A stretch of 64,000 nucleotides of DNA. It comes from Deltaproteobacteria bacterium. Its GTDB lineage: Bacteria; Desulfobacterota; WTBG01; CAIYCZ01; CAIRTM01. Below are positions 1 to 64,000 of this stretch, one piece after another (positions within the stretch are counted from its first letter, which is position 1; each line of letters opens with the position of its first letter). Position numbers and translations under genes: made by a program. Location of the stretch: positions 47,390 through 111,389 of the forward strand of contig JAJRXD010000013.1 of NCBI GenBank assembly GCA_024276465.1, in the 5' to 3' direction. The notes below the pieces were generated by a model. The model was not told the DNA's origin and did no database searches. It was given only the letters and a program-made list of their open reading frames with translations.

Positions 1-336
1 GCAGTGCTTGGTGCAATTGGCCTGGGTGACATTGGCAGACATTTCCCTGATACAGACAGCAGTTTTAAGGATATGTCAAGTCTGAAAATTCTTGACAGGG
101 TTCAGGAGATGGCAAGGCAAAGGGGTTTTTCCTGTATTAATGTTGATGCAGTTGTCGTGGCACAGAAACCGAGGCTGTCAGAATATATGGACACTATGAA
201 ATTGAACATAGCAAAACACCTTAAAATCAAAAGCTGTGACATTAACATTAAAGCAACAACAACAGAAGGGCTTGGCTTTGAGGGAAGACATGAAGGAATA
301 TCTGCCCGGGCAGTTGTGCTGATGAAACAGCAGTGA
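1..336 (+). CDS. ispF: 2-C-methyl-D-erythritol 2,4-cyclodiphosphate synthase, C-terminal part (5' end lies outside the window)
   Basis: Translation LGAIGLGDIGRHFPDTDSSFKD...ATTTEGLGFEGR matches the conserved IspF C-terminal region. The ORF runs off the window start. Confidence 0.85.
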   Translation, partial: AVLGAIGLGDIGRHFPDTDSSFKDMSSLKILDRVQEMARQRGFSCINVDAVVVAQKPRLSEYMDTMKLNIAKHLKIKSCDINIKATTTEGLGFEGRHEGISARAVVLMKQQ

Positions 337-360
337 CCTGATTTTTCAAGGAACAGAAAC

Positions 361-1833
361 ATGGCCATAACAATTTATAACACAATGAAAAAAAAGAAGG
401 AACTGTTTACCCCCCTGCAGGAGGGTAAAGTCGGCATGTATGCCTGTGGAGTGACGGTTTATGATTTGTCCCATATCGGACACGCAAGGGCAATGGTGGT
501 TTTTGATGTTATTCAGCGTTATTTGAAATATCGCGGATATGATGTTACCTATGTCCGGAACTACACGGACATAGATGATAAAATCATTAACAGAGCAAAT
601 GAAGAGGGAGTTCCTTTTAATGTAATTTCCGAGCGCTATATAGAAGAATTTGATGCTGACATGGAATCACTTGGGGTTGAAAAACCTGCTTACACCCCAC
701 GGGCCACACATCATATCAGGGAAATGACAGATATGATTCAGGTTCTTCTGGAGAAGGGGAAGGCTTATGAGGTTGAGGGAGATGTTTACTTTAATGTAAG
801 GCAATTTTCAGACTATGGAAAACTGTCAGGAAAAGACATTGACGGCCTTCTGTCCGGTGCCAGAGTGGAAATAGATGACAGAAAACAGAGCCCTCTTGAT
901 TTTGCCCTCTGGAAAAAAAGCAAGGATGGTGAGCCATCCTGGGAGAGCCCCTGGGGAAAAGGAAGGCCTGGCTGGCACATAGAATGCTCTGCAATGAGCT
1001 GTAAATATCTTGGCGAAACATTTGATATTCATGGGGGGGGCATGGATCTTATATTTCCTCACCATGAAAATGAAATTGCCCAGGCAGAATGTTCTACAGG
1101 CAAACAGTTTGTCAGATACTGGATGCATAACGGGTTTGTAAATATTGACAGGGAAAAGATGTCCAAGTCTTTAAAGAATTTCCTTACAATTCGTGAAGTG
1201 CTTAAGGATTATCATCCTGAAGTAATGCGGCTTTTCCTTCTTTCAAATCATTACCGGAGTCCTGTGGACTTTTCCCGGCAGAACCTGATTGAGACCAGGT
1301 CCGGAATGGACAGGTTTTATGCTCTGCTTAATGAACTTGAGGATGCAGACAGGTTTTCAGGTGATGCGGGAGAAGATGAGGCTGAAAAAGGGGCAAGGGA
1401 AGAGCTGACAGCATTTCCGGACAGGTTTAAAGGTGCCATGGATGATGATTTTAATACAGCTGCTGCAATCGGGATCCTTTATACACTTACAAAAACACTT
1501 AACAGGCTTGTTGACAGAAAAAAAAAGAATCTCTTATTTAACTTTTCACGGGATTTAGCTCTTCAGGCGCAAAATGTTTTCAGGGAAGCTGGAAATGTTC
1601 TTGGTCTTTTCCAGGAAGCACCTTCTGAGTATTTTGAAAAGCAGAAAAAAAACAGTATTGCATCTTCAGGTATTAATGAAAAAGAGATAGAAAAACTCAT
1701 TGCAGAAAGAATAAAGGCAAGAAACGGGAAAGACTGGAAAAGGGCTGATGAAATCAGAAACAGCCTTGCGGAAAAGGGTGTTATTCTGAAAGATAGTCCA
1801 AACGGTACAGAATGGAGCTTTAAAAACAAGTGA
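361..1833 (+). CDS. cysS: cysteine--tRNA ligase
   Basis: 490 aa. Class I aaRS HIGH motif (SHIGHARA) and KMSKS motif (KMSKSLKNF). Zinc-binding Cys and WHIECS region typical of CysRS. Confidence 0.95.
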   Translation: MAITIYNTMKKKKELFTPLQEGKVGMYACGVTVYDLSHIGHARAMVVFDVIQRYLKYRGYDVTYVRNYTDIDDKIINRANEEGVPFNVISERYIEEFDADMESLGVEKPAYTPRATHHIREMTDMIQVLLEKGKAYEVEGDVYFNVRQFSDYGKLSGKDIDGLLSGARVEIDDRKQSPLDFALWKKSKDGEPSWESPWGKGRPGWHIECSAMSCKYLGETFDIHGGGMDLIFPHHENEIAQAECSTGKQFVRYWMHNGFVNIDREKMSKSLKNFLTIREVLKDYHPEVMRLFLLSNHYRSPVDFSRQNLIETRSGMDRFYALLNELEDADRFSGDAGEDEAEKGAREELTAFPDRFKGAMDDDFNTAAAIGILYTLTKTLNRLVDRKKKNLLFNFSRDLALQAQNVFREAGNVLGLFQEAPSEYFEKQKKNSIASSGINEKEIEKLIAERIKARNGKDWKRADEIRNSLAEKGVILKDSPNGTEWSFKNK

Positions 1834-1873
1834 TAGTTGACTGCTTCATGATTGGGGAGAACCCCGGTAAAAT

Positions 1874-3871
1874 ATGCACTTTAAAATTACATCTGATTAT
1901 GTCCCTAAGGGGGATCAGCCCCAGGCTATTGAAAAACTGACCAATGGTGTTTTAAGCGGGAAAAAAAATCAGGTCCTTCTCGGGGTGACCGGTTCAGGAA
2001 AGACCTTTACCATGGCCAATGTCATCCGGAATCTGCAAAAACCCACCCTGATCATTGCACCTAACAAAACCCTTGCTGCCCAGCTTTATGGTGAATTCAA
2101 GACTCTCTTCCCCTGCAATGCAGTTGAATACTTTGTCAGCTATTATGACTATTACCAGCCAGAGGCTTATATGCCTGTCTCAGACACCTATATTGAGAAA
2201 GACTCATCCATTAATGAAGAGATAGACCGTCTGCGTCATTCTGCCACATCTTCTCTGCTCCAGCGCCGTGACGTCATTGTTGTTGCCAGTGTCTCATGCA
2301 TATATGGTTTAGGCTCGCCCGGGGATTATGAACAGATGCTTGTACTGATTAAAAACAGAGCAGATATTTCAAGGGATGAGCTTCTTTCAAAACTGGTTGA
2401 GATTCAGTATGAGAGAAATGATCTGGATTTTCACAGGGGCACGTTCAGGGTCAGGGGAGATATTGTTGAAATTTTTCCATCATATGAAGAGAACAGAGCA
2501 ATCAGAGTTGAATTTTTTGGTGATACTGTGGATTTGATAAACGAAGTCGATTCCATAAGCGGGAATGTCATACGGCAGTTAAAGCATATCCACATATATC
2601 CAAACAGCCACTATGTAACAACCCGCGATAACATGAAAAGAGCACTGGGAGATATTATGGAGGAACTCAGGGAGCGCATAGAGTTTTTTGAGTCACACTC
2701 CAAACTTCTTGAAGCACAGAGAATAAGGGAGCGAACGAATTTTGATCTTGAGATGCTTGAAACAATGGGCTACTGCAGCGGCATTGAAAATTACTCAAGG
2801 CATCTTGACGGAAGAAAACAGGGGGAGCCCCCATATGTGCTGCTTAATTACTTTCCTGATGATTTCCTTTTAATAATTGATGAGAGTCATATATCAATTC
2901 CCCAGGTTAGAGGTATGTACAATGGTGACCGTTCCCGAAAGCAAACCCTTGTGGATTTTGGTTTCAGACTTCCGTCAGCTCTTGACAACCGCCCCCTCAC
3001 ATTTGAAGAGTTTGAAAAGACTATAAACCACGTAATTTATGTTTCAGCAACCCCTGCTGAATTTGAGTTGAATAAATCCGGGGGCGAAGTGGTGGAACAG
3101 GTTATCCGGCCCACCGGGCTTATGGATCCATCCATACAGGTCCGGCCTGTATCTGGCCAGGTAGATGACCTTCTGGGGGAAATAGGAAAGCAGGTTGAAA
3201 AAAAAGACAGGACACTTGTAACCACCCTTACAAAAAGAATGTCTGAAGACCTGACAGAATATTACAGGGAACTTGGGGTACGGGTTGAATATCTTCACTC
3301 TGAAATTGATACCCTTGAAAGGATTGAAATTCTAAGGAACCTCAGGCTTGGTAAGTTTGATGTGCTTATCGGCATAAACCTTCTAAGAGAGGGCCTTGAT
3401 CTGCCGGAGGTCTCTCTGGTGGCAATACTTGATGCAGACAAGGAGGGCTTTCTGCGCTCAGAGCGATCCCTTATTCAGACCTGTGGAAGAACAGCACGCC
3501 ATGTGGACGGGCGTGTAATTCTATATGCCGATATCATGACTAAAAGTATTAAAAATACTATTAAGGAAACCAGAAGGAGAAGAAAAATACAGGCTGAATT
3601 TAACAGACAGAATAATATAACTCCTGAATCCGTTAAAAAAAATATTACAAATGTAATGGATACAGTTTATGAAAAGGACTATGTTACTGTACCCCTGGCT
3701 GCAGAGACAAGTGCACTGTACTGCGCTGGAAAAGATCTGAAAAAAGAGATCAGGAAACTCAAAAAAGAGATGACAGAGGCTGCAGGACTTCTTGATTTTG
3801 AGAGGGCAGCAGAACTGAGGGACCGCATATATCAAATTGAAAGGGCAGAACTGGGATTATCTGATACGTAA
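1874..3871 (+). CDS. uvrB: excinuclease ABC subunit B
   Basis: 665 aa. Walker [11 protein letters not shown], helicase motifs, C-terminal UVR domain ([14 protein letters not shown]). Confidence 0.95.
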
Positions 3872-3903
3872 GCTTCACCAGCAGGTTCTTTCAGAGCCCT
3901 TTT

Positions 3904-5043
3904 TTACCGGACAGATTCAAGAGCTGACTCAATTTCCCTCCTGACATCTTTATTTTTTTCCTCTGTTAGTGATGATTTCAGAATATCTGCAGCTGTATTT
4001 CCCCCGATTCTACCCACAGCCCATGCAGCATATCCCCGTACTGCATCATCACCCCTGTCAAGTACTTTTGACAAAACTTTCAACGACCTTTCTTCCCTGA
4101 AATTGCCAAGACTTATGGCAGCATTTCTTTGCAGGTATTTTTTATCCATAAGAAAAAATCCCATAAGTGTATTGGCATAGCCATTGTCCCATTCTTCATC
4201 TGTCATTTCAAATATGTTCAGCAGGGAAGGATGCAGGAGTTCTGTTGATGGTTTGAAACCTTCTATTGGTTTCAGTTTTCTGTTTTTCGGGCAGGCATCT
4301 CTGCAGACAGTACAACCCTCTCCAAGCAGATTGCTGCATTTTTCCCTGACTTCACTGGGCATGTTTTTTTTGTTATGTCCCAGATTAAAATCAACACACC
4401 TGGCAGGATCACACCTGTAAGGTGAATAAATAGCACCTGTAGGGCATGCTTTCATGCACAGGTCACAGTTGCCGCAATCCCCTTCAATGGGTGCATCAGG
4501 CTCAAGGTCCGCATCAGTTACATAGGCCATAAGCGATATCCATGATCCAAAATCAGGATGCTGTATGACACTGTTTTTTCCATAAAATCCTATTCCGCAT
4601 TTTGATGCTGCCAGTTTGATGGGATACTGTGTGCCCACAATTGAAAAACACTGAAATCCCCTGCTTGTAAAAAAATTGCCAAGCTGGAATCCTTTTTCCA
4701 TATAATGCTGTGACAGTTCAATGTTCACATGTGTTGGTTCTGTCCTGCCCAGAAGCTTTTCGCGGCATTCTTCAAAACCTGCAATCCTGCCGGGATACCC
4801 CGGAATGCCTGCCACGATAACAGAGCGGGCTTCCGTAAGATAATCTGCTGGTTTCATTAACGAACCTGCTCCTTCTGCAAGTGGCGTGGATCTGGCAAAC
4901 AGTTCCAGTACAGTGGTGATTCTTTTTACATCCTCTTCAGGAAAGTCCTCAGGTGGAAGAACACCAACAAGTGGTATTTGCAGTTCATCATGCACAAATT
5001 GAACAAATTCATCTTTCAGGGACATAACTTTCTCCTTTTCCAA
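3904..5043 (-). CDS. queG: tRNA epoxyqueuosine reductase
   Basis: 379 aa. Two 4Fe-4S ferredoxin-type Cys clusters (CGNCDLCMKACP, CTVCRDACP) followed by C-terminal HEAT/PBS-type repeats. Same length and architecture as QueG. Confidence 0.7.
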   Translation of the reverse strand: MEKEKVMSLKDEFVQFVHDELQIPLVGVLPPEDFPEEDVKRITTVLELFARSTPLAEGAGSLMKPADYLTEARSVIVAGIPGYPGRIAGFEECREKLLGRTEPTHVNIELSQHYMEKGFQLGNFFTSRGFQCFSIVGTQYPIKLAASKCGIGFYGKNSVIQHPDFGSWISLMAYVTDADLEPDAPIEGDCGNCDLCMKACPTGAIYSPYRCDPARCVDFNLGHNKKNMPSEVREKCSNLLGEGCTVCRDACPKNRKLKPIEGFKPSTELLHPSLLNIFEMTDEEWDNGYANTLMGFFLMDKKYLQRNAAISLGNFREERSLKVLSKVLDRGDDAVRGYAAWAVGRIGGNTAADILKSSLTEEKNKDVRREIESALESVR

Positions 5044-5107
5044 GATTTGTATTTTATTTGCTTATACTTTATTATATCATATTAGTAATATAAGAAGGGA
5101 GAAAACA

Positions 5108-5842
5108 ATGAAAAATAACACTCTTAAAATCATTCCGACGGTTCTTTCATATCTTCTGATTTTAAATGTTTGTCCTGTGTCATCTGATTCGGGAAAAGAT
5201 CCTTTTTTCAAATCACGCCACGATATGGTGGAAAATGATTTGAAAGCTCGCGATATAAATGACCCCGCTGTTTTAAAGGCCATGGAAAAGGTGAAAAGGC
5301 ACATTTTTGTTGATAAAAGCATGCAGGGATCAGCATATGGGGACTATCCTATGCCCATAGGGCAGAGACAGACGATTTCCCAACCCTATATTGTAGCCCT
5401 TATGACACAAAGCCTCCGGTTAACAAAGAAAGACAATGTGCTGGAAATCGGAACCGGTTCAGGATATCAGGCAGCGGTTCTTGCTGAAATTGTCAATCAT
5501 GTATATTCCATAGAGATCAAGCCTGAACTTGCCCATAAAGCAAAAAAACTTCTTAAGTCTCTTGGATACAAAAATATAACTGTAAAGGCCGGGGACGGGT
5601 TTTACGGATGGAAAGAACATGCACCTTTTGATGCTATTATACTTACCTGTTCTGTAGAAGAGATTCCATTGCCTCTTGCAGGACAGCTGAAAGACGGGGG
5701 GAAAATAATTATGCCTCTTGGAGAAAAATTCTGGATACAGAGCCTTGTCATAGGGACTAAAAAGGGTGAAGATATTGAAATTAAAAATCTGATTCCTGTG
5801 AGGTTTGTTCCCATGACAGGGAAAGCTGAACAAAAAAAGTAG
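5108..5842 (+). CDS. pcm: protein-L-isoaspartate O-methyltransferase with N-terminal signal peptide
   Basis: 244 aa. SAM-binding motif VLEIGTGSGYQAAVLAEI and PCMT family similarity. Hydrophobic N-terminus. Confidence 0.85.
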   Translation: MKNNTLKIIPTVLSYLLILNVCPVSSDSGKDPFFKSRHDMVENDLKARDINDPAVLKAMEKVKRHIFVDKSMQGSAYGDYPMPIGQRQTISQPYIVALMTQSLRLTKKDNVLEIGTGSGYQAAVLAEIVNHVYSIEIKPELAHKAKKLLKSLGYKNITVKAGDGFYGWKEHAPFDAIILTCSVEEIPLPLAGQLKDGGKIIMPLGEKFWIQSLVIGTKKGEDIEIKNLIPVRFVPMTGKAEQKK

Positions 5843-5866
5843 AGACGCAAAATTTTGCGTCTCTAC
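5839..5866. terminator. bidirectional rho-independent terminator (28-bp perfect palindrome)
   Basis: gtagagacgcaaaattttgcgtctctac lies between the convergent pcm (+) and PBP (-) genes and is preceded by an A-run. Confidence 0.7.
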
Positions 5867-5896
5867 TAATCAAGATGATGCCTGTTGATCCAACTG

Positions 5897-7909
5897 TTAA
5901 TTGACCTGATCCTGTTTGTTTTGATAGGACTGCAGGTATGATGTGGGCAAAGTGCCTTCTTTAAAACATTCAAATATTATCTTATCGTCTTTTGTAGCAG
6001 GGAAATAACCTGTGTCAGGGTTTATTCTGACAAAAACAATGCCTTCAGGCACATTGAATGTCTGAACAGGCTTATTTGTCAAAACCTTCTGCATAAAATC
6101 AAGCCAGATCGGGCCTGCAGCCACGGCCCCTGTTTCATGCTTGCCCAGTGATTTGAGATCATCAAATCCCACCCATACCCCTGCAACAAGCTGTGGTGTG
6201 AATCCTATAAACCATGCATCCCGAACCTCATTAGTTGTCCCTGTTTTTCCCGCACATGGCCGGCTGAGTGCCCTGACCCTTCTGCCTGTTCCTTCCTCAA
6301 CCACACTTTGCAGTAAGGTCGTCATAATGTAGGCAGTTTGAGGGCTGACAGCAGAACTCAGGCTGGGACGGTTTTCTTTGATAATATTTCCATCTCTGTC
6401 AATGATCCTGGTTATGAAAATTGGTTCTGCATAAACTCCCTGAGCGCAAAACGTTGAAAAAGCCTTAACCATATTCAGAAGTGATACACCGCAGGTTCCC
6501 AGGGCAAGTGACAGATCGTGGTTGAACTCTCCGGTCACGCCAAGCTGTCCGGCGTATCTGACAACATAATCCACACCGATGTTCCGGAGGATTTTTATGG
6601 TTACAATATTCCGGGATTGTGTCAGAGCCTTTCTTAATGTGATTGGACCTGTAAAAGCCTTGTCATAGTTATGCGGTTCCCAGAACTTATTGTTTTCTCC
6701 ATCGCTGACATCGAAAACAATCGGGGCATCAATAATTATGCTTGAAGGAGTATATCCTTTATCCAGGGCAGCTGCATAAATGATAGGCTTGAAAGCAGAG
6801 CCTGGCTGCCGTCTTGCCTGAATAGCCCTGTTGAACTGACTTTCCTTGAAATTTCTGCCGCCAACCATTGCTTTTACATAACCGGAATATGGATCCATGG
6901 ATATCAGTGCTGCCTGTACACGGGAATTGTTGTCTGAAACACCTTCCCTCTTTTCATATGCTTTAACTCCGGCTGCAACAGCGCCCTGAGCTGTGATCTG
7001 CATGGATAAATCCAGAGTTGTTTCTATGCGCAGCCCTTCTTTATATAAATAATCAGCCCCGTATTCCCTCTCTATTGTTCTGCGAATGTGTTCAGCAAAA
7101 TAAGGGGCCATGGATCTGTTTATGTTTTTAGATTCAGCAAAAGTCAGGGGTTCTTTTTCAGCTTCCCTCTTTTCAGCAGAGGTTAAATAACCCTGTTGAA
7201 CCATTCTTGCCAGAACATAGTTCTGGCGCTGCTTTGCTCTTTGCAGATTGCGAAAAGGAGAGTAATAGTTGGGGGCTTTAGGCAATCCTGCCAGCAAAGA
7301 AGCCTCAGCAGTTGAGAGCTCAGATGAGGATTTTCCAAAATAAACACGGGAAGCAGCTTCGATACCATATGCTCCATGGCCAAAATAGATCTGGTTAAGG
7401 TACAAGGCCAGAATATCATCCTTTGATAAATATTTTTCAATCCTTGTGGCAAGAATTGCTTCTTTAATCTTTCTGGAAAAACTCCTTTCAGGTGTTAAAA
7501 GCAAAGATTTAACTATCTGCTGAGTTATAGTGCTCCCACCCTGTTTGATTTCAAATGATCTTATGTTTTTTAAGGCAGCCCGAAAAATGCTCCAGAGGTT
7601 TATGCCTTTGTGTTTAAAAAACCTGTCATCTTCTGCTGCAATAATTGCTTCAATAAGCACTGTGGAAACATCTGAAAGCGGTACAATATATCTCCTCTCA
7701 AGATAAAATTCACCTATGAGCTTCCCCCTGCTGGAATATACCTCAGTAACAACGGATGGCCGGTAATCTTTCAGGGATTCTATGCGGGGCAGACTGTAAC
7801 TGAAGTAAAAATAGAGGGCTAAAACGCAGAATATTGGCAGAAAAACAATTAAGGTTAAAACTGTTGCAGAGAAAAAATTTTTTTTATTATTTTTCTTTTT
7901 TACAGCCAT
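5897..7909 (-). CDS. mrcA: penicillin-binding protein 1A family (bifunctional glycosyltransferase/transpeptidase)
   Basis: 670 aa. N-terminal TM, GT51 motifs (EDDRFFKHKGIN, RGGSTITQQ) and transpeptidase motifs (SAFKP, KTGTT). Confidence 0.9.
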   Translation of the reverse strand: MAVKKKNNKKNFFSATVLTLIVFLPIFCVLALYFYFSYSLPRIESLKDYRPSVVTEVYSSRGKLIGEFYLERRYIVPLSDVSTVLIEAIIAAEDDRFFKHKGINLWSIFRAALKNIRSFEIKQGGSTITQQIVKSLLLTPERSFSRKIKEAILATRIEKYLSKDDILALYLNQIYFGHGAYGIEAASRVYFGKSSSELSTAEASLLAGLPKAPNYYSPFRNLQRAKQRQNYVLARMVQQGYLTSAEKREAEKEPLTFAESKNINRSMAPYFAEHIRRTIEREYGADYLYKEGLRIETTLDLSMQITAQGAVAAGVKAYEKREGVSDNNSRVQAALISMDPYSGYVKAMVGGRNFKESQFNRAIQARRQPGSAFKPIIYAAALDKGYTPSSIIIDAPIVFDVSDGENNKFWEPHNYDKAFTGPITLRKALTQSRNIVTIKILRNIGVDYVVRYAGQLGVTGEFNHDLSLALGTCGVSLLNMVKAFSTFCAQGVYAEPIFITRIIDRDGNIIKENRPSLSSAVSPQTAYIMTTLLQSVVEEGTGRRVRALSRPCAGKTGTTNEVRDAWFIGFTPQLVAGVWVGFDDLKSLGKHETGAVAAGPIWLDFMQKVLTNKPVQTFNVPEGIVFVRINPDTGYFPATKDDKIIFECFKEGTLPTSYLQSYQNKQDQVN

Positions 7910-7921
7910 AGTGGATTATGC

Positions 7922-8314
7922 TTAAAAAAAAACAGCCAGTTCAAAGGCATTTTCAATTAAATTAACGTTGTACCCCTTGCCTGAAAACTGTATCGCTACA
8001 ATGTCAAACCTGGCAGCCCTGTCTTCCAATTTATATCGCTGAATAAATTCCAATGCAACCCAGCTGATTTTTTTTTGCTTTTTGGACTGGACAGCTTCCT
8101 GTGGCAAACCATATGCTTCTGAACTTCTTGTTTTTACTTCGATAAAGGCAAGAGTTTTTTTGTGTTGCGCAATTATATCGATTTCACCAAACTTGCACCT
8201 GTAGTTTCTGAACAATATTTTATACCGGTTTTTTTTGAGAAAGTTAACTGCAATCTCTTCTCCCCTCTCCCCCAGGCTTTTGCTTTTTTCAGTCATAAAA
8301 AAGTGGAGCTGCAC
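7922..8314 (-). CDS. yraN: YraN family (UPF0102) putative endonuclease
   Basis: 130 aa. GEEIAVNFLKKNRYKILFRNYRCKFGEIDIIA matches the YraN family. Confidence 0.8.
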   Translation of the reverse strand: MQLHFFMTEKSKSLGERGEEIAVNFLKKNRYKILFRNYRCKFGEIDIIAQHKKTLAFIEVKTRSSEAYGLPQEAVQSKKQKKISWVALEFIQRYKLEDRAARFDIVAIQFSGKGYNVNLIENAFELAVFF

Positions 8315-8440
8315 GCTTGCCCGGAAAGCATTCGGGACAGGCGCTCCCGGTAAATAATAGTTTAGTTATATTATGATTTGTGTTGCCCCACACTGCCTGC
8401 AAAGCAAGGCCGGGTCAAATTGCCTCAACAGAAGCAGCGG

Positions 8441-9058
8441 TCAAAGCGCTTGTTTAAAACTTTTTCTATGAATTGGGCAGTGTCCGTAAACTGTCAATGC
8501 CCGCACATGTTCAGGGGTTCCGTATCCCTTATGCTTTGCAAAGTTGTACTGGGGATAAATGGTATGGTATTTTTTCATGATTGAATCCCTTACCACTTTT
8601 GCCATTATGGACGCAGCTGCAATTGCAAGGCTCATTGTGTCGCCTTTTTTAATAGGTGTCTGTGGTATTTTGGTAGGAATAGCGTGAGGGCCGTCAACAA
8701 TTATGTAATCAGGCTTAACACACAGGGTCTCGACAGCCTTTTTCATGGCCATGAGACTGGCCTGAAGAATGTTTATGCGATCAATTTCATCAGGCTCAAC
8801 AAGTGCCCAGCTCCAGGCCATGGCATTTTCTTTTATTACAGGATAAAGAGTGACCCTTTTATTTTCAGTCAGTTTTTTTGAATCGTTTATTTCCAGATTG
8901 CACCAGTGCCGTGGCAGGATAACTGCTGCTGCTACCACGGGCCCTGCCAGGGGACCTCTTCCCGCTTCATCAACTCCTGCAACATGTGTATATCCATCAT
9001 TTCGAAGCAGTTCTTCAGGCTGATTTTCTTTAAGTGGCAGCGAGAATAAGCTTTCCAT
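8441..9058 (-). CDS. rnhB: ribonuclease HII
   Basis: 205 aa. GVDEAGRGPLAGPVV active-site motif. Confidence 0.95.
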   Translation of the reverse strand: MESLFSLPLKENQPEELLRNDGYTHVAGVDEAGRGPLAGPVVAAAVILPRHWCNLEINDSKKLTENKRVTLYPVIKENAMAWSWALVEPDEIDRINILQASLMAMKKAVETLCVKPDYIIVDGPHAIPTKIPQTPIKKGDTMSLAIAAASIMAKVVRDSIMKKYHTIYPQYNFAKHKGYGTPEHVRALTVYGHCPIHRKSFKQAL

Positions 9059-9071
9059 ATGGTATAAAAAA

Positions 9072-9419
9072 TTAATTATACCTGTTAGTCTTGACTCTGG
9101 CAGCTTTACCTCTTAATTTGCGCAGATAATAAAGCCTGGACCTTCTGACAATTCCTCTTTCTACAACCTCGATCTTTTCAATTGCAGGAGAGTGGAGTGG
9201 GAAAATTTTTTCTACCCCGATTCCATACGAAATTTTTCTGACAGTAAAGCTTGAACTCATTCCGCCTTTTCGTTTTGCTATAACAATACCTTGAAAAATC
9301 TGAATTCTTTCCTTTTCACCCTCTCTGATCTTCACATGTACCTTCACCGTGTCTCCAGAACGGAACTGAGGGATATCAATGCGCATATGCTCTTTTTCCA
9401 TTCTGTCAATTATATTCAT
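9072..9419 (-). CDS. rplS: 50S ribosomal protein L19
   Basis: 115 aa. Conserved L19 sequence. Lies in the rpsP-trmD-rplS operon context. Confidence 0.95.
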
Positions 9420-10164
9420 TGTTAAGCTCCAATCTTTCGGTTTTTTTTATTTTATTAATAATTTCACACTCTTCTTTATCGAGAGCAGCCTTTTTTAAAA
9501 GATCCGGCCTTCGCCGGAGAGTTTTTTTTATTGCCTCTGCCTTTCTCCATTGTTTAACTTTTTTGTGGTCCCCTGAGATGAGGACATCAGGAACCGCAAA
9601 TTTACGAAACTTTGATGGCCGTGTATATTGAGGATATTTCAGCAGGCTGTTTGAAAAGGTATCTTCAAGAACACAGGCCCTGTCACCCACAACTCCGGGA
9701 ACAAGGCGTGCTATTGAATCAACAATCAGCAAAGCAGGTATTTCGCCGCCGGTAAGGACATAATCACCTACAGATATCTCCTCGTCCACAAAACAAAGCA
9801 CCCGTTCATCCACACCCTCATACCTCCCGCAAATAATTAAAACCTGATCGTAAATACTCAAACTTTGTGCTGTTTCCTGATCAAAGACAGTACCCTGAGG
9901 TGTGGTAAGTATAGTACGGGTTTTTTTTGAGGCTGCTTTTACAGCCTCAACAGCTTTTACAATTGGTTCAACTTTCATAACCATCCCGGCCCCGCCACCA
10001 TAGGGGCTGTCGTCTGCGGTCCTATGTTTGTCCTGCGTGTAATCCCGCAGATTATGAACTTTTATATTAATTAACCCCTTTTGTTGCGCCTTTTTGATTA
10101 TGCTCTCTTGTAAAGGTGATTCAAAAATTCGGGGAAAAAGGGTGATTATGTCAAATTGAACCAT
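9406..10164 (-). CDS. trmD: tRNA (guanine37-N1)-methyltransferase
   Basis: 252 aa. [19 protein letters not shown]-terminus and SPOUT fold motifs. Confidence 0.95.
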
Positions 10165-10198
10165 AAAAAGATGGTTTTTTGTATGCTGTTAAAACAGA

Positions 10199-10459
10199 CT
10201 ATTCCACAATCTCAAGAACAGATCTTTTTCTTAGTTTAGCTGAAGCCGCAGACAGAATTGTTCTGATAGACTGAGCAGTCCTTCCGTGTTTACCAATTAT
10301 CTTTCCCAAATCATCTTTTGCAACTCTTAATTCAATCACTGAAGTCTGTTCCCCCTCAATTTCACTGACTGAAACGTCATCCGGGTTATCAACAAGCGCC
10401 TGAGCAATGAATTTTACTAAGTCTTTCATAATAGCCTCCATCTGAAGATTAATTAGCAC
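10199..10459 (-). CDS. KH-domain RNA-binding protein (UPF0109/YlqC-like)
   Basis: [24 protein letters not shown] motif. Lies between rpsP and trmD. True start is probably the internal MKDLV. Confidence 0.85.
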
Positions 10460-10508
10460 TTTTTACTGCCAAAACCAATTCATGCAATACTAAAAACCTG
10501 AAGTCTGT

Positions 10509-10757
10509 TTATCCCTTAAAAACACCCCCTTTTTTTAAAATCTGGCCTGCTGATTGAGTTGGCTGAGCACCCTTTTTCAACCACGCTAAAGCTTTTTCTT
10601 TCTCAATGTTTATTTTTGCAGGATCGCTGCATGGATCATATGTCCCTATCCTTTCCAGAAACCTTCCATCTCTCGGGGAAGTATCTTTTGTGACCACTAT
10701 TCTGTAGAAAGGCTTCTTTTTTTTTCCATACCTGGCAAGTCGAATTTTAACAGACAT
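10509..10757 (-). CDS. rpsP: 30S ribosomal protein S16
   Basis: 82 aa. MSVKIRLARYGKKKKPFYRIVV. Confidence 0.95.
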   Translation of the reverse strand: MSVKIRLARYGKKKKPFYRIVVTKDTSPRDGRFLERIGTYDPCSDPAKINIEKEKALAWLKKGAQPTQSAGQILKKGGVFKG

Positions 10758-10972
10758 TTTTTAGGTTTCTCCTGAAGTCAGTTTTTTTAAAAAACAGATG
10801 CTTTTTCCAGCAATTACGAGTTTACCCTCTTTTTACAAACAGCAAATATTTTAGTCTATATTAAATAACAGTACTTTGTCAAGAGGAATTATGCTAAAAA
10901 TACCTTGAAAACCACAAAACCGTGTGCTAACTTTTTTAATCATCGTTCTATTTATATAGAAAAAAACATTGG

Positions 10973-11395
10973 ATGGCAATAAAAACCTCAACTATTCAGG
11001 TAAATACTTCCGGCTCAACTGACATTATTGATATAACCACCCAGGTGGAATCAATCGTATCTCAATCCCCGGTTCAGAATGGTATCATGCTTCTTTTTAT
11101 AGCGGGCTCAACTGCTGCATTAACGACCATTGAATTTGAAAGCGGAGCAGTAAATGATCTGAAAAAAGCAATTGAAAAAATCGCCCCTCAAAATATTTCC
11201 TATGAACATGACAAAAGGTGGGGGGATGGCAATGGATATGCCCATGTCAGAGCAGCGCTGATAGGACCGTCACTTTCTATTCCCCTGTTTAAGGGGAGTC
11301 TTCTTATGGGGACCTGGCAGCAGATCGTGCTTTGCGATTTTGACAATCGTCCAAGGATACGGGAAATAATAGTTCAGGTTCATTCTCCGGAATAA
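10973..11395 (+). CDS. yjbQ: YjbQ family (UPF0047) secondary thiamine-phosphate synthase-like protein
   Basis: 140 aa. YjbQ family sequence similarity along the full length. Confidence 0.75.
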   Translation: MAIKTSTIQVNTSGSTDIIDITTQVESIVSQSPVQNGIMLLFIAGSTAALTTIEFESGAVNDLKKAIEKIAPQNISYEHDKRWGDGNGYAHVRAALIGPSLSIPLFKGSLLMGTWQQIVLCDFDNRPRIREIIVQVHSPE

Positions 11396-11470
11396 TTTGT
11401 CAACCTGTTTAAGACAGAGCCGCAACTGTCAAATTGCTTTAACTTTAAAAGTAAAACCAGACTGTCTCAA

Positions 11471-12481
11471 ATGAAAAATAATTTGTACAATACAGCGGAA
11501 GCAAATGATTTTTTTTCCGAAACTTTATATTTTGACGATGTAGGTTTCATTAAATATCTTTGCGGAGAACATGATAAAAACCTCAAAATAATTGTGAAAA
11601 AACTTAAGGTAAAACTGCAGGTTAAAGGCAATAAAATTATCCTGCAGGGAACAAATACTTCTCTGCCAACTGCAAAACAGCTTTTGCAGGAACTTTATTT
11701 CATAATTGAATCAGGATACACACTAAGTTCCATTGATGTAGTACATGCAACAAAAATGCTTTTTCAGGATTCTTCGCTGCATTTAAAGGATGTGTTTCTG
11801 GATACCATAATTGTTTCTTCAAAAGGGCGGGCAATAACTCCAAAAAGTTTTTCCCAGAAGGAGTATGTTGATGCCATGCGAAAATGCGATATGGTTGTAG
11901 GAATTGGGCCTGCAGGTACCGGAAAAACCTATCTTGCGATGGCAATGGCTATTTCAGCTTTTTTAAAAAAAGAAGTTGACAGAATTATTCTGACCAGACC
12001 AGCTGTTGAGGCTGGCGAAAAACTCGGTTTTTTACCAGGGGACCTGTTTGAAAAAATAAATCCTTATCTGCGACCACTCTATGATGCGCTGCATGATATA
12101 ATGGATATAAACAAGGCAACAGCTCTTCTTCAAAAAGGTATAATAGAGGTTGCGCCACTGGCCTTTATGAGAGGCAGAACACTTAACGACTCTTTTGTAA
12201 TCCTTGATGAGGCGCAAAACACAACATCGGAACAGATGAAAATGTTTCTTACCAGGCTTGGATTTAATTCCAAAGCTGTCATAACCGGTGACATAACTCA
12301 AATAGACCTTCCCCCTGGAACTGTTTCAGGTCTTGTGGAAGCCCGAAAAGTGCTGTCAGAAGTTCCAGACATACAATTTACTTTTTTTTCTGAAAAGGAT
12401 GTAGTAAGACATCCCATTGTTGAAAAAATAATCAAAGCTTATGAATCTGTTTCGGTCTACGGGTCAAACAATGAAGACTAA
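11471..12481 (+). CDS. ybeZ: PhoH-like ATPase
   Basis: 336 aa. Walker A GPAGTGKTYLAMA. PhoH family. Followed by the 7TM-HD and ybeY genes as in ybeZYX operons. Confidence 0.9.
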   Translation: MKNNLYNTAEANDFFSETLYFDDVGFIKYLCGEHDKNLKIIVKKLKVKLQVKGNKIILQGTNTSLPTAKQLLQELYFIIESGYTLSSIDVVHATKMLFQDSSLHLKDVFLDTIIVSSKGRAITPKSFSQKEYVDAMRKCDMVVGIGPAGTGKTYLAMAMAISAFLKKEVDRIILTRPAVEAGEKLGFLPGDLFEKINPYLRPLYDALHDIMDINKATALLQKGIIEVAPLAFMRGRTLNDSFVILDEAQNTTSEQMKMFLTRLGFNSKAVITGDITQIDLPPGTVSGLVEARKVLSEVPDIQFTFFSEKDVVRHPIVEKIIKAYESVSVYGSNNED

Positions 12482-14909
12482 TCTGCTAAAGCTTTTCAGG
12501 CCATCAAAAAGAAAGAACAAGGCTTCTAAAATAGGGGAGACCAGTAAAAAACAGCCTCTTTTTGTTACCCCTTTTATCAAAACCTCGACATACAGGATTC
12601 TTGGCTGCATTTTGCTGTCTGCAGTTATAGCCATACTTATAGCTCCTCAGTTAACAGTTCCAAAATATAATTATCAGCCGGGTGACATCTCAAAGAATAA
12701 CATCAGGGCACCCCGGGATTTTACTGTGGAGGATAAGCAGACAACAGAGAAAAGAAGGGTTGAGAAGTCAGAATCTGTTCTGTCAGTGTATGATTTTAAT
12801 TCAAGGGCAGAAGAGGAGGTGGAGAAAAGGATCACAAGCGCTTTTTCCATTATGAGAGAAACCATAAAAAATCTGCCGGAAAAACAAAAGCAGTTATCCA
12901 TAGAAAAAGATAAGGAAAAAGTTGAAACTCTTTTAAAAATACAGCTTGGCCAAAATGATTTCAATCTTCTCTGCAATCGTGGTTTTAAAAAGGAAATTGA
13001 AGACTACCTTCTTGATCTGATACTTCCTTATGCCCAGAGATGGATTGTTATATCCAAGGAACAACTGTTCAAGGAAAGAGCACGTGGAATAATTCTGAGA
13101 GATATTTATACTAAGGAAGAGATAATTATCGATGATTTTTCTTCATTTATTGATCTGAAAGAGGCCCAGATACTTTTAAAGCGCGATGCCCCGCGGATAT
13201 TGAAAAATGTGCGAACAAATGTGAGAAGAACAATAATAAACCTTGCGGTTAAACTGATTGAACCAACCATTACGTTTAATAAGATAGAGACTAATGCACA
13301 CAGGGTTGCTGCTACCGAGGATGTCAGCCCGCTTTATTACAATGTCAAAAAGGGGGAGATAATTGTCCGGGAAGGGGCAAAGATAAGTGGAGCCACCCTG
13401 GTAAAGCTTAAAGCCCTGACAAACCTGAAAGGCAAAAAGAGTATTTTATGGGGACTGGCTGGTTATTTCCTTTTTTCATTCCTGTCGCTGAACGTTCTGT
13501 ATCGTTTTTCAAACATCCCTCTGAGAAGCAGTGCTATCAGCAGAATCACCCGCAGGGACTTCACCTTTCTTTGTACAACGTTTATATTAACCTTTCTCGT
13601 GATAAAATTCTGTGTAATCAGCGCCAAAGTATTCAGTAAAGGTTATACTGCAATTCCTCTTGATCCTTATTTTTATCTGATACCCTTTTCCTTTGCGGCA
13701 ATTGTTGTGAGTGTGGTTCTTACACCCCGACTCGCTGCTTTGAGCTCAATTGTAATATCAATGTTTTCCTGTTTTCTTTTAGATAACCGGTTCTCGTTTT
13801 TTATCTATTCCTTCATCAGCGCACTGATAGCTGCACAGGAGGTTTCCCTGTCAAAAGAGAGAAAGACTATTATAAGGGCAGGGCTGATTGTCGGGGCAAC
13901 AAACGCCCTGTTGATACTTTCCCTGTATTTCATATCCGGTGATGTTTTCAAAATGGAAACTCTTGCCAGCATTGGCTTTGGTTTCATGGGTGGAATTCTT
14001 GCTGCAGTACTGGCAACTGGTATTATTCCGATAGCTGAAATCATGTTTAATTATACAACCGATATAAAATTGCTGGAACTTGCAGACCTTAACCAGACGG
14101 TTTTAAGGAAGCTTCTGATTTCAGCCCCCGGCACATATCATCACAGCATACTGGTAGGCATACTGGCAGAGGCAGCTGCAGAGTCTATTAATGCAAATCC
14201 TTTGCTTGCCCGTGTGAGCGCCTATTACCATGATATCGGAAAGATGAAAAAACCCCTGTATTTTGTAGAAAATCAGAAAGGTGTTGAGAATAAACATGAC
14301 AAACTGCTTCCCAGCATGAGCAGTCTGATCATCTCAACACATGTTAAAGAGGGGGTTGAAATTGCCAAGCAGTATCGCCTTGGAAAAATTATTCAGGATA
14401 TAATATCCCAGCATCATGGTACAAGCTGCATAAACTACTTTTTCCAGAAAGCAAAAGACCTGCACGAAGGAGGCAATCAGCTTGTAAGCGACAAAGATTT
14501 CAGGTATCCAGGCCCAAAGCCCCAGACAAAGGAAGCAGGCATTGTAATGTTAGCTGATGCGGTTGAGGCAACATCAAAGACTCTTTCTGACCCGACCCCT
14601 GCCAGAATTCAGGGTAAAGTTCAGAAGATTATCAACAACATTTTTACGGATGGCCAGTTAGATGAATGTGAGCTGACGTTAAAGGACCTGCATCTGATTG
14701 CAGAAAGTTTTATCAGAATTTTAAACGGCATCTTTCATTCCCGTATAGAGTATCCTGAGAAATCGGCAAAGGAGAGCAATGGCAAAGATCTGGATCAAAA
14801 ATCAGCAAAAACAGACATTAATCGACAGTCATCTGATACGGCGAATAGTGAAAGAGATCTTGGGAGAATTGGAATTACCAAAAGCAGAGATAAGCATTCT
14901 GCTGCTTGA
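12471..14909 (+). CDS. 7TM receptor with intracellular HD hydrolase (HDIG) domain protein
   Basis: Multiple TM helices in the central region and a C-terminal HD domain (HHSILVG...YHDIGK). Probable start is the ATG at 12471, overlapping the phoH stop. The low-complexity C-terminal tail overlaps ybeY. Confidence 0.8.
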   Translation: MKTNLLKLFRPSKRKNKASKIGETSKKQPLFVTPFIKTSTYRILGCILLSAVIAILIAPQLTVPKYNYQPGDISKNNIRAPRDFTVEDKQTTEKRRVEKSESVLSVYDFNSRAEEEVEKRITSAFSIMRETIKNLPEKQKQLSIEKDKEKVETLLKIQLGQNDFNLLCNRGFKKEIEDYLLDLILPYAQRWIVISKEQLFKERARGIILRDIYTKEEIIIDDFSSFIDLKEAQILLKRDAPRILKNVRTNVRRTIINLAVKLIEPTITFNKIETNAHRVAATEDVSPLYYNVKKGEIIVREGAKISGATLVKLKALTNLKGKKSILWGLAGYFLFSFLSLNVLYRFSNIPLRSSAISRITRRDFTFLCTTFILTFLVIKFCVISAKVFSKGYTAIPLDPYFYLIPFSFAAIVVSVVLTPRLAALSSIVISMFSCFLLDNRFSFFIYSFISALIAAQEVSLSKERKTIIRAGLIVGATNALLILSLYFISGDVFKMETLASIGFGFMGGILAAVLATGIIPIAEIMFNYTTDIKLLELADLNQTVLRKLLISAPGTYHHSILVGILAEAAAESINANPLLARVSAYYHDIGKMKKPLYFVENQKGVENKHDKLLPSMSSLIISTHVKEGVEIAKQYRLGKIIQDIISQHHGTSCINYFFQKAKDLHEGGNQLVSDKDFRYPGPKPQTKEAGIVMLADAVEATSKTLSDPTPARIQGKVQKIINNIFTDGQLDECELTLKDLHLIAESFIRILNGIFHSRIEYPEKSAKESNGKDLDQKSAKTDINRQSSDTANSERDLGRIGITKSRDKHSAA

Positions 14910-15252
14910 TGATATTCAGATAACAGGGGTAAACAGAGAATACCTCAAGCGCGACCGTCCAACCGATGTTATTTCTTTCCCCATGTTTGACAGCACATTT
15001 CCAAATGTTCAGCCCCACCTTTTAGGGGATGTTGTGATCTCTGTTGAAACAGCGGGAAGATATGCTGCTGAAAAACAATCTGGTATTTATAAAGAAATTA
15101 CAGCTCTTCTCATACATGGTGTGCTTCACCTTCTTGGTTATGACCATGAGGTGTCTGATGAGGAAGACAAGAAAATGAGAACAGAAGAGAAGAAAATTTT
15201 CAGAAAAATGCTGAGAAGTGATTTGTGGAGCAGGGGACAACAATCCAGATGA
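14779..15252 (+). CDS. ybeY: rRNA maturation endoribonuclease YbeY
   Basis: 157 aa. HGVLHLLGYDHE zinc-binding motif. Confidence 0.9.
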   Translation: MAKIWIKNQQKQTLIDSHLIRRIVKEILGELELPKAEISILLLDDIQITGVNREYLKRDRPTDVISFPMFDSTFPNVQPHLLGDVVISVETAGRYAAEKQSGIYKEITALLIHGVLHLLGYDHEVSDEEDKKMRTEEKKIFRKMLRSDLWSRGQQSR

Positions 15253-15317
15253 TGTCCCGGACAGGCTGCTGAAAATCAATTGAAGTACGGCAGGGTCGAT
15301 GAACAGGGTGAGTTTAG

Positions 15318-16022
15318 TTAACTGGCAATGAGCTGATCAACCCTTTGCTGGAAAAAAGCAATATCTTCATCTGTGTATGGCTTTAATTGTTTCAGGCCTG
15401 GATCAATAATTGCTTCTGAAGGATGAAAGTTCTGAACCCTGAGCCGTGCGGCACCGTTCAGTTCCATTGCAAGCTTATAAATATCCTCCGTACAATGAAA
15501 AGAGGGTACTACCGTAACCCTGAACTCATATTTAACATTCCCCTCAATCAAAAGTCTGATACTTTTCTTGACTGTTGCCAGTATATTGGGGGTCTGTGTA
15601 ATATTGCAGTAACTTGTTTCATCAAGGCAGGATTTAACATCCATTGCAACATAGTCAATAAGCCCTTCTTCTATGAGGGCTTTCAGAATTTCAGGATTAC
15701 TGCCGTTTGTATCAAGCTTGGTCAGAAAACCTTCATTTTTTATGAATGCAAGAACATTTGTAAGTGAAGGATGCAGGGTGGGCTCTCCCCCTGATATGCA
15801 GACGCCGTCAACCCAGCCCTTCAGAGCTGAAAGGCGCTTTGTTATTTCGCGGAAATCTATGTCCTCTAAAGAATCATAGCGTAAAACAAGCTCAGCGTTA
15901 TGACAGTAGCGGCATCTGAAATTGCATCGCGGAAATACTATTATTGAACATATTTTTCCGGGCCAGTCAACAAACGAGGTTTCGACAAAGCCCTTAACTG
16001 GAATGCCTGATAATGTTTCCAT
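15318..16022 (-). CDS. nrdG: anaerobic ribonucleoside-triphosphate reductase activating protein (radical SAM)
   Basis: 234 aa. CNFRCRYCHN radical-SAM cluster motif. Immediately downstream of nrdD. Confidence 0.85.
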   Translation of the reverse strand: METLSGIPVKGFVETSFVDWPGKICSIIVFPRCNFRCRYCHNAELVLRYDSLEDIDFREITKRLSALKGWVDGVCISGGEPTLHPSLTNVLAFIKNEGFLTKLDTNGSNPEILKALIEEGLIDYVAMDVKSCLDETSYCNITQTPNILATVKKSIRLLIEGNVKYEFRVTVVPSFHCTEDIYKLAMELNGAARLRVQNFHPSEAIIDPGLKQLKPYTDEDIAFFQQRVDQLIAS

Positions 16023-16115
16023 CTGAAATTGCCTGAAAAAAACAGTAATAGTTCAGCTGTTTGAAAATTCTTTTTGTGTGATTTGTTTTTTTAAAGGGCT
16101 AAGCTATTACCAAAG

Positions 16116-16400
16116 TTAAATTCCTGCCATGATCTCCCGTATTTTTTGGGGGCTTGGCACTTCTCCCCGGAAATCTGCAACTGTGTTTTCTTCCTGGTCT
16201 TCAAGGATAAACGTGGGCGTTGACTGCACGCTGTGAAAAGAAGCTTCTGCCAGACCGCCAGCGCTTTCAACGTTATATTCTATAACATTATAACCCTCTT
16301 TCTTCAAGGCGTCTCCTAATTGTTTTGCCTGAGGACACCTGTGACAATTGCTTTTCACAAAAAGCTTTATAACCCCCATTTTATATTTCCTGTCTATCAC
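16116..16400 (-). CDS. glutaredoxin/thioredoxin-like small redox protein
   Basis: 94 aa. CHRC (CxxC) active-site motif in a thioredoxin-fold context. Embedded in the nrdD-nrdG operon. Confidence 0.6.
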   Translation of the reverse strand: MIDRKYKMGVIKLFVKSNCHRCPQAKQLGDALKKEGYNVIEYNVESAGGLAEASFHSVQSTPTFILEDQEENTVADFRGEVPSPQKIREIMAGI

Positions 16401-16833
16401 AAAAAAAACCTCTGTTTTTGTTTCTCTCTTTTAGTTCGCCAAGCTTTCCCTTGTTCCAGCCCGATATTTTTGTGAAATAACCCGTAATACGTGTTATACC
16501 ATCAACTTCCACTGCACCGCAATGAGGACATGAATCTCTCAGACCCCGCACTGTCCTGCCGCATTGCAGACAGTTGGTAAACTCGGGTGAAAAGGCAATC
16601 TGGTCATTCTGGGTTTCTCTGAAAACCTTCACTACAAAATTGGCAAGGGATTCTTTGGAAGGTTTTGACTCGCCAAGCCACACGTGTGTAATTGCCCCTG
16701 CCTCAATAATCGGGTGAAAAAGACCCTCGATTCTTACCCTGTCAACCGGATTATCCCGGGATGAAACCGGAAGACAGGTTGAGTTTGTATAGTATATTTC
16801 ACCATAGGGAATGCTTCCCTTTACATACCGCAC
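16381..16833 (-). CDS. nrdD: anaerobic ribonucleotide reductase NrdD, C-terminal glycyl-radical and zinc-ribbon fragment (separated from the body by an in-frame TAA)
   Basis: Glycyl radical motif RITGYF and CxxC...CxxC zinc ribbon. GTG start immediately after an in-frame TAA at 16840-16842. Same frame as the upstream 555-aa ORF. Confidence 0.8.
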   Translation of the reverse strand: MRYVKGSIPYGEIYYTNSTCLPVSSRDNPVDRVRIEGLFHPIIEAGAITHVWLGESKPSKESLANFVVKVFRETQNDQIAFSPEFTNCLQCGRTVRGLRDSCPHCGAVEVDGITRITGYFTKISGWNKGKLGELKERNKNRGFFCDRQEI

Positions 16834-16839
16834 TGCCTC

Positions 16840-18507
16840 TTACGGATAGTCTCTCAGATCAAGCTTTGCAAATCTGTATGCAGTACTTTCTGCGGGAGTC
16901 TGCTCAAGCACAAAATGCATATCATGCTGCCTGCTGAACTCGTTACACAAAAGATTCATCTCTGAAATAACCTTAAGTCCGAATTTGAGAGCTTTCTTTG
17001 ATTCATTGAGGTCATCTCCGGTATGAATCTTTACAAGTTCATTGAGCCCGACCATACCTATAAGATAGGAAGCACGGTGCATCCTCAGGTATTGAGTTCC
17101 ATCCTTGTTCATTGTAAGCAGAGCAAGTGGACCTGTTTCACCAAGGGCAAGAAGGTTTTCAATAAAAGTTTTTTTCTCCAAATGGGCTTTGACTGCAAGT
17201 TCCATCATGGAGCGAAGGTTCCTGAAAAGAATTTCCTCATCCTTTTCACTTCTGTATCCCAGCCTTGGAAGATTGATGGTTACATTCTGCAGTGCGCAGA
17301 ATCTCATTTTCCACGGCTGTTTTGCGTCATTCAAATCATCATCATTCAGTTTGAAGCTGAGGCGGCAGCACTCGGAAATTTTAGCTGTTTCCCCCCTGTC
17401 AAACACAAAATATGTAGTGCCTTTTTCGCTGGCAATATCACATATATGATTCAAAAAATCCTGATGCCCCCTGGTTTTGAAAAATTTTTCCGTAATATGG
17501 ACCAGCGGCTTGGGAAAGAAAAATGGTCGCCCCGTACCATCCCCCTCCTTATACACATCAAACAGTGCCCAGACAAACCTCTGGGCTTCCTTTTCATAGT
17601 CGCCATAGGTCTTGCCGGTAAATTTGCCCCCTGGTCCGATTGCAGGCACATCTTCAAAATGTTTGGGAACTTCCCAGTACAGGTTTATATCCGTAAAAAT
17701 AGCCTGTCCACCCCTTGCTACAGCCTGCTGTGAAAACTCATAAACCATCATCTGAGCAAGTTGCTTCACTTCTCTGTCGCTTCTGCCTTCAAGATACGGA
17801 GCAAAAAACAGATTTACGGCATCCCATCCAATAGCGCCGGCAAAATGGCTCTGAAGCGCTGCAGCAAACTTTACCATGTGGGCAAGGAGCACTTCAGGCT
17901 GCCTGGCAGGTCTGGCGTTTGAAAGAGAATTTGGAAGATTAAGGCCAAACTTTTTTATGTATTCCAGGGACTGTCCTGAACAGTAGGGTCTGTCAATAAA
18001 CCCCAGATCATGCAGATGAATGTCGCCTCTCATGTGAGCATCCCCTACCTTGGGAGAAAAAACTTTCAGCAGGGCATATTCTTTTTTGATTCCTTCAGCC
18101 AGGGTAAGGTTTGTTGCCTCCGGTCCATGGGGGACATTTGCATTTTCCTTGTTGGGATGAAGAATGAGCTGATCTACATCATAAAGCGGAACACCAAGGC
18201 GGGTATGCTTCTTTCTTGCATCTTCCATTCCCCGTTCAATAAGCTTTGAATCAACCAGTTCTCTTACAAGAGGTGCAGTAACATATTTAATTTTTGAGGT
18301 GGTTATGATTTCCTGGACTTCATGGCTGATCTGTTCAGATGTTTCGATATCTACACCAGCTTCCCTGACAAGAGCATCAACAATTTTCTGCCGGTCCCAC
18401 CCGGATAAGTCTTCACTGGAAGTTCTGACAAAGAGTGTTAAATCTGTTGTTTCACTGGAAATGCCCCTGCTGTTTTGGTGTTCTTTCAGATCTAATAAAG
18501 ACCCCAT
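16840..18507 (-). CDS. nrdD: anaerobic ribonucleoside-triphosphate reductase NrdD, N-terminal 555-aa body (ATP-cone plus catalytic barrel)
   Basis: Class III RNR similarity along the full length. Ends at TAA in frame with the glycyl-radical fragment (555+2+150 aa versus about 710 aa for intact NrdD). Confidence 0.85.
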   Translation of the reverse strand: MGSLLDLKEHQNSRGISSETTDLTLFVRTSSEDLSGWDRQKIVDALVREAGVDIETSEQISHEVQEIITTSKIKYVTAPLVRELVDSKLIERGMEDARKKHTRLGVPLYDVDQLILHPNKENANVPHGPEATNLTLAEGIKKEYALLKVFSPKVGDAHMRGDIHLHDLGFIDRPYCSGQSLEYIKKFGLNLPNSLSNARPARQPEVLLAHMVKFAAALQSHFAGAIGWDAVNLFFAPYLEGRSDREVKQLAQMMVYEFSQQAVARGGQAIFTDINLYWEVPKHFEDVPAIGPGGKFTGKTYGDYEKEAQRFVWALFDVYKEGDGTGRPFFFPKPLVHITEKFFKTRGHQDFLNHICDIASEKGTTYFVFDRGETAKISECCRLSFKLNDDDLNDAKQPWKMRFCALQNVTINLPRLGYRSEKDEEILFRNLRSMMELAVKAHLEKKTFIENLLALGETGPLALLTMNKDGTQYLRMHRASYLIGMVGLNELVKIHTGDDLNESKKALKFGLKVISEMNLLCNEFSRQHDMHFVLEQTPAESTAYRFAKLDLRDYP

Positions 18508-18565
18508 TGCAACCCCCTGTAAGTAATTATTAATCCACCTATCTTGTATGGAAAGTCCAAATCTA

Positions 18566-18581
18566 ACACAACATATGGGGT
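18566..18581. promoter_or_regulatory. candidate NrdR box upstream of nrdD
   Basis: acacaacatatggggt matches 13 of 16 positions of the acaCwAtATaTwGtgt consensus. A single site with no partner box seen. Confidence 0.25.
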
Positions 18582-18659
18582 TGTCAAGAAAAAAACTGAA
18601 AAAACTTTGAATATTTTTTTTGGAAGGGATTTTATTATCTTATAAAACTGTTCTCAGGT

Positions 18660-19103
18660 TTAGCCGAACAATTTTTTAAAAAACCCAGGGTTTTTTACAC
18701 TGCTTTTTAAAAAATTCTTGAGCTGTTCTTTGGCAGTACCCTCAATTTTTATAAAGACGACCCCTATCTGATACATGAATTCTTCACTGTCACGAATAAC
18801 ATCATACCAGCAGACTTCACCGACAGCTTTAACAGGATTTTCTCCGGCAACCAGTTCGATTTCCATATCCAGCATGTTTTCACGTGCACCTGGAGACCCG
18901 GAAAGAACATTGATGCCGTCTACTACAATGTCTCTGGTCTCAAGACTTATCCCTTCCAAAGAAATGTCACGACTTTTAAGTTTCACGGGCTTTCCCTTTC
19001 CGGGCATGTCCTCATCAGTTATAACTTTAAGGGTAACATTTAAAGGGATCTCAAGACGTTGAAACTTTCTTTTTTCCACACCTTTATGTTTTGTTTTTTC
19101 CAC
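18660..19103 (-). CDS. PilZ domain protein
   Basis: RKFQRLE ... DISLEGIS correspond to the RxxxR and DxSxGG c-di-GMP-binding motifs. Confidence 0.7.
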   Translation of the reverse strand: MEKTKHKGVEKRKFQRLEIPLNVTLKVITDEDMPGKGKPVKLKSRDISLEGISLETRDIVVDGINVLSGSPGARENMLDMEIELVAGENPVKAVGEVCWYDVIRDSEEFMYQIGVVFIKIEGTAKEQLKNFLKSSVKNPGFFKKLFG

Positions 19104-19116
19104 ACTCCCTCCTTTT

Positions 19117-19608
19117 TTAAAGGTTCTTGATTTTGCTGATAATATTGGTTGTTGAAACCCCGTCCATCAGAGGAACTGAAATTATACTGCCTCCTGAGCT
19201 TTCTACTATCTCCCTGCCAACAATATTATTTGCATGCCAGTCCCCCCCTTTTACTAAAATATGCGGCTCGATACCTTTAATAACTTTCAGCGGGTCCGGC
19301 TCATTGAAAATTACCACATAATCAACTGATTCCAGAGCTGCAATAACCTCTGCGCGCTGCTGCTGCGGGATTACAGGCCTTTCCACGCCTTTTAATGTCC
19401 TTATTGAGTGGTCGCTGTTCAGGGCTACAATGAGCAGATCCCCCAACTTTTTGGCTTCTTCAAGAACCCTGACATGACCGGCATGGATAAGATCAAAACA
19501 ACCGTTGGTAAAGACAACTTTTTTTCCCTGTTCTTTCAGTTTTTGAACAAGCATTCTCAGATCGTCCAGGGCTTTAATTTTGTTCTTTAATCTCCCTGAC
19601 TGATACAT
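19117..19608 (-). CDS. D-glycero-beta-D-manno-heptose 1-phosphate adenylyltransferase (RfaE domain II / cytidylyltransferase-like)
   Basis: 163 aa. VVFTNGCFDLIHAGHV HxGH nucleotidyltransferase motif. Confidence 0.8.
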   Translation of the reverse strand: MYQSGRLKNKIKALDDLRMLVQKLKEQGKKVVFTNGCFDLIHAGHVRVLEEAKKLGDLLIVALNSDHSIRTLKGVERPVIPQQQRAEVIAALESVDYVVIFNEPDPLKVIKGIEPHILVKGGDWHANNIVGREIVESSGGSIISVPLMDGVSTTNIISKIKNL

Positions 19609-21440
19609 CTTTGCGCCTCATTGTAAGTTGTTCTTCCTTTTAAAATTTTGACAATTACATTTTCCTTCAACAACGTCATACCCTGTTTATGTGCAGTTCT
19701 TTTTATCACTTCAGATGACTCATTCCGGATAATGAGCTTTTTTATATCTTCTGTAACAGTAAGAATTTCAAACACACCCTCTCTGCCAAAATATCCTGTG
19801 TTTCTGCATTGACGACATCCCCTTCCTTTTTTTAACTGCACGACATTGTCCTTATAATCATGAGGAAGAGTAAACCCGAGACTGGAAAAATCATCCCTGG
19901 AAAGGGGAAATGTTTCATTACAGTGTGGGCAAACAATTCTTATAAGGCGCTGTGCTACAATTCCAAGAAGTGTGGAACTTATTAAAAAAGGCTCTATCCC
20001 AAGATCAACAAGCCTTGTTATGGCGGATGCTGCATCATTTGTATGAAGTGTGCTTAAAACCAGATGCCCTGTGAGTGCTGCCTGAATGGCATTTCTTGCT
20101 GTTTCCTGGTCCCGGATCTCTCCAATCATTATGATATCAGGGTCCTGTCTTAAAATGTTTCTGAGGATTGATGCAAAAGTGATATCCACTGCCGGCTGGA
20201 CAGCAATCTGGTTATAGTCCTCGCACACCATTTCAATCGGGTCTTCAACCGTAGTAATGTTTTTTTCAGACGTGGAAAGAAACTTCAGAGAGGAATAAAG
20301 GGTTGTGGTTTTTCCGCTCCCCGTAGGGCCGGTAACCAGTATAATTCCATGAGGCTGTTCTAAAAAACCGCGAAAATGTATCAGCTCGCTTGAAAAAAAA
20401 CCCAGATTTTCCAAATCCTGGAAAAGAACATCAGGGTTCAGAACCCTGAGAACAGCCTTTTCGCCAAAAACTACGGGAATAGTAGAAACTCTTATTTCAA
20501 CATCCCTGTCCTGATCCTTCAACTTGATCCTGCCGTCCTGAGGTTTCCTTTTTTCAGCTATGTTAAGGCGGGATTGAGATTTAATCCTTGAAATAACCGC
20601 ATTGTGAACAACAATGGGCATGGAATAGGTGGTGTGGAGAACACCGTCAATTCTCAGTCTGACAATGCTCCTGTCCCTTTTGGGTTCAATATGTATATCG
20701 CTTGCACGCTGTTCAAAGGCATAGCGAAAAAGATATTCAACAGCATTCTTTATGTATTTGTCCGTAGATTCAATCTCGCTGATTGTCCCAAGTTTTGAAT
20801 ACTGTTCCAGATTGCCGATATCAGCAAAGGGTGTAACAAGTTCTTTCTCTGCCATGGCAACAGATTGTTTAAAACCGTAAAACTCTCTTATCAGTTTTAA
20901 TATATCTGATTTTGTGCTTATTACAGGGGCTACCTTCATTTTTTGAACTTTGTCAATGTCTTCCAGCACCTCCCTGTTAAGGGGATCTGCCATTGCAATC
21001 TTCAGTTCTCCGTCCTCAACCGCAACAGGAACAACAAGGTTTTTAATGGCAAATGCCCTGGAAATTGTTCTGGTTACAACGTCAGGATCAAGTTCCAATG
21101 GATCTATTTTTTTAAAAGGTATTCCGAAAGAGGAGGCAACCTCCTTCATCACTGTCTCTTCAGTGATTAATCCTTTTTTGTTTTTTTTATCGTAAATTTT
21201 TAAGGACGCAATAATATCTGAGGGTGTAATGGCAAAGCCGTGGGGGGTACTGTTCAGATCACCTTTAAGATCATAAAGTTTCTTGAGTTTCTCTCTCTGC
21301 TCAGTTTCACTGGACAAAATCAGTTTGTTTTGTTCATCTGTGATGAGCTTCTGCCTGAGCAATATTTTGCAAACCTGTTTAAGTTCAAGGTTTTTTTTCA
21401 TCTGTTTCCTCTCTCCCTGATCTCTTTTCATATACCACAT
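19587..21440 (-). CDS. type II secretion / type IV pilus assembly ATPase, GspE/PilB family
   Basis: 617 aa. T2SSE N-terminal domain, Walker A GPTGSGKTTT and a tetracysteine motif (CPHC...CRQC). Confidence 0.9.
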   Translation of the reverse strand: MWYMKRDQGERKQMKKNLELKQVCKILLRQKLITDEQNKLILSSETEQREKLKKLYDLKGDLNSTPHGFAITPSDIIASLKIYDKKNKKGLITEETVMKEVASSFGIPFKKIDPLELDPDVVTRTISRAFAIKNLVVPVAVEDGELKIAMADPLNREVLEDIDKVQKMKVAPVISTKSDILKLIREFYGFKQSVAMAEKELVTPFADIGNLEQYSKLGTISEIESTDKYIKNAVEYLFRYAFEQRASDIHIEPKRDRSIVRLRIDGVLHTTYSMPIVVHNAVISRIKSQSRLNIAEKRKPQDGRIKLKDQDRDVEIRVSTIPVVFGEKAVLRVLNPDVLFQDLENLGFFSSELIHFRGFLEQPHGIILVTGPTGSGKTTTLYSSLKFLSTSEKNITTVEDPIEMVCEDYNQIAVQPAVDITFASILRNILRQDPDIIMIGEIRDQETARNAIQAALTGHLVLSTLHTNDAASAITRLVDLGIEPFLISSTLLGIVAQRLIRIVCPHCNETFPLSRDDFSSLGFTLPHDYKDNVVQLKKGRGCRQCRNTGYFGREGVFEILTVTEDIKKLIIRNESSEVIKRTAHKQGMTLLKENVIVKILKGRTTYNEAQRCISQGD

Positions 21441-21556
21441 AAAAAGAAATTTTCAAACTTATGATAACCTGAACTGAGCGATTCTAAAAAAACATGATTT
21501 CACTAACTGTCTTTATCTGAAAAACCGTTCAGATCCGGGATAATTCACGCAAAAAA

Positions 21557-21575
21557 AGCCCCTTTATCAGGGGCT
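21557..21575 (-). terminator. rho-independent terminator for the minus-strand pilus operon
   Basis: The minus strand reads agcccctgataaaggggct followed by a T-run. Lies directly 3' of the 21629-22051 gene. Confidence 0.6.
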
Positions 21576-21628
21576 TGGTAAATGCAGCACAAAGCATGTC
21601 CACAATAAAAAGTAATAAAAAAACCGGA

Positions 21629-22051
21629 TTATTCAGGATATCGCACAAATGGTTTTTTCATGGTAAAACGACTGGAAGTGCGTTTAGCATATTCCTTTAC
21701 TTTTAGCCTTACAAGTTCAGGATCAATATTTTTTCTGTTTTTGCGAAACCTTATCTCAGCCACACATGGTATCTTAAGGTCTTTGAGTGAAATTTTCTTT
21801 CCGTCAATATCTATAATGCTTGAAAATGGTGTTACCATCAGGTAATTTGACGCAATTTCAAACCTGTGATTTGTTATAATTACACAGTTTGGTGCTTTTC
21901 CTGAAACCTCTGCCATGTTTTTGCCCAGAGACTCTTCCCCGAACAGCTGTGCAGATGCCCTGCTTCCGGACACGGATGCAATGAGGCCATATAATAATGC
22001 AATAGAAGCAAGTACTGATAAAACTCTTTTAAATATTTTTTCCTGTTCCAT
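21629..22051 (-). CDS. hypothetical secreted protein (PilY2-like position downstream of pilY1)
   Basis: 140 aa. N-terminal signal peptide and no recognisable domain. 4-nt gap to the pilY1 stop. Confidence 0.5.
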   Translation of the reverse strand: MEQEKIFKRVLSVLASIALLYGLIASVSGSRASAQLFGEESLGKNMAEVSGKAPNCVIITNHRFEIASNYLMVTPFSSIIDIDGKKISLKDLKIPCVAEIRFRKNRKNIDPELVRLKVKEYAKRTSSRFTMKKPFVRYPE

Positions 22052-22056
22052 GTTTA

Positions 22057-25000
22057 TTACTCCTCTCTCCAGTAAAGTGGTGCACTTGTATGGCCGCTGA
22101 CATAGACCTGAATCTGCTGGATAACTCCTGTGCTCAGCTGGCCGTAAGCAGTGGCTCCTTCCTCTTTCCCAACGTGTATTCCAAAACTTGATGACAGGCC
22201 TTCACCCAGTGCTATAACATCCAGAATAGTACTCTGCGATTTATCACCCACTATGCGTCTTTTATAGGCAGTGCCTGTCTCGTAATAAAGCGCAAACAGC
22301 CTGGCCATACCCCCATACCCGCATATGTTGCTGTTGGGTGCAAAAGTGGGTGTCAGCAGAATGCCACCCAGTATTGACGGTTTGCTTAACACACGCTCAG
22401 AGGGCCCTGAGCCAAGGCATGTTCCGTCCGATGCCAAAGCATGGGAGCACAGCGTTTTATACCACCCGTCATAAATATCCTTTCGAGCCTCTTCTACAAG
22501 TTCGACAAAATTACTTACACCGGCAATACCTTCAACAACCCCGCCTTTTTTCACAGTAACTATGTTTGCATCAAAAAGATCTCCAAGGCTTCGCTCACAT
22601 TCAAGTCCGTATTGGCCATAGCAGGTATTGTTATCTACATTGAAGAAAGGGTCCTTGATTCCAAATATATAATTCTGATCTGTTGTTGTTTTATCTGCTT
22701 CCTCTATATAACGCCCTGTCCCTGCAAAAACCCAGCAGTTATCCCTTGAGTCGATACTTAAGGTGAAGGGTGCTGTTAACGGCGCAGGGGAATCAAAGAG
22801 TTTTATCATGGGGTCCCAGTTAAGAGGGTTGTCCTGATAGTCAGTGCTGAATGGATCATATTCACTTCCAAGCTGAGGCACTGTTATTTTGTACATGCGG
22901 CCATTCCAGTCAGAGCCCTGCTTATAGCTTGCACCGACATACACGGCATCGACATTATAATTCATCCCCTTGTCAAGAGCTACAGGGCTGTTCATATAAG
23001 CATTGGCCTCGCCGGTAACATAGTCTCTCAACATCTGTCCTGTAAGCATATCAACAATGTATACATGTCCGTTATGGGTGCTCGATCCGTCATAATCATC
23101 AGGTCCGGATCCGATTGCCAAGAACCAGCTGTCCTGGACCTTTACAACACAGGGCATATTGATTGCAAAACCAAGACCAGGATATGTTTTTTCCCACAGA
23201 AATCGCGGTTCGCGGGGGTTGGTAATATCAAGCGCAAAAAAGCTTGGGGAAAATATCTGTCCCCCTGCTGTAATTTGCTTGCCCCCCATTCTCATTCCGC
23301 CTATCAGGATTGTTCCCCAGCCGTTGGGATGAGCTGTGGAGTTGTCGTTAAAGATCCTGGCATCAACAACCTTTGTCTGCAGATCCACATATGCAACATG
23401 GGTATAGTTTTCATATGGCAGCCACTTAAGATGCGGGAGCAGGTTCTGGGGAATAAAAGCCCACAGCTCATCCCCTATTGCTATGTCCCCTATACCAAGA
23501 CTGTCAGGGATTGAAGTTGTGTACCCTGCAATTTCTGAGATCTTCTTAAAACTTTGATTGTCAGAGTCATACACCCCTGAGGTGAAAGCATGCAGCATCC
23601 CGTCATTTGCGCCAACGTACACCACTGTTTCACGGTTTTTATACTGTACAAAATAGTTCTGATAGGTCAAATCGTCATAAAGAAGGCCGTAATTTTCAAC
23701 CGGTTTGGAGATTGACACCGGCGTGGAATGAACGATGTCTCCAAGTTTCCACAAACGACCATCCTCCATTGTTCTGCCTCTGAGAACCGGACCTCCTTCA
23801 TACTCTGCTGAATTATCATCAACTCCGCGGATAAAATAGATAAGGTTGCTAACCCGGGTGGTGTTGTCAGTTCCCCCAAGATAGCTCCAGGTTGCATTGT
23901 CTTCTACTCCTAAAAAATGTCCGATCTGGGATGCATTAGCTGTTTTAAATTCAATAAATTTAGAGTTTGGATCAGCTTCGGTGCCGTCTCCAACATAGGT
24001 GAAAATATGCCTGTTGGATGCTGCCATGTCTGCGAGGTTGTTTCCAGTCTCGAAAACAGGAATTACTTCATCCAGAGATATAATCTCGCTTTCGTTATCA
24101 GTGCTGGGGTATGGGTTGTCAGCACTGACACTATAGCGTTTGACCTTTGTTTCGCCGGTTTCAGGGTCAAGGAAAAAGGTTATGATATCGTCTTCAGACA
24201 GGTCAAGGCCCTTGTTTCCGTTTGTATCTTCCCGTGTATTTCCATACCTGTCAATCCAGAGAGACTGAAGATACCCCACCCATTTTATTTCATCCAGACC
24301 ACTTGTAACACTGGGTTTGAAGTAGGCCTGGACCACTGTTCCCTCACCCTCACCCTTTGTAGCAAGAACAGAAACAGCAGTTCCTGATGCTGCCCGTTTC
24401 AGGATGTCACTTATTGCTGCAAGGAGCTCCTTCTCAAGCTGATAACCGTCCTGGGCCTCAAAGTAATTATCCGGAATACCATTCCCGTCGTCATCCCATT
24501 CGGAATCAAGGTCAGGTATCTTATTATCGTTTTTGTCAATGAATCCCCCGTTTTTTGCTGCATCCTTCAGAAGGTCACGGGCGTTTTGTTCGTTTCCGAA
24601 AGCATAGACCGTATAGAGGATAAGATTCTGCTCGCCGTCAAGATCAGGATCACGAAGGTCGTTGGTTCGAGCATAAAGCGCAATATCATCAAGGTAGTCA
24701 GAGCCGTTGCTGCTGTATAATCGGGTGGTTTCACTATTGTCCCCGTCATAGTTTTTCAGGTTAGCCGGGATGTCAAGATCCTGTGTGGGCGCACCGTCTG
24801 TCAGGAACAGACAGAAGCTTTTCGCACAGGGAATTGCATCACCGTTTTTATAGTAGGGATCCGAACTGCTGCCTTTGTTTGCAACAAAATTACCGTTTGG
24901 GTACCAGTTGTTGGAAGTATACATTGAACCATGCTGCTGCATAAAATAGTTCATTGCAACATAATAGTTTTCTGCCAGGGGAGTCCACGTGTTGCACCCC

Positions 25001-26382
25001 CTGGTTTCGATATTTGACACAAGAGTGTCAATGGCAGTGCCAATGGGATTGGCAACCCCTCCGGCTGCATCTGAATAGAACCACTGGTTTCCCCATCGCG
25101 CCTTGTCTCCGACGCGCTGCAGAATTCCCGCAATATTTCCATTAAGAAAATTATCCGGCTCATCTGCCTGGTCTTTTTTAACCCTTAAATTGTATGTAAA
25201 CAAGGGGCTGGACCACGGTGAACTGTCGTCATCCACATACAGATTGCCATATCTGAGGCCAAACCAGTAGAATCCGCTGTGGGGTGTAAAGTCAGTTCCG
25301 TCCAGGTATCTGGAAAAACATCGTGTGGTCTGTGCGGGTATTTCTCCCTGCAGAACTGTTAACCCGCTTCCATCCCTGATTTCAGCCCGTCCGCCTACCA
25401 GAACCTTTCTGAGTACATCAATCCTGCGGGTGGTGCACCAGTTAAGCCAGTTGCCGTCCCAGTCTCCGTTAGTATCTCTTTCAAACAGGCCGTCAACACT
25501 GTTATAGGTATATCTGGTTTCAGGATCAAAGTATCCGTAGTAGACGGTGGTGCATGCTTCATCCCCTGGCACATCAAGCTCTATATGCAAAACAGGAGCT
25601 CTTGAGCTGCCGCCATCGCGGGCGTATGCATCACGCTTGCCGGTTGCGCCGGTACGTTCAAAGATAAAGAGCATGGAGTTGCCGTCAGCCCAGCCCGGCC
25701 TGTTTACTGTTTCCTGGACAATTGAGGTTATATCAGGGGTGCGTGTATCATTGTCGTTTTGCTGATGAGCCCAGTCAGGAAGATTGTTCCAGGCAACAGA
25801 TGCTGTGGTTCTGGGCCGGCCTGAGATGTCGCTGTTTGAATTGTTGAAATTGCCTGGATTATCATCAGCCTGTCCGTAAATCACAAGGGATGTTGGCTCT
25901 CCGGTATGATCACCCCCACGCCTTCCCGTAAACTGTATATAGGCTCTTTTAATAACTTCCCCCTGCGGTATGGGCACATTCTGGAAACGCACACCCACTA
26001 AGGTTTGGTTATAAGTCGACCCGCTGTAATAGCCGGCAAAGTCAAGGTCGCTGCTGCTCCTCCAGGAATTTTGCTGAACAACTCTTTCCTCTGCGTCATC
26101 CGTGTAGGAGGAGACAGTTATGTTAAAAATATTGCTGTCTTTGGCACATGCGTATGGCTCCGGGACCTGGTTGTAATTTCCGGGAAATGTGCCGTACGCG
26201 TTAAAGTTCATGCTGCCGGAGTTGTCAAGTATGATATGGATGTTCGGAGTAGCGGCATTTGTCTGAAAGATAGGATAGCTCGTGTAGTCATCTATTATAG
26301 GCTCAAGAGCATGAAGGGATGTGCCCCATGCACCTGCAAAGATTAAGAATGAAATTATCTGGTAAAAAGTTTTCTTTTCCAT
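22057..26382 (-). CDS. pilY1: type IV pilus tip-associated adhesin PilY1-like protein with N-terminal vWA domain
   Basis: 1441 aa. Signal peptide, vWA MIDAS motif (ILDNSGSMNF) and a C-terminal PilY1-type beta-propeller region. Downstream of pilX in a minor-pilin operon. Confidence 0.8.
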   Translation of the reverse strand: MEKKTFYQIISFLIFAGAWGTSLHALEPIIDDYTSYPIFQTNAATPNIHIILDNSGSMNFNAYGTFPGNYNQVPEPYACAKDSNIFNITVSSYTDDAEERVVQQNSWRSSSDLDFAGYYSGSTYNQTLVGVRFQNVPIPQGEVIKRAYIQFTGRRGGDHTGEPTSLVIYGQADDNPGNFNNSNSDISGRPRTTASVAWNNLPDWAHQQNDNDTRTPDITSIVQETVNRPGWADGNSMLFIFERTGATGKRDAYARDGGSSRAPVLHIELDVPGDEACTTVYYGYFDPETRYTYNSVDGLFERDTNGDWDGNWLNWCTTRRIDVLRKVLVGGRAEIRDGSGLTVLQGEIPAQTTRCFSRYLDGTDFTPHSGFYWFGLRYGNLYVDDDSSPWSSPLFTYNLRVKKDQADEPDNFLNGNIAGILQRVGDKARWGNQWFYSDAAGGVANPIGTAIDTLVSNIETRGCNTWTPLAENYYVAMNYFMQQHGSMYTSNNWYPNGNFVANKGSSSDPYYKNGDAIPCAKSFCLFLTDGAPTQDLDIPANLKNYDGDNSETTRLYSSNGSDYLDDIALYARTNDLRDPDLDGEQNLILYTVYAFGNEQNARDLLKDAAKNGGFIDKNDNKIPDLDSEWDDDGNGIPDNYFEAQDGYQLEKELLAAISDILKRAASGTAVSVLATKGEGEGTVVQAYFKPSVTSGLDEIKWVGYLQSLWIDRYGNTREDTNGNKGLDLSEDDIITFFLDPETGETKVKRYSVSADNPYPSTDNESEIISLDEVIPVFETGNNLADMAASNRHIFTYVGDGTEADPNSKFIEFKTANASQIGHFLGVEDNATWSYLGGTDNTTRVSNLIYFIRGVDDNSAEYEGGPVLRGRTMEDGRLWKLGDIVHSTPVSISKPVENYGLLYDDLTYQNYFVQYKNRETVVYVGANDGMLHAFTSGVYDSDNQSFKKISEIAGYTTSIPDSLGIGDIAIGDELWAFIPQNLLPHLKWLPYENYTHVAYVDLQTKVVDARIFNDNSTAHPNGWGTILIGGMRMGGKQITAGGQIFSPSFFALDITNPREPRFLWEKTYPGLGFAINMPCVVKVQDSWFLAIGSGPDDYDGSSTHNGHVYIVDMLTGQMLRDYVTGEANAYMNSPVALDKGMNYNVDAVYVGASYKQGSDWNGRMYKITVPQLGSEYDPFSTDYQDNPLNWDPMIKLFDSPAPLTAPFTLSIDSRDNCWVFAGTGRYIEEADKTTTDQNYIFGIKDPFFNVDNNTCYGQYGLECERSLGDLFDANIVTVKKGGVVEGIAGVSNFVELVEEARKDIYDGWYKTLCSHALASDGTCLGSGPSERVLSKPSILGGILLTPTFAPNSNICGYGGMARLFALYYETGTAYKRRIVGDKSQSTILDVIALGEGLSSSFGIHVGKEEGATAYGQLSTGVIQQIQVYVSGHTSAPLYWREE

Positions 26383-26420
26383 GGTTGAGTCTCCTGGAAA
26401 TAAAATTAGACTGCGTACAG

Positions 26421-27011
26421 TTAAAATCTTGGAATAAACTGGAATCCCAGTACCTGGTTTGTAAAAACAGCACTGCTGTCGGGCAGCCCGCCAACAGAGT
26501 CTATGTTGTAAATAACCCTGTGCGTGGCAACACCAATGCCCTGTGCCCCGGACCCGAATTCCGCACCCCCACCGGCAAGTGGCCTGACAGCCACTTTGTC
26601 AACGTCAACAATGGCGTTAAATGGTGCCAGGAGCTGAATGTCAGGCCCAACATGAACAGAATCTGTCTGGTTATCCTTGTCCCAGTCACCTGTGCTGGCA
26701 GTGACATCCTTTTTTTCAAAAAGAAAGCTGCCGTCTATTACTTTAATAATATTGTTGTCATCATAAAAATAGTTGTCTGAAACCGAGTCATAACCGCCCA
26801 TGAGTTCTATAAGCTCTGTGCCCACGGTCATTCCTGATTCTGTATTGTAGAAAGCAATTTTGTGGAATTTGTCATTTGCAGAAATGTCTATCTCGGTTGT
26901 GCTTGTCATCATGGATGCAACACCAATCATGGAAAGAAGGGCCAGCATAAATATGGACATCACCAGCACCATTCCTTCTTCATTTGCCCCGACAATTTTT
27001 CTTTGTTTCAT
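26421..27011 (-). CDS. pilX: type IV pilus minor pilin PilX-like
   Basis: 196 aa. PilX_N-type N-terminus MKQRKIVGANEEGMVLVMSIFMLALL. Confidence 0.7.
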   Translation of the reverse strand: MKQRKIVGANEEGMVLVMSIFMLALLSMIGVASMMTSTTEIDISANDKFHKIAFYNTESGMTVGTELIELMGGYDSVSDNYFYDDNNIIKVIDGSFLFEKKDVTASTGDWDKDNQTDSVHVGPDIQLLAPFNAIVDVDKVAVRPLAGGGAEFGSGAQGIGVATHRVIYNIDSVGGLPDSSAVFTNQVLGFQFIPRF

Positions 27012-27037
27012 GCGTGATTCCTTTCAATACTGTTATC

Positions 27038-27484
27038 TTAATTCCACCGTGTAGAACGAATATAAGAAAAAGTTATCCTTTTTTTCTCCTTTTGCTCTCC
27101 TGAAACCCCGCTGGGAGTGACAGTTATCCCTATTGTTGTAAGGTTTTCAAGTGGATAACCAGCAGTTGCACGATACTGTGTCTGCAGGGGTCTTGATGTA
27201 CAGGGAGCTGGTCCATCCTGCCATGTCCCGTCATTCATGTCAGGATCAGTAAAAAGGGTGTCAGGAACAAGGCCTTCCCCTGTGCGAATGGGCCGGCTCA
27301 TTAAGTCCTCTATCCACTCCTCGGCAACAGCAACTCTCTCGGTCAGCCTGTTTGCAGAATTTGTTCCTTCAACAGCCCTTGTCTGCATGGCAGCAGCGCT
27401 CATCAATCCAACACCCAGGATCATTAACGCTATAACTACTTCAAGAATTGTAAATCCTGATTCCCCGGTTTTGATTGTTGACAT
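27038..27484 (-). CDS. pilV: type IV pilus minor pilin PilV-like (prepilin-type N-terminal methylation domain)
   Basis: GFTILEVVIALMILG prepilin motif. Probable start at the internal MSTIK rather than the ORF-track start at 27532. Confidence 0.7.
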   Translation of the reverse strand: MSTIKTGESGFTILEVVIALMILGVGLMSAAAMQTRAVEGTNSANRLTERVAVAEEWIEDLMSRPIRTGEGLVPDTLFTDPDMNDGTWQDGPAPCTSRPLQTQYRATAGYPLENLTTIGITVTPSGVSGEQKEKKRITFSYIRSTRWN

Positions 27485-27541
27485 ATGCCTGTCTCCCCGT
27501 ACATGTTTTTTGTAAAGTTTTAATAGTTTCATTTATGTTTT

Positions 27542-28264
27542 TTACGGGGCAGAAACTGTCCCCATATTTCTGCAATTTATTTTTGTAACTGTCAGCCTTC
27601 TTTTAAATGAATCATTAAACGGCCCCCAGGCAGGAGGTCTGTCTGTTAAACCGGGAGTAAGGTTATTGTCATTTGAAGCCTGGGTATAAACTGTATTATT
27701 CGTATAATCCTTTACAGGGTTTGCACTTCTGACCAGCATGGAAATAAAAACAGATCTTATCCGGGACATTCGATCAGCATCAGGGGGGGCTAATGTTGCA
27801 GTTCCATTGTCCAGGACATAGCAGAACTCCAGAGCTTCAACATTGTCACACACGGGCTGAAAGCCTCCTGCGCCATTATACTGTCTTCCCAGGTTGCAGG
27901 GAAAGCCATCTGCAATCCCGTCTGTATCATTGTCATTTGTCAGTGCATACTGGACTGTTTCCTTGGGGCCGTCACCAATTGCTCCACTGGCATTTTCGTC
28001 TACCTGGAAGTCAAGCCGTGCAATATTTGCTGTTGTAATAGTTGCATCTGCCTCCCCATCCGGATCATAGCCAGCCATCTTAATATCTATGGATAGAAAA
28101 TAGAGCCCTGCCCTGAGGCTCTGCTGGAGTTCAACCACCTGCTCCTGCTTTAAATATGATTTTTGCTGAAAATAATATGTTTGATAAATGCCTGTCATTA
28201 CAATTCCGAATATTGCCATTGCAATCATTACCTCAATCAGGGTAAACCCATTCTTTTTTTCCAT
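27542..28264 (-). CDS. pilW: type IV pilus minor pilin PilW-like
   Basis: 240 aa. GFTLIEVMIAMAIFGIVMTGIYQTYYFQQ matches the PilW N-terminus. Confidence 0.7.
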   Translation of the reverse strand: MEKKNGFTLIEVMIAMAIFGIVMTGIYQTYYFQQKSYLKQEQVVELQQSLRAGLYFLSIDIKMAGYDPDGEADATITTANIARLDFQVDENASGAIGDGPKETVQYALTNDNDTDGIADGFPCNLGRQYNGAGGFQPVCDNVEALEFCYVLDNGTATLAPPDADRMSRIRSVFISMLVRSANPVKDYTNNTVYTQASNDNNLTPGLTDRPPAWGPFNDSFKRRLTVTKINCRNMGTVSAP

Positions 28265-28303
28265 TTTATTAAAGCATCCTTTCGTAAATTGGCTTTAATT
28301 GCT

Positions 28304-28831
28304 TTATTCCCAACTGCTTCCTCCCCAGTGTCTCAGCACAATACTGCCTGACAGATTCCTTATGCCCACAGCATAAGCATCCCCCTGGTTATTGGTTAAA
28401 TACACATATCCAAGCTTATTGCTGAGTCCTCTTGAATTGAAAGCAACTTTGTCACCGGTAAAACTGACAGGGTCACCAGTTCCTGTTCCGGGAACATTGT
28501 CAGTGGCATTGCCGAAACCAAATGCTACCCCGCTGCCATAGCGCTCTGAAAGGCTTCGGATGTTTCCGTTATGTTCAACAGGGAACCAGGTTCCATCAAT
28601 ACTGTATCTGTTAGTTGCTGTATCAAAAACAAGTGTAATATCCCTTTGTTCCTTAACAGCAACAGATCGAGCGTGGCGCATTTTTGAAGTCAGATCTCTG
28701 GCTGCATTCTTTACACGATACTTTGGAAGACCGGTTACAATGTTGGGAGCGCTGATTGCTCCTAAGATTACAATTATGGCAATAACTACCATCAACTCAA
28801 CAAGCGAAAACCCTTTCCTGTTTTTCAACAT
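28304..28831 (-). CDS. type IV pilin FimT/FimU-like (GspH domain) protein
   Basis: 175 aa. KGFSLVELMVVIAIIVILGAI prepilin N-terminal methylation motif. Confidence 0.7.
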   Translation of the reverse strand: MLKNRKGFSLVELMVVIAIIVILGAISAPNIVTGLPKYRVKNAARDLTSKMRHARSVAVKEQRDITLVFDTATNRYSIDGTWFPVEHNGNIRSLSERYGSGVAFGFGNATDNVPGTGTGDPVSFTGDKVAFNSRGLSNKLGYVYLTNNQGDAYAVGIRNLSGSIVLRHWGGSSWE

Positions 28832-29200
28832 TTTCTTAACTCCTTGTTGTTTTTATTTTCCTCATTAAGCACGAAGCAGACCCAAAGAACAGGGCTGTAT
28901 CCTGTGAAAACTCCAATGCATTGATTTGACTTGGATAATTTTATTGATTTAAAAAATAATCTCTTTTTAAGATCGGAAAACCACAGTATTTCTATAATTA
29001 TTTTTAACATACCTGTAAAATAATTTAATATTTTTCCCGTGATTGCCTGTTAAAGAAATGTATGGTAATATCGATAAGTAATGTCAAATTAATCAAAACA
29101 ACGTATTCAAATAAAACCCGTGTTAGGCGGTAAAAATTGCACAAGGGGTTTTGAGCCACAGCATGTTTTTACTGCAAAATCCGGGTTAAAGCTGACAACA

Positions 29201-29932
29201 ATGGAAAAAAAACATAAAGGTTTAAAAGCAGATCTTCATCTCCACACCTGTGACTGCATTAAGGAGTCAACAATTGACTATAATGCTTTCCAGCTCATTG
29301 ATGCTGCCATGGAGAAGGGTTTTGAAGTTCTGGCAATAACCAACCATGACACGATAACCTACAGTAGTTATTTGAAGGATTATGCATGGGAGAGGGGAAT
29401 TCTTCTCATCCCCGGAAGTGAACTTACAATCAAAAAGAAACATATTTTGGCATACAACATAACAGACAGGGTTCTTTGTCTTGAAAATTATAATGATTTA
29501 AAAAAAATCAAGAAAAAAAACAACCTTTTTATTGCACCCCATCCTTTTTTTCCGGCAAGTCTTTCGCTTGGGATGCATTTAATTAAATGGCAGAGTTTGT
29601 TCGATGCTGTTGAACTGTCCCATTTTTACACAAATACCATAAACTTCAACAAAAAGGCCATAACCATAGCAGAAAAGCTTCATCTTCCCATGGTTGGCTC
29701 ATCTGACAGCCATTTGTTATGCCAGTTAAATACAACTTATTCGGTTATTTATGCTGAAAAAGACACAGAGGCTGTAATTGAAGCTGTGAAGAATGGGGCT
29801 GTCAAGGTTGTTACTTCCCCACTTTCCACAGCAAAAGCCGGCTTGATTTTACACGAGATGTTTATAAGGAAAAGCATAAAAAAAGTGGGTGCAGCATGCT
29901 TTTATCTTTTTTCGCTTCTTTTTCGTATATAA
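29201..29932 (+). CDS. PHP domain metal-dependent phosphoesterase
   Basis: DLHLHTCDC ... ITNHD PHP-family His motifs. Probable start at MEKKHKG (ORF-track start is 29120). Confidence 0.7.
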   Translation: MEKKHKGLKADLHLHTCDCIKESTIDYNAFQLIDAAMEKGFEVLAITNHDTITYSSYLKDYAWERGILLIPGSELTIKKKHILAYNITDRVLCLENYNDLKKIKKKNNLFIAPHPFFPASLSLGMHLIKWQSLFDAVELSHFYTNTINFNKKAITIAEKLHLPMVGSSDSHLLCQLNTTYSVIYAEKDTEAVIEAVKNGAVKVVTSPLSTAKAGLILHEMFIRKSIKKVGAACFYLFSLLFRI

Positions 29933-30017
29933 AAAAGAATATCTTAACCCGTCAGTACAATGTAACTGCAGCTTCAAAATCTGCCGGACTAAAGGACTTT
30001 TTATAAACCAGAACAAA

Positions 30018-30052
30018 AAGACGCAGAGGGTAATGGTTACACCCTGCGTCTT
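30018..30052. terminator. hairpin between convergent PHP and etfA genes
   Basis: aagacgcagagggtaatggttacaccctgcgtctt forms an inverted repeat of about 12 bp. Confidence 0.5.
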
Positions 30053-30105
30053 AAGAGTTTGTTGTGAACAAAGAGCAGCCATTAATACCACCCCTTTAAT
30101 TGTTT

Positions 30106-31098
30106 TCAGTCTGCCATCATTTTTTTCAATTCTTCAGTAAGTGGGGGAATGATCCTGAAAAGGTCGTCAACAACACCATAATCACATTTTGAAAAAATAG
30201 GGGCCTCCTCATCCTTGTTAATGGCAACTATTACCTTGGATGTGCCCATGCCTGCATAGTGCTGGATGGCACCTGAAATCCCGCAGGCAATATAAAGATT
30301 GGGCGACACGACTTTTCCTGTCTGTCCGACCTGGTCAGAAATATCTTTCCATCCTGCGTCCACAGCAGCACGGGATGCCCCTACAGTAGCACCGATAACT
30401 TCAGCAAGTTCATCAAGCATTTTATAATTTTCCGGGCCTTTCATTCCCCTGCCACCAGATACAATTATTTCGGCTTCAGTGAGATCAACTTTGCCTGCGC
30501 TTGCTTTAACAACTTCCAGCACTTTTACCTTTATGTTGTCTGCTGAAATTTCCGGAATTATACTTTCAATTTCAGCAGTTTTTGATGTGTCTGGCTCTGA
30601 AGCAATCAGAACATTTGGCCTGATTGATGCCATTATAATATCTGTATTCTGAAAACCGACATCAGCTAACACTTTACCGGCATATATTGGTCTTCTGACA
30701 CAAAAGTTTCCACTGTCATCAAGCTTCATTTCAGTGCAGTCTGAAGCAAGCCCTGCACTTACACGTGCGGCAACCTTGGCAGAAAGGTCTTTTCCATTAA
30801 TAGTGGCGCCAAAAAGTACGATTGAGGGCTGCTCTTTTATTATAAGGTCTGTTAGGGCCTTTGCATATGCATCAGAGGTATATTGCCCAAGTGTTTCATG
30901 ATCAACAAGATAAACTTTATCAGCACCATAAGGTGCAAACTTATCCCCAAGACCGGCTATGTCTTTACCTAAACATACAGCACAAAGCTGCTCACCCTTT
31001 TTATCTGCAATTTTTTTTGCTTCACTCAATATCTCAAAGGTAACCTTCCTGACTTTACCTTCTTCCTGCTCTGCAAATACCAAAATTCCTTTTCCCAT
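30106..31098 (-). CDS. etfA: electron transfer flavoprotein alpha subunit
   Basis: 330 aa. FAD-binding C-terminal region and EtfA family similarity. Confidence 0.9.
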
Positions 31099-31236
31099 CT
31101 TTCATGTCTCCTTTTTGTGCATTAACAACAATTTTGAAAGCCCCGAAATAGTACAGAAACAATCAACCCGCCATGTTTCCCACAGCAGGGCGATGCACTT
31201 GTTTGGGTGTGAACAATAAAAATCCCTGCATTCAGA

Positions 31237-32034
31237 TCAGATCGCTTTAGCTTCTTCCCTCAGCGCTTTAGCGAGGTTTTTAGCCTTTTCTTCAGGGGAC
31301 TCACCTCCAATAATTTTAGCTGCAGTTCTTGCAGGCGGAGATGAATAATTAAGAGATATGGTTTTTGAGCCTGTGGCTCCAACCTCATTGGCATCCAGTC
31401 CTATGTCTGCAACTTTAACAGGTTTCAACTCTTTTTTCTTTGCCTTCATTATCCCGGGAAGTGATGCATATCTTGGCTCATTAAGACCCTTCTGAGCGGT
31501 AATTACACAGGGAACAGGCATCTCTATGATTTCCTCGCCACCCACAATCTGTCTGTTTACTGTAATGCTTTTTTTGTCGTCTGCCACTTCAACTTTGGTA
31601 ACAAGTGCTGCATGAGGCAGGTTTAAGTACTCAGCCAGTGCGACCCCAACCTGTGCCTGGTCATCATCGATTGCCTGACGCCCACAAAAAATAATGTCAT
31701 ACTCCATTGATTTTATCTGTGCGGCAAGAGACTTTGCAGTAGACAGAGCATCACTGCCTTCGAATGCAGAATCATCAAGGTGAACGGCTTTGTCCGCACC
31801 CATTGCCAGACCGGTCCTGATGGATTCGACACATCTTTGAGGGCCAAGGCACACAAGTGTGACCGAGCCTGATCCCGACTTCTCCTTTTGCAACAATGCT
31901 TCTTCAATTCCGAACTCATCATAGGGGTTTATAATAAACTTAACATTATCCAGGACTACTTCTGAGCCATCGGATTTTACCCTTATGAGCGCTTCTGTAT
32001 CAGGAACCTGCTTTAAACATACAATGCTATTCAC
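31237..32034 (-). CDS. etfB: electron transfer flavoprotein beta subunit
   Basis: 265 aa. MNSIVCLKQVPDTE EtfB N-terminus. Confidence 0.9.
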   Translation of the reverse strand: MNSIVCLKQVPDTEALIRVKSDGSEVVLDNVKFIINPYDEFGIEEALLQKEKSGSGSVTLVCLGPQRCVESIRTGLAMGADKAVHLDDSAFEGSDALSTAKSLAAQIKSMEYDIIFCGRQAIDDDQAQVGVALAEYLNLPHAALVTKVEVADDKKSITVNRQIVGGEEIIEMPVPCVITAQKGLNEPRYASLPGIMKAKKKELKPVKVADIGLDANEVGATGSKTISLNYSSPPARTAAKIIGGESPEEKAKNLAKALREEAKAI

Positions 32035-32740
32035 GTTTTCCTCCCTGCTTTTTTTGTTTGTTGTTATAATCGGTCCTTTTAAATCAAACTTGATGGCTTC
32101 GCAGAAAGTTCAAGTCCCTGGCTGGCCTGGATCTGTGATTGGTGTTGTGCAGCATCCCTGGTCATTGCAACGTACAGCTTAGCCCACTTTATCCCTGAGG
32201 ATTTTTGTGCCTTGAATTTGAAGCTTTTTGTTCGGCCATTGAATTTTGACTTTTTACTGTTTTGTCAAGATGAAACTATTATAAAAAAACAGATTTGTAC
32301 TGCAAAAACCTGTTTTTAAAAAAATATTTTGATACCATATGAAGGAGTAAAGTTCAAGTAATATTTTCATTTAACACCTTGTATACATGCAGTATTTTTT
32401 TTAGAGGGGGGCCGACAGCCGATCTTAATAACAAAGGGTATCTATGAAGGGATATTTGAGGGTGTTACTAAGTTTTTAAAATTATATTAAGATCGACTGC
32501 CGTATATGAAAAAGCTAAAATTTAATCACTGTCATTTGCTGAAATATATATGCAGTATCTGTGCCATCTAAGCAAAAAAACACGACAAGACCTTAATCAT
32601 TTGAAATAACATTATTTTTTTGTATAATCCCATGAACTGCTCTCCTTTCCTTTTATCATTGAAAACAATAGAATTTGTCATTTTGGCAATTTAACGCTTT
32701 TACCAGGTACTGAAAGGACAATTTGTCAAAAAATATCATT

Positions 32741-34174
32741 CTATTCATCTTCCATCTTCCGGTATAAAGTCCTTTTAGAAACCCCTAATATTTTTGAAGC
32801 AATGTTTTTATTTCCTTTTGCCTGCTTCAATGTTTCCTCCATGACCATTTTCTCGATTTCTTTAAGAGGGACTTTCCCTACAGGAATATTAAGCACCCTT
32901 CCGGATGTTGTTATATCTTCAGAACCTTTAACTGCATTCAGAATATCCTCCGGCAGGTCTGTTGGTTTAATTACAGTTTCACGTGTCAGTACAACAGCCC
33001 GCTCTATTGTATTCTCCAGTTCCCTGACATTTCCGGGCCATCTGTATTTAGTCAGGAGATCCATGGTCTCTTTAGAAATACCTTCAATGTTTTTATCATT
33101 TTTACTGCTGTACATTCGAAGAAAAAAATCGGCAAGCAGCATAATGTCTTCCTTCCTTTCACGAAGAGGAGGGATTTCAATGTTTATTACATTTAGTCTG
33201 TAATAAAGGTCTTCCCGGAACTGTTTTGTCTCCACCAGTTTTTTCAGGGAGGCATTTGTAGCAGCAATAACCCTAACATCGGATTTAACAGTTTTACCAC
33301 CACCAAGCCTTTCAAACTCTCCGCTCTGGAGAACCCTTAAAAGCTTGACCTGAACAGCAGGGTTGATGTCCCCCACTTCATCAAGAAATAGAGTTCCTCT
33401 GTCAGCAAGTTCAAAACGGCCCTCTCTTCTGCTTACAGCACCGGTAAAAGCCCCTTTTTCATAGCCAAACAGTTCTGCCTCCAGAAGAGTCTCAGGAAGA
33501 GCAGCGCAATTTACCTTGATAAATTTATTTTCTCTCCGCTGGCTCATATTATGAATATCCACAGCCACTACTTCTTTTCCAACGCCGCTTTCTCCGGTAA
33601 TCAGTATGATAGCAGAGCTTGAGGCAACCTGACCTGCAAGGTCCATTACTTTTCTCATTGCCGGGCTCCTGCCTATAACATTTCCAGTCTTCTGGATATT
33701 TTTCAGCTTTTCATGCAAAATTTTGTTTTCAAGAACCAGAGACCGTTTTTCCAGAGCCTTTCTCACAGTTTTTAAAACAACTGCCTTGTTAAAAGGCTTT
33801 TGAATAAAGTCAAACGCCCCATCCTTCATAGCCTCCACTGCAACTTCAACTGTGCCATAGCCGGTGATCAGTATCACCTCAATATCAGGTGATATGGTTT
33901 TCGTTATACTTAAAAGTTCAGCGCCGTCAACCTTGGGCATCTTTAAATCTGTTAACACCAGGGCAATATCATTTTTTTGAAGTATTTTAACCGCTTGCTC
34001 ACCGTCACCTGCTGTAAAAACATTAAAGCCTTCTTTGTTGAGAATTTTTAAAATTGCATCCCTTATGCCGGGGGTGTCATCAACGACTAAAATTGCTTTG
34101 CCATCTGAAAAGTTCAATGTTTTCTCCTTAAACCCGGAATTTACAGTCCCGCTGAAATCGGGACTGTGAGGCAA
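32741..34174 (-). CDS. sigma-54-dependent response regulator (NtrC family)
   Basis: Receiver domain, AAA+ sigma-54 interaction domain (GESGVGKE, GAFTGA), C-terminal HTH. Confidence 0.9.
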   Translation of the reverse strand: MPHSPDFSGTVNSGFKEKTLNFSDGKAILVVDDTPGIRDAILKILNKEGFNVFTAGDGEQAVKILQKNDIALVLTDLKMPKVDGAELLSITKTISPDIEVILITGYGTVEVAVEAMKDGAFDFIQKPFNKAVVLKTVRKALEKRSLVLENKILHEKLKNIQKTGNVIGRSPAMRKVMDLAGQVASSSAIILITGESGVGKEVVAVDIHNMSQRRENKFIKVNCAALPETLLEAELFGYEKGAFTGAVSRREGRFELADRGTLFLDEVGDINPAVQVKLLRVLQSGEFERLGGGKTVKSDVRVIAATNASLKKLVETKQFREDLYYRLNVINIEIPPLRERKEDIMLLADFFLRMYSSKNDKNIEGISKETMDLLTKYRWPGNVRELENTIERAVVLTRETVIKPTDLPEDILNAVKGSEDITTSGRVLNIPVGKVPLKEIEKMVMEETLKQAKGNKNIASKILGVSKRTLYRKMEDE

Positions 34175-34209
34175 AACCTCTTGCTACGATCCCTGCTGCA
34201 AAATCCGGG

Positions 34210-36264
34210 TTAAAATAAATCCTCGTTTTCTTTATGCATGGGAATTCTTATCTTGAAACATGTTCCATTCCCATGTCCATTGCTTTCATACTCTATTTCT
34301 CCTTTATGCTCAGTGACAACATGCTGTGTTATGGACAGTCCAAGTCCTGTCCCGCCACTCTTTGTTGTAAAAAAAGGGGCAAATATTTTTTCTGTCTGCC
34401 CTTCCGGGATTCCAGTGCCAGTATCTGTAAAAACAATTTCTATCCATCCATCAGTTGCACGTGTTGTAACTTCAATGAAGCCACCTGTTTCCATTGCCTC
34501 TACAGAGTTTCTGATAATATTGAGAAAAGCCCCACGAATCAGGTCCTGATCCACGTTTGTCAATGGCAGATTTTTTTCATAATTCGTCTTAAAGACAATT
34601 TTTTTTCTTCGCAGTTCTTCTTCAATAAAACCAAAAAGGTTTTTCAGGATTGTATTGATATTCTGTATCTCCGGTTTTATTTTCGGGAACCTGGTGCACT
34701 CCAGATATTCCTTTAAAATATTATGCAGGCCATCCAGCTCTGATTTGATTGTTGAAACAAGCTCTGTTGCCTCGGTGATATCGATTCCGGAATAGCTGTT
34801 GATTTCATCCTCCAAAAGGTCAATGTTTAAAGTAAGCGTTCCAAGGGGGTTCCGAATTTCATGGGCTACCTGAGCTGACATTTTAACTATCATTGATTTA
34901 CGCTCATGCTGAATAATCTCTGAGCGAAGAGCCATCTCTTTAGTTACATCTTTCACGCATTCTGCAACCCTGACCGTGTCCCCGTTTTTATCCTTCAAGG
35001 GGAAGGTGGCAAGATGGAAATAGTACTTTTTGCCCCCTAACACTGTGCTGACCTTTTCTCTGAATGCAGGTTTGCCGGTTAAGAAAGTTTCTTTTGCTGG
35101 ACAGCCTTCGCAAACACCTTCATGCTGCTGAAAAACAATGTAACACGGTTTGGCTTTAAAAAAATGCTGGGGTTTTCCCTGCCATTCACATACGGCTTTA
35201 TTCACCATAAGCACGCGGTAATTTCTGTCAATAATAGAGATTCCATCTGCCAAACCGTCAAAAACCTCCTGGCTCCAGGTGAGTTCCTGATTGACCAGTC
35301 TCTTTCTGTTTGTCTGGACTACTATCTGAAAGGCACTGACAATAATAAGAAGAATAAATAATGCTAAAAATATGGCAGGAACAGTGAGACTCTCAATTAG
35401 CGGGGCCATTACTTCATTGTAAGGAGCAGACACTCCAATTGACAGCAGCAGGCCTTTAAAATCTATGGGTGAATATGCAATAAGCTTTTTGGTCAGTTTT
35501 TTTTCTCCCAGATGCCAGCCGGTATATTCACCTTTGCCCTCCTCACCTTTGGTCATTTCTTTGTTTATAATTGCTTCAAGGTTCAGCGAGGAATATTTTG
35601 GCCAGAGTTCTTTCAGAACATCCATGGCCTTTCTTCCCTCCATGTCTTTGTTGGGATGGGCAAACAAAACCCCGTTGCAGTCTATCATCCAGGCATATCC
35701 TGTTCTGCCGGAACGTATTGGATAGATGAAATTATTTTTGATTTCACTGGAATTCAGGATACAGAAAAGCCACTGGGTCGTCTTTTTAACAGGCACGCCC
35801 ATAACAAATGAAAGGACAGGTTTATTTTCATGTTCAATGAAAATAAGATTGGTTAAAGATGCTTTGCCGGCACGGGCACTGGAAAGAATTTTATTAAAAT
35901 TGAGTTCAATTTCAGAAAGAGCACTAAACTCCTGGGGATAGCTGTATACTGCCTGCCCGCTGTTGCTGATTAGAAAAAGACTCTGAATGATATTTTGCTG
36001 ATTGGAAAAAAGTGACTTGAGTATTCTTTCTTTTGGATAAAAAGCAAGCAGGTCAGCACAAGTCTTAAGGCTTGTCTCTATGTTGTTTGCAAGTGCTTCA
36101 ATGCTCCTGGCAGATTCCCTGACAAGAAAGAGCTGTTGTGTGTTAAATGCTTCAGCAGTGTTCTTTGCGGTAATCCTGTAGCTTTCAAAGGCAATAACCA
36201 GAACACCTGCAATAAGAATTATTGCAGGAATCCAGATTTTTAATGCAGGTGAAATCCTTTCCAT
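34210..36264 (-). CDS. sensor histidine kinase (periplasmic Cache-like sensor, PAS, HisKA, HATPase_c)
   Basis: 684 aa. Two TM segments flanking a periplasmic domain. H-box VAHEIRNPL. G-boxes GTGLGL. Confidence 0.85.
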   Translation of the reverse strand: MERISPALKIWIPAIILIAGVLVIAFESYRITAKNTAEAFNTQQLFLVRESARSIEALANNIETSLKTCADLLAFYPKERILKSLFSNQQNIIQSLFLISNSGQAVYSYPQEFSALSEIELNFNKILSSARAGKASLTNLIFIEHENKPVLSFVMGVPVKKTTQWLFCILNSSEIKNNFIYPIRSGRTGYAWMIDCNGVLFAHPNKDMEGRKAMDVLKELWPKYSSLNLEAIINKEMTKGEEGKGEYTGWHLGEKKLTKKLIAYSPIDFKGLLLSIGVSAPYNEVMAPLIESLTVPAIFLALFILLIIVSAFQIVVQTNRKRLVNQELTWSQEVFDGLADGISIIDRNYRVLMVNKAVCEWQGKPQHFFKAKPCYIVFQQHEGVCEGCPAKETFLTGKPAFREKVSTVLGGKKYYFHLATFPLKDKNGDTVRVAECVKDVTKEMALRSEIIQHERKSMIVKMSAQVAHEIRNPLGTLTLNIDLLEDEINSYSGIDITEATELVSTIKSELDGLHNILKEYLECTRFPKIKPEIQNINTILKNLFGFIEEELRRKKIVFKTNYEKNLPLTNVDQDLIRGAFLNIIRNSVEAMETGGFIEVTTRATDGWIEIVFTDTGTGIPEGQTEKIFAPFFTTKSGGTGLGLSITQHVVTEHKGEIEYESNGHGNGTCFKIRIPMHKENEDLF

Positions 36265-36727
36265 TAACCTCTCAGCCTTTTTATGACCATTTTATAAACA
36301 GTTTTGGTGAATAATAATTAACATAGTAGTACGTTCTGTAATTTTTTATTGCATACGAACCTGTCAATGACACCCTGACATACCACTTTATTTATGAAAC
36401 GCTCTACTATTGTGTTTTTGCTTCTTAAAATTTGCAGAATACCTGCACAAATTTTTTATAAAAATATAAAGCTCTATCAACTTTAATATTATATCATACT
36501 ATCTCTCATGACAAACGCAAAAAACAAAAAAGAGATAATCTGTTAATAATTCACGAAAAGCAATATTTACCCATGCGCAGTATCCTGAAATTGATTTTTG
36601 AAAACCTGCAAAGCAGCGCACATCAGTGATATTCTGTACCATACAGGCAATAGTCAATCTGGATTATTAACACAAAATTAATTTCACCTTTATTAACTAT
36701 TAATACGATGCAGGTAGATTTATTTGT

Positions 36728-36888
36728 AAGTAGTGGGTGAACGAAAACCCTGATTAAGGTTGGAAACCGAAAAATAATTTTCTGTAGGAGCGCCTTCAGG
36801 CGCGATATCAGTTCTGTTTTTCGCGCCTGAAGGCGCTCCTACAGCATAAAATCAGGACTTTTCGGGCAGCCACTAAGTAGTGGGTGAA
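36728..36888. repeat. 161-bp palindromic element: 23-bp perfect inverted repeat flanked by 15-bp direct repeats
   Basis: IR ctgtaggagcgccttcaggcgcg (36782-36804) pairs with cgcgcctgaaggcgctcctacag (36822-36844). DR taagtagtgggtgaa at 36728-36742 and 36874-36888. Confidence 0.6.
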
Positions 36889-36987
36889 TAAAAATCCTTA
36901 CACAGAGTGAGGAATCAAGCATGTATCTTTTTTCAGGTTTTATCCTGATTTTTGTTGAGACTGTACAAAAGGAGTATCTGCGAACAT

Positions 36988-37332
36988 ATGAAGTATCAAA
37001 TAGTTGAGGATGATAGCTTTCTCCTCATAAAAATATCCGGCAAAACTGTTAAAAATGAAACTGTAATGGCAAAAAAAATGCTTTTTCCCCACCTCAAGAA
37101 AAAAGGTATTAAGGTTATTATAGACATGCGAAATTTAGAATCTTTTGAGCTGATAACCATCCTTGGGATTTTTAATGCTCTCAGGAAGGAAATTATGCTT
37201 GCAGGGGGTAGTATGAAGCTGTGTTGCTTAAAACCAAATATAATTAAGTTTTTAAAACAAAACAGGCTGGACCAGATGTTTCTTATATATAAGGACATGG
37301 AAACAGCAATAAAAAGTGCAGGGAGCAAGTAA
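36988..37332 (+). CDS. STAS domain protein (anti-sigma factor antagonist-like)
   Basis: SpoIIAA-like architecture. Probable start MKYQIVEDD (ORF-track start is 36952). Confidence 0.55.
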   Translation: MKYQIVEDDSFLLIKISGKTVKNETVMAKKMLFPHLKKKGIKVIIDMRNLESFELITILGIFNALRKEIMLAGGSMKLCCLKPNIIKFLKQNRLDQMFLIYKDMETAIKSAGSK

Positions 37333-38060
37333 TGGCAGACAACAAACAGGTTATCGAATTATACCCGAATATTTTCTGGCTGAAAGGGGAAGAAACTGGC
37401 AGTCACAGCTATCTTATCAAGGGTAAGTACAAAAATGTACTGATTGACTCTGGGCTGGACAGAAATTATGTCAGACTTCAACACAATATGTTCGAGGATT
37501 TAGGCTTGAAGGTTCGGGATATTGACATAATAATAAATACCCATGAGCACTTTGATCATATTGGGGCAAATCGCTATTTTCAGGAATTTGGACTGATTGC
37601 TGCCCATCGCCTTGCAGCCAACAAGATTGTTGAGGAAGACAGGTATGTTACAATGTACACATCAGGGGATCTGAACAGGCCTTCTCTTAAGGTTCATCTC
37701 TGGCTCGAAGACAGATTTCGTTTTGATCTTGGAAACTACCGCCTTGAGGTTATACATACACCGGGCCATACTTCCGGATCGATCTGTATTTATGAGATTA
37801 CACAAAAAATTCTTTTTACCGGCGATACTCTGTTTGCCGGCGGGACTCTTTCCTATATTGCAGAGTCCGGGAGCTTTGGCGATTATATCAATTCAATCAA
37901 TCTGCTGGAAACGAGAAAGATCAAAGCCCTCTATCCAGGACATGGAATGGTTTCAAAAACCCCCGAAGAAGATATGAAAAAGGCAATCCTGAATGCAAAA
38001 GCTCTTTTAAGGGACGAAAACGAAGATGTGGAAATTACATGTTTTCGGGAGGTTTCGTAA
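37332..38060 (+). CDS. MBL-fold metallo-hydrolase
   Basis: HEHFDHIGAN metal-binding motif. 242 aa. Confidence 0.8.
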   Translation: MADNKQVIELYPNIFWLKGEETGSHSYLIKGKYKNVLIDSGLDRNYVRLQHNMFEDLGLKVRDIDIIINTHEHFDHIGANRYFQEFGLIAAHRLAANKIVEEDRYVTMYTSGDLNRPSLKVHLWLEDRFRFDLGNYRLEVIHTPGHTSGSICIYEITQKILFTGDTLFAGGTLSYIAESGSFGDYINSINLLETRKIKALYPGHGMVSKTPEEDMKKAILNAKALLRDENEDVEITCFREVS

Positions 38061-38190
38061 AAACTCCTGAGACATTTAAGCTTGCTTAATTAAAAGAAAT
38101 TTTATAGTTTTTGTATGATTGATGGTCTTGCTAATAAGTTTCATTCAGCTCTGAAAATTCATAAACTCCGGTTATTAACTCTGGTGTAAT

Positions 38191-40104
38191 ATGCATATAA
38201 AAATCAAGAATCCTGCAGTAGAAAAAGTATTGTTTGCATGTTCCATTCTATTCATGCTGTTTTTCTTTGATGCCGGTGTGCTTGCCAATGACTACTGCCT
38301 TGACCCTGAAAAACCGGTTGAATGTACTGATGATTCAGTTACAGGCTTTGACCTCTGGTGGTGCTGTCCTGATGGCTATACATGCGGAACCATGACCGAA
38401 CCCTGCAATGAATCCCAGTCCAGCACTACTACAGTGCCAGGGGAAACAGGCACGACTACAACAGCCGTCGACACGGAATTTTTGTGGAAACAGGTAATAA
38501 ACGGTTCTGCTTCAAAGAGTGATGATGAAGCCAGTAGTATTGCAATAGATGAAAACGACAATATTTTGATTGCAGGATTTAGTGAGCCTGCGGGTTCAGG
38601 CAGGGATTTTACAGTTATAAAGCTTAATGGTTATACGGGTGATGTTATATGGCAGGACCTGATACAGGGAAGTTCTGCTCAGGGGGATAATGAGGCTAAA
38701 GCTGTTGTGACTGATTCTGGAGGCAGTGTTTTTGCAGCAGGATTTCTCAGCGAGTCTGGAAGCGGTCAGGCTTTTACAGTATTGAAACTTAATGGTGATG
38801 ATGGGAGTGAAATCTGGAAACAGTTGCTAAACGGCAACCCTGAGGAGGCAAATGATAAAGCTCTGGCTCTTACACTTGACAGTGAGGATAATGTTGTTTC
38901 TGGTGGATATCTGGCAAACGGAAGCACTGGTTCATACTATACCGTAGTCAAACTGAAAGGCAGCACGGGAAAAATTCTGTGGGAAGAAACCTTTGACAGC
39001 CCTTCGGAAAATAACAACGCTGTTTTTGATGTCATTGTTGACAAAGACAATCATGTTATTTCAGCCGGTCAGATGGGTAATGGTTATGGTGGTTCATGGA
39101 TCACGGTTATGAAACTGAACGGCTCTACCGGCAGAACCATATGGCAGAAGGATATCTGGGGCGGGGATCTTCGAAAGAGTTGGGCTGCTGATATTGTTCT
39201 TGACCATGAGGAAAATATTATAGTGGCTGGAACTCTTGCCTATTCTGGTGGTATTAACAGCTTTGCGGTTATCAAGTTAAGGGGTAAAGATGGTGAACAG
39301 ATATGGGCAAAGGATTTTTTCGGCAGCGATCTGAGCGGATATAACTGTGCTGAAGGAGTTGTTGTTGATGATCAAAATAATATTTTTGCAGCAGGTGTTA
39401 CAAAAGACCTGGGGGGGTATAGATTTGCCCTGATGAAGCTTAATGGAAACGATGGCAGTAAGATCTGGCCTTCCGGGCTTTCAAACTCACCCCTTCCATA
39501 TGTTACTGCCTCAGCCACAGGACTGGTGTTGAATGAAAAAAAAGACCTGTTTGCTGTCGGCCAGATACCATGTTCTGAAACCATGAACTATGCTTTTGCA
39601 GTCTGTGTGTTTGATCCGGGTACAGGTGAACTGTTACGCGAGGAAACAATTCCAGGAACAGCAGCCCTTGTTGATTTTTCAACGGGTACTGCAGCAGCTG
39701 TGGACAGTTCCGGAAATCCTGTTGCAGCAGGGGTTGTTACATCTGAAGATACGGGAAATGATATTGTTGCTGTAAAAATAGGATTGTATGATGATACAGG
39801 AATTTTTCCAGGCACAACGACTACTACTGTGGAAGAAGATAATCCTGAAGAACCGAACGAGGGTCAGTGTTTTATTGAAACGGTTTATAAAGGGAGCCTT
39901 TCAGAAGAGATAATGCTTCTGCGTTATTTTCGTGACAGTGTTCTTCTGAAATCTCCGGCTGGAAGACAGCTTGTGAAGTTATACTATTTTTTAAGTCCTG
40001 CATTGAGTCGGTTTGCGGAACAGAATAAACGGTTTGAACATGATGCAAAAGACATTCTTGATAGTATAGTGTGTTTTGTCAGGCTTTCACAAGATGTCAG
40101 ATAA
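38191..40104 (+). CDS. secreted beta-propeller repeat (SBBP-like) protein with Cys-rich N-terminus
   Basis: Signal peptide and a Cys-rich N-terminal module. About 8 tandem repeats of roughly 45 aa of the pattern D..A.A...D...N....G.....G.G.DF.V.KLNG.TG..IW. Confidence 0.65.
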   Translation: MHIKIKNPAVEKVLFACSILFMLFFFDAGVLANDYCLDPEKPVECTDDSVTGFDLWWCCPDGYTCGTMTEPCNESQSSTTTVPGETGTTTTAVDTEFLWKQVINGSASKSDDEASSIAIDENDNILIAGFSEPAGSGRDFTVIKLNGYTGDVIWQDLIQGSSAQGDNEAKAVVTDSGGSVFAAGFLSESGSGQAFTVLKLNGDDGSEIWKQLLNGNPEEANDKALALTLDSEDNVVSGGYLANGSTGSYYTVVKLKGSTGKILWEETFDSPSENNNAVFDVIVDKDNHVISAGQMGNGYGGSWITVMKLNGSTGRTIWQKDIWGGDLRKSWAADIVLDHEENIIVAGTLAYSGGINSFAVIKLRGKDGEQIWAKDFFGSDLSGYNCAEGVVVDDQNNIFAAGVTKDLGGYRFALMKLNGNDGSKIWPSGLSNSPLPYVTASATGLVLNEKKDLFAVGQIPCSETMNYAFAVCVFDPGTGELLREETIPGTAALVDFSTGTAAAVDSSGNPVAAGVVTSEDTGNDIVAVKIGLYDDTGIFPGTTTTTVEEDNPEEPNEGQCFIETVYKGSLSEEIMLLRYFRDSVLLKSPAGRQLVKLYYFLSPALSRFAEQNKRFEHDAKDILDSIVCFVRLSQDVR

Positions 40105-40200
40105 AAAGTATCGGCTGTTAAAATTGCAATTAATTTCATACGTAAGCATATTATCTGATTATTGTACCATTTAATCTTGAAAATAAACAGGCAGTAGTTA

Positions 40201-40881
40201 ATGAATAAACTGATAGCAATAGTGGAAGATGAACCGGATATTGTAGAGCTTATTAAAATCCATCTTACAAAGGCTGGTTTTAATGTTAAAGGCTTTCCTG
40301 ACGGGCAAAGCTTTTTTAAGTTCTTAGGGAAAAATGACCCTGCCCTTGTAATTCTTGATCTCATGCTGCCTGATACAGACGGACTGGAAATATGCAAATT
40401 CATGAGAAACAAAGAGGAGTTTTCATCCACCCCCATTATAATGCTTACTGCTAAAAGTGAGGAGGTGGATAAAATATTAGGTCTTGAACTGGGCGCGGAT
40501 GATTATGTGACTAAACCCTTTTCCCCAAGGGAACTTGTTGCACGGGTTAAGGCTGTGCTGCGCAGAAAAAATGGAAAAAAAGAATCAGAGAAAATTCTGG
40601 TGGGAGATCTCCTGGTGATAGATTCAGGAAGATACGAGGTGAGCGTAAGGGAGAAAAAGGTGGAACTTACATCAACGGAATTTAAAATTTTAGAACTTCT
40701 CTGTTCAAGAAAAGGCTGGGTGTTTACAAGGGATAAAATTTTAAATTATCTGTGGGGGGAGGAAAAGGCTGTTATAGACAGAACTGTTGATGTCCACATA
40801 AAACATTTACGTGAAAAGCTTGGGGAAGCAGCCCGGTTGATTAAAAATATAAGGGGCGTAGGATATAAAATAGAGGAATGA
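40201..40881 (+). CDS. phoB: OmpR/PhoB-family response regulator
   Basis: 226 aa. Receiver domain plus winged-helix. Adjacent to a PhoR-like kinase and, across the island, to pstSCAB-phoU. Confidence 0.8.
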   Translation: MNKLIAIVEDEPDIVELIKIHLTKAGFNVKGFPDGQSFFKFLGKNDPALVILDLMLPDTDGLEICKFMRNKEEFSSTPIIMLTAKSEEVDKILGLELGADDYVTKPFSPRELVARVKAVLRRKNGKKESEKILVGDLLVIDSGRYEVSVREKKVELTSTEFKILELLCSRKGWVFTRDKILNYLWGEEKAVIDRTVDVHIKHLREKLGEAARLIKNIRGVGYKIEE

Positions 40882-42611
40882 AGCGATCACTGTTTATTAA
40901 AATATTTGCGGGCTATTTTACAATAATCTGTATGCTGTCAGTCAGTATTTCATTTTTTTCGTTTCGGATAATAAAACATTATCATATCAAATCCTTAACA
41001 GGTGAAATGCTGAAACAGGGCAAGACACTTTTGTTGAAAATAACCCCACTGCTGGAACACAACAGCATGAAGGAACTGGACAATCTGGTAAAACTCCTCG
41101 GCAGTGATATTAACACCCGCATTACTGTTATAGATGTGAATGGTGTGGTGTTGGCTGATTCGAAAAAAAACCCTGCGGAGATGGAAAACCATAAGACACG
41201 TCCGGAAGTAATTCAGGCCATTTACGGCAGCATGGGTTCTTCAATGCGCTTCAGCACAACTGTCAGGCAGCAGATGCTGTATGTGGCAATTCCTGTTAAA
41301 AAGGCAGACAGAGTCTCCTGGGTGCTGCGTATAAGCCTGTTTCTGAACGACATTAACGCTCTGTTAGGAGATTTGAAAAACAGCATTATCTCTATTGCTG
41401 CTGCAGCAACTTTTATTTGTCTGGTTATTTCATTTATTGTTGCAAGGAAAATGACCGCTCCCATACATATATTAAGCAAAGCTTCAAAAAGAATTGCATC
41501 AGGTGATTTCAATACAAGAGTTTTTTTAAAAAACAACGATGAGCTGAATGAATTTGCAGACAGCTTTAATTATATGACAGAAAAAATACGAAGTCTTTTT
41601 GAAGAAGTATCCTTTCAAAAGGAAGAATTTAATTATATAATTTCTTCCATGCACGAAGGCCTTATGGTTCTTGACCGGGATGGAACAATTGCCCTGACCA
41701 ACGAAAGCCTGAAAAAAATCACACAGACAGGAGACATTAGGGGGAAATTTTACTGGGAGGTCTTACGGGAACCGCAGTTTGGAGACCTTATAAAAAAGGT
41801 TACGGACGGGAGGCAGGACACTATAGAAGAACTGACCATGAATGGCAGAACTTTTTTGTGCAGCACCTCATTTATTGAACCAAAGGAAAAAATCATAATA
41901 ATTTTCCTTGATATATCAGAGATCAGAAATATGGAGCGTATAAAGAAGGATCTGGTTTTAAATGTTTCCCATGAGCTGCGCACTCCCCTTACTGCAATTA
42001 AGGGGTTTTTGGAAACCATGGAGGAGGAAGAGGTAGTCAACACAAGCCATCGCCGTTATCTGGAGATAATTAAACGGCATACAGACAGGCTTATCAATAT
42101 AGTTAAAGATTTGATGGATCTGTCAAAACTGGAAAAAGAGGCTGCACTTGATCTGGAAGAAGCAGACCTCAAAGAACTTGTAAAGCGGACAGGGAAAATT
42201 TGCGAGCAGGCACTGCAGCAAAAGAATCTCAGCCTGAAACTTGAGATGGAAGATGAACCTGTTTTTATCAGGGCTGATGCTTTTAAACTTGAACAGGCGT
42301 TTATAAACCTTTTGGACAATGCAATCAAATATACGGAGAAAGGCGGGATACTGATATCATTGAAACGTGAGGATGACAGTGTTCAAATATGCGTTAAGGA
42401 TACTGGTATTGGAATTGGAAAAGAAGATCTGTCAAGAATTTTTGAAAGGTTTTATGTTGCAGACAAGTCCCGGTCCAGGAGTCTGGGTGGCACAGGCCTT
42501 GGTCTTTCCATTGTCAAACATATTGTGCTCCTGCACAACGGAACAATTGATGTTCAAAGCACACCTGGTGCTGGAACCAGATTTATTATCAACCTTCCTT
42601 TAAATGCCTAA
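40878..42611 (+). CDS. phoR: PhoR-like sensor histidine kinase (TM, HAMP, PAS, HisKA, HATPase_c)
   Basis: 577 aa. H-box SHELRTPLT. G-box GGTGLGLSIV. Confidence 0.8.
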   Translation: MKRSLFIKIFAGYFTIICMLSVSISFFSFRIIKHYHIKSLTGEMLKQGKTLLLKITPLLEHNSMKELDNLVKLLGSDINTRITVIDVNGVVLADSKKNPAEMENHKTRPEVIQAIYGSMGSSMRFSTTVRQQMLYVAIPVKKADRVSWVLRISLFLNDINALLGDLKNSIISIAAAATFICLVISFIVARKMTAPIHILSKASKRIASGDFNTRVFLKNNDELNEFADSFNYMTEKIRSLFEEVSFQKEEFNYIISSMHEGLMVLDRDGTIALTNESLKKITQTGDIRGKFYWEVLREPQFGDLIKKVTDGRQDTIEELTMNGRTFLCSTSFIEPKEKIIIIFLDISEIRNMERIKKDLVLNVSHELRTPLTAIKGFLETMEEEEVVNTSHRRYLEIIKRHTDRLINIVKDLMDLSKLEKEAALDLEEADLKELVKRTGKICEQALQQKNLSLKLEMEDEPVFIRADAFKLEQAFINLLDNAIKYTEKGGILISLKREDDSVQICVKDTGIGIGKEDLSRIFERFYVADKSRSRSLGGTGLGLSIVKHIVLLHNGTIDVQSTPGAGTRFIINLPLNA

Positions 42612-42619
42612 TCAAGAAG

Positions 42620-42650
42620 ACAAAAAAGGAAATTCTTTTTTGCTTCTCAG
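42620..42650. terminator. imperfect hairpin between convergent phoR and the DUF45 gene
   Basis: gaagacaaaaaaggaaattcttttttgcttc is an inverted repeat. Confidence 0.35.
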
Positions 42651-43399
42651 ATTATGACTTTTTCCAGGCGTTGCTTACGCTTTTCCCAGTCCGGCAGAAT
42701 TCGTCCGAGAAGCTGGTAAAATTTCCTGTCATGTTGCGGACAGATCAGATGACACAGTTCATGTATAATCACATAATCAATACAGTGGATAGGTGCCTTG
42801 ACAAGTTCTGTGTTCAACATGATGTTGCCATTGCCAGAACAGCTGCCCCATCGTTTTTTTATACGGCGATAGCGCACTTGCGGTTCTGTTACGCCCATCC
42901 TCACAAAGGCTTGCAGGTAATAAGCAAGTCTTCTTGTAAGCAAATCCCTGGCATGTTCCGAATACCAATCAAGCATAAGTGCTTTGGCTTTTTCCCTTTT
43001 GTTTGGATCTGGTAACTGCATTTCAAAAAAACGACCGAGCAATCGTACTCGTGGTGTATCGCCACGTCGTGTTCTCAAACGATACTGCCGCCCCAAATAA
43101 TAATGAGTTTCACCGGAGACAAATTTTCGTTCCATAGGAAAGGACTGAAACTGCTCAAAAAAATCAAGTTGCCGGGCTATCCATGATGCCCGCTTTACAA
43201 GTCGCTGCTGAACAACTTCCAGCTCATATCCTGCAGGTGTTTTTGCCACGATTTTAAGGTCTGGGTACACTGTAATGGAAAGACGTTTGCGCTCGCTCCA
43301 CATAACATCCACAGCGAACTGTCGTCGTCCAAAACTTATTTTTATTTTTTCGCTTTTCACGCCAGTCACGGTTTCCTGATCCTGGCAATATCCAGACAC
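42647..43399 (-). CDS. DUF45/YgjP-like (WLM/M48-like) zinc metallohydrolase
   Basis: 250 aa. HELCHL HExxH motif. The family commonly trails hsdR in Type I RM loci. Confidence 0.75.
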   Translation of the reverse strand: MSGYCQDQETVTGVKSEKIKISFGRRQFAVDVMWSERKRLSITVYPDLKIVAKTPAGYELEVVQQRLVKRASWIARQLDFFEQFQSFPMERKFVSGETHYYLGRQYRLRTRRGDTPRVRLLGRFFEMQLPDPNKREKAKALMLDWYSEHARDLLTRRLAYYLQAFVRMGVTEPQVRYRRIKKRWGSCSGNGNIMLNTELVKAPIHCIDYVIIHELCHLICPQHDRKFYQLLGRILPDWEKRKQRLEKVII

Positions 43400-46300
43400 T
43401 GTTCCATTATCGCATCCATCTCCTCAAACGTAATTTCAATACCTTCTCTGTCTTTAAAGTCAAAAAGAAGGTCTTCGATATCATTCCTCATACGATTTTG
43501 TGTGTCCATATCACTATCCCAGCTAACAATACGGTTTCGTTCAATGACTTCATCTATAGCCAGCGCAACATCGGCAAGAACATCTTCGAAATCATCCCGG
43601 CCGTTATCCAATCGCCCGATGATTTCCTTAAGAGAACCAAAATAGGCCTTGGCAACATCATGGCTCTTGAGTTTTTCCGGAATTCGGTCTCCAGTACGGT
43701 TACGCACTGCGTTCATAATCTCCGTAACTTTCCTGAGATACTCATTTGCCTTAATCCGTTCTTCCCTGAAAGCCGCGATAGCAGCAATCAGGAGCTCTGA
43801 GAACCGTTTATAGAAAGCCGGGTCTTCCTGCATGCGCTCATGGATTGTTCGGGCTGTACGATGGGCAATTGTGTCGGCTTTGGCGGCCGCGTTCGGCAGT
43901 TTTTCCACTTCCCGGGCAAAGGCATCGGCATCAAAGATGTTAACCAGAGAGGTGATTTTTTCCACCTCACCGGTGCCGACATGCGTATCCAGCAGTTTTT
44001 GAATCTTAGGTTCGTATTCGCTAAAATCCACGACTTCTGCATATCGTTTCCTCACCGCCGTGCGCAGCTTGGAGAAAAACTTCAGGTCCGCCCGATAACG
44101 ACTCAACTTTTCCGGATCGGTTTCCTCTAAAAACTTTACGCTGGACAGTGCAATACCAAGCGTTTTTGAAAATGCCGATAAACGTTCATAAAACCTGGTC
44201 CGCAGCCCCACATCCGCCAGCGCCAGCTCGTAGGCTTCCTCATCCTGCTTGTTCTTGACCTCTTTAAATGTATCCCACAGGAGAGAATGCTTCTGAGGAA
44301 GTGTTGATGTCTCCACACTCACATCGGTGAGAATATTCTCAATATCTCCGGAATCAAACTCTGATAACGTGCTGTAAAGGTCCAGGGCGTGGTCGAGGTT
44401 TTCCAGGACCCCGCGATAATCGATGATATATCCGAAATCTTTGCTATTGCTCAGCCGGTTGACCCTGGCGATGGCTTGCAGCAGGGTATGGTCCTTCAGT
44501 TTCCGCATCAGGTAAAGAATGGTATTTCGGGGCGCGTCGAATCCAACGAGCAACTTATCTACCACAATAATTATTTCGGGATGTTCCGCGTTTTTGAAGG
44601 CATTGATAATCTGTTTGTTGTACTCCCGTTCGCTGCCGTATTTGCTGATGATCGTTTTCCAGAACCGATGCACGGCCAGTTTGTTTTCTTCATACAGGTC
44701 CTCTTCACCTTCCCGTTCGTCGGGACCCGAGATCAGCACTTCGCATGACACCATGGCGAATTCATCCAGATATTTTTTGTAGAGTAACGCGGCAGCCTTG
44801 TCCTGCGTCACCATTTGCCCCTTAAACCCTGTTCCTTGCCAGTTGTCACGAAAGTGCTCGCTGATATCCCAGGCAATGGCCATAACCTTCTGCGCCGCCT
44901 TGTTCAATTGGTCAGTGGTTGCGAATTTTTTTTTCAGGTCTGCAGATTGTTCATCGCTCAAGTTGGTTGTGATTCGCTCGAACCAGGCGTCGATACCATT
45001 GGAGTCTACGTGCTGTTCAACGTGTCTGCCCTCATATAAAAGGGGAACAACCGCCTTATCAGCCACCGCCCGGTCGATGGTATAGGTATCAATCAGGCCG
45101 CCGAATTTTTCGACCGTGTTTTTGTCCTTCTTCATCACCGGCGTCCCGGTGAAACCGATGTAACAGGCGTTCGGTAATACCCGACGCATTTTGGCATGGC
45201 GCGGGCCGTACTGGCCGCGATGGCCTTCATCTATCAGAACAAAAATATCGGGATCATCGTTGCGCACAACGTGCCGACCGACAGCCGCCTCAAATTTGTC
45301 GATGATCGTTGTTACAATGCGCTGTTTATTGCCTTTCAGCATCTGCGACAGGTGCTTGCCGGTTCCGGCCTGCTCAACTTCCTTGCCGCAATGGTGGAAG
45401 GTTCTGTATATCTGGTCATCAAGATCAACCCGGTCGGTCACCAGGACGATTTTGTAGTCGGTAATTTCAGGGCACAGGGCGATGGACTTGGCAAGCAGTA
45501 CCATGGTCAAGGACTTGCCGCTGCCCTGGGTGTGCCAGACCACGCCGCCCCGCCGTCTGCCGTTTTGTTCGCGATTCCCGATGCGGTCCATAATTTTTCT
45601 GACGGCAAAGTATTGCTGATACCGTGCGATCTTCTTGACACCGGCATCAAACAGAATAAAGCGATAGGTCAATTCAAGGAGCCGTTCAGGACGGCACAAT
45701 GCATAAAGTGCTCGATCCTGCTCAGTCACCTGTCTTTTAAGAGTGCCGTAAGCGGTCGGTTTTTCCCGTACCATCCACTCATTGTCAGTGAACAGCCTGT
45801 CCACCTGATTTTCAGTCAGGGGAATGTTTACCAATTCTTTCAAGGGCGGATGACCATCCGCCCCTACAGTTTCGATATTGTCTTCCCGCCATGCAGACCA
45901 GAATTTCAAAGGCGTTCCCGTAGTTGCGTATTTGGCCTCATTCTTTGACAACACCAAAAGGAGCTGAGAATAGATAAACAGATGAGGAATTTCGTCATGT
46001 TTCTGGTTGCGGATCTGCTGGGATATGGCCTGCGCAAGCGACTCCTTGATGTGCGGCGATTTACATTCGATCACGCAAAAGGGAATACCATTTACAAAGA
46101 GTACTATATCCGGTCTGCGGGTCTGGTGACTGCCGGCCCGCTCAACGGTAAATTCTTCCGTGACATGAAAGATGTTGTTGTCCGGATGTTCCCAGTCGAT
46201 ATAATGCAGGGTAAAACTCTTGATATCGCCGTCCACTGACTGCTGCAGGCTTTTGCCCAGGCACAACAGGTCATAAATTTTCTCATTGGTACGCACCAGT

Positions 46301-46563
46301 CCGTCAAAGGGAATCTCTTTGAGTGCCTGCAGGGCGCTCAGGATATTGCCCTCGGTAAACGGCAGCTCTCTTCCCTTGAATCTGACCCGGTTATTTTTCC
46401 GCAGCCAGTCAGCAAGAATTCCCTCCAGGAGTACGCCCCCCAGCCTGCCGCTCCGAAGGTCAAGAGCCTCTTTTGGTGTCAGATATTGCCATCCCAGATT
46501 CTGAAGCAGGTGCAGGGCAGGGAGCTGAGAAATGGCGTCTTCGTTTAAAACTGGCGCCCTCAT
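43366..46563 (-). CDS. hsdR: Type I restriction enzyme R subunit
   Basis: 1065 aa. HsdR N-terminal nuclease region and DEAD/DEAH helicase motifs (GSGKS, DEGHRGQ). Confidence 0.95.
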   Translation of the reverse strand: MRAPVLNEDAISQLPALHLLQNLGWQYLTPKEALDLRSGRLGGVLLEGILADWLRKNNRVRFKGRELPFTEGNILSALQALKEIPFDGLVRTNEKIYDLLCLGKSLQQSVDGDIKSFTLHYIDWEHPDNNIFHVTEEFTVERAGSHQTRRPDIVLFVNGIPFCVIECKSPHIKESLAQAISQQIRNQKHDEIPHLFIYSQLLLVLSKNEAKYATTGTPLKFWSAWREDNIETVGADGHPPLKELVNIPLTENQVDRLFTDNEWMVREKPTAYGTLKRQVTEQDRALYALCRPERLLELTYRFILFDAGVKKIARYQQYFAVRKIMDRIGNREQNGRRRGGVVWHTQGSGKSLTMVLLAKSIALCPEITDYKIVLVTDRVDLDDQIYRTFHHCGKEVEQAGTGKHLSQMLKGNKQRIVTTIIDKFEAAVGRHVVRNDDPDIFVLIDEGHRGQYGPRHAKMRRVLPNACYIGFTGTPVMKKDKNTVEKFGGLIDTYTIDRAVADKAVVPLLYEGRHVEQHVDSNGIDAWFERITTNLSDEQSADLKKKFATTDQLNKAAQKVMAIAWDISEHFRDNWQGTGFKGQMVTQDKAAALLYKKYLDEFAMVSCEVLISGPDEREGEEDLYEENKLAVHRFWKTIISKYGSEREYNKQIINAFKNAEHPEIIIVVDKLLVGFDAPRNTILYLMRKLKDHTLLQAIARVNRLSNSKDFGYIIDYRGVLENLDHALDLYSTLSEFDSGDIENILTDVSVETSTLPQKHSLLWDTFKEVKNKQDEEAYELALADVGLRTRFYERLSAFSKTLGIALSSVKFLEETDPEKLSRYRADLKFFSKLRTAVRKRYAEVVDFSEYEPKIQKLLDTHVGTGEVEKITSLVNIFDADAFAREVEKLPNAAAKADTIAHRTARTIHERMQEDPAFYKRFSELLIAAIAAFREERIKANEYLRKVTEIMNAVRNRTGDRIPEKLKSHDVAKAYFGSLKEIIGRLDNGRDDFEDVLADVALAIDEVIERNRIVSWDSDMDTQNRMRNDIEDLLFDFKDREGIEITFEEMDAIMEQCLDIARIRKP

Positions 46564-48095
46564 CGGTTTTTCTCCTGTTCAAGTAGTTGCTGTCCCTTTA
46601 TCGTCAGCCGATATTTCTGCTTGCTGCTTGTTGGCTTGTCAGGAATGGTCATTTCAATAAACGCAGCCTCGATAAGATGATTCAATACTTGCTGCCTGAA
46701 CTTGGTGCGATCTTTTCGTCCTGTAATGGACATAAGCTCAAGCAATGTACTTTCCCCCTTGCATTTATTGAGTATTTCAACTTGGTGCCGACTTAGTGCC
46801 GACTTAGTGCCAACTTGTGTATCCTGCAGCCATTTCAGAGATTCAGCAAAAACAGGATGGATAAATAATTCTACCAGAAAATAAGTCCTTTCGTCATCCG
46901 TATGGAATATAGGCGCAGGAGAACCATTGTCCCTAATCGCCCTTAACATTTTTGGAATGCCGGTTCCTCGCCCCTCGGTCATTTCAAGCTCCTTGAGGAA
47001 CTCCCCGACCCGGCGGTTACGGTATCGACGGGACAGAAAACGGAATTCTTGCATGTCTTTTTTCCGGATGGATCGGTCAGGCCCAGGAAAGCTGGAAATG
47101 GTTATACGATCCGGCAAAATGCGCACCTCCATAGGCTCCCTGATTTCATAAGAACGGTGATACACAGCGTTACAGAGGGCTTCTTCAATGGCGGCAAACG
47201 GATAGTTGAAAAAACGGTCGGCTTCTGCACGGTCAGGGTGCTTGATGATCTTTTCCTCTATCACCGTCGAGCGGATATGAGCAAGTGCATCCTGCAACAT
47301 AACGTGGAGCGGCCCAGTGAAAATCTTTTCAGTGAAAAAGTCCGCCCCGGGACCTTCAGGAAAATGCACTACATCAATCTGTGTTTGAGGGAAAAATTTG
47401 GAGGGATTGTTGTTAAAGAACATGAGGCCGACATTCCTGGGCCACACTGCTTCGTCAGGCCCGTCAGCAATGTTTATCCGGCGGCAAAGCTGGACAAAAT
47501 TCATTTTTGCCGCTTCGGGAAAAAGATCGCTTTTGACCTGCTTCAGATAGGCACGCATCAGTCCCAGATCCAAATCGTCAAAAATGGCAGCCTGGTTCAT
47601 GCGGTCGTCAAAGGGAACAGTGGCAGCAAGGCTCATTAATTCCACTTCATCCTGATGCCTGGCTCGAACAGTAACTGACCCCTTACGAATATAGTAGGCA
47701 AATTCCCTCTTGCCCTTTGCCAGAGAAACCGGGGCTTTGTAGGGCCTGGTCTGACCTCCTATGGCCCAGAGCACCAGGATGTGTTTTTCGCCAATTTTAC
47801 ATGGAGCTATAATCGGGTGATAATAAGGCACCATCCGGTAGCCAAACTCCACGATTTCTTTCTGGATGGCGTCAAGTTCCCCGGCTGGCATCCCTTGTGG
47901 CGGCAAAACAGGCCGGCCATTATCTTCTTCCACTCCGATGATGATGTATCCACCGCCAAGGTTATGAAAATCATTGGCAAAAGCACACATGGTGTGCAGC
48001 ACCTTTTCCGGGTTCCAGCCGGCCTTGAACTCCAGCCGTTCCCATTCCACGGTCCGGGCGGTGAGAAGGTCGTTTATGTTAATTGGGAGGTTCAT
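46560..48095 (-). CDS. AlbA_2 (Schlafen-like DNA-binding) and HATPase_c_4 domain ATP-binding protein
   Basis: N-terminal AlbA_2-type domain (EFKAGWNPEKVLHTMCAFANDFHNLGGGYIIIGV). Probable start MNLPININ at 48095; the ORF track starts at a GTG at 48131. Confidence 0.65.
   Translation of the reverse strand: MNLPININDLLTARTVEWERLEFKAGWNPEKVLHTMCAFANDFHNLGGGYIIIGVEEDNGRPVLPPQGMPAGELDAIQKEIVEFGYRMVPYYHPIIAPCKIGEKHILVLWAIGGQTRPYKAPVSLAKGKREFAYYIRKGSVTVRARHQDEVELMSLAATVPFDDRMNQAAIFDDLDLGLMRAYLKQVKSDLFPEAAKMNFVQLCRRINIADGPDEAVWPRNVGLMFFNNNPSKFFPQTQIDVVHFPEGPGADFFTEKIFTGPLHVMLQDALAHIRSTVIEEKIIKHPDRAEADRFFNYPFAAIEEALCNAVYHRSYEIREPMEVRILPDRITISSFPGPDRSIRKKDMQEFRFLSRRYRNRRVGEFLKELEMTEGRGTGIPKMLRAIRDNGSPAPIFHTDDERTYFLVELFIHPVFAESLKWLQDTQVGTKSALSRHQVEILNKCKGESTLLELMSITGRKDRTKFRQQVLNHLIEAAFIEMTIPDKPTSSKQKYRLTIKGQQLLEQEKNR
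46785..46817. repeat. 11-bp tandem repeat, 3 copies, inside the AlbA_2 gene
   Basis: gtgccgactta gtgccgactta gtgccaacttg. Confidence 0.6.
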
Positions 48096-48105
48096 ATTTT
48101 CACCT

Positions 48106-48897
48106 TTAATTTCCGGTTTCAGGGCAGACACGCAGGTCTGCCCCTACAACGGCAGGGTTTTCCCGGTCGTGTTCCCATTTGGCCGGATTATCAATGATGT
48201 ATTGGCGAAGGCGGTTTAATTCGTTTTCATTGCGGACAATATGTTCCCAATAATTGCGTTGCCATAATTTGCCGTCAAATCGTGGCCAACCGCATTGTTT
48301 GACACCACGGATATATTCATTGGTTGTTATGGTTTTAAACCATTGAACCACCGCCCGTAGGGGCGCACCTGTGTGTGCGCCCGTTGTTTCGTGTGCGTCC
48401 GGTTCGGGTTCGCCTGGTTCCATGTGTTCGTCCGTTTTGTGGTTGTCCGAATCGTGGTTGTCCCCTATGTGTTCCCGCGGTTTTGTAGGGGCAATCCTGC
48501 GTGATTGCCCATTGTTCCGTGATCGCACATCACTAGGGCAGACACGCAGGTCTGTTTCAGGGCAGACACGCAGGTCTGCCCCTACATTGACAACAACACC
48601 GTGAAAATGATTCGGCATAACAATATATTCATCACATCGAATATCCGGGAATTTGTTTTCTAATTCCTGATACCATTTCTTCACCATCCGTCCCGGATCA
48701 TTCAATACCATTTCACCATCCACAATTTTACCAAACATACATTCCCGATTCTGTGTGCATATTGTCACAAAATATGCCCCTGATTGCGAATAATCATATC
48801 CCCGCAAACGGATAGACCGACGGTTTCGTTCCCGCCGTAGGGGCAACCCCCTGTGGTTGCCCACATCCAATTCTGTATCCGAATCCCGTTTAATCAT
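48106..48897 (-). CDS. REP-associated tyrosine transposase (RAYT, IS200/IS605 TnpA-like HUH enzyme) with REP palindromes inside the ORF
   Basis: HUH motif MPNHFHGVV and Tyr motif LWQRNYWEHIVRNE...YIIDNPAKW. The spacing between the two motifs is about 57 aa longer than canonical because of a REP-containing in-frame insert. Confidence 0.8.
   Translation of the reverse strand: MIKRDSDTELDVGNHRGLPLRRERNRRSIRLRGYDYSQSGAYFVTICTQNRECMFGKIVDGEMVLNDPGRMVKKWYQELENKFPDIRCDEYIVMPNHFHGVVVNVGADLRVCPETDLRVCPSDVRSRNNGQSRRIAPTKPREHIGDNHDSDNHKTDEHMEPGEPEPDAHETTGAHTGAPLRAVVQWFKTITTNEYIRGVKQCGWPRFDGKLWQRNYWEHIVRNENELNRLRQYIIDNPAKWEHDRENPAVVGADLRVCPETGN
48122..48147 (-). repeat. REP element (GTAG-headed palindrome) overlapping the RAYT stop
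   Basis: Minus strand reads gtaggggcagacctgcgtgtctgccc. Confidence 0.75.
48357..48382 (+). repeat. REP element variant inside the RAYT ORF
   Basis: gtaggggcgcacctgtgtgtgcgccc. Confidence 0.7.
48485..48510 (+). repeat. REP element variant inside the RAYT ORF
   Basis: gtaggggcaatcctgcgtgattgccc. Confidence 0.7.
48536..48585 (-). repeat. tandem REP pair: a truncated copy at 48536-48554 and a full copy at 48560-48585
   Basis: gggcagacacgcaggtctg tttca gggcagacacgcaggtctgcccctac. Confidence 0.75.
48837..48862 (+). repeat. REP element variant in the 5' part of the RAYT ORF
   Basis: gtaggggcaaccccctgtggttgccc. Confidence 0.7.
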
Positions 48898-49946
48898 ATT
48901 TCTACCCTGATTTCCCCTGTCAGCAGTTTCTGCATCAGGCCCTTCTTTTGTTCCAATAATTTCTCCTGTTTCTTTTTCAATAATTCAATTTCCCGGTCGC
49001 AGGTGGAAAGAGTCCCTGCTATACGTTTTTGTTCGTCTGTGGTAGGCAAGTGAACCGTGGTCTTCATCACAGCGGATGTTGTTAGACCAAACCGCGTGGC
49101 TCCATTAGCATGTGTCGTGAAATGCTTTCGTGACCGTGCGCTACCCAATTCCTTTGACAGAAAAACGGGGTTGACTTCTACGGAGTTCGGGCGGATGAGT
49201 GCGAGGTGATAACCGCATACAACATTCTCTAATTTCTCTGTGACAACTGCCGGAATGCCTATATCATCGGGTGTCTCTGAATCTTTCGTAATCATGACGT
49301 CACCCTGTCGCAGTAAGAACCTTTCAATCTCGGAAGCCGAAGCCGTTGCTGGCATGAAGTTCAGGTCAACGGTGATATAGTCATTCGCATAGACATCCAT
49401 GTAGTTGCAGAGCCTGACGGGTATTTCATCGGTATGAGTCTTCTTGTCCACGCCGCTGAAGGAAACGTGAGCGATGCTGCCAATGGGCCTCTCTTCCCAC
49501 CCCTCCGGCAGTTCGCCTCTTTTCTCAACCGGTTTGCCAAACTCAGGGAACCGCATCCGGCCGGAGAGCAGTTGCTGCATCAGCCCTTTTTTGAGTAATT
49601 CAGCGAAATCTCGATCTACGAGAGCAGGAACAGCAATGTCATCGGCTGTTTCGGAATCCTTTGTAATGAGGACGTCACCCTTTTGCAGAGAATAGCGTTC
49701 AATCTCTCGTGGCATTGCCGTAGCGGACATGAATGAGATGGCGTCTGAAATATGGGCGTTGTAGTAAACGTCCGTATAATTGCACAGGCGTACTGCCTGC
49801 TCTCCCTTATGTGATTTTTTGTCGACGTTGCTGAAACGTACATCAGCGACATCCTCAAGCCGCACACATTCCCATTCCTCCGGTATCCACCCAACTTTGG
49901 AATCCTTATATCCGAGCCTGTTTTCGTTCCGCTTGCTCATGCGCAT
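48894..49946 (-). CDS. hsdS: Type I restriction-modification specificity subunit with two similar target-recognition domains
   Basis: 350 aa. Duplicated TRD blocks (VRLCNYTDVY...ITKDSETADDIAVPALV and VRLCNYMDVY...ITKDSETPDDIGIPAVV). Conserved coiled-coil spacer regions. Confidence 0.85.
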   Translation of the reverse strand: MRMSKRNENRLGYKDSKVGWIPEEWECVRLEDVADVRFSNVDKKSHKGEQAVRLCNYTDVYYNAHISDAISFMSATAMPREIERYSLQKGDVLITKDSETADDIAVPALVDRDFAELLKKGLMQQLLSGRMRFPEFGKPVEKRGELPEGWEERPIGSIAHVSFSGVDKKTHTDEIPVRLCNYMDVYANDYITVDLNFMPATASASEIERFLLRQGDVMITKDSETPDDIGIPAVVTEKLENVVCGYHLALIRPNSVEVNPVFLSKELGSARSRKHFTTHANGATRFGLTTSAVMKTTVHLPTTDEQKRIAGTLSTCDREIELLKKKQEKLLEQKKGLMQKLLTGEIRVEI

Positions 49947-50698
49947 TTCTCCCGCTTGGCCTGTTCGCGTGCCATCTCATCGAGTTCTTTCTTCAGAGCT
50001 TTTGGGAGAAGGCTCCAGTCAAAATCTTTCATCTCGCTCTCTTTCAGGCTGTAAAGAACATTGGTGGCATCCCTGATGAATCGTTCTTTGGACTGCTGTT
50101 TCAATAAATCAAGCATGGATGCTCCGTGACATCTCCGCAGTATCTTCCCGGAACCGCAGGGACAAACGTGATGCCCCCGATATGTCCCATCGGCCATCAG
50201 TTTTAATAATGACAGCACGATCTGAACATCATCGGTGTTAAACAGGTCTTGATAGTATTCCCGGATACCATTTGCCCCATGAGAGAGTTCACCGAAAGGC
50301 ATTTCGCCATGTTTCTCAAAGTATGCATATCCATACAGGTACTCGACAACCAGCGTTTCCACAAAGGTGACAAGGCGGGGATCGGCCTTGAATCGCCTCC
50401 ATACTTCAACCGGGGCTCCAAGGCACAGAGTCCGATCACCATACTGATGGAAATTTGGTGGGATTCGACCGCCGGTCTCCTGAACCGTGGGTGGAGAATC
50501 CGGGTAGTCACGGGGCAGCATGATCAGAATAGAGAATACGTCCGTGATTGTCACTTTTTGAAACGTCGCAGAGAACGACAGCATCCCCCGAATCACCCAC
50601 CGGCAGGGGGCGTCTTCGTATAGTTTCAGCCCGGAGGAATATTTCCCTGACAATTCCTCGAACTGCTGCCGGATCAGTGCTTCTTTGCCGTTATTCAA
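49937..50698 (-). CDS. E2/UBC-like protein with C-terminal SEC-C-like zinc motif (CBASS Cap2-like, E2-only)
   Basis: HPN-like loop and catalytic Cys (IPPNFHQYGDRTLCLGAP). C-terminal HVCPCGSGKILRRCHG. 4-nt overlap with the nucleotidyltransferase gene. Confidence 0.55.
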   Translation of the reverse strand: MNNGKEALIRQQFEELSGKYSSGLKLYEDAPCRWVIRGMLSFSATFQKVTITDVFSILIMLPRDYPDSPPTVQETGGRIPPNFHQYGDRTLCLGAPVEVWRRFKADPRLVTFVETLVVEYLYGYAYFEKHGEMPFGELSHGANGIREYYQDLFNTDDVQIVLSLLKLMADGTYRGHHVCPCGSGKILRRCHGASMLDLLKQQSKERFIRDATNVLYSLKESEMKDFDWSLLPKALKKELDEMAREQAKREKCA

Positions 50699-51858
50699 GA
50701 TTCACGCCCCCACGGCTTGCTGGGCTTGGTAATACTGATACTTGGGGCTACGGCTGCAACGGCACTTACAGAGCTTGAACGAGTTGGAAAGGCCCTTGAA
50801 TCTGCCTCATTGACAATGCGGTCGCCAAACCGAGGTTTGAGGTTCTCGATCATGTCATCGAGGTCCCCAGCGCGAAGGGCGGCATCCAGATCGACACGAA
50901 CCTGTTGTATCCACTCGCGGAACTTGACTTCCAACTCTGGGTGTTTCCTCCATTTGTCGGCAAAGTTCTCGGGATGATCGGTCACATCAACCGGGTTTGC
51001 AACGAGGGCGTTACCCTGTTCATCCCGTCCAATCAGACCGGGCATCTTGTTGACGATATTCTGCAGCGCATCAAGAAGATCGGCTTCGTTGTTGTATGCA
51101 TGACCGGCAAGTGTCGTAATGATGATTGAAATAGGCCGATTACCCAAGTCGTCTTTAAACATGATGTCCCTGTGCCGCTTGAGAATCTGGATGGATCGTT
51201 GCAGCGGGGTTTTGACCTTGTATTCCGGGACATCCTCAATGCTTGCTCGAAGCGATTCGGCCAGCAACATGCGTTTGGCATCAAACTGCACGCGCGTGCG
51301 CTCCTTGAACCACTCGGCATAGCCGACGGGATTACTCCGTTGCCAATTGTATAGTTCCCGGTCGGTTATAAGAATTGCGCTTTGGGCAAGGTTCGCACCG
51401 ATCTCACGGGCTATTCCGTTGATATCGTCATCGGGAATTGCCGGCAGAATGTCCATGTGGAAACGGGCTGAGTCGGCATATTGCAGTGTCCAGCAGCGTT
51501 TGCCCTCTTTGAGCATCTTGCGATACCGTTCATTTTCCTTCAGGCGGTCCCCGACCATATCCTTAAGTTGCTTCTGGGTGACGTTTTCTTTTCTTAGAGC
51601 CTTCAATTCACAAACGAGGTCGATGTCATATTCGTCCTTATCGTTTACAGGTTTGATCATCGTGCCCAGACGAAATGAACCTTGTGGATAGATTTGGGGA
51701 TCATACTCAGCTATGGGCGAATCATCCTTATTCAGCCAGTCACCAACCGCCTCGTAATGCTTTACAGCCGCTTCGTACTGTGCATCGGAGATATCCAGTG
51801 ATTCCGCCAATTCCTGAAACAACTGCCTGAGTTCATTATGTCGTTCCTGTGTCATCAC
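50695..51858 (-). CDS. cGAS/DncV-like nucleotidyltransferase (CD-NTase)
   Basis: 387 aa. Pol-beta NTase signature QGSFRLGTMIKPVNDKDEYDIDLV (GS...DxD) and a downstream acidic residue (FHMDILP). Flanked by a patatin effector and an E2-like gene. Confidence 0.7.
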   Translation of the reverse strand: MMTQERHNELRQLFQELAESLDISDAQYEAAVKHYEAVGDWLNKDDSPIAEYDPQIYPQGSFRLGTMIKPVNDKDEYDIDLVCELKALRKENVTQKQLKDMVGDRLKENERYRKMLKEGKRCWTLQYADSARFHMDILPAIPDDDINGIAREIGANLAQSAILITDRELYNWQRSNPVGYAEWFKERTRVQFDAKRMLLAESLRASIEDVPEYKVKTPLQRSIQILKRHRDIMFKDDLGNRPISIIITTLAGHAYNNEADLLDALQNIVNKMPGLIGRDEQGNALVANPVDVTDHPENFADKWRKHPELEVKFREWIQQVRVDLDAALRAGDLDDMIENLKPRFGDRIVNEADSRAFPTRSSSVSAVAAVAPSISITKPSKPWGRES

Positions 51859-52823
51859 ATACCTCCGTTGTTGAGGTCCAAAAAAGTCTTGATCATTTCC
51901 GCCTTATGCGAGAAATCCCTATCAGCACGAGACTTCAAATCGCGCAGGTCAGCCGGATCGTCCAAAGGAAGCGCAGAGTCTGAGTCAAAATTGAGTCTTA
52001 AAATCTGCTCTGGTCTCAGGAGAAGACCTGTCATGTTGTTGGCTGTTTCAGATTGAAGATTTAGCAGCATTGAAATGAACTTTCCATGCTGCCAGCGTGT
52101 TGCAAATCCCCAGCCCTGATATCGCTTCCACCATGGCCGCTTCTGTGGATAAAAGCTACGGCTAACTCCTGTGCCGAGGGTAAACACCTTAAGGGAGTCA
52201 AGGTCCTTGCCAAGCCGCTTTTTGGCGTCAATTACTGCAACAAGTGAAGGACTGTTTGCCCACAACCCCCCATCGGCCAGAAGGTACTCACCTACATTTT
52301 GAGGATCGAAATAGGTGGGGGCTGAGCAGGATGCCATAACGGCATCTCGGATAAGAACGTTGCGGTCACGGACAAACCCTTTATCATAGCCCGACTTGAA
52401 CACATGAACACATCCGTTCCCGATGTCAGTTGCCGGAATAATGAGTGGCGTTGTTACTTGCCCAAGTCGGCGGTCAGCAAAAACCTCCTGCAGAATGTCA
52501 CGAAGGTATTGGTTTCTGTATCGACTCCTAATAAAACCAAAGCGTGGCATAAACCGGCGAGGAAATATCTGAGCACCGTGTTCTTCGTAGAATTCCACGA
52601 TGTCACACGCGCGCATTTCGCACGCAAGTCCTGCCGCAACTATTGAACCGGTACTCGTACCTGCAATCAATTGAAAATGATTTCGCAAATCCAAGTCGTA
52701 TTCTTGCTCAATCCGGGCAAGAATATGGGCGGCATAGACGCCACGAAATCCACCACCGTCAACGGAAAGAATACGGAAGGAGTTGTCTGCAGAACTTGAC
52801 AGAACAGGGTTCGATTTGCTCAT
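51855..52823 (-). CDS. capV: patatin-like phospholipase (CapV-like CBASS effector)
   Basis: 322 aa. Oxyanion hole DGGGFRG, nucleophile elbow GTSTG, catalytic dyad Asp in ADGG. Confidence 0.85.
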   Translation of the reverse strand: MSKSNPVLSSSADNSFRILSVDGGGFRGVYAAHILARIEQEYDLDLRNHFQLIAGTSTGSIVAAGLACEMRACDIVEFYEEHGAQIFPRRFMPRFGFIRSRYRNQYLRDILQEVFADRRLGQVTTPLIIPATDIGNGCVHVFKSGYDKGFVRDRNVLIRDAVMASCSAPTYFDPQNVGEYLLADGGLWANSPSLVAVIDAKKRLGKDLDSLKVFTLGTGVSRSFYPQKRPWWKRYQGWGFATRWQHGKFISMLLNLQSETANNMTGLLLRPEQILRLNFDSDSALPLDDPADLRDLKSRADRDFSHKAEMIKTFLDLNNGGM

Positions 52824-54340
52824 AGACCCAGTTCCTTTAAATAACCGCCGAGTTTTTTCTGAGTACTTGCAAGCTCCGTCTCGATCTCTTCAATTTCCTT
52901 TTGAACGGCAGAAATGTCGATGTCCTCTTCTTCCTCAAAGGTATCCACATAGCGGGGGATATTCAGATTGAATTCGGCTTCCTGAATCTCTTCCAGCGTT
53001 GCCAGGTGGGAGTATTTTTCTACTTCCTCGAATTTGCGGAACGTAGAGATGATCTTTTCGATATCTTCATCCCGCAGGCGGTTCTGCTTTTTCTCGTCTT
53101 TAAACTCGCGGCTGGCGTCTATAAAAAGAACATGCTTATCACGTTTGTTCTTTGCCGTTTTCCAGGGTTTCCTGCCCTTGTTGAAAACAAGAATGGCCGC
53201 CGGTATCCCGGTGCCGTAGAAAAGCTGGGCGGGTAGACCAATAACCGCTTCAAGGATATTGTCCTCAATGAACGCCTTCCGGATAACGCCTTCCGCTCCA
53301 CCACGAAACAGAACCCCGTGAGGCACAATGACGCCCACCTTGCCTTCACCCTCCAGGGTAATTTCAACCATGTGGCTGATAAAAGCGTAATCGCCCCGGC
53401 TTTTTGGCGGGACCCCGCGCCAGAAGCGGTTGAACCGGTCGTGACTTGCATTTTCCTGGCCCCACTTATCCAGAGAAAACGGCGGATTGGCAACCACGAC
53501 ATTGAAGCGCATCAGTTCGTCGTTCTCTATCAGCCTGGGGTTGTTGATGGTGTCGCACCATTCAATGCGGGCAGAATCCATTGAATGCAAAAACATGTTC
53601 ATTCGGCACAGGGACCAGGTGGAACCGTTGGACTCCTGGCCGGACAGGGCAAAATTCGGACTCCCGACTTCCTGACCGACTTTGATGAGAAGCGATCCTG
53701 ACCCGCAGGCCGGGTCACAGATACGGTCTCCGTCTTTGGGATTAAGCAATTTGGCAAGCAGCGTGGAAACTTCGGCTGGAGTGTAGAACTCGCCGGCTTT
53801 TTTCCCGGCCCCGGCCGCAAAACGGGAAATCAGGTATTCATACACGTCACCGATTACGTCACGATTCCCAATGCGTGAGGGGCGCAAATCAAGACGCTCA
53901 TCGGCAAAGTCCTCCAGAAGATTCTTCAGGCGGCGGTTGCGCTCCTTGGTCTGACCCAAGGCAGGTTCGCTGTTGAAATCAATATTGCGAAAAACATTTT
54001 CGAGTTTCGACTTGTTGGCATCCTCGATTTTTTCAAGGGCAATATTGATGATCTCACCGATATTGGGCTCGTCGCGTCTGCTGTAGAGGGAATTAAAGTT
54101 TGATTCCGGAGGCACCACAAAGCGTTCCCGGGCCAGTGCTCTTTCCACTCGGGCAGCATCACCATTATATTTTTTCTCGTATTCGGCTCTTTTGTCCTTC
54201 CACAGGTCGCTCATGTACTTGATGAAGAGCATGGTAAGGATGTAATTCTTGTATTCCGACGGATCGACTGCGCCCCTGAAGGTGTCGCAGGCCCGCCAGA
54301 CAACATCATTGATTTCTTTTTGGGAAACGTGAGGACTCAT
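52820..54340 (-). CDS. hsdM: Type I restriction-modification N6-adenine DNA methyltransferase subunit
   Basis: 506 aa. HsdM N-terminal domain. SAM-binding motif DPACGSGS. Catalytic NPPF (VVANPPFS). Confidence 0.95.
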   Translation of the reverse strand: MSPHVSQKEINDVVWRACDTFRGAVDPSEYKNYILTMLFIKYMSDLWKDKRAEYEKKYNGDAARVERALARERFVVPPESNFNSLYSRRDEPNIGEIINIALEKIEDANKSKLENVFRNIDFNSEPALGQTKERNRRLKNLLEDFADERLDLRPSRIGNRDVIGDVYEYLISRFAAGAGKKAGEFYTPAEVSTLLAKLLNPKDGDRICDPACGSGSLLIKVGQEVGSPNFALSGQESNGSTWSLCRMNMFLHSMDSARIEWCDTINNPRLIENDELMRFNVVVANPPFSLDKWGQENASHDRFNRFWRGVPPKSRGDYAFISHMVEITLEGEGKVGVIVPHGVLFRGGAEGVIRKAFIEDNILEAVIGLPAQLFYGTGIPAAILVFNKGRKPWKTAKNKRDKHVLFIDASREFKDEKKQNRLRDEDIEKIISTFRKFEEVEKYSHLATLEEIQEAEFNLNIPRYVDTFEEEEDIDISAVQKEIEEIETELASTQKKLGGYLKELGL

Positions 54341-54343
54341 TTT

Positions 54344-54928
54344 TTATCTCTCCTGTTCTTGAATTGCATTTAAGCAGGCAGCCTTGACAAGACGTGATCG
54401 CGTCTGCGCAAGCCTTTCCAGAAGGAATTGTTCGCGACTGGCAAGCGCTACGCTTAGCACAATTTTTTTCTGAATGGAAACCGGCGGAATCATGACTTGC
54501 AGACGGGAAAGCGTGTGCTTGGAGACAAATGAGATCCCCGTTCCCCGGGCCTGTGCCCTCAGCCAGGCTTGCGCTTTTGACTGATTCAGCCACCAAGCCA
54601 GATATTGTGGAATAATCTCATTCCCTTTCACGCGAAGGATATAGAAAGAACCTGAAGCAAGTGTGTTCTTCAAATCAGCTTCAATATAACCGGCAAAATG
54701 AGCTATTCCACGAGCCTGAAAAAGTATATCGCCTTTGCAAACAGAATAAATTTCAGGCTTTCGCTCAGGGAAAAATGCAGTAAGATTATCCGGCATTAAA
54801 CAATGAAGACAATCGAAATCTTTGGTTTGAATAAGATAATGCGTACCTTTTACATTTTCCTTAATGCTGGCTTTTGCCTGATATCCTGCCTGAATGCTGG
54901 CAACTGTTTTTAAAAAAGTGCTTGTCAT
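54344..54928 (-). CDS. truncated or half-size Type I specificity subunit (single TRD)
   Basis: 194 aa. One TRD plus a conserved C-terminal helical region (IPPVSIQKKIV...LERLAQTRSRL). Lies immediately upstream of hsdM. Confidence 0.6.
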   Translation of the reverse strand: MTSTFLKTVASIQAGYQAKASIKENVKGTHYLIQTKDFDCLHCLMPDNLTAFFPERKPEIYSVCKGDILFQARGIAHFAGYIEADLKNTLASGSFYILRVKGNEIIPQYLAWWLNQSKAQAWLRAQARGTGISFVSKHTLSRLQVMIPPVSIQKKIVLSVALASREQFLLERLAQTRSRLVKAACLNAIQEQER

Positions 54929-55303
54929 TAAATTAATACCACAACAATGTCAGTATTAGCCCTACTTATTGCTAAATATAGCATAAGCTTGATTTAATGT
55001 CAAGAAAAATAATAAGTAATAAATCTACTAACTTGTTTCCTTCCGGTTTTTCGCACCTGTCAACATCAACCTGAGGAAGGAAAAACAAACAAACTGCAGA
55101 ATGTAACCTATTGATATTGACTCAAAAAATACAGGAAAAGGTTTCACTACATAAACAACATTTTTTCTCCTGTCCCTAAATTAACCCAAAATTAACAAAA
55201 CCCTTATCAGGGGTTAACAGAACTAACCTAATTAATACAACTAAGCCATGGTGCTTAAAATGGAAATTTAATTTAATTAATTACAAACACGGAAGGTAAA
55301 CTT

Positions 55304-56335
55304 ATGAAAAGATCAATCTTTTTTTATATCTTGATTATTTTAGCTGGTTTTAATGCACAGGCCATGGGAAGTGAACTGATAGGGGCTGGGGCAACATTTC
55401 CGTATCCGTTTTATTCGAAATTATTTGACACATATCATAAAGAGAAGGGGGTTAAAATCAACTACCAGGCAATTGGCTCAGGAGGTGGAATTAGACAACT
55501 TACAAAAAAGACTGTGGATTTTGGCGGAACAGATGCATTTATGAAAGAAAAAGATATGGAAAACGCATCCTCACCCATCCTCCATATCCCGACCTGTCTT
55601 GGTGCTGTTGTAGTGACCTACAATATTCCGGGAAACCTTTCTTTAAGACTGACCCCTGATATAATAGCAGATATTTTTCTTGGAAAAATCACTAAATGGA
55701 ACAACAAACGGATCAACAGTATCAATCCACAATTAAAACTTCCTGACATGAACATTGTTGTTGTCCACCGGTCCGATGGCAGTGGAACTACATTTATATT
55801 CACTGATTACCTGAGCAAGGTAAGTTCTGAGTGGAAGGAAAAGGCCGGGACCGGAAAATCCCTTAACTGGCCTGCAGGGCTTGGAGCAAAGGGAAATTCC
55901 GGGGTTGCCGGGCTTGTAAAACAGATTCCTGGATCAATAGGATATGTTGAACTTATATATGCCATGAGCAATAACATGCCGTATGCTGATATAAAAAACA
56001 GGTCAGGTGTCTTTGTGAAGCCTTCAATTGAATCGGTCAGCCTTGCTGCAGAGGTTGCGATGCCGGATGATACCCGTGTAACTATTACTGATACAGGGGC
56101 AACAGATGGATACCCGATCAGTGGTTTTACATGGCTGATAATTTACAAGGAACAAAACTATAAGGGCAGAAGCAAAGAAAAGGCAGAAACACTGCTGAAC
56201 ATGCTCTGGTGGGTTTTACATGAGGGCCAGCAGCTTGCCGAGCCTCTTCACTATGCGCCGCTTCCAAAAAGGGTGGCAGAAAAAGGTGAAGCCATTTTAC
56301 GCTCTGCAACCTATAATAATAAAAAGATTCTATAA
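55304..56335 (+). CDS. pstS: phosphate ABC transporter substrate-binding protein
   Basis: 343 aa. Signal peptide and PstS family similarity (GAGATFPYP, SGTT). Confidence 0.9.
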   Translation: MKRSIFFYILIILAGFNAQAMGSELIGAGATFPYPFYSKLFDTYHKEKGVKINYQAIGSGGGIRQLTKKTVDFGGTDAFMKEKDMENASSPILHIPTCLGAVVVTYNIPGNLSLRLTPDIIADIFLGKITKWNNKRINSINPQLKLPDMNIVVVHRSDGSGTTFIFTDYLSKVSSEWKEKAGTGKSLNWPAGLGAKGNSGVAGLVKQIPGSIGYVELIYAMSNNMPYADIKNRSGVFVKPSIESVSLAAEVAMPDDTRVTITDTGATDGYPISGFTWLIIYKEQNYKGRSKEKAETLLNMLWWVLHEGQQLAEPLHYAPLPKRVAEKGEAILRSATYNNKKIL

Positions 56336-56508
56336 TGTCCAAAACAAGGTATTAACATATTGTTTTTGCATGTGTTTCAAGGTTGAGATTGCTTCGGTCG
56401 TACTTCCCTCGCAATGACATTAACTGTTTGATTTTGCTTTGCATTGTCATTGCGAGCGAAGCGTGGCAATCTCGTTCTTGGACAACAATGAAAAAGATTC
56501 TATAATGT
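56321..56508. repeat. 170-bp palindromic insertion at the pstS/pstC junction bounded by 18-bp direct repeats
   Basis: DR aaaaagattctataatgt at 56321-56338 and 56491-56508. Internal composite IR 56385-56473 (gagattgc...ctcgcaatgaca / tgtcattgcgag...gcaatctc). Confidence 0.65.
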
Positions 56509-57461
56509 TGAAAGCAGCAGTTTTAAAAAACAGGCTCGGTTCTGAAACAAGCATGAGAGAAGAAAGTCAGCCGGAACAGATAAGAGCGTCTTTTCTGTCT
56601 GACTCAGTATTTAAGACAGCACTCAATGTTTCCGCTGTTTTTATGTTGTTAATTCTGGCAGGAATTTTTGTTACTCTTGTACTTGAATCGATTCCATCCA
56701 TTAAAGCTGCCGGATTTTCATTCCTCACGGGAAAAACGTGGGACCCTGTTTTCAGGGAATATGGCACTTTTGTATTTCTTGTCGGAACTCTTGTAACCTC
56801 TTTTTTAGCTCTGATTATTTCAATTCCGTTCTCCCTTGCCATAGCTCTTTTTTCAGGAGAATACTTCAGGCAGGGCGTGTTTTCATCTTTTCTTAAAAGT
56901 GCTGTAGAGCTTCTTGCCGGAATTCCATCTGTTGTATATGGTTTCTGGGCTTTGCTTATTCTGGTTCCTCTGGTGCGAACCTTTGAAATGAAAGCTGGTA
57001 TTATTCCCTATGGTGTGGGAATTTTAACAGCATCCCTGATTCTTGCTGTTATGATTGTCCCTTACTCGGCATCCATTGGAAGTGATATAATAAGTCTGGT
57101 GCCTTCTGACCTCAAAGAGGCTGCACTGTCACTGGGGTCCACCAGGTTTGAGATGATAATGAAAGTAGTATTTCCCTATGCACGCTCAGGAATATGTGCC
57201 GGAATTCTTTTGTCCCTTGGCAGGGCCATAGGGGAAACCATGGCAGTTACCATGGTGATTGGAAACTCAAACCTGATGCCTGAAAATATTTTCAGTCCTG
57301 CAAATACCATGGCAAGTATTATTGCAAATGAATTTACAGAGGCTACAGGCGATGTATATGTTTCAAGTCTTATTGAGGTGGGACTTGTTCTTTTGCTGGT
57401 CAGCTTAATCATAACTGTTACAGGCCGTTATATAATAAACAGAACAAGCATGCAGCAGTAG
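56505..57461 (+). CDS. pstC: phosphate ABC transporter permease
   Basis: Six TM segments and an ABC permease EAA-like loop. Start taken as the ATG inside the second direct-repeat copy (ORF-track start 56439 lies inside the inserted element). Confidence 0.85.
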   Translation: MLKAAVLKNRLGSETSMREESQPEQIRASFLSDSVFKTALNVSAVFMLLILAGIFVTLVLESIPSIKAAGFSFLTGKTWDPVFREYGTFVFLVGTLVTSFLALIISIPFSLAIALFSGEYFRQGVFSSFLKSAVELLAGIPSVVYGFWALLILVPLVRTFEMKAGIIPYGVGILTASLILAVMIVPYSASIGSDIISLVPSDLKEAALSLGSTRFEMIMKVVFPYARSGICAGILLSLGRAIGETMAVTMVIGNSNLMPENIFSPANTMASIIANEFTEATGDVYVSSLIEVGLVLLLVSLIITVTGRYIINRTSMQQ

Positions 57462-57810
57462 TGGCAACACCTGAACAGAGTGATTTTACCTGTGAGAGTT
57501 TTCCCCACAACAGGTTTTCACTCATTCTCGGCAGACATCCATGTCTGCCTGTGAGGTAAGCATTACGTTTCACCATCCAGGTGAAAATAGTGTAATGCTT
57601 AAACCCGTTCAAACCTGCTGTGGGGAAAGTTCTTTGCAAAACCATATCCTTAAGAACCGGCTTTATTGTGTGTCGAAATCAACTGTTCAGGTGGATAGAC
57701 TGAAGATTGAAGACTGTTGGATTACTTCAGCCTTTAACCTGAACACCTGGGTAGTTACCATTGAATCACAGAAACAAAACTACTCAAACATTGTGTGACA
57801 GGGCAGTAGC

Positions 57811-58659
57811 ATGACGGATGGAAAATTAGTATTCAGAATAATAAAAGACAGACTGTTTCAGGCAGTGGTAATTTTGTTCTCCTTTGCAATGATAGTGCCT
57901 CTGTTTTTAATCATCTATTATATTATCAGAAACGGTATTTCAGTAATAAACTGGGAATTTCTTGTCTCTCTGCCAAAACCCATGGGTGATATTGGCGGTG
58001 GGATTGCAAATGCAGTTGTCGGAACAGCCATGCTGGTTATTGTTGCCACTGTTTTTGCCGTGCCTCTGGGTGTTTGTGCGGGCATTTATCTTTCTGAAAA
58101 CAAAAAAGGCAGGATAGCATATTCGGTTCGGCTTTGTATGGAGATATTGCAGGGTGTCCCGTCAATTGTTATAGGAATCATAGCATATTCGTGGATTGTT
58201 TTAAGCATGGGCACTTTTTCTGCATTGTCAGGCGGGGTAGCACTGGCAATCATGATGCTTCCGGTCATTGTCAGGGCAACAGAAGAAACCTTAAAACTTA
58301 TCCCTGAAAACCTGAGGGAAGCATCCCTGGCTCTTGGTGTGCCATACAGCAGAACAATTATAAAAGTTATTGTTCCAGCCGGCCTTACGGGAATCCTTAC
58401 CGGCGTACTGCTTGGCATTGCACGCATTGCAGGTGAAACAGCACCACTTCTTTTTACGGCATTTGGCAATCCATTCATGAACATTAACATATTCAAGCCC
58501 GTAGATTCCCTGCCCATGTTAATATTCAATTACGCTACAAGCCCCTATCCCCTGTGGCATGCCATGGCCTGGGGCGCCTCTTTTGTGCTGGTAGTGCTTG
58601 TTCTGGGATTGAACATAGTTACAAAGGTGATAACAAACAGATGGAAAGTCAGGTTTTAA
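57811..58659 (+). CDS. pstA: phosphate ABC transporter permease
   Basis: 282 aa. PstA family similarity. Multiple TM segments. Confidence 0.9.
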   Translation: MTDGKLVFRIIKDRLFQAVVILFSFAMIVPLFLIIYYIIRNGISVINWEFLVSLPKPMGDIGGGIANAVVGTAMLVIVATVFAVPLGVCAGIYLSENKKGRIAYSVRLCMEILQGVPSIVIGIIAYSWIVLSMGTFSALSGGVALAIMMLPVIVRATEETLKLIPENLREASLALGVPYSRTIIKVIVPAGLTGILTGVLLGIARIAGETAPLLFTAFGNPFMNINIFKPVDSLPMLIFNYATSPYPLWHAMAWGASFVLVVLVLGLNIVTKVITNRWKVRF

Positions 58660-59399
58660 AAGTAACAAATTTTTCCGCACACTTCAGTGGAAATCAGGTG
58701 GTCAATAATGTCAGCATGAAGGTTGCGCACAATAAAGTAACAGCCCTTATGGGACCATCCGGATGCGGCAAAACTACTTTGCTGAGATGTATTAACCGAA
58801 TGCATGAGCTTATTCCTGAGGCTGGAGTCAGCGGAAGTATTTTACTCCACAATAAAGACATTTACAGGATGAATCCTATTCTTGTAAGGAAAAAAATAGG
58901 CATGGTGTTTCAAAAGCCGAATCCATTTCCCACCATGAGTATATATGATAATGTAATTGCAGGATATAAATTAAACGGTATCAGTCTCAAGAGGGATGAG
59001 AAAAACAGAATTGTTGAGGATTCTCTTAAAAAATCAGCTTTGTGGAATGAGGTAAAGGACAGACTTTATAAAAAAGGCTCTTTTCTTTCAGGCGGGCAGC
59101 AGCAAAGGCTTTGTATTGCAAGGGCCCTTGCCATGAACCCTGACATACTTCTCATGGATGAGCCAACCTCAGCCCTGGATCCCAAGGCAACCTCACATAT
59201 AGAAGAACTTCTAACTGAATTAAAAAACAACATAACAATCCTTCTTGTTACACACAATATTGCTCAGGCAGCAAGGGTTTCTGACTTTACGGCATTTATG
59301 TATCTTGGCAACATGGTTGAGTTCGGGCTCACGGAAAAACTCTTCACTGTTCCGGAGGATAAAAGGACAGAGGAATATCTGTCAGGAAAGTTTGGATAG
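58641..59399 (+). CDS. pstB: phosphate ABC transporter ATP-binding protein
   Basis: Walker A GPSGCGKTT, ABC signature LSGGQQQR, Walker B LLMDEPTSALD. Probable start MESQVLKV (ORF-track start is 58554). Confidence 0.9.
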   Translation: MESQVLKVTNFSAHFSGNQVVNNVSMKVAHNKVTALMGPSGCGKTTLLRCINRMHELIPEAGVSGSILLHNKDIYRMNPILVRKKIGMVFQKPNPFPTMSIYDNVIAGYKLNGISLKRDEKNRIVEDSLKKSALWNEVKDRLYKKGSFLSGGQQQRLCIARALAMNPDILLMDEPTSALDPKATSHIEELLTELKNNITILLVTHNIAQAARVSDFTAFMYLGNMVEFGLTEKLFTVPEDKRTEEYLSGKFG

Positions 59400-59441
59400 A
59401 ATTGATGAAATCGTCAAATTTAATTAGGAAGAGATAAAACA

Positions 59442-60104
59442 ATGCTACAAGAAAAGATTAATGACCTGAAAGCACAGGTCATACAGTTTTCCTCTCTCAT
59501 TGAGCAGATGATAGACAAAAGCATAAAGGGCCTTATAAATAAAGACAAAGAGCTTCTTGATGAGGTAATAAAAGTAAATGAGCCGTATGCAAACGAATTT
59601 GAGCTGGAAATAGATGAAATCTGCATAAACCTTATTGCTCAATTCCAGCCCAGAGCAAAAGATCTGCGAACCATTCTTATGATCTACAATATGAATAATG
59701 CACTGGAAAGGATGGGGGACCATGGAGTGAATATTGCGGAAAGTTCTTATGAAATCATAAAAACTCCCTTCATAAAACCTTTTATTGATATTCCCAGAAT
59801 GAATGAAACATTAAAAAAGATGCTCAGCGACAGCATAAATTCTTTTATTAATGAGGACCGGGAATTAGCCAGAGATGTCTGTGAAAGGGATTCTGTCATT
59901 GACGCACTGAGAGATCAGATACTGCGGGAGCTCATAACATTTATGAGTGCAAACTCCTCAATTATTGGAGAATGTATTCATATTTTGCGTATTGCGGAAA
60001 ACCTGGAGCGGATTGCAGACCTTACTACCAATATTTGTGAAGACGTAATATTTATGTCAGAGGGAACAGTGATAAAACATGGCGGAAAGGAAAACGAAGC
60101 ATGA
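59442..60104 (+). CDS. phoU: phosphate transport system regulator PhoU
   Basis: 220 aa. Two PhoU repeats. Lies at the end of the pstSCAB operon. Confidence 0.9.
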   Translation: MLQEKINDLKAQVIQFSSLIEQMIDKSIKGLINKDKELLDEVIKVNEPYANEFELEIDEICINLIAQFQPRAKDLRTILMIYNMNNALERMGDHGVNIAESSYEIIKTPFIKPFIDIPRMNETLKKMLSDSINSFINEDRELARDVCERDSVIDALRDQILRELITFMSANSSIIGECIHILRIAENLERIADLTTNICEDVIFMSEGTVIKHGGKENEA

Positions 60105-60140
60105 AGCAGACTTTATCAATTTTGAGGTACTGCTGGTTTT

Positions 60141-61904
60141 TCAATCTTCTTCAAGGGTCGAGGTATCCCCTAATGGCTGGCCCAGTTCTTTAGCCTTCAG
60201 CAATCGCCGCATGATCTTGCCGCTTCGTGTTTTTGGAAGTGAGGCGATAAATTCGATCTCTCTGGGAGCAGCAGCACTGGAGAGTCTCTTCATAACGAAT
60301 TTCTGGATGTCGTGCTTCAGTTTTTCTGATGGCTCGCAGTTTTCTTTCAATGAAACAAAGGCTTTGACCACTTCCATGGCGATTGGATCCGGCTTGCCAA
60401 TAACACCTGCTTCGGCTACTGCCGGATGTTCGATAAGGACAGACTCAACCTCAAAGGGGCCAACCAGGTGTCCGGCAGTGTTGATAACATCATCTGCACG
60501 ACTTACGAACCAAAAGTACCCTTCCTCGTCTTTTTTAGCTTTGTCTCCGGTGATATACCACCCGTTTTTGAACTTGGATTGATACATTTCCTCTTTTTCC
60601 CAGTAAGTTCTGAACATGGACGGCCATCCAGGCCTTAGTGCCAGGTTGCCCTCTTTGCCATGCGGGAGCTCATTGAAATCATCATCCAGCACCCCTGCCC
60701 TGATTCCCGGGAACGGCCTTCCCATGGAGCCGGGCTTAATATCCTGGACAGGATAATTGGCGATCATGATGGCCCCTGTTTCTGTCTGCCACCAGTTGTC
60801 GTGAAAAGGCTTGTCAAAAACCTTCTTTCCCCAAACCACTGCTTCAGGATTGAGCGGTTCTCCAACGCTGCATGTGTAGCGCAGTGACTTGAGATTGTAT
60901 TGCCCCGGCAGATCATCCCCGGCTTTCATGAGCATTCTGATAGCAGTTGGCGCTGTGTACCAGACCGTGACTTTCCGGCGTTCAATAAAGCTGTACCAGC
61001 GTTTTGCACTAAACGCGCCGTCATATACTACCTGGGTGATGCCATTGGACCAGGGGCCGAACATCCCATAAGATGTCCCTGTGACCCACCCCGGGTCTGC
61101 TGTGCACCAGTATATGTCTTGTGGCTGAAGGTCAAGAACATATTTTGCTGTTGCATAGTGTCCCAGGACAGCTCCATGCACATGAACAGCCCCCTTGGGC
61201 TTGCCGGTGGTGCCTGAGGTGTAATGCATAATGGCGTAATCTTCCTTCTTGGTCTTAACCGTATCGAAAGAATCAGAGGCTGCTGCCATGGCTTCTTCAT
61301 AGGAAATATCGCCAGGATCTGCTTTGTCTTTTCCTTTTTGCACTGTGATGATATTTTTAAGATCAGGCAGTTCGGGTATGATTTCAGAGATTTTCTTTTT
61401 CAGGGCAGGGCTGGTCACCAGTACCCCTGCCCTGCTGTCTATCAAACGGTCCTTCACTGCCTCAGGGCCAAAAGCTGAAAAAAGAGGTCCAATAACCCCG
61501 CCAGCCTTAAGGGTTCCAATAATGCCTATATATATTTCCGGGACCCGCTCCAGAAAGAAAAAGACCCGATCCCCTTTCCTGATACCAAGCTGCGAGACCA
61601 GAATATTGGCAAACTTGTTGCTCAGGCGTGCAAGTTCTGCAAAAGTATACTCTTCCTGTTCTCCTTTCTGGTTTTCCCATATCAGTGCCTTTTTGTCGCG
61701 ACGATCTGTTTTCAGATGAGAGTCGATAATTACACTGGCAATGTTTATATGTTCGCTGTCAAACCAGTCCATGTCCCGGGAAATCTTATCCCAGTTCAAC
61801 TCCCTGTACATCATATGATAATCATGAAGATTAGGTTTGACGGAAAAGTGTTCGATGGGTTCCTTGATTATTTTTGAATATTGCATTCTTGAATTTCCTC
61901 CCAT
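60141..61904 (-). CDS. acetate/acyl--CoA ligase (AMP-forming), Acs-like
   Basis: 587 aa. AMP-binding motif YTSGTTGKPKG. Acs-type YWCTADPGWVTGTSY motif. C-terminal Lys region SGKIMRR. Confidence 0.8.
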   Translation of the reverse strand: MGGNSRMQYSKIIKEPIEHFSVKPNLHDYHMMYRELNWDKISRDMDWFDSEHINIASVIIDSHLKTDRRDKKALIWENQKGEQEEYTFAELARLSNKFANILVSQLGIRKGDRVFFFLERVPEIYIGIIGTLKAGGVIGPLFSAFGPEAVKDRLIDSRAGVLVTSPALKKKISEIIPELPDLKNIITVQKGKDKADPGDISYEEAMAAASDSFDTVKTKKEDYAIMHYTSGTTGKPKGAVHVHGAVLGHYATAKYVLDLQPQDIYWCTADPGWVTGTSYGMFGPWSNGITQVVYDGAFSAKRWYSFIERRKVTVWYTAPTAIRMLMKAGDDLPGQYNLKSLRYTCSVGEPLNPEAVVWGKKVFDKPFHDNWWQTETGAIMIANYPVQDIKPGSMGRPFPGIRAGVLDDDFNELPHGKEGNLALRPGWPSMFRTYWEKEEMYQSKFKNGWYITGDKAKKDEEGYFWFVSRADDVINTAGHLVGPFEVESVLIEHPAVAEAGVIGKPDPIAMEVVKAFVSLKENCEPSEKLKHDIQKFVMKRLSSAAAPREIEFIASLPKTRSGKIMRRLLKAKELGQPLGDTSTLEED

Positions 61905-61917
61905 GCTGAATAGTGAT

Positions 61918-62157
61918 CTACTTTGAAGAGACCTTTGTTTCGACCAGTTTTACCAGTTCATCCACGTTTTCAAGTTCCACAAGCTCATCGCTCAGAATCT
62001 CTATTTCATACTGGTCACTGATGGCAGCTGCCAGGTTTAAAAGTGCCACAGAGTCAGCGCCAAGGTCGTCCTGCAGGTGGGCTTCAGATAGCACCTCTTT
62101 TTCATCAACGGCCAGCTCTTTTACAATTATATCTTTGATTTCAGAAAAAAATTCCAT
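61918..62157 (-). CDS. acyl carrier protein
   Basis: 79 aa. DDLGADSVALL phosphopantetheine attachment motif. Confidence 0.75.
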   Translation of the reverse strand: MEFFSEIKDIIVKELAVDEKEVLSEAHLQDDLGADSVALLNLAAAISDQYEIEILSDELVELENVDELVKLVETKVSSK

Positions 62158-62202
62158 AATATTCCTTTCCGGTGTTCCCTGTAATAAATTCCTTATACAT
62201 TG

Positions 62203-63588
62203 TCAGGTTTTTGGTTTTAGATACTGTGGCAGATGCTTCCTGATTTTATCTTTCATTTCCGTTTGCGAGATAGCAGTAGTTCTGCCCCTGTTGTATTCTT
62301 CGCCCCACCATTTGATTAAAGGAAGGACATCTCCTTCACGAACTTTTTTACCCTCTCCTAAAAATCCTTGAGATCTAAGGTAATTATTTACATATGCTAT
62401 AACCCCTTCCGGGCCTGACTTGTCTGTTAACAGGATTTCAGGATCTCTGTCAAGAAGCGTTTTGGTGTTAAAGGGATTGTATATCCTTTCATCTCTGTCT
62501 AATCCCCTGGCATGAATACCTGCCCTTGTTGTAAATGCTTCATGCCCTACAATGGATTTATTAGGCGGTATTGTCACTCCCATGTCTCTTAAATAATCTG
62601 CTGCTTCAGTGATGGCCCCAGTATTCATACCATCTTTTGTACCTTTCAAGCTGATATATTCAAAAACTGCAGCTTCCAATGGAGGATTACCTGTTCTTTC
62701 ACCAAAACCACATAAGGTGCTGTTAAGAATATCACAACCATAATACCACGCAGAAGCAGCATTTGCATGGACCTTATTGAAATCATCATGCCCGTGCCAC
62801 TCCAGCCGCTCAGTGGGCAACCCTGTTTCAGATCTTATTACATGAATTAATTTTGGTATGCCCCTGGGAAGTGCAACTTTATCATCCGGCACAGCAAATC
62901 CCATTGTATCGCACAGCCTGACCTTTATCTTTAAAGAAGCATCAACCTGATCTGAAATTTCCATTAATTTTTGCACAAATGGAACAACAAACCCATATAT
63001 ATCAGATCTTGTTAAATCCTCCAGATGACATCTTGGTCTTATTCCTTTTTCTATTGTTTTTTCAACCATAGTTACGTATTCATTGAATATTTTTTTTCTA
63101 TCCTTTTTGAGCTTTAAAAAGATATGATAATCAGAGGATGAAGTTAATAAACCTGTTTCCTTTATGCCGGCTTCCCCCAGCCACTTAAGCCGAATACTGT
63201 CTTCACGTGTTCCTCTAATCCACCCTGTTATTTCAGGAAACCTGTGTCCCTGTTCCATGCAGGCAATAACAGCTTCTTTATCTTTCTTGCTGTAAACAAA
63301 AAACTCACTGTTGACAATGATTCCATTCGGGCCGGAAATTTTATTTAAAAGATTAAAAAGATCAACTATCTGTTTGACAGTATAAGGGGGTCTGGCTTGC
63401 TGCCCGTCTCTGAAAGTAGTATCACTTATTCTTAAGTTTCTTTCAGAAACATTGCCTTCCAAATCAACCTTTTTATTGTCAAAGATAATTTTTGGAGGCA
63501 GATCATAAGGGAAAATATTTTCAAACAGTTGGGGTTTTTTCGTTTCAACTAATTTGTGTTGTGGCATTTCAGATATCCCTGTGCACAA
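62203..63588 (-). CDS. HMGL-like family enzyme (2-isopropylmalate/homocitrate/citramalate/Re-citrate synthase family)
   Basis: 461 aa. DTTFRDGQQ pyruvate-carboxyltransferase (DRE-TIM) motif. A His-x-His metal site later in the sequence (WHGHDD). Confidence 0.65.
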   Translation of the reverse strand: MCTGISEMPQHKLVETKKPQLFENIFPYDLPPKIIFDNKKVDLEGNVSERNLRISDTTFRDGQQARPPYTVKQIVDLFNLLNKISGPNGIIVNSEFFVYSKKDKEAVIACMEQGHRFPEITGWIRGTREDSIRLKWLGEAGIKETGLLTSSSDYHIFLKLKKDRKKIFNEYVTMVEKTIEKGIRPRCHLEDLTRSDIYGFVVPFVQKLMEISDQVDASLKIKVRLCDTMGFAVPDDKVALPRGIPKLIHVIRSETGLPTERLEWHGHDDFNKVHANAASAWYYGCDILNSTLCGFGERTGNPPLEAAVFEYISLKGTKDGMNTGAITEAADYLRDMGVTIPPNKSIVGHEAFTTRAGIHARGLDRDERIYNPFNTKTLLDRDPEILLTDKSGPEGVIAYVNNYLRSQGFLGEGKKVREGDVLPLIKWWGEEYNRGRTTAISQTEMKDKIRKHLPQYLKPKT

Positions 63589-64000
63589 TCAAAAGCTTTG
63601 CTGTTAAATCATCAAACTGTCCTGTTTGTAAGATTTTTCTGAACCTGCTTTTTTTTTACATTGACTCAGGACATAAATTAATAAGTGCCAGGACAGAATA
63701 TATTGCTAATTATATAATGGAGATACAGAAAGATTAGCATTTATATTAATGCTTGGCAATACTTAAATAACATCATGACTTTTTCTGACTGATGTCTGTC
63801 ATTTTTTTTCTTCGGGAGTTCCTGTTGTGGCTCATCAGATAAGGCTGAAAATCCGGGTTGAAACATCCTGGATATATCCGGAATTCTAAAGTTGTTGTCT
63901 GAAATGCCTGGATGAGATATGGTAGAAATCCCCGGCCGGATATTTGTCTTTCAAGCCATTTATTTTTAAGGAGTGGGCATGATTAAAAAAAGTTATTTTT

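What the first reader, a model, noticed from the sequence alone, without database searches (positions are those of the whole stretch)
49937..52823. A CapV / CD-NTase / E2-only CBASS cassette sits inside a Type I R-M operon between hsdM and hsdS
Three consecutive minus-strand genes with 4-nt overlaps encode a patatin phospholipase (DGGGFRG, GTSTG, DGG), a cGAS/DncV-like nucleotidyltransferase (GSFRLGT...DEYDIDLV) and an E2/UBC-like protein (PPNF...TLCLG). That is the gene order and content of a short type II CBASS (capV-cdn-cap2) lacking the E1 and JAB components. The cassette is not a neighbour of the R-M system: it lies between hsdM (52820-54340) and hsdS (48894-49946). Start/stop overlaps continue through the whole string: halfS, hsdM, capV, cdn, E2, hsdS, RAYT, AlbA_2, hsdR, DUF45. 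This implies co-transcription and translational coupling of an abortive-infection system with restriction-modification. The arrangement is analogous to prrC embedded in EcoprrI, but with a cyclic-nucleotide signalling module. It raises the possibility of regulatory or physical cross-talk between R-M and CBASS. Such cross-talk is hypothetical.
Basis: partly seen in the sequence, partly recalled or inferred. Interest (0 to 1): 0.88.

Follow-up and report, generated by a model that had tools for sequence, protein, structure and literature searches.

The report
CBASS cassette inside Type I restriction operon
A three-gene CBASS abortive-infection system really does sit between the methylase and specificity genes of a Type I restriction-modification operon, and the same arrangement recurs in at least 13 other uncultured bacteria, but it is best read as swappable cargo in a known kind of insertion slot, not as proof that the two systems talk to each other.

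Summary
capV (51855-52823), a CdnG-like CD-NTase (50695-51858) and a stand-alone E2 (49937-50698) form a textbook E2-only (type II short) CBASS. It lies on the minus strand between hsdM and hsdS, with ATGA-type overlaps. The 12.3-kb island has about 50% GC against about 40% in the flanks and is inserted between phoR and pstS.

The new result is that this is not a one-off. Among 33 informative, non-redundant loci of this E2 subfamily, 10 are fully embedded in the same R-M backbone (halfS-hsdM-[slot 1]-hsdS-[slot 2]-hsdR-YgjP) and 3 are probably embedded. A further 3 lie beside another R-M and 17 stand alone.

R-M and CBASS trees recover the same groups. Effectors are swapped in place (CapV or SAVED). 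One close backbone (HsdM 93% identical) lacks CBASS, and plasmid versions carry RhuM in that slot. One relative keeps an hsdS 5' duplication scar beside the cassette.

Embedding of defence genes in Type I R-M operons is already documented (PrrC, rlo genes, TgvAB, DarTG2, Payne 2024), so this is a new member of a known kind. Functional cross-talk is untested and the indirect evidence leans against obligate coupling. The window's HsdS also carries an internal deletion of about 95 residues.

The parts
42612..55303 (.). Horizontally acquired defence island inserted between phoR (ends 42611) and pstS (starts 55304)
   Evidence: GC is 0.46-0.53 inside against 0.37-0.42 in the flanks. Housekeeping neighbours have no relatives at >=90% identity, while the island's HsdM has 13 in other assemblies. 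No flanking direct repeats were found.
54975..55003 (-). Sigma-70-like promoter candidate for the whole string (TTGACA-17-TATATT with an extended -10 TG)
   Evidence: It matches 11 of 12 positions and is the best site in 13.4 kb. It lies 47 nt upstream of the halfS start. This is a consensus match only and has not been shown to function.
54344..54928 (-). Half-size HsdS (single TRD, 194 aa)
   Evidence: Methylase_S 2e-08; PADLOC Specificity_I 2.4e-16. The gene is present upstream of hsdM in every locus of this R-M family.
52820..54340 (-). hsdM, Type I N6-adenine methyltransferase
   Evidence: N6_Mtase 2.3e-105 and HsdM_N 3.9e-29. Motifs DPACGSG at 209 and NPPF at 285. It is 88-96% identical to HsdM of L001, L002 and L088.
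51855..52823 (-). capV, patatin-like phospholipase effector of CBASS
   Evidence: Patatin 1.7e-30; PADLOC effector 7.8e-89. The best solved relatives are cGAMP-activated CBASS phospholipases, 9wn0/9kh7 at 6.5e-37. Motifs GGGFRG, GTSTG and DGG are present. Its ATG overlaps the hsdM TGA.
50695..51858 (-). CD-NTase (CdnG-like cGAS/DncV-family cyclase) with a conserved C-terminal KPWG tail
   Evidence: SMODS 5.8e-16, DncV-like NTase 5.8e-13, PADLOC cyclase 1.3e-139. PDB 9woo at 3.4e-70 and SmCdnG 8hsb at 9.7e-39. G60-S61, D78, D80, D136 and the tail ending in W383-G384 are invariant in relatives.
49937..50698 (-). Stand-alone CBASS E2 (UBC fold, catalytic Cys92) with a C-terminal SEC-C-type zinc knuckle and helical tail
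   Evidence: PADLOC E2 1.1e-82. The AlphaFold2 model has pLDDT 93.2, and the top 50 Foldseek PDB matches are all UBC/UEV/UFC1 folds. C92, C179, C181, C190 and H191 are invariant across 40 homologs.
48894..49946 (-). hsdS (350 aa) with an in-frame internal deletion of about 95 residues
   Evidence: Methylase_S covers only residues 147-330. Alignment with five relatives (401-446 aa) shows that the C-terminal half of TRD1 and the first conserved helix are missing. The first ~80 nt travel with the CBASS block in L088.
48106..48897 (-). RAYT-like Y1 (HUH) transposase-family gene invaded by REP-like palindromes (slot 2 cargo)
   Evidence: Y1_Tnp is weak at 1e-3, below Pfam's cut-off. HFH at 97 and YWEH at 216. 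Five copies of the GGGCAGACACGCAGGTCTGCCCC-type palindrome lie at 48116-48863. Homologous genes occupy the same slot in L088 and L009.
46560..48131 (-). AlbA_2/Schlafen-like protein with HATPase_c_4 and Fic-like C-terminal wHTH domains (slot 2 cargo)
   Evidence: Fic-like_C 6.5e-15, HATPase_c_4 9.7e-12, SLFN_AlbA_2 3.3e-11. It is 86.6% identical at the DNA level to the gene in the same slot of the CBASS-less locus L095.
43366..46563 (-). hsdR, Type I restriction endonuclease/translocase
   Evidence: SWI2_SNF2 1.2e-82, HSDR_N 1.6e-38, PADLOC REase_I 1.3e-229. Motifs PD...ECK at 151, GSGKS at 347, DEGH at 445, QAIARVNR at 696.
42647..43399 (-). YgjP/DUF45 (SprT-like) zinc metalloprotease that ends the operon in this R-M family
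   Evidence: YgjP-like 1.2e-57. HELCH at 213. It is present downstream of hsdR in all full-length relatives.

Best explanation
The region is a complete E2-only (type II short) CBASS operon, capV-cdn-E2. It is carried as cargo in the hsdM|hsdS slot of a modular Type I R-M family whose backbone is halfS-hsdM-[slot 1]-hsdS-[slot 2]-hsdR-YgjP-like protease.

Shown by sequence:
- All catalytic motifs are intact.
- The cassette is fused to hsdM and hsdS by ATGA-type overlaps and has no intergenic space of its own.
- The composite recurs and broadly co-diverges with the R-M genes in at least 13 other lineages.
- The effector can be swapped in place.
- Cargo is present or absent among close backbones.

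Inferred:
- The ten genes are read from the one promoter upstream of halfS, so CBASS expression rides on R-M expression.
- By analogy with the Serratia E2-CBASS, the E2 trims the CD-NTase tail after Gly384 and conjugates the enzyme to prime it. On infection the CD-NTase makes a cyclic nucleotide, probably cGAMP-like. That nucleotide activates CapV to degrade membrane phospholipids and abort the infection.
- R-M and CBASS most likely act as independent layers. Restriction acts first, and cell suicide follows for phages that escape restriction.
- The two are kept together because linkage gives co-transfer and co-expression, not because one needs the other.
- Cassette turnover probably uses the conserved hsdM 3' end and hsdS 5' end as portable homology arms.
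For: - Identity of the parts. UBC fold of E2. Conserved KPWG tail and E2 Cys92.
- Mechanism of E2-CBASS: PMC12948482 and bioRxiv 10.1101/2022.05.25.493364.
- Packing and single promoter-like site.
- Recurrence: same architecture in L001 (Nitrospirae MAG) and L002 (Desulfobulbaceae MAG). Also in L016, L023, L025, L034, L057, L064, L004/5 and L009, and in L088/89 and L091/92.
- Census: 10 embedded, 3 probable, 3 near another R-M and 17 alone, out of 33 informative non-redundant loci.
- Similar conservation of R-M and CBASS genes against L001: hsdM 88%, capV 92.5%, cdn 84%, E2 81%, hsdR 82%.
- hsdM/hsdR and cdn/E2 trees recover the same groups.
- Cargo behaviour: L095 (HsdM 93%) has RhuM but no CBASS, with homology ending exactly at the hsdM stop codon. 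Plasmids pGW6_2 and pEJ01 have RhuM in slot 1 and Shedu/HAD in slot 2. L088 and L091 have RhuM (with or without Fic) plus CBASS in slot 1. CapV is replaced by a SAVED effector in L002 at the same 4-nt junction.
- Recombination scar: a 44-nt hsdS 5' copy upstream of capV in L088, local score 66 against a shuffle maximum of 26.
- Independence: the same CBASS subfamily stands alone in defence islands and an ICE. Serratia E2-CBASS protects E. coli on its own (PMC12948482).
Against: - No transcript, methylation or phage data exist for this locus.
- The promoter scan is a sigma-70 consensus match in an unknown, uncultured host.
- The long co-divergence, and the fact that about 40% of informative loci of this E2 subfamily sit in one R-M family, is more linkage than simple defence-island clustering usually gives. 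A functional dependency therefore cannot be excluded.
- The sample is biased: it holds the 80 best E2 matches plus hand-picked look-ups.
- The trees are neighbour-joining on few taxa, so a single ancient capture cannot be separated rigorously from repeated exchange.
- The window's HsdS is internally deleted, so 'layered defence' may not hold in this particular genome.
Confidence: 0.7

Rival explanations
1. Functionally integrated composite. The CBASS module is wired to the R-M complex in a PrrC/EcoprrI-like guard arrangement. In this reading the CD-NTase/E2 pair is held in check or triggered by HsdM/HsdS/HsdR, for example being released when phage anti-restriction proteins disable the enzyme, or activated by restriction products. 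Embedding would then be required for function or stoichiometry.
For: - The embedding persists and broadly co-diverges across HsdM identities of 69-96%.
- ATGA junctions to hsdM are conserved with both CapV and SAVED effectors, in 6 of 8 direct junctions.
- CBASS always abuts hsdS, even when RhuM or Fic share the slot.
- Relatives of this CBASS also sit next to unrelated M/S systems in L003, L093, L030 and a Vibrio gigantis plasmid.
- Precedent exists in PrrC-EcoprrI (own knowledge). TgvAB protects 10-100 fold better inside its R-M cluster (PMC11411939).
Against: - 17 of 33 informative relatives have no R-M gene within the available flanks, including ones 72-77% identical in E2.
- The slot accepts unrelated cargo, and the backbone exists without CBASS.
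- A characterised E2-CBASS works without any R-M (PMC12948482).
- No domain in CapV, CD-NTase or E2 suggests Hsd binding.
- The window's own HsdS is damaged.
Confidence: 0.15
2. Decaying relic. In this genome the island is a partly inactivated passenger, so the tidy operon structure no longer reflects a working two-layer defence.
For: - HsdS has lost about 95 residues that are conserved in five of five relatives.
- The RAYT-like gene is riddled with REP-like palindromes.
- The island is a recent foreign acquisition.
Against: - All ten ORFs are open, and every catalytic motif checked is intact.
- The half-S gene could supply specificity as a homodimer (established for half-size HsdS proteins; own knowledge).
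- The HsdS deletion is in frame.
- The CBASS genes are 84-92% identical to those of L001 and L088 with no frameshifts.
Confidence: 0.1
3. Assembly artefact. The CBASS genes were joined to R-M genes by chimeric metagenome assembly.
For: The source appears to be an uncultured-organism contig (117.6 kb, NCBI) that could not be retrieved by exact look-up.
Against: The same junctions occur in more than ten independent assemblies from different projects and assemblers. The genes overlap in frame-consistent ATGA junctions.
Confidence: 0.02

Closest known systems
E2-CBASS (type II short CBASS) of Serratia marcescens: SmCdnG, SmE2 and an effector (PMC12948482; bioRxiv 10.1101/2022.05.25.493364)
   Same: It has a CdnG-like CD-NTase (8hsb at 9.7e-39), a stand-alone E2 with a catalytic cysteine, and no E1 or JAB. 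The CD-NTase tail ends in a glycine followed by a few residues, which is the substrate for E2 processing and conjugation. It has an abortive-infection effector.
   Different: The window's E2 is 253 aa against about 160 aa for SmE2, and it carries a SEC-C-type zinc knuckle and helical tail. It is too divergent from SmE2 to be found by sequence search of the PDB. The operon is embedded in an R-M operon instead of standing alone. Nothing here has been tested biochemically.
PrrC anticodon nuclease within the EcoprrI Type I R-M locus (own knowledge; named in Payne 2024 as almost exclusively embedded in Type I R-M)
   Same: It is an abortive-infection module sitting between hsd genes of a Type I R-M operon on the same strand.
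   Different: prrC is a single gene in the hsdS|hsdR slot, and it is physically masked by the R-M enzyme and released by a phage peptide. Here a three-gene signalling system sits in the hsdM|hsdS slot. There is no evidence of dependence on the R-M, and many stand-alone relatives exist.
TgvAB in the Vibrio cholerae VPI-2 Type I R-M cluster (PMC11411939) and DarTG2 in the EPEC RptR island (PMC12255303)
   Same: These are experimentally validated multi-gene defence systems embedded in Type I R-M operons. The authors describe the site as a probable recombination hotspot for defence cargo. They propose complementary protection.
   Different: The cargo types differ (Type IV restriction; toxin-antitoxin). 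DarTG2 lies between hsdS and hsdR (PMC12255303). The present case is CBASS between hsdM and hsdS, with evidence of long co-divergence with the backbone.
Same R-M backbone with other cargo: Methylocystis rosea pGW6_2 and Rhodobacter xanthinilyticus pEJ01
   Same: The gene order is halfS-hsdM-[slot 1]-hsdS-[slot 2]-hsdR-SprT/YgjP protease, and HsdM is 63-65% identical to the window's by tblastn.
   Different: Slot 1 holds a RhuM-family gene instead of CBASS. Slot 2 holds Shedu and/or a HAD hydrolase instead of the RAYT-like and AlbA_2 genes.
Genes embedded in Type I R-M, BREX, DISARM and Hma systems ('guilt by embedding', Payne et al. 2024, bioRxiv 10.1101/2024.01.29.577857); rlo genes of Campylobacter jejuni hsd loci (Miller 2005, cited in PMC11411939)
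   Same: This is the general phenomenon: hsd operons frequently carry nested accessory genes, and known defence systems are sometimes among them.
   Different: CBASS is not named in the main text or in the supplementary text held for that paper. No paper found in these searches describes an E2-CBASS/Type I R-M composite. A cold-seep survey only notes that CBASS is often flanked by RM genes (PMC12881386).

Membership tests
E2-CBASS (type II short CBASS) | CD-NTase with the GS loop and the DxD...D catalytic triad | tested here: met
   QGSF at 59, DID at 78-80, HMDI at 134. SMODS and DncV-like NTase hits, and PADLOC cyclase 1.3e-139. PDB 9woo at 3.4e-70 and SmCdnG at 9.7e-39.
E2-CBASS (type II short CBASS) | Adjacent cyclic-nucleotide-activated effector | tested here: met
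   CapV-type patatin with GGGFRG, GTSTG and DGG motifs. PADLOC CBASS effector 7.8e-89. Solved cGAMP-activated phospholipases match at 6.5e-37. Activation by a nucleotide is inferred, not tested.
E2-CBASS (type II short CBASS) | Stand-alone E2 with a UBC fold and catalytic cysteine, and no E1 domain or JAB peptidase | tested here: met
   PADLOC E2 1.1e-82. The model has pLDDT 93 and its top 50 PDB fold matches are all UBC/UEV/UFC1. Cys92 is invariant in 40 homologs. None of the island's ten proteins has an E1/ThiF or JAB hit.
E2-CBASS (type II short CBASS) | CD-NTase C-terminal glycine tail that E2 processes and conjugates | tested here: met
   The tail KPWG-(R/H)E(S/H) is invariant in four relatives, and the PW is aligned at the end of solved 9woo. 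This is a sequence feature only; covalent conjugation is not testable here.
E2-CBASS (type II short CBASS) | Anti-phage activity and cyclic nucleotide product | not testable with these tools
   This needs phage challenge and nucleotide analysis.
Type I restriction-modification system | HsdM N6-adenine methyltransferase with SAM-binding and NPPF motifs | tested here: met
   N6_Mtase 2.3e-105 and HsdM_N 3.9e-29. DPACGSG and NPPF present.
Type I restriction-modification system | HsdR with a PD-(D/E)xK nuclease and SF2 translocase motifs | tested here: met
   HSDR_N, SWI2_SNF2 and T1R_D3 hits, and PADLOC REase_I 1.3e-229. PD...ECK, GSGKS, DEGH and QxxxRxxR present.
Type I restriction-modification system | HsdS with two complete target-recognition domains and two conserved helices | tested here: not met
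   The window's 350-aa HsdS lacks the C-terminal half of TRD1 and the first conserved helix. Both are present in five of five relatives.
Type I restriction-modification system | An alternative functional specificity subunit (the half-size HsdS acting as a dimer) | tested here: inconclusive
   An intact 194-aa single-TRD gene lies upstream of hsdM and is conserved across the family. Whether it supplies specificity is unknown.
Type I R-M operon with embedded defence cargo | Accessory genes nested between hsd genes on the same strand | tested here: met
   capV-cdn-E2 lies between hsdM and hsdS, and the RAYT-like and AlbA_2 genes lie between hsdS and hsdR.
Type I R-M operon with embedded defence cargo | Cargo varies among homologous backbones (presence/absence and replacement) | tested here: met
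   L095 has no CBASS. RhuM, Shedu and HAD occupy the slots on plasmids. RhuM/Fic plus CBASS occur together in L088 and L091. The effector is swapped in L002.
PrrC/EcoprrI-type guarded R-M (functional coupling) | The embedded module is physically controlled by the R-M enzyme and released by phage anti-restriction | not testable with these tools
   Only indirect evidence exists, and it leans against obligate coupling: 17 of 33 informative relatives stand alone.

The most novel reading that the evidence does not exclude
The R-M/E2-CBASS composite is a single integrated two-tier immune system. CBASS signalling would be gated by the state of the Type I enzyme, as a PrrC-like guard that fires when HsdM/S/R is neutralised by anti-restriction proteins, or when restriction generates a signal. 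That would explain why the cassette has stayed translationally fused between hsdM and hsdS through deep co-divergence and effector swaps. It would also give E2-CBASS, whose trigger is unknown, a defined activating cue.
Probability: 0.12. Interest if true: 0.85.

Novelty: new member of a known kind. Interest (0 to 1): 0.45.

Why it matters
Both components are known kinds: E2-only CBASS, and Type I R-M operons that carry nested defence genes. What this adds is a concrete, recurrent and apparently long-lived pairing of the two, in one definable R-M backbone with two cargo slots.

The comparative material is already in hand. There are natural variants with CapV or SAVED effectors, variants with or without RhuM/Fic, one close backbone without CBASS, and a recombination scar.

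This gives a clean system for asking whether embedded abortive-infection modules are merely co-transferred and co-expressed with restriction, or are functionally wired to it. It also lets one ask how defence cassettes are exchanged between operons. If coupling were found, it would bear on the open question of what activates E2-CBASS. If not, the locus is a tidy but unsurprising example of modular defence-island architecture.

Tried and rejected
- Exact look-ups of the window's CD-NTase, E2 and HsdM found no record, so the source organism could not be named. Cluster look-ups only showed an NCBI contig of 117,585 bp and singleton housekeeping proteins.
- Misassembly was rejected because of the many independent assemblies.
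- No flanking direct repeats or integrase define the island ends.
- Phage carriage was not found. There were no relatives in IMG/VR viral contigs or GenBank phages.
- Plasmid searches with E2 gave only distant hits at or below 36% identity. Of the two inspected, one lies in a defence/TA region (Aliarcobacter). The other follows a Type I R-M inside a Tn7-like element (Vibrio gigantis). In both the CBASS is a neighbour of other genes, not embedded.
- Sequence search of the PDB with E2 found only weak eukaryotic UBC hits and not SmE2, so the fold was tested by modelling instead.
- Literature: no paper found describes CBASS between hsdM and hsdS. Burroughs et al. 2015 could not be read. The supplementary text held for Payne 2024 has no 'cbass' entry, but those tables were truncated when stored. 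Absence from the literature is therefore not proven.
- Single ancient capture versus repeated capture could not be settled. The backbone and cassette trees agree on groups but not on every deep branch. Non-embedded relatives are interleaved in the wider CD-NTase tree.
- I looked for an E2 length or tail feature specific to embedded copies and saw none by inspection of ORF lengths.

Full report
**1.

Profile searches identify them as follows:
- a half-size HsdS
- HsdM
- a patatin phospholipase (Patatin 1.7e-30; PADLOC CBASS effector 7.8e-89)
- a CD-NTase (SMODS 5.8e-16; DncV-like NTase 5.8e-13; PADLOC cyclase 1.3e-139)
- a CBASS E2 (PADLOC 1.1e-82; Pfam sees only a weak SEC-C motif)
- HsdS
- a weak Y1-transposase-like protein
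- an AlbA_2/Schlafen-like ATPase
- HsdR
- a YgjP/DUF45 metalloprotease

Junctions are 4-nt overlaps at hsdM/capV, capV/cdn, cdn/E2, hsdS/RAYT and AlbA2/hsdR. E2/hsdS overlaps by 10 nt from the first ATG, and it is an ATGA overlap from Met3, the start that relatives use. halfS/hsdM has a 3-nt gap, not an overlap.

One strong promoter-like site (11/12 plus an extended -10) lies upstream of halfS. Terminator-like hits inside the string are fewer than shuffles give (11 against 16.3).

The island is about 50% GC against about 40% in the flanks, and it sits between phoR and pstS.

**2. The three genes are a complete E2-only CBASS**

- **CapV** has GGGFRG, GTSTG and DGG. It matches solved cGAMP-activated CBASS phospholipases (9wn0/9kh7 at 6.5e-37; CapV 8zr9 at 3.3e-27).
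- **The CD-NTase** has QGSF, DID and HMDI. It matches a solved cGAS-like enzyme (9woo at 3.4e-70) and Serratia SmCdnG (8hsb at 9.7e-39). Its tail KPWG plus 2-3 residues is invariant among relatives. That is the feature the E2 of the Serratia system trims and conjugates (PMC12948482; bioRxiv 10.1101/2022.05.25.493364).
- **The E2** was modelled from 40 homologs (pLDDT 93.2, pTM 0.82). The top 50 Foldseek PDB matches are all UBC, UEV or UFC1 folds. Cys92 in LCLG aligns with the catalytic cysteine of eukaryotic UBC domains and is invariant. A CxCGS...CH zinc knuckle and a helical tail follow the UBC core.
- **No E1 or JAB** protein is among the island's genes.

**3. The arrangement recurs**

A GTDB scan with the E2 found three relatives.
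- L001 (Nitrospirae MAG) reads halfS-hsdM-capV-cdn-E2-hsdS-X-X-hsdR-DUF45.
- L002 (Desulfobulbaceae MAG) is the same, but with a SAVED-domain effector in place of CapV.
- L003 carries the CBASS at the end of a different M/S/STAND cluster.

Against L001, HsdM is 88% identical, CapV 92.5%, CD-NTase 84%, E2 81% and HsdR 82%. The R-M and CBASS parts are therefore about equally conserved.

A metagenome scan gave 80 more loci, and look-ups of E2 homologs gave further ones. After removing redundancy at 95% E2 identity there are 71 clusters, of which 33 have enough flank to judge:

| Context | Loci |
|---|---|
| Fully embedded between hsdM and hsdS of this backbone | 10 |
| Probably embedded (contig cut) | 3 |
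| Next to some other R-M | 3 |
| No R-M nearby | 17 |

L097 is a further probable case (hsdM-RhuM-capV, then cut). This sample is biased towards relatives of the window's E2, so the fraction applies to this subfamily only.

**4. CBASS behaves as cargo in a slot**

The same backbone on two alphaproteobacterial plasmids carries a RhuM-family gene between hsdM and hsdS. Between hsdS and hsdR it carries Shedu and/or a HAD hydrolase.

- L095, whose HsdM is 93% identical to the window's, has RhuM and no CBASS. Its DNA homology to the window stops exactly at the hsdM stop codon (52820). It resumes in the conserved middle of hsdS, in the AlbA_2 gene (86.6%) and in hsdR-DUF45.
- L088/L089 carry RhuM, Fic and CapV-cdn-E2 in the slot.
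- L091/L092 carry RhuM and SAVED-cdn-E2.

In every case CBASS abuts hsdS.

In L088 the block homologous to the window runs from the capV start to about 80 nt into hsdS, at 89.9% identity. Just upstream of capV there is a degenerate copy of the hsdS 5' end (40 of 44 nt identical; local score 66 against a shuffle maximum of 26), itself split by a REP-like palindrome. This is a duplication scar. It suggests the exchangeable unit is capV-cdn-E2 plus the start of hsdS.

**5. One capture or many**

Trees of HsdM and HsdR on one side, and CD-NTase and E2 on the other, recover the same groups: {window, L088}, {L001, L002}, L091, L016, {L023, L025}, {L034, L057}, L064. They are broadly congruent, with CBASS evolving faster (cdn 42-91% against hsdM 69-96%).

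Distances correlate (Spearman 0.48 for hsdM against cdn; 0.89 for hsdM against hsdR). The pairs are not independent, so these are descriptive only.

CBASS-less L095 is nested among CBASS-bearing backbones, which points to a loss. In the wider CD-NTase tree, stand-alone relatives are interleaved with embedded ones, which points to escapes or exchanges.

I favour an old capture followed by co-transfer, in-place effector swaps, occasional loss and occasional escape. Neighbour-joining on this sample cannot exclude repeated capture.

**6. How it most likely works**

*Shown:* intact catalytic motifs in all parts, tight packing and the single upstream promoter-like site.

*Inferred from the Serratia system:*
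1. The E2 trims the CD-NTase after Gly384 and conjugates it to prime it.
2. Infection leads to synthesis of a cGAMP-like nucleotide.
3. CapV is activated and destroys the membrane.

*Inferred from context:* the cassette is read through from hsdM, and restriction and abortive infection act as independent layers kept together by co-transfer and co-expression.

*Evidence against obligate coupling:*
- stand-alone relatives 72-77% identical in E2, in a defence island and elsewhere
- a 45%-identical relative in an ICE
- unrelated cargo in the same slot
- a characterised E2-CBASS that works alone in E. coli (PMC12948482)

*Evidence that keeps coupling alive:* the depth and tightness of the linkage, and repeated adjacency to other M/S systems. 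I put the guard model at roughly 0.12-0.15.

**7. A caveat for this genome**

The window's HsdS (350 aa) lacks the C-terminal half of TRD1 and the first conserved helix. Five of five relatives retain both. HsdM, HsdR and the half-S are intact, so the enzyme may rely on the half-S, or restriction may be impaired.

The RAYT-like gene has HUH and Tyr motifs but holds five REP-like palindromes.

**8. Comparison with what is known**

- Nested defence genes in Type I R-M operons are established. Examples are PrrC, the C. jejuni rlo genes, TgvAB (PMC11411939) and DarTG2 (PMC12255303).
- A systematic survey states that Type I R-M systems frequently contain embedded genes, including known systems (bioRxiv 10.1101/2024.01.29.577857).
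- A cold-seep study notes that CBASS is often flanked by RM genes (PMC12881386).
- I found no description of E2-CBASS between hsdM and hsdS, or of its co-divergence with a backbone. The search is incomplete, because key papers are not held and the supplementary tables are truncated.

I therefore class the finding as a new member of a known kind.

**9. Verdict**

The added value is that the composite recurs, is modular and shows a recombination scar. Cross-talk remains a hypothesis with modest odds. Interest is moderate (0.45): it is a good experimental entry point, but not a surprise to specialists in defence-island architecture.

Noticed in passing
window 48894-49946 (hsdS): HsdS carries an in-frame internal deletion of about 95 residues, removing the C-terminal half of TRD1 and the first conserved helix. 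The remaining N-terminal part of TRD1 resembles TRD2 (54% identical to TRD2 of L002), which suggests recombination between the two TRDs.
   Followed up: partly
window 48116-48863 (inside the RAYT-like ORF 48106-48897): Five REP-like palindromes (GGGCAGACACGCAGGTCTGCCCC and variants) lie inside a gene with HUH (HFH) and Tyr (YWEH) motifs. They are translated as GADLRVCPE-type peptide repeats. A related palindrome also lies in the Fic|capV gap of L088.
   Followed up: partly
window 54344-54928 and all related loci: This R-M family always carries a half-size, single-TRD hsdS upstream of hsdM in addition to a full-length hsdS downstream. One methylase may therefore have two alternative specificity subunits.
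   Followed up: no
L088 4691-4936: A degenerate copy of the hsdS 5' end (MSKRN ... ENRPGYKKTKVG), interrupted by a REP-like palindrome, lies immediately upstream of capV. The CBASS cassette is therefore bracketed by direct copies of the hsdS start.
   Followed up: yes
L002 2606-3757 compared with L001 2764-3732: Two loci with 98%-identical HsdM and 99%-identical HsdR carry different CBASS effectors (a SAVED-domain protein against CapV) at the same 4-nt junction with hsdM. This is an in-place effector swap. The N-terminal half of the SAVED protein has no Pfam match.
   Followed up: partly
L016 10835-12583 and 15334-16095: In this embedded locus a second CD-NTase, fused to an AGS_C sensor domain, lies between E2 and hsdS. 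A Fic gene lies between hsdS and hsdR.
   Followed up: partly
L001 6986-10768 and 11017-11751; L091 12021-13283; L095 9795-11051: The hsdS|hsdR slot holds large proteins with no Pfam match (1260 aa; about 420 aa) and a 23S-rRNA-IVP-like protein. These are candidate undescribed defence genes by the embedding argument.
   Followed up: no
L100 (Vibrio gigantis plasmid p1, NZ_AP025494.1 199-214 kb): The cargo of a Tn7-like element reads WYL regulator, Type I M-S-DUF4268-R, ATPase, HTH, hydrolase, then SAVED-NTase-E2. This is a cultured-organism example of a distant E2-CBASS placed directly after a Type I R-M.
   Followed up: partly
window 40201-42611 and 55304-58659: The island splits a phoBR / pstSCA phosphate regulon cluster. 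The neighbouring housekeeping proteins have no relatives at >=90% identity in the 15-billion-protein collection, so the host lineage is poorly sampled.
   Followed up: partly
window 38191-40104: A 637-aa protein has a signal-like N-terminus and many repeats of a motif of the type 'SGSG..FTV.KLNG..G..IW', like a beta-propeller or repeat surface protein. It lies just upstream of phoB.
   Followed up: no

What the first reader, a model, noticed from the sequence alone, without database searches (positions are those of the whole stretch)
49937..50698. The E2-like CBASS protein carries a SEC-C-like CPCGSGK zinc-knuckle motif
After the UBC-like core (HPN-like PPNF, catalytic Cys in TLCLG) the protein ends with HVCPCGSGKILRRCHG. 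This closely resembles the SEC-C metal-binding motif (CPCGSGKKYKxCCG). This domain combination is not one I recognise from characterised Cap2 proteins. The motif might mediate target recognition or ribosome/SecA-like interactions.
Basis: partly seen in the sequence, partly recalled or inferred. Interest (0 to 1): 0.5.

Follow-up and report, generated by a model that had tools for sequence, protein, structure and literature searches.

The report
SecA-type metal knuckle in CBASS E2
The small E2-like regulator of this bacterial anti-phage (CBASS) operon really does carry a conserved SecA-type metal-binding knuckle, which is the norm for this catalogued protein family but has not been studied or discussed in the papers I could search.

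Summary
ORF 49937-50698 (-) encodes a 253-aa protein with a UBC/E2 fold and an invariant Cys92. At residues 179-191 it has C-P-C-x8-C-H, with the ligand spacing and conserved Ser of the SecA metal-binding domain (SEC-C).

The motif is not the protein's end: 61 helical residues follow, and the knuckle lies inside a C-terminal module (residues ~139-253) that AF2 models confidently on its own.

The motif is not a chance match:
- 292 of 325 unique relatives keep CxCx8CH exactly.
- Six relatives lose the His and change the conserved Ser to Cys at the same time.
- The pattern is absent from 216,711 residues of neighbouring ORFs.

The gene is the last of a patatin - CdnG-type CD-NTase - E2 operon (type II-short 'E2-CBASS'), which is nested inside a type I R-M operon.

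The combination is not rare. Seven PADLOC CBASS E2 models contain this region, and RefSeq names some relatives 'SEC-C metal-binding domain-containing protein'. The only characterised E2-only protein, SmE2 (162 aa), lacks the module, and no paper in the searchable library links SEC-C to CBASS.

The most likely role is a structural metal site that stabilises an accessory or regulatory C-terminal module. A SecA-like ribosome or SecB interaction is untested and less likely. I class it as an ordinary member of a known family with an under-described feature.

The parts
49937..50698 (-). Long-form E2-only CBASS regulator (Cap2-like E2), 253 aa. The TTG start overlaps the CD-NTase stop (TTGA).
50294..50698 (-). 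UBC-fold core, residues ~1-135: helix 3-19, four strands 25-74, catalytic loop, helices 96-105 and 109-130. It is followed by the conserved loop PFGELSHG (134-141).
50423..50425 (-). Codon of Cys92, the presumed catalytic cysteine in TLCLG.
   Evidence: Invariant in alignments A1 and A2. It aligns with the active-site CL of UBE2W and other E2s. The codon gca on the + strand reads tgc on the - strand.
50126..50164 (-). SEC-C / SecA-MBD-type metal knuckle C179-P-C181-G-S183-G-K-I-L-R-R-C190-H191 (CxCx8CH).
   Evidence: Pfam SEC-C at E=8.2e-4. PDB SecA MBD hits. 292 of 325 relatives keep it exactly, and a lost His ligand is compensated by Ser-to-Cys. Chance controls.
49940..50284 (-). Family-specific C-terminal module, residues 139-253: two helices, the knuckle, then four helices.
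50695..51858 (-). CdnG-type CD-NTase, 387 aa, the presumed substrate and partner of the E2.
   Evidence: Pfam SMODS and DncV-like NTase. PADLOC cyclase at 1.3e-139. PDB VcCdnG 9WOO at 3.4e-70 and SmCdnG 8HSB at 1e-38.
50698..50718 (-). C-terminal tail K-P-W-G-R-E-S of the CD-NTase. [KR]PW plus 0-5 variable residues is conserved in nearly all of the intact E2-linked cyclases examined.
   Evidence: C-termini of about 55 linked CD-NTases. VcCdnG. Vibrio, Ligilactobacillus, Haliscomenobacter and a Pycsar cyclase.
51855..52823 (-). CapV-like patatin phospholipase effector, 322 aa.
   Evidence: Pfam Patatin at 1.7e-30. NCBIfam CBASS_lipase at 233.7 bits, above the cut-off of 200. PADLOC phospholipase effector at 7.8e-89.
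52820..54340 (-). Context: hsdM of the type I R-M operon that encloses the CBASS genes. Its stop overlaps the patatin start.
   Evidence: Pfam N6_Mtase at 2.3e-105 and HsdM_N. ORF coordinates.
48894..49946 (-). Context: hsdS. Its start overlaps the end of the E2 gene.
   Evidence: Pfam Methylase_S. ORF coordinates. The same nesting occurs in seven related loci.

Best explanation
The ORF encodes the E2-like regulator of a three-gene type II-short ('E2-only') CBASS: CapV-like patatin phospholipase, CdnG-type CD-NTase, then E2. The protein has two parts.

1. A UBC-fold core. It holds the catalytic Cys92, the conserved His84, and a PFGELSHG loop.

2. A family-specific C-terminal helical module (residues ~139-253). 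Its centre is a SecA-MBD-type (SEC-C) knuckle in which Cys179, Cys181, Cys190 and His191 bind one metal ion (Zn, possibly Fe). Ser183 points at the metal, as Ser-889 does in SecA.

I take the knuckle to be mainly a structural metal site that nucleates this module. The module occupies the place of helices alpha3/alpha4 of canonical E2s and of the short C-terminal lid loop of SmE2. It most likely acts as an accessory regulatory or docking surface for the E2-cyclase complex, not as the site that recognises the cyclase tail.

By analogy with SmE2, the core would take the cyclase's C-terminal ...KPW(G)xx tail into its active site, trim it, and form thioester and isopeptide links that control cGAMP synthesis. 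The signal then activates the phospholipase.

What is shown: the fold, the motif, its conservation, the ligand covariation and the operon linkage.

What is inferred: metal binding, the structural role, and the SmE2-like chemistry.
For: Fold and family:
- PADLOC E2 at 1.1e-82.
- AF2 pLDDT 91.8.
- Foldseek top 50 all UBC, UEV or UFC1.

Motif:
- Pfam SEC-C at E=8.2e-4 for the window protein. Relatives score 25.9 and 26.9 bits, above the 20.4 threshold.
- SecA MBD structures 1TM6, 1OZB and 1SX0 are found by the family profile.
- Spacing is exactly CxCx8CH, as defined for SecA-like MBDs (paper 10.1101/613315).

Conservation:
- 119 of 120 close homologues keep the motif.
- 292 of 325 unique members keep it exactly. 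Ser is conserved in 92%.
- All six members that lose the His, and have no nearby His, carry Cys at the Ser position. No member has both or neither.

Integration in a fold:
- Residues 171-200 have pLDDT 93-95 in the full model.
- The C-terminal module alone gives pLDDT 94.9 and pTM 0.85.

Accessory role rather than tail recognition:
- SmE2 works without the module.
- The knuckle-less E2 P0197 still follows a CD-NTase ending ...NPAKPWRQ.

Operon linkage:
- A CD-NTase lies immediately upstream in nearly all of the 61 loci, usually overlapping the E2 start.
- A natural CD-NTase-E2 fusion, P0143, keeps the motif.
Against: - No metal binding was measured. AF2 does not place metals, and I could not read model coordinates to check ligand geometry.
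- The window protein scores 0.8 bits below Pfam's SEC-C gathering score.
- A purely structural role does not explain why the non-ligand residues (G-S-G-K, basic positions) stay so SecA-like.
- The ligand swap may be a single evolutionary event in one clade (L056-L061 and the Vibrio plasmid), so it counts as roughly one observation.
- A few intact relatives (P0136, P0197, P0232) lack the knuckle, so it is dispensable in some lineages.
- The SmE2 chemistry is transferred across only 15% sequence identity. The family's cyclase tail conserves Trp rather than the Gly described for SmCdnG.
Confidence: 0.6

Rival explanations
1. The knuckle works as in SecA, as an exposed basic metal-binding peptide module. 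It would recruit the E2-cyclase complex to a cellular partner (ribosome, SecB-like chaperone or anionic membrane), tying CBASS priming to translation or to the membrane where the phospholipase acts.
For: 10 of 16 residues are identical to the E. coli SecA MBD (alignment). The basic positions after G-S-G are kept as K/R. The SecA MBD is reported to bind SecB and ribosomes, and SecA-like MBDs occur in other ribosome-associated proteins (10.1101/613315). The effector in this operon acts on membranes.
Against: The motif is internal and flanked by helices in a confidently folded module, not at the end of a flexible tail. SecA's conserved aromatic residue (Tyr-893) is Leu/Ile/Val in 88% of members. 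The family occurs in Nitrospirota, Desulfobacterota, Chloroflexota, Bacillota, Planctomycetota and Acidobacteriota, where SecB is generally absent (my own knowledge). The same E2 type is combined with non-membrane effectors such as SAVED proteins.
Confidence: 0.15
2. The knuckle is a metal- or redox-sensitive switch. Oxidation of the thiolates, or exchange or loss of Fe/Zn during phage infection or stress, would unfold the C-terminal module and change E2 activity, releasing or activating the cyclase.
For: SecA-like MBDs were reported to bind iron preferentially in vivo, with the conserved Ser needed for that preference (10.1101/613315). That Ser is 92% conserved here. YchJ, another protein with SEC-C motifs, was reported as a ROS-sensing regulator, though through a different cysteine (PMC13377102). 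For SmE2 a pH-dependent bond conversion is described as the trigger, so environmental sensing by E2-CBASS has a precedent.
Against: No direct evidence. Cys3His sites are most often purely structural. One clade replaces Ser and His with a four-Cys site, which does not fit a conserved Fe-specific geometry.
Confidence: 0.15
3. The Cys/His pattern is a chance resemblance with no metal site, or the ORF is not a real gene.
For: The Pfam score is just below the gathering threshold, and the SEC-C model is only 19 positions long.
Against: Conserved in 292 of 325 relatives with compensated ligand changes. 0 hits in 216,711 control residues and 11 of 200,000 shuffles. 2188 cluster representatives match the core profile. 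The operon position is conserved.
Confidence: 0.02

Closest known systems
SmE2, the E2-only regulator of the Serratia marcescens E2-CBASS (PDB 8HSB chain B; Yan et al. 2024; mLife 2026, PMC12948482)
   Different: [quoted passage not shown] The window protein is 253 aa, with about 115 extra residues forming a helical module with a metal knuckle. Sequence identity is about 15%, and profile searches do not connect the two. The cyclase tail here conserves ...[KR]PW rather than a terminal Gly. The effector is a patatin lipase, not 2TM-SAVED.
SecA C-terminal metal-binding domain and the SecA-like MBDs of YecA and YchJ (Pfam SEC-C PF02810; PDB 1TM6, 1SX0, 1OZB, 9L6B)
   Same: CxCx8CH ligand pattern, C-P-C-G-S-G-K core, conserved Ser, basic residues before the last Cys. 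10 of 16 residues are identical to E. coli SecA.
   Different: Internal rather than terminal. Embedded in a folded helical module rather than on a flexible linker. The conserved aromatic residue is replaced by Leu/Ile/Val. The host protein is an E2, not a translocation factor. One clade uses a four-Cys variant (CxCxCx6C).
Cap2 (E1-E2 fusion) of full type II CBASS (PDB 7TO3)
   Different: There is no E1 domain and no Cap3/JAB gene in this operon. I did not check Cap2 itself for such a motif, and none of the papers I read report one.
Other SEC-C-containing defence proteins, e.g. Rugutis from lactococcal plasmids (PMC11381338)
   Same: A SEC-C motif attached to an anti-phage protein.
   Different: In Rugutis the motif is N-terminal on an unrelated fold. 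There is no E2 or cyclase context.

Membership tests
SEC-C / SecA-like metal-binding domain (PF02810) | Ligand pattern CxCx8C[H/C] | tested here: met
   C179-P-C181-(GSGKILRR)-C190-H191. 292 of 325 relatives have the same spacing. The definition is taken from 10.1101/613315.
SEC-C / SecA-like metal-binding domain (PF02810) | Score at or above Pfam's gathering threshold (20.4 bits) | tested here: inconclusive
   The window protein scores 19.6 bits, E=8.2e-4. Relatives L062 and L063 score 25.9 and 26.9 bits. 16 of 25 aligned members match at E<=0.01.
SEC-C / SecA-like metal-binding domain (PF02810) | Nearly invariant Ser two residues after the second Cys (SecA Ser-889) | tested here: met
   Ser183. 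Ser is present in 268 of 292 members. It is replaced by Cys exactly where the His ligand is lost.
SEC-C / SecA-like metal-binding domain (PF02810) | Conserved aromatic residue (SecA Tyr-893) | tested here: not met
   The window has Leu187. Across the family the position is L 194, I 49, V 15, F 16 of 292.
SEC-C / SecA-like metal-binding domain (PF02810) | Terminal position on a flexible tail, as in SecA, YecA and YchJ | tested here: not met
   The motif is internal (residues 179-191 of 253) and sits between helices in a module with pLDDT 93-97.
SEC-C / SecA-like metal-binding domain (PF02810) | Binds one Zn or Fe ion; binds SecB or ribosomes | not testable with these tools
   Needs metal analysis and binding assays. 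Ligand covariation is indirect support for metal binding only.
E2-only (type II-short) CBASS E2 | UBC/E2 fold | tested here: met
E2-only (type II-short) CBASS E2 | Conserved active-site Cys after the fourth strand | tested here: met
   Cys92 is invariant and aligns with the catalytic CL of UBE2W and Ubc family members.
E2-only (type II-short) CBASS E2 | Canonical HPN motif of eukaryotic E2s | tested here: not met
   N82-F83-H84 sits at the HPN position. Only His84 is conserved. Bacterial CBASS E2s are reported to diverge here as well.
E2-only (type II-short) CBASS E2 | Encoded next to a CD-NTase and an effector, without E1 or JAB genes | tested here: met
   The operon is patatin - CD-NTase - E2 with 4-nt overlaps. 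The flanking genes are hsdM and hsdS. A CD-NTase is adjacent in nearly all 61 loci.
E2-only (type II-short) CBASS E2 | Match to curated CBASS E2 models | tested here: met
   PADLOC PDLC00871 at 1.1e-82, plus five further E2 models below 1e-33.
E2-only (type II-short) CBASS E2 | Conserved Gly at the cyclase C-terminus used for conjugation (SmCdnG G406) | tested here: inconclusive
   The window cyclase ends ...KPWGRES, so a Gly is present. Across the family only [KR]PW is conserved, and Gly follows Trp in about half of the sequences.
E2-only (type II-short) CBASS E2 | Covalent thioester or isopeptide linkage to the cyclase and trimming of its tail | not testable with these tools
   Biochemistry is required. 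Here it is inferred only from SmE2.
Full type II CBASS (Cap2 E1-E2 plus Cap3 JAB) | E1 adenylation domain fused to the E2, and a JAB deconjugase gene | tested here: not met
   The 253-aa protein has no E1 region, and no JAB ORF lies in the operon.

The most novel reading that the evidence does not exclude
The SEC-C knuckle and its helical module are a conserved sensor or adaptor shared by E2-regulated nucleotide-signalling defences, both CBASS and an E2-linked Pycsar. On this reading the metal site (Fe/Zn, redox) or a ribosome or other partner contact gates when the E2 releases or activates the cyclase. That would be the missing infection-sensing input of E2-CBASS.
Probability: 0.15. Interest if true: 0.7.

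Novelty: new member of a known kind. Interest (0 to 1): 0.38.

Why it matters
How CBASS cyclases are held in check and released on infection is still open for the E2-only systems. The only mechanistic work uses the short SmE2. The data here show that most catalogued E2-only regulators are a longer form, with a conserved metal-binding knuckle inside an extra domain that has no structural relative. This includes the probable partner of the characterised VcCdnG.

The feature gives clear, cheap experiments: metal analysis, four point mutants, and deletion of the module. It may mark a regulatory input. It also explains why genome pipelines label these E2s only as 'SEC-C metal-binding domain-containing protein' and miss the E2 fold.

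Tried and rejected
- NCBIfam has no model for the E2.
- Pfam recognises no E2 family in it beyond sub-threshold UQ_con and Prok-E2_B hits.
- The afdb50 library was unavailable.
- Model coordinates are not exposed, so I could not measure ligand geometry or the position of the knuckle relative to Cys92. For the same reason I did not attempt a fused cyclase-E2 prediction, since no interface information would be returned.
- The exact look-up of the window protein's contig failed, so the source organism is unknown. The closest relatives are Nitrospirota and Desulfobacterota MAGs.
- Literature searches for SEC-C together with CBASS, Cap2, CD-NTase or SMODS found only an unrelated lactococcal protein.
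- I considered that the knuckle recognises the cyclase's KPW tail. I lowered this because a knuckle-less E2 still pairs with a KPW-tailed cyclase. This is a single example.
Full report
**1. What is at the coordinates**

The finding's coordinates are exactly one ORF: window 49937-50698, minus strand, 253 aa. Its TTG start overlaps the stop codon of the upstream gene in the sequence TTGA.

The string HVCPCGSGKILRRCHG is residues 177-192 (window 50123-50170, minus strand). It is not the end of the protein. Sixty-one further residues follow.

TLCLG contains Cys92 (codon 50423-50425).

**2. Gene context**

All genes from 43366 to 54928 are on the minus strand, and many overlap their neighbours by a few bases. 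Pfam, PADLOC and NCBIfam identify them as follows.

| Coordinates | Gene | Key evidence |
|---|---|---|
| 54344-54928 | half-size hsdS | Pfam Methylase_S |
| 52820-54340 | hsdM | Pfam N6_Mtase 2.3e-105 |
| 51855-52823 | patatin phospholipase | NCBIfam 'CBASS cGAMP-activated phospholipase', 233.7 bits, cut-off 200 |
| 50695-51858 | CD-NTase | PADLOC cyclase 1.3e-139; Pfam SMODS and DncV-like |
| 49937-50698 | the ORF in question | PADLOC 'E2' PDLC00871, 1.1e-82, residues 6-238 |
| 48894-49946 | hsdS | Pfam Methylase_S |
| 48106-48897 | IS200/RAYT-like ORF | weak Pfam Y1_Tnp |
| 46560-48131 | AlbA_2/HATPase_c_4 protein | Pfam |
| 43366-46563 | large ORF I call hsdR | not run through Pfam; it matches ORFs at the hsdR position in related loci |

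There is no E1 domain and no JAB gene. This is therefore an E2-only (type II-short) CBASS, nested inside a type I restriction-modification operon.

The cyclase is of the CdnG type. Its best solved relatives are VcCdnG 9WOO (E=3.4e-70), SmCdnG 8HSB (1e-38) and BdCdnG 7LJN (1e-21).

**3. Is it an E2?**

An AlphaFold2 model built on 25 homologues has mean pLDDT 91.8 and pTM 0.77. Its N-terminal half has the UBC layout: one helix, four strands, a loop carrying Cys92, then helices.

- Foldseek against the PDB returns only UBC, UEV and UFC1 structures in the top 50.
- Cys92 and Leu93 are invariant. They align with the active-site Cys-Leu of UBE2W and other E2s.

In the UBE2W alignment, H-P-H falls on N82-F83-H84. 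Only His84 and the preceding R-I-P are conserved.

A second conserved element is the loop P134-F-G-E-L-S-H140-G, which lies after the long helix.

**4. Is the Cys cluster a SEC-C motif, and is it more than chance?**

Evidence from models and solved structures:

- Pfam SEC-C matches residues 179-192 at E=8.2e-4 and 19.6 bits. This is 0.8 bits below the gathering score.
- 16 of 25 aligned homologues match at E<=0.01, the best at 4.6e-6.
- Two plasmid-borne relatives score 25.9 and 26.9 bits, above threshold.
- A profile of the family, or of its C-terminal part alone, finds the SecA zinc-domain structures 1TM6 (6e-4), 1OZB (9e-4) and 1SX0 (2e-3). It also finds YchJ-C 9L6B and the 'SEC-C motif' protein 2JQ5 more weakly.
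- The alignment to E. coli SecA is VCPCGSGKILRRCHGA against PCPCGSGKKYKQCHGR, with 10 of 16 residues identical.

[quoted passage not shown] The window protein has the exact spacing and the Ser (Ser183). It has Leu187 at the aromatic position.

Chance controls:

- The pattern occurs 0 times in 216,711 residues of non-E2 ORFs from 61 related loci.
- It occurs once in the window's long reading frames, in this ORF.
- It appears in 11 of 200,000 composition-preserving shuffles of the protein.

**5. Conservation**

- Of the 120 homologues listed by the first search (100% down to 40% identity), 119 carry CxC...CH. The exception is a frameshifted fragment.
- A genome scan gave 61 loci in many phyla: Nitrospirota, Desulfobacterota, Chloroflexota, Paenibacillus, Planctomycetota, Acidobacteriota, Verrucomicrobiota, Gemmatimonadota and others.
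- To avoid circularity I built a profile from the core only (residues 1-170) and searched 1.84 billion cluster representatives. It gave 2188 hits at E<=1e-3. Of the best 150, 134 have the motif downstream of the matched region, and most of the others are truncated.

Pooled over 325 unique sequences:

| Class | Count |
|---|---|
| Exact CxCx8CH | 292 |
| His displaced by one or two residues | 6 |
| His lost and Ser position changed to Cys (CPCGCG...C) | 6 |
| Shortened spacing (P0166) | 1 |
| Fragments or frameshifts | about 16 |
| Intact proteins that really lack the motif (P0136, P0197, P0232, perhaps P0217) | about 4 |

No sequence has both the extra Cys and the His, and none has neither.

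The extra Cys sits at the position of SecA Ser-889, whose side chain points at the metal. This swap is therefore what a four-ligand metal site with SecA-like geometry predicts. It may, however, be a single event inherited by one clade.

Within the motif, Ser is kept in 92% of members. Pro between the first two Cys is kept in 91%. The aromatic position is aliphatic in 88%.

**6. The C-terminal module**

After the PFGELSHG loop come two helices (141-152, 158-170), the knuckle, and four more helices running to residue 252. Confidence is high throughout.

Modelled alone, residues 139-253 give pLDDT 94.9 and pTM 0.85. AF2 thus treats it as a compact unit that it models confidently without the core.

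SmE2 is the only characterised E2-only regulator. It is 162 aa and ends in a loop (150-160, with His152 and Lys159) that covers the active site where human E2s have helices alpha3 and alpha4. The window protein is therefore a long form, with roughly 100 additional residues.

**7. How common and how known is it?**

The fragment of residues 165-253 alone matches seven PADLOC CBASS E2 profiles at their C-terminal ends (E from 2e-18 to 5e-3). The region is thus already part of the catalogued CBASS E2 families.

NCBI names one close homologue 'SEC-C domain-containing protein' (RJQ65153.1). RefSeq names three plasmid-borne relatives 'SEC-C metal-binding domain-containing protein'. Pfam does not recognise the E2 part, which explains these names.

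The two SmE2 papers I read do not mention zinc or SEC-C. No paper in the searchable library combines SEC-C with CBASS, Cap2, CD-NTase or SMODS, apart from an unrelated lactococcal protein. The library covers open-access papers only.

**8. What it most likely does**

Shown:

- An E2 fold with an invariant Cys.
- Strict adjacency to a CdnG-type cyclase. The cyclase is immediately upstream in nearly all loci, usually overlapping, and one natural fusion (P0143) keeps the motif.
- A conserved four-ligand cluster inside a confidently folded module.

Inferred:

- The cluster binds Zn, or Fe as reported for SecA-like MBDs.
- It staples the module together.
- The module is an accessory surface that regulates or docks the E2-cyclase complex.
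- The core carries out SmE2-like trimming and conjugation of the cyclase tail.

The knuckle is probably not what recognises the tail, for two reasons. SmE2 acts without it. The knuckle-less E2 P0197 still follows a cyclase ending ...NPAKPWRQ.

Two rivals remain open.

- A SecA-like partner interaction (ribosome, chaperone or membrane). It is disfavoured by the internal position, the missing aromatic residue and the taxonomic spread.
- A metal or redox switch. It is suggested by the conserved Ser and the reported iron preference of these domains, but there is no direct support.

**9. Verdict**

The interpretation as an E2 with a SEC-C-type knuckle is supported.

The protein is an ordinary member of a known, catalogued family. 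It is not a new domain combination. The motif and its module have nevertheless not been examined experimentally or discussed, and they are absent from the one characterised representative.

Interest is moderate.

Noticed in passing
window 48894-54928 (minus strand); L001, L003, L005, L008, L019, L024, L028: The three CBASS genes sit inside a type I R-M operon, between hsdM and hsdS, with overlapping start and stop codons. A half-size hsdS lies upstream of hsdM. The same nested order (half-hsdS, hsdM, patatin, cyclase, E2, hsdS, hsdR) recurs in at least seven loci from different phyla, with E2 identity down to about 40%. It is therefore a conserved composite cassette rather than a one-off insertion.
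   Followed up: partly
window 50698-50718 (minus strand); CD-NTase C-termini in L001-L061, L063, L064, L066, L067: Nearly all of the intact E2-linked cyclases examined end in a conserved ...I-x-I-x-x-P-x-[KR]-P-W followed by 0-5 variable residues. Gly follows the Trp in only about half. The literature on SmCdnG describes a conserved terminal Gly as the conjugation site. Here the invariant residue is Trp, so the cleavage or attachment point in this clade is unclear.
   Followed up: partly
L062 2530-4651 (Chryseobacterium sp. plasmid pA2BH1, NZ_MN657149.1): A homologous E2 with a SEC-C knuckle (CFCGSGKKLKYCH, Pfam 25.9 bits) overlaps the end of a Pycsar cyclase (PADLOC PycC 2.3e-116). The cyclase follows a PycTM effector gene and ends ...NRPWLKRS, the same tail as the CdnG cyclases. 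This looks like an E2-regulated Pycsar system. I found no paper describing one, though my search was limited.
   Followed up: partly
L066 1025-4064 (Vibrio gigantis LMG 22741 plasmid p1, NZ_AP025494.1): The operon is SAVED effector, CdnG, then a 233-aa E2. The visible cyclase tail (...AVTAKPTFAIQSSDPKPW) is the same as that of the crystallised VcCdnG (9WOO). The E2 carries the four-Cys variant CPCGCGDRLGSC. The published VcCdnG-Cap5 work does not mention an E2, so that characterised system probably has an unstudied long-form E2 partner.
   Followed up: partly
window 48106-48897 (minus strand) and 48116-48586, 48357-48863: The ORF between hsdS and the AlbA_2 gene has only a weak IS200/Y1-transposase match. 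It contains several copies of GC-rich hairpin repeats (GGGCAGACACGCAGGTCTGCCCCTACA and GTAGGGGCA...TGCCC). Translated, these give the odd repeated peptide ADLRVCPE. This looks like a RAYT-type gene riddled with REP-like elements.
   Followed up: partly
window 46560-48131 (minus strand): A 523-aa protein with Schlafen/AlbA_2, HATPase_c_4 and Fic-like C-terminal domains is inserted between hsdS and hsdR. It may be a further defence-associated gene within the same R-M operon.
   Followed up: no
P0143 (616 aa, NCBI/ENA contig of 413 kb): A natural single-chain fusion of a CdnG-type cyclase and the long-form E2. The ...TTTQPW tail is followed by a short linker and an E2 that keeps CPCDSGLKLRKCH. 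It would be useful for structural work on the cyclase-E2 arrangement.
   Followed up: no

Follow-up and report, generated by a model that had tools for sequence, protein, structure and literature searches.

The whole 64-kb stretch of DNA analyzed here (hereafter the window) carries pstS, pstC, pstA, pstB and phoU on one strand (Table 1), with PstS represented by 8000 homologues with PBP_like_2/SBP_bac_1 domains. Between pstS and pstC, the 18-nt sequence AAAAAGATTCTATAATGT occurs twice without a mismatch, at a start-to-start spacing of 170 nt, a perfect repeat that none of 100 dinucleotide shuffles equalled. An original duplication longer than 18 nt was rejected, as neither flank's extension was significant against shuffled sequence (83 of 1000 shuffles matched the upstream alignment and 275 of 1000 the downstream one). 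Each copy contains a vestigial half, copy 1 having an unused ATG followed by a six-codon ORF and copy 2 the unused KKIL-TAA codons. The sole explanation for these halves is that the junction was once contiguous and was then duplicated, in agreement with the first-pass annotation, which had described a duplicated junction with both ORF ends preserved.

Table 1. Features of the pst region, in window coordinates
Feature	Position	Strand	Description and basis
pstS (phosphate-binding protein)	55304..56335	+	343 aa, KKIL-TAA end; ORF call and homologues
Direct repeat copy 1	56321..56338	+	Last four pstS codons (K K I L), TAA stop, now-unused ATG (TAATG)
Inserted DNA, 152 nt, between repeat copies	56339..56490	+	Missing from the L121 junction
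Insert left flank	56339..56384	+	AT-rich, weakly palindromic; 56376-56382 lengthens the RNA stem via G-U pairs
Full stem-loop predicted in pst mRNA	56376..56482	+	-46 kcal/mol; starts 41 nt past the pstS stop; no U-tract after
Left REP-like unit, long degenerate type	56385..56419	-	TGTC-ATTGC-GAGGGAAGTACGACCGAA-GCAAT-CTC
Loop/spacer between head-to-head units, 25 nt	56420..56444	+	Lies between the two inner stem arms
Right REP-like unit, short type	56445..56473	+	TGTC-ATTGC-GA-GCGAAGC-GTG-GCAAT-CTC; contains GCGAAGC mini-hairpin motif
Sigma-70-like match TGGACA-16 nt-TATAAT	56479..56506	+	11/12, consensus match only; -35 in insert right end, -10 in copy 2
Direct repeat copy 2	56491..56508	+	Vestigial pstS C-terminal codons and TAA; functional pstC ATG at 56505
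pstC (permease)	56505..57461	+	318 aa; BPD_transp_1 match, E 5.7e-17
Second structured insertion, 341 nt, pstC/pstA junction	57462..57802	+	Unrelated to the first insertion; flanked by GCAGTAG
pstA (permease), then pstB and phoU	57811..58659 (pstA)	+	ORF calls and domain search

The pst junction in relatives and the inserted stem-loop

The same annotation had predicted that a single copy of the repeat would make stop and start overlap as TAATG, and exactly such a junction, with no spacer, is found in the closest relative retrieved (L121, ...aagTAATGttacaa...), the single empty site for the insertion, at 79% identity of PstS; the pstC N-terminus of the window, MLKAAVLKNRLGSETS, matches MLQTSVAAFKKMAGSKTS of this relative. 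Compared with this uninterrupted junction, the window has a 152-nt insertion plus an 18-nt junction duplication. An insert-free allele would join ...TATAATAATAAAAAGATTCTATAATGTTGAAAGC... directly. A degenerate 37-nt pattern for the empty site (TAYAAYAAYAARAARATHYTNTAATGYTNAARGCNGC) had no match in JGI metagenomes. The junctions of other relatives are non-overlapping, with spacers of 22-141 nt that are unrelated in sequence. In L124/L125 a terminator-like GGGGAAGCATCC...GGTGCTTCCCC follows pstS and is succeeded by a T-run, while L122, L123 and L128 have other stem-loops after pstS, unrelated to the window hairpin. Similarly, the pstS-pstC spacer of E. coli K-12 contains a REP, gccgggtacggtgttttacgccgcatccggc, and a REP is also present in its pstA-pstB spacer.

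The hairpin within the insert (56385-56473) has the architecture first ascribed to it, with an inner stem of 12 bp (ctcgcaatgaca at 56408-56419, tgtcattgcgag at 56445-56456), an outer stem of 8 bp (gagattgc at 56385-56392, gcaatctc at 56466-56473) and a loop of 25 nt, and consists of two units of about 30 nt, joined head to head, of the form TGTC-ATTGC...GCAAT-CTC. Structure prediction agrees with a strongly folded RNA: over 56376-56482 the plus-strand transcript reaches -46.0 kcal/mol (z -6.98, with 0 of 200 shuffles as good) against -39.8 kcal/mol for the minus strand, the sense RNA being more stable by 6 kcal/mol, and the 89-nt hairpin core folds at -36.9 kcal/mol as RNA and -20.1 kcal/mol as DNA. 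A canonical Rho-independent terminator was rejected, as it would have a U-tract directly after a G+C-rich stem-loop, and the hairpin tail reads GTTCTTGGAC; a scan for intrinsic terminators called nothing at 56385-56490. Searching 54900-58000 against Rfam 15 (E up to 10) returned noise only, the best match, mir-5727, scoring 23 bits where the gathering score is 100 (E 0.32), as expected of a generic hairpin.

The pstC/pstA junction also differs from that of L121, where it reads TAAtATG. In the window it holds a second structured insertion (Table 1), flanked by the 7-nt repeat GCAGTAG, one copy of which (57455-57461) takes in the pstC stop, the other lying at 57803-57809. Neither this insert nor the non-hairpin flanks of the first had copies by blastn in the window or in any of the loci compared.

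A repeat family across phyla

The suggestion that the pstS-pstC insert is a repeated element holds, although not inside the window. Its hairpin core, CTCGCAATGACA-N15-40-TGTCATTGCGAG, occurs at at least 120 loci spread over more than 10 phyla, among the matches listed Desulfobacterota, Planctomycetota, Bacillota, Chloroflexota, Alphaproteobacteria, Nitrospinota, Spirochaetota, Patescibacteria, Cyanobacteria and others. Within the 64-kb window, to which the copy count for the source genome refers, there is one dimer, and the core 11-mer and 19-mer, searched with mismatches, matched just its two arms. The family motif is absent from the pst loci of the relatives (L121-L166).

Family loci share an outer box, (G)AGATTGC-YWCG...CGWR-GCAATCT(C), and contain 397 units in 822 kb of locus sequence, frequently as tandem arrays; at least six loci occur in the Planctomycetota MAG VGYL01, and 15 units in a single 8-kb locus of a Dehalococcoidia chromosome. 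All 139 dimer matches are head-to-head, and the TGTC tag is invariant, both by construction of the search pattern; most copies end in a CTC or CCA tail. The two arms usually differ, and the variable segments of an element's own arms are no more complementary to each other than to arms of other copies (-0.138 vs -0.156), which indicates that the dimers are heterodimers whose variable parts form no inter-arm helix. Single units fold no better than shuffled sequence unless the inner hairpin is present.

Judged by crude ORF calls, 37 family copies lie between tandem, 24 between convergent and 17 between divergent genes, and another 24 fall inside long, probably spurious ORFs. Across the family, again by crude ORF calls, the sense-strand fold is favoured weakly and non-significantly (22 vs 10, Wilcoxon p 0.14), and selection at the RNA level was accordingly rejected as a conclusion from this trend. 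An all-against-all blastp of 3219 ORFs from the 120 loci listed recovered no protein family that recurs beside the hairpins as a mobilising protein might, and no transposase relative linked to the family appeared among the matches listed. Carriage by phages extends to just 7 matching loci in 2.9 million viral contigs. In related genomes, the same intergenic sites are occupied by different palindromic elements.

We also compared target sites elsewhere in the family. A Treponema copy (L043) set against the empty sites L169/L170 has no target duplication, and on this evidence a long duplication was rejected as a hallmark of the family. The long repeats that flank many other loci were likewise rejected as target duplications, being tandem arrays or a conserved 28-mer.

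Comparison with described repeat classes

The hairpin repeats known as REP have long been recognized in E. coli transporter operons. Like the REP/BIME elements of malE-malF, hisJ-hisQ and the E. coli pst spacers, the window element consists of short imperfect palindromes (29 and 35 nt, within the roughly 20-40 nt typical of the class) arranged as an inverted pair in a family that also forms arrays, is extragenic, lying between the co-directional genes for a binding protein and a permease, and is co-transcribed as a stem-loop with no U-tract. Elements of the class generally lie between genes that are co-directional or convergent and are present in many copies in a genome, as single units, inverted pairs or clusters. 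The window element differs from the enterobacterial ones in that its units are unrelated in sequence, lacking both the GTAG head and the GCCGGATGCGGCG consensus, in that its family extends over many phyla rather than one clade, and in its 18-nt target duplication, which is not known for REP.

A closer counterpart is the CGTC/TGTC-tagged REP superfamily, with Neisseria dRS3 and Rickettsia RPE-4/6 among its members (Di Nocera, De Gregorio and Rocco 2013, PMC3733652). That superfamily resembles the window units in several ways: a 5' tag is left unpaired (TGTC, like CCTC, being among the listed variants of CGTC), the unpaired tail has 3 nt (CTC), the stem opens with A-T pairs (ATTGC/GCAAT), head-to-head dimers predominate, several phyla are represented and no transposase gene is associated (PMC3733652). 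The families described there, however, have stems of 8-9 bp with loops of 4-5 nt and rarely cluster, whereas units of the window family close with a stem of 5 bp, followed by an internal loop rich in purines and an inner mini-hairpin that varies (together 9-22 nt), and often occur in tandem arrays, and the exact TGTC-ATTGC motif is absent from that paper and its supplements (PMC3733652). The REP/BIME class, and specifically this superfamily, is the best-matching described kind, though with stem and loop dimensions that depart from it, and the window element is a clear-cut case of a familiar kind, the REP-like operon hairpin, not a new kind of system.

The two inverted units and short spacer that form one long hairpin also recall the REPIN, the presumed mobile unit of the REPIN/RAYT system (Bertels and Rainey), and the window contains a RAYT-like gene at 48106-48897 (NF047646, E 1.4e-15). 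In that system the REP units bear a GTAG head that the RAYT recognises, and the same REPs flank its gene. The palindromes associated with the gene in the window (GGGCAGACACGCAGGTCTGCCCCTACA) are of the GTAG type, not the TGTC type, and differ in sequence from the hairpin units, which have no GTAG; in the 120 family loci listed, no linkage to a RAYT gene was seen. Transposition of the IS200/IS605 type is not known to duplicate its target.

Of the first reading as a MITE-like or structured-RNA insertion, the insertion and the strong RNA fold have stood, and the MITE part calls for refinement. Bacterial MITEs such as Correia, ERIC, RUP and Nezha are likewise small, non-coding and hairpin-forming, lie beside or between genes with a direct repeat, and are co-transcribed and able to change mRNA stability. 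MITEs, however, have defined terminal inverted repeats that match those of a parent IS and make short duplications of fixed length, 2-10 bp, whereas the termini of the window insert are weakly inverted, no parent IS was found for it, and its 18-nt duplication is not reproduced at L043. Since no transposase relative was found for the family and the 18-nt duplication is not its hallmark, the element fits the description of a REP/BIME-like head-to-head dimer more closely than that of a classical MITE.

Origin and putative effect of the insertion

We consider it probable that a REP-like dimer inserted into the TAATG overlap with duplication of 18 nt and that the resulting stem-loop favours PstS. 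Ancestrally, the pstS stop and pstC start would have overlapped and been translationally coupled, and a dimer-bearing insert of 152 nt would have entered this overlap, duplicating 18 nt of the junction by way of a staggered break with fill-in or a repair-linked duplication. Because the junction was duplicated, pstS still has its end in the upstream copy, and pstC its start in the downstream copy, preceded by the 14 nt of upstream context native to pstC. At this site, selection would have spared no event other than one that duplicated the TAATG overlap.

Known examples suggest what such a stem-loop may do in the transcript. The 3' structure at malE-malF protects the upstream malE mRNA, and in four other ABC operons the substrate-binding genes are the stabilised ones (PMC5927463), while low-U stem-loops after genes for substrate-binding proteins (SBPs) set the SBP:translocator ratio (PMC9045158). 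The internal stem-loop terminators of Clostridia resemble the window hairpin in being U-poor, directly 3' of an SBP gene and a proposed cause of SBP excess, but are locus-specific structures that evolved in place, as opposed to the copy of a dispersed repeat found here (PMC9045158). These precedents, the hairpins of relatives at the same position and the E. coli REP support by analogy the attenuator or stabiliser role put forward in the first-pass annotation. A very stable stem-loop shortly after the pstS stop would break termination-reinitiation coupling, would block 3'-5' exonucleases after endonucleolytic cleavage downstream, and may partly halt transcription, so that the pstS segment would outlast and out-express pstCAB-phoU, as with the malE-malF REP hairpins. 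The likely consequence is that pstC translation would be uncoupled and PstS favoured over PstCAB.

On this interpretation the locus is a clean natural experiment in which, through a dispersed palindromic repeat, a translationally coupled overlap of stop and start became a spacer of 170 nt that holds a strong stem-loop, the layout used by E. coli and other bacteria for making more binding protein than permease, and it illustrates how selfish hairpin repeats can furnish ready-made regulatory structures within operons. The 18-nt duplication with its recoverable empty state is a possible clue to the mobility of REP-like elements that lack a dedicated transposase, being one of few footprints bearing on it.

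The foremost alternative, possible but in our view rather unlikely, is that a selfish or neutral insertion came to lie where, as at few other positions in this compact operon, it would not be lethal, and is tolerated with no selected effect on pst expression. The family is found in every kind of intergenic context and in tandem arrays and shares no neighbouring gene, which is consistent with such neutrality, as are the different palindromic elements at shared sites in related genomes, and the unrelated second element at pstC/pstA suggests that gene junctions are permissive sites. However, an mRNA that has gained a stem-loop of -46 kcal/mol and no longer has its stop and start overlapping is unlikely to be unaffected, and the gain of unrelated hairpins at this position by independent lineages and by E. 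coli points to structures that are at least not disfavoured here and are probably useful.

A bolder extension of the insertion account, which we regard as improbable, is that the hairpin is an unrecognised, actively mobile element that crosses phyla with its 12-bp core intact and makes long, variable target duplications. The 18 nt here and the 7 nt of the adjacent insert, and perhaps about 25 nt at the 36782 doublet, would then be such duplications, pointing to far-apart staggered nicks (by Cas1-type or other non-DDE integrases) or to a hairpin-specific replication-fork or gap-repair route, and the pst junction would be a rare footprint of how transposase-less CGTC-type REPs move.

It is very unlikely that the insert acts instead by creating a hybrid sigma-70-type promoter from which pstCAB-phoU is expressed independently of the pstS promoter. 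The candidate (Table 1) is the best match in 5.2 kb, and by our own arithmetic a -35 element of at least 5/6 at a spacing of 16-18 from the native TATAAT would be expected by chance in about 1.4% of cases; such matches are nevertheless common in the AT-rich DNA here (18 found vs 11.6 expected), and the promoter usage of the host may differ from the consensus. Moreover, the -10 element overlaps the pstC ATG, so that a transcript starting near 56513, about 8 nt past the ATG, would lose the start codon, and no Shine-Dalgarno sequence accompanies the next in-frame ATG (56553). Finally, a reversed order of events, with the hairpin spacer ancestral and the L121 overlap derived by deletion between the 18-nt repeats, would give the single-copy junction precisely and suits the 22-141 nt spacers of several relatives, but is extremely improbable, as the repeat would itself need an origin, the functionless pstS codons and stop in copy 2 and the unused ATG in copy 1 are the footprint of a duplicated overlap, and the spacers of those relatives are unrelated in sequence and have no family motif.

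Beyond the insertion at pst, which we continue to favour as a REP-like dimer acting through its stem-loop, the family itself is very widespread and uncatalogued, being absent from Rfam and from the literature searched in full text, where its DNA strings and spurious peptide strings returned unrelated primers only. Cataloguing it would help genome annotation, given that the repeat creates spurious small ORFs, a known nuisance, such as RLLRRxAPRND and CHCEERSDEAIS.

The insertion between pstS and pstC

The first-pass annotation had described a 170-bp palindromic element inserted between pstS and pstC with an 18-bp target-like duplication. The 18-mer AAAAAGATTCTATAATGT indeed occurs at both positions with 0 mismatches, a match count reached by 0 of 100 dinucleotide-preserving shuffles, and alignment of the flanking sequence gave no significant extension past 18 nt. 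Copy 1 contains the terminal codons of pstS (K-K-I-L-TAA) together with a leftover, unused ATG opening a 6-codon ORF; copy 2 contains the pstC start together with leftover, unused KKIL-TAA codons.

Relatives for junction comparison were gathered via PstS homology. In the closest one compared (L121, an ENA metagenome scaffold with 79% PstS identity), the pstS stop overlaps the pstC start (...aagcttcttaagTAATGttacaaaca...), and pstC, whose N-terminus is alignable with that of the window, is called from the overlapping ATG. Merging the two window copies into one gives aagattctaTAATGttgaaagca, with the same geometry, and the net gain of 170 nt comprises 152 nt of foreign DNA and 18 nt of duplicated target. 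Judging from these sequences, the insert entered an overlapping pstS stop and pstC start and duplicated its target, keeping both ORFs as had been proposed. In the reverse order, an ancestral spacer would have been deleted to give the overlap of L121; this is highly improbable, since only duplication explains the vestigial ATG in copy 1 as well as the vestigial KKIL-TAA in copy 2. The spacerless junction that the annotation had reconstructed is matched in L121 but not in further relatives (PstS 60-76% identical), where non-overlapping junctions of ~22 to 141 nt hold unrelated sequences, and none of the relatives compared carries the hairpin motif at its pst junctions.

Features of the pst region and of other elements in the window
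Feature	Position	Remark
GTAG-headed doublet	36782-36844	within region 36727-36898
Direct repeat TAAGTAGTGGGTGAAYRAAAAYCCT	36727 and 36874	25 nt, 88% identical
Schlafen-AlbA_2/Fic-like gene	46560-48131	
RAYT-like gene	48106-48897	- strand
GTAG-type palindromes GGGCAGACACGCAGGTCTGCCCCTACA	48116-48148, 48554-48586	in frame in RAYT-like ORF
Further palindrome in RAYT-like ORF	48535-48554	two others related
Type I R-M specificity gene	48894-49946	
Type I R-M methylase-like ORF	52820-54340	- strand; region 52820-54928
Specificity-like ORF	54344-54928	- strand
pstS	55304-56335	
Copy 1	56321-56338	
Insert	56339-56490	
Segment folded as RNA	56376-56482	
Outer stem, gagattgc/gcaatctc	56385-56392 / 56466-56473	
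Inner stem, ctcgcaatgaca/tgtcattgcgag	56408-56419 / 56445-56456	
GCGNAGC-type segment	56455-56461	
Candidate hybrid promoter	56479-56506	TGGACA-16-TATAAT
Copy 2	56491-56508	
pstC start ATG	56505	
Second insert	57462-57802	junction 57455-57811

A second insert, of 341 nt, lies at the pstC/pstA junction and supports such junctions as permissive sites. It is highly structured (-120 kcal/mol, z -5.1), with nested inverted repeats CACCTGAACAG/CTGTTCAGGTG, TTTCCCCACAACAGGTTT/AAACCTGCTGTGGGGAAA and GGCAGACAT/ATGTCTGCC, and is unrelated to the hairpin insert; it matches no Rfam family, and a further copy was not found. Its flanks are a 7-nt repeat, GCAGTAG, and the pstC stop and 1-nt spacer before the pstA ATG are preserved; the L121 junction reads TAAtATG. 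Immediately upstream of pstS are two ORFs, a short specificity-like one and one resembling a type I restriction-modification methylase (NPPF motif, recognised by eye), so that the operon borders a defence-gene region.

A widespread family of paired hairpins

Both stems and the 25-nt loop of the composite inverted repeat agree with the annotation. The mRNA strand folds at -46.0 kcal/mol (z -6.98) and the antisense strand at -39.8 kcal/mol, while the 89-nt core folded as DNA gives -20.1 kcal/mol. The hairpin is a heterodimer of a degenerate long-type left unit and a short-type right unit with GCGAAGC.

That the element is a repeated one was borne out by a scan for exact matches to CTCGCAATGACA-N15-40-TGTCATTGCGAG, with one genome per species, which found the core at at least 120 loci in other genomes, from MAGs, isolates and one complete chromosome. 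The matches listed include Desulfobacterota, Planctomycetota (including Brocadia), Bacillota, Alphaproteobacteria, Nitrospinota, Spirochaetota, Chloroflexota (including the isolate Chloroflexus islandicus), Patescibacteria, Cyanobacteria, Fibrobacter and Elusimicrobiota, and among them AT-rich copies like that of the window occur in Desulfobacteraceae MAGs; together with the sources and neighbouring genes of the PstS relatives, these copies make a Desulfobacterota-type MAG the probable origin of the window. Viral contigs rarely carry the hairpins (7 loci), and no protein family recurs beside them among the family loci listed.

Aligned by eye and by script, the matches have a modular layout in common, (G)AGATTGC-[TT/CA/CG]CG - variable - CTCGCAATGACA - variable loop - TGTCATTGCGAG - variable - CG[AA/TG/CG]-GCAATCT(C); on one strand a single arm reads TGTC, ATTGC, GAG plus a variable segment plus CGWR, GCAAT, CTC. 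The variable segment is frequently a small hairpin itself (GCGNAGC, GCCCC-GCA-GGGGC or ACCAGTG-CGCA-CACTGGT), and because dimers mostly combine two differing unit types, variable parts do not pair between arms. GCGAAGC is present in 59 of 230 unit arms, and it or GCGNAGC occurs in many units; these are sequences of the unusually stable d(GCGNAGC) DNA mini-hairpins, to which standard nearest-neighbour folding gives no special score. The 822 kb of locus sequence examined hold 397 units, often in tandem arrays whose repeat unit takes in the inter-hairpin spacer as well as the hairpin.

The family behaves like REP/BIME elements in that its palindromic units are short, lie outside genes and form inverted pairs and arrays. 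Among described groups the CGTC-tagged REP superfamily comes nearest, with four described families, stems of 8-9 bp, loops of 4-5 nt and few clusters (Di Nocera et al., 2013; PMC3733652). Common to both are an unpaired CGTC/TGTC tag, stems opening with A-T pairs, a 3-nt tail, a prevalence of head-to-head dimers, and occurrence in several phyla without a dedicated transposase. The hairpin family nevertheless departs from the superfamily in stem length, loop length and the rarity of clusters, and its motif is absent from the text and supplements of PMC3733652; the window element is therefore filed as REP/BIME-like with CGTC-superfamily hallmarks, outside any described family. Rfam gave no match, and neither motif nor typical spurious peptides are printed in any paper found by full-text search; the family is extremely widespread but apparently uncatalogued.

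Three other classes were rejected. The MITE-like reading of the annotation stands for an inserted, repeated hairpin with a target duplication but not for a classical MITE, as neither a parent IS nor a constant length of duplication was found; an intrinsic terminator would have a trailing U-tract, which the hairpin lacks; and a strict REPIN is ruled out by units without a GTAG head and by the linkage of the window's RAYT-like gene to another palindrome. That gene, of the REP-associated tyrosine transposase type, has an HUH motif (MPNHFHGVV), a below-cut-off match to NCBIfam NF047646 (E 1.4e-15) and a weak match to Pfam Y1_Tnp, and lies between the specificity and Schlafen-AlbA_2/Fic-like genes; the in-frame palindromes of its ORF encode VGADLRVCP-type segments.

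Likely effect on pst expression

The insert would abolish termination-reinitiation coupling between pstS and pstC and would place the predicted -46 kcal/mol stem-loop 41 nt past the pstS stop in the pst mRNA. By analogy, it likely raises PstS relative to PstCAB-PhoU, whether by keeping 3'-5' exonucleases off the mRNA upstream of it once downstream cleavage occurs, by partial transcription termination, or by both. Support for such an effect comes from other pst operons and from ABC transporters. In relatives, unrelated hairpins have been gained independently right behind pstS (one, in L124/L125, terminator-like), and in E. coli K-12 (L167, NC_000913.3 3906500-3912000) the 86-nt pstS-pstC spacer holds a canonical REP (GCCGGATGCGGCG...), as does the 182-nt pstA-pstB spacer, neither being listed in the RefSeq feature table for that interval. 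The window arrangement corresponds to what textbooks describe for REPs of ABC-transporter operons. In E. coli, malE is stabilised by the malE-malF structure, the gene so stabilised being that of the binding protein in four further ABC operons (PMC5927463). In Clostridia the SBP:translocator ratio is set by stem-loops that follow SBP genes and have poor U-tracts (PMC9045158).

A neutral, merely tolerated insertion is less probable, yet a serious rival. The sense-strand fold of the window hairpin is better than the antisense by 6 kcal/mol, and the sense strand is favoured 22 vs 10, not significantly, among 32 family copies between co-directional ORFs, which weakly suggests selection acting at the RNA level. 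A possible hybrid promoter, which the insert and copy 2 would form, matches 11 of 12 consensus positions and is rated low, because its predicted start falls downstream of the pstC ATG.

The 18-nt duplication and insertion hot spots

The duplication is an unusual feature of the window insertion: IS200-like enzymes moving REP/REPIN elements leave none, and DDE transposases typically make duplications of 2-14 bp. Many family copies have flanking repeats of at least 25 nt, which on inspection come from tandem arrays; in Bacillota, others turn out to be a conserved 28-mer, GTTTGTACGCAYTYGGYAGTKCCTGCAC, found with the hairpin at many sites. In a second filled/empty comparison, a Treponema MAG (L043, 6280-6380) has a hairpin in place of the 9-nt spacer between convergent genes seen in L169 (2150-2170), its palindrome including both stop codons (TAAtgGATTGC...GCAATCcaTTA), and no long duplication was found against the empty L169/L170 or against L168. 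Neither observation points to a long duplication as a family property. The 18 nt probably reflect this particular event, either the filling-in of a staggered break or a duplication linked to repair, and selection would have filtered such events strongly, since insertion into TAATG without duplication of the overlap would destroy pstS or pstC.

Differing palindromic elements at equal sites in related genomes mark these sites as hot spots. L168 (2150-2310), a relative of L043, has a different 140-nt hairpin-rich insert at the site, and between L055 (1650-1960) and L116 (3270-3460, reverse strand), with flanks ~95% identical, a TGTC-type hairpin in one faces a GTAG-type REP doublet in the other, both lying inside the loop of a conserved, larger palindrome, GGTGTCCGCNCCGCGGAC...GTCCGCGGAGCGGACACC. 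Hairpin loops look like hot spots for insertion. In gut and rumen Bacillota (L030 7230-7525, L090 3350-3660, L022 2420-2560 and others), direct repeats of the 28-mer regularly bracket the hairpin and also other hairpins such as GGGGACATGTCCCC, giving irregularly spaced repeat-hairpin-repeat-hairpin arrays. Elsewhere in the window, two GTAG-headed 24-nt units (CTGTAGGAGCGCCTTCAGGCGCGA / TCGCGCCTGAAGGCGCTCCTACAG), inverted and perfectly matched, make up a REPIN-like doublet, a third palindromic element in 64 kb bracketed by a long direct repeat.
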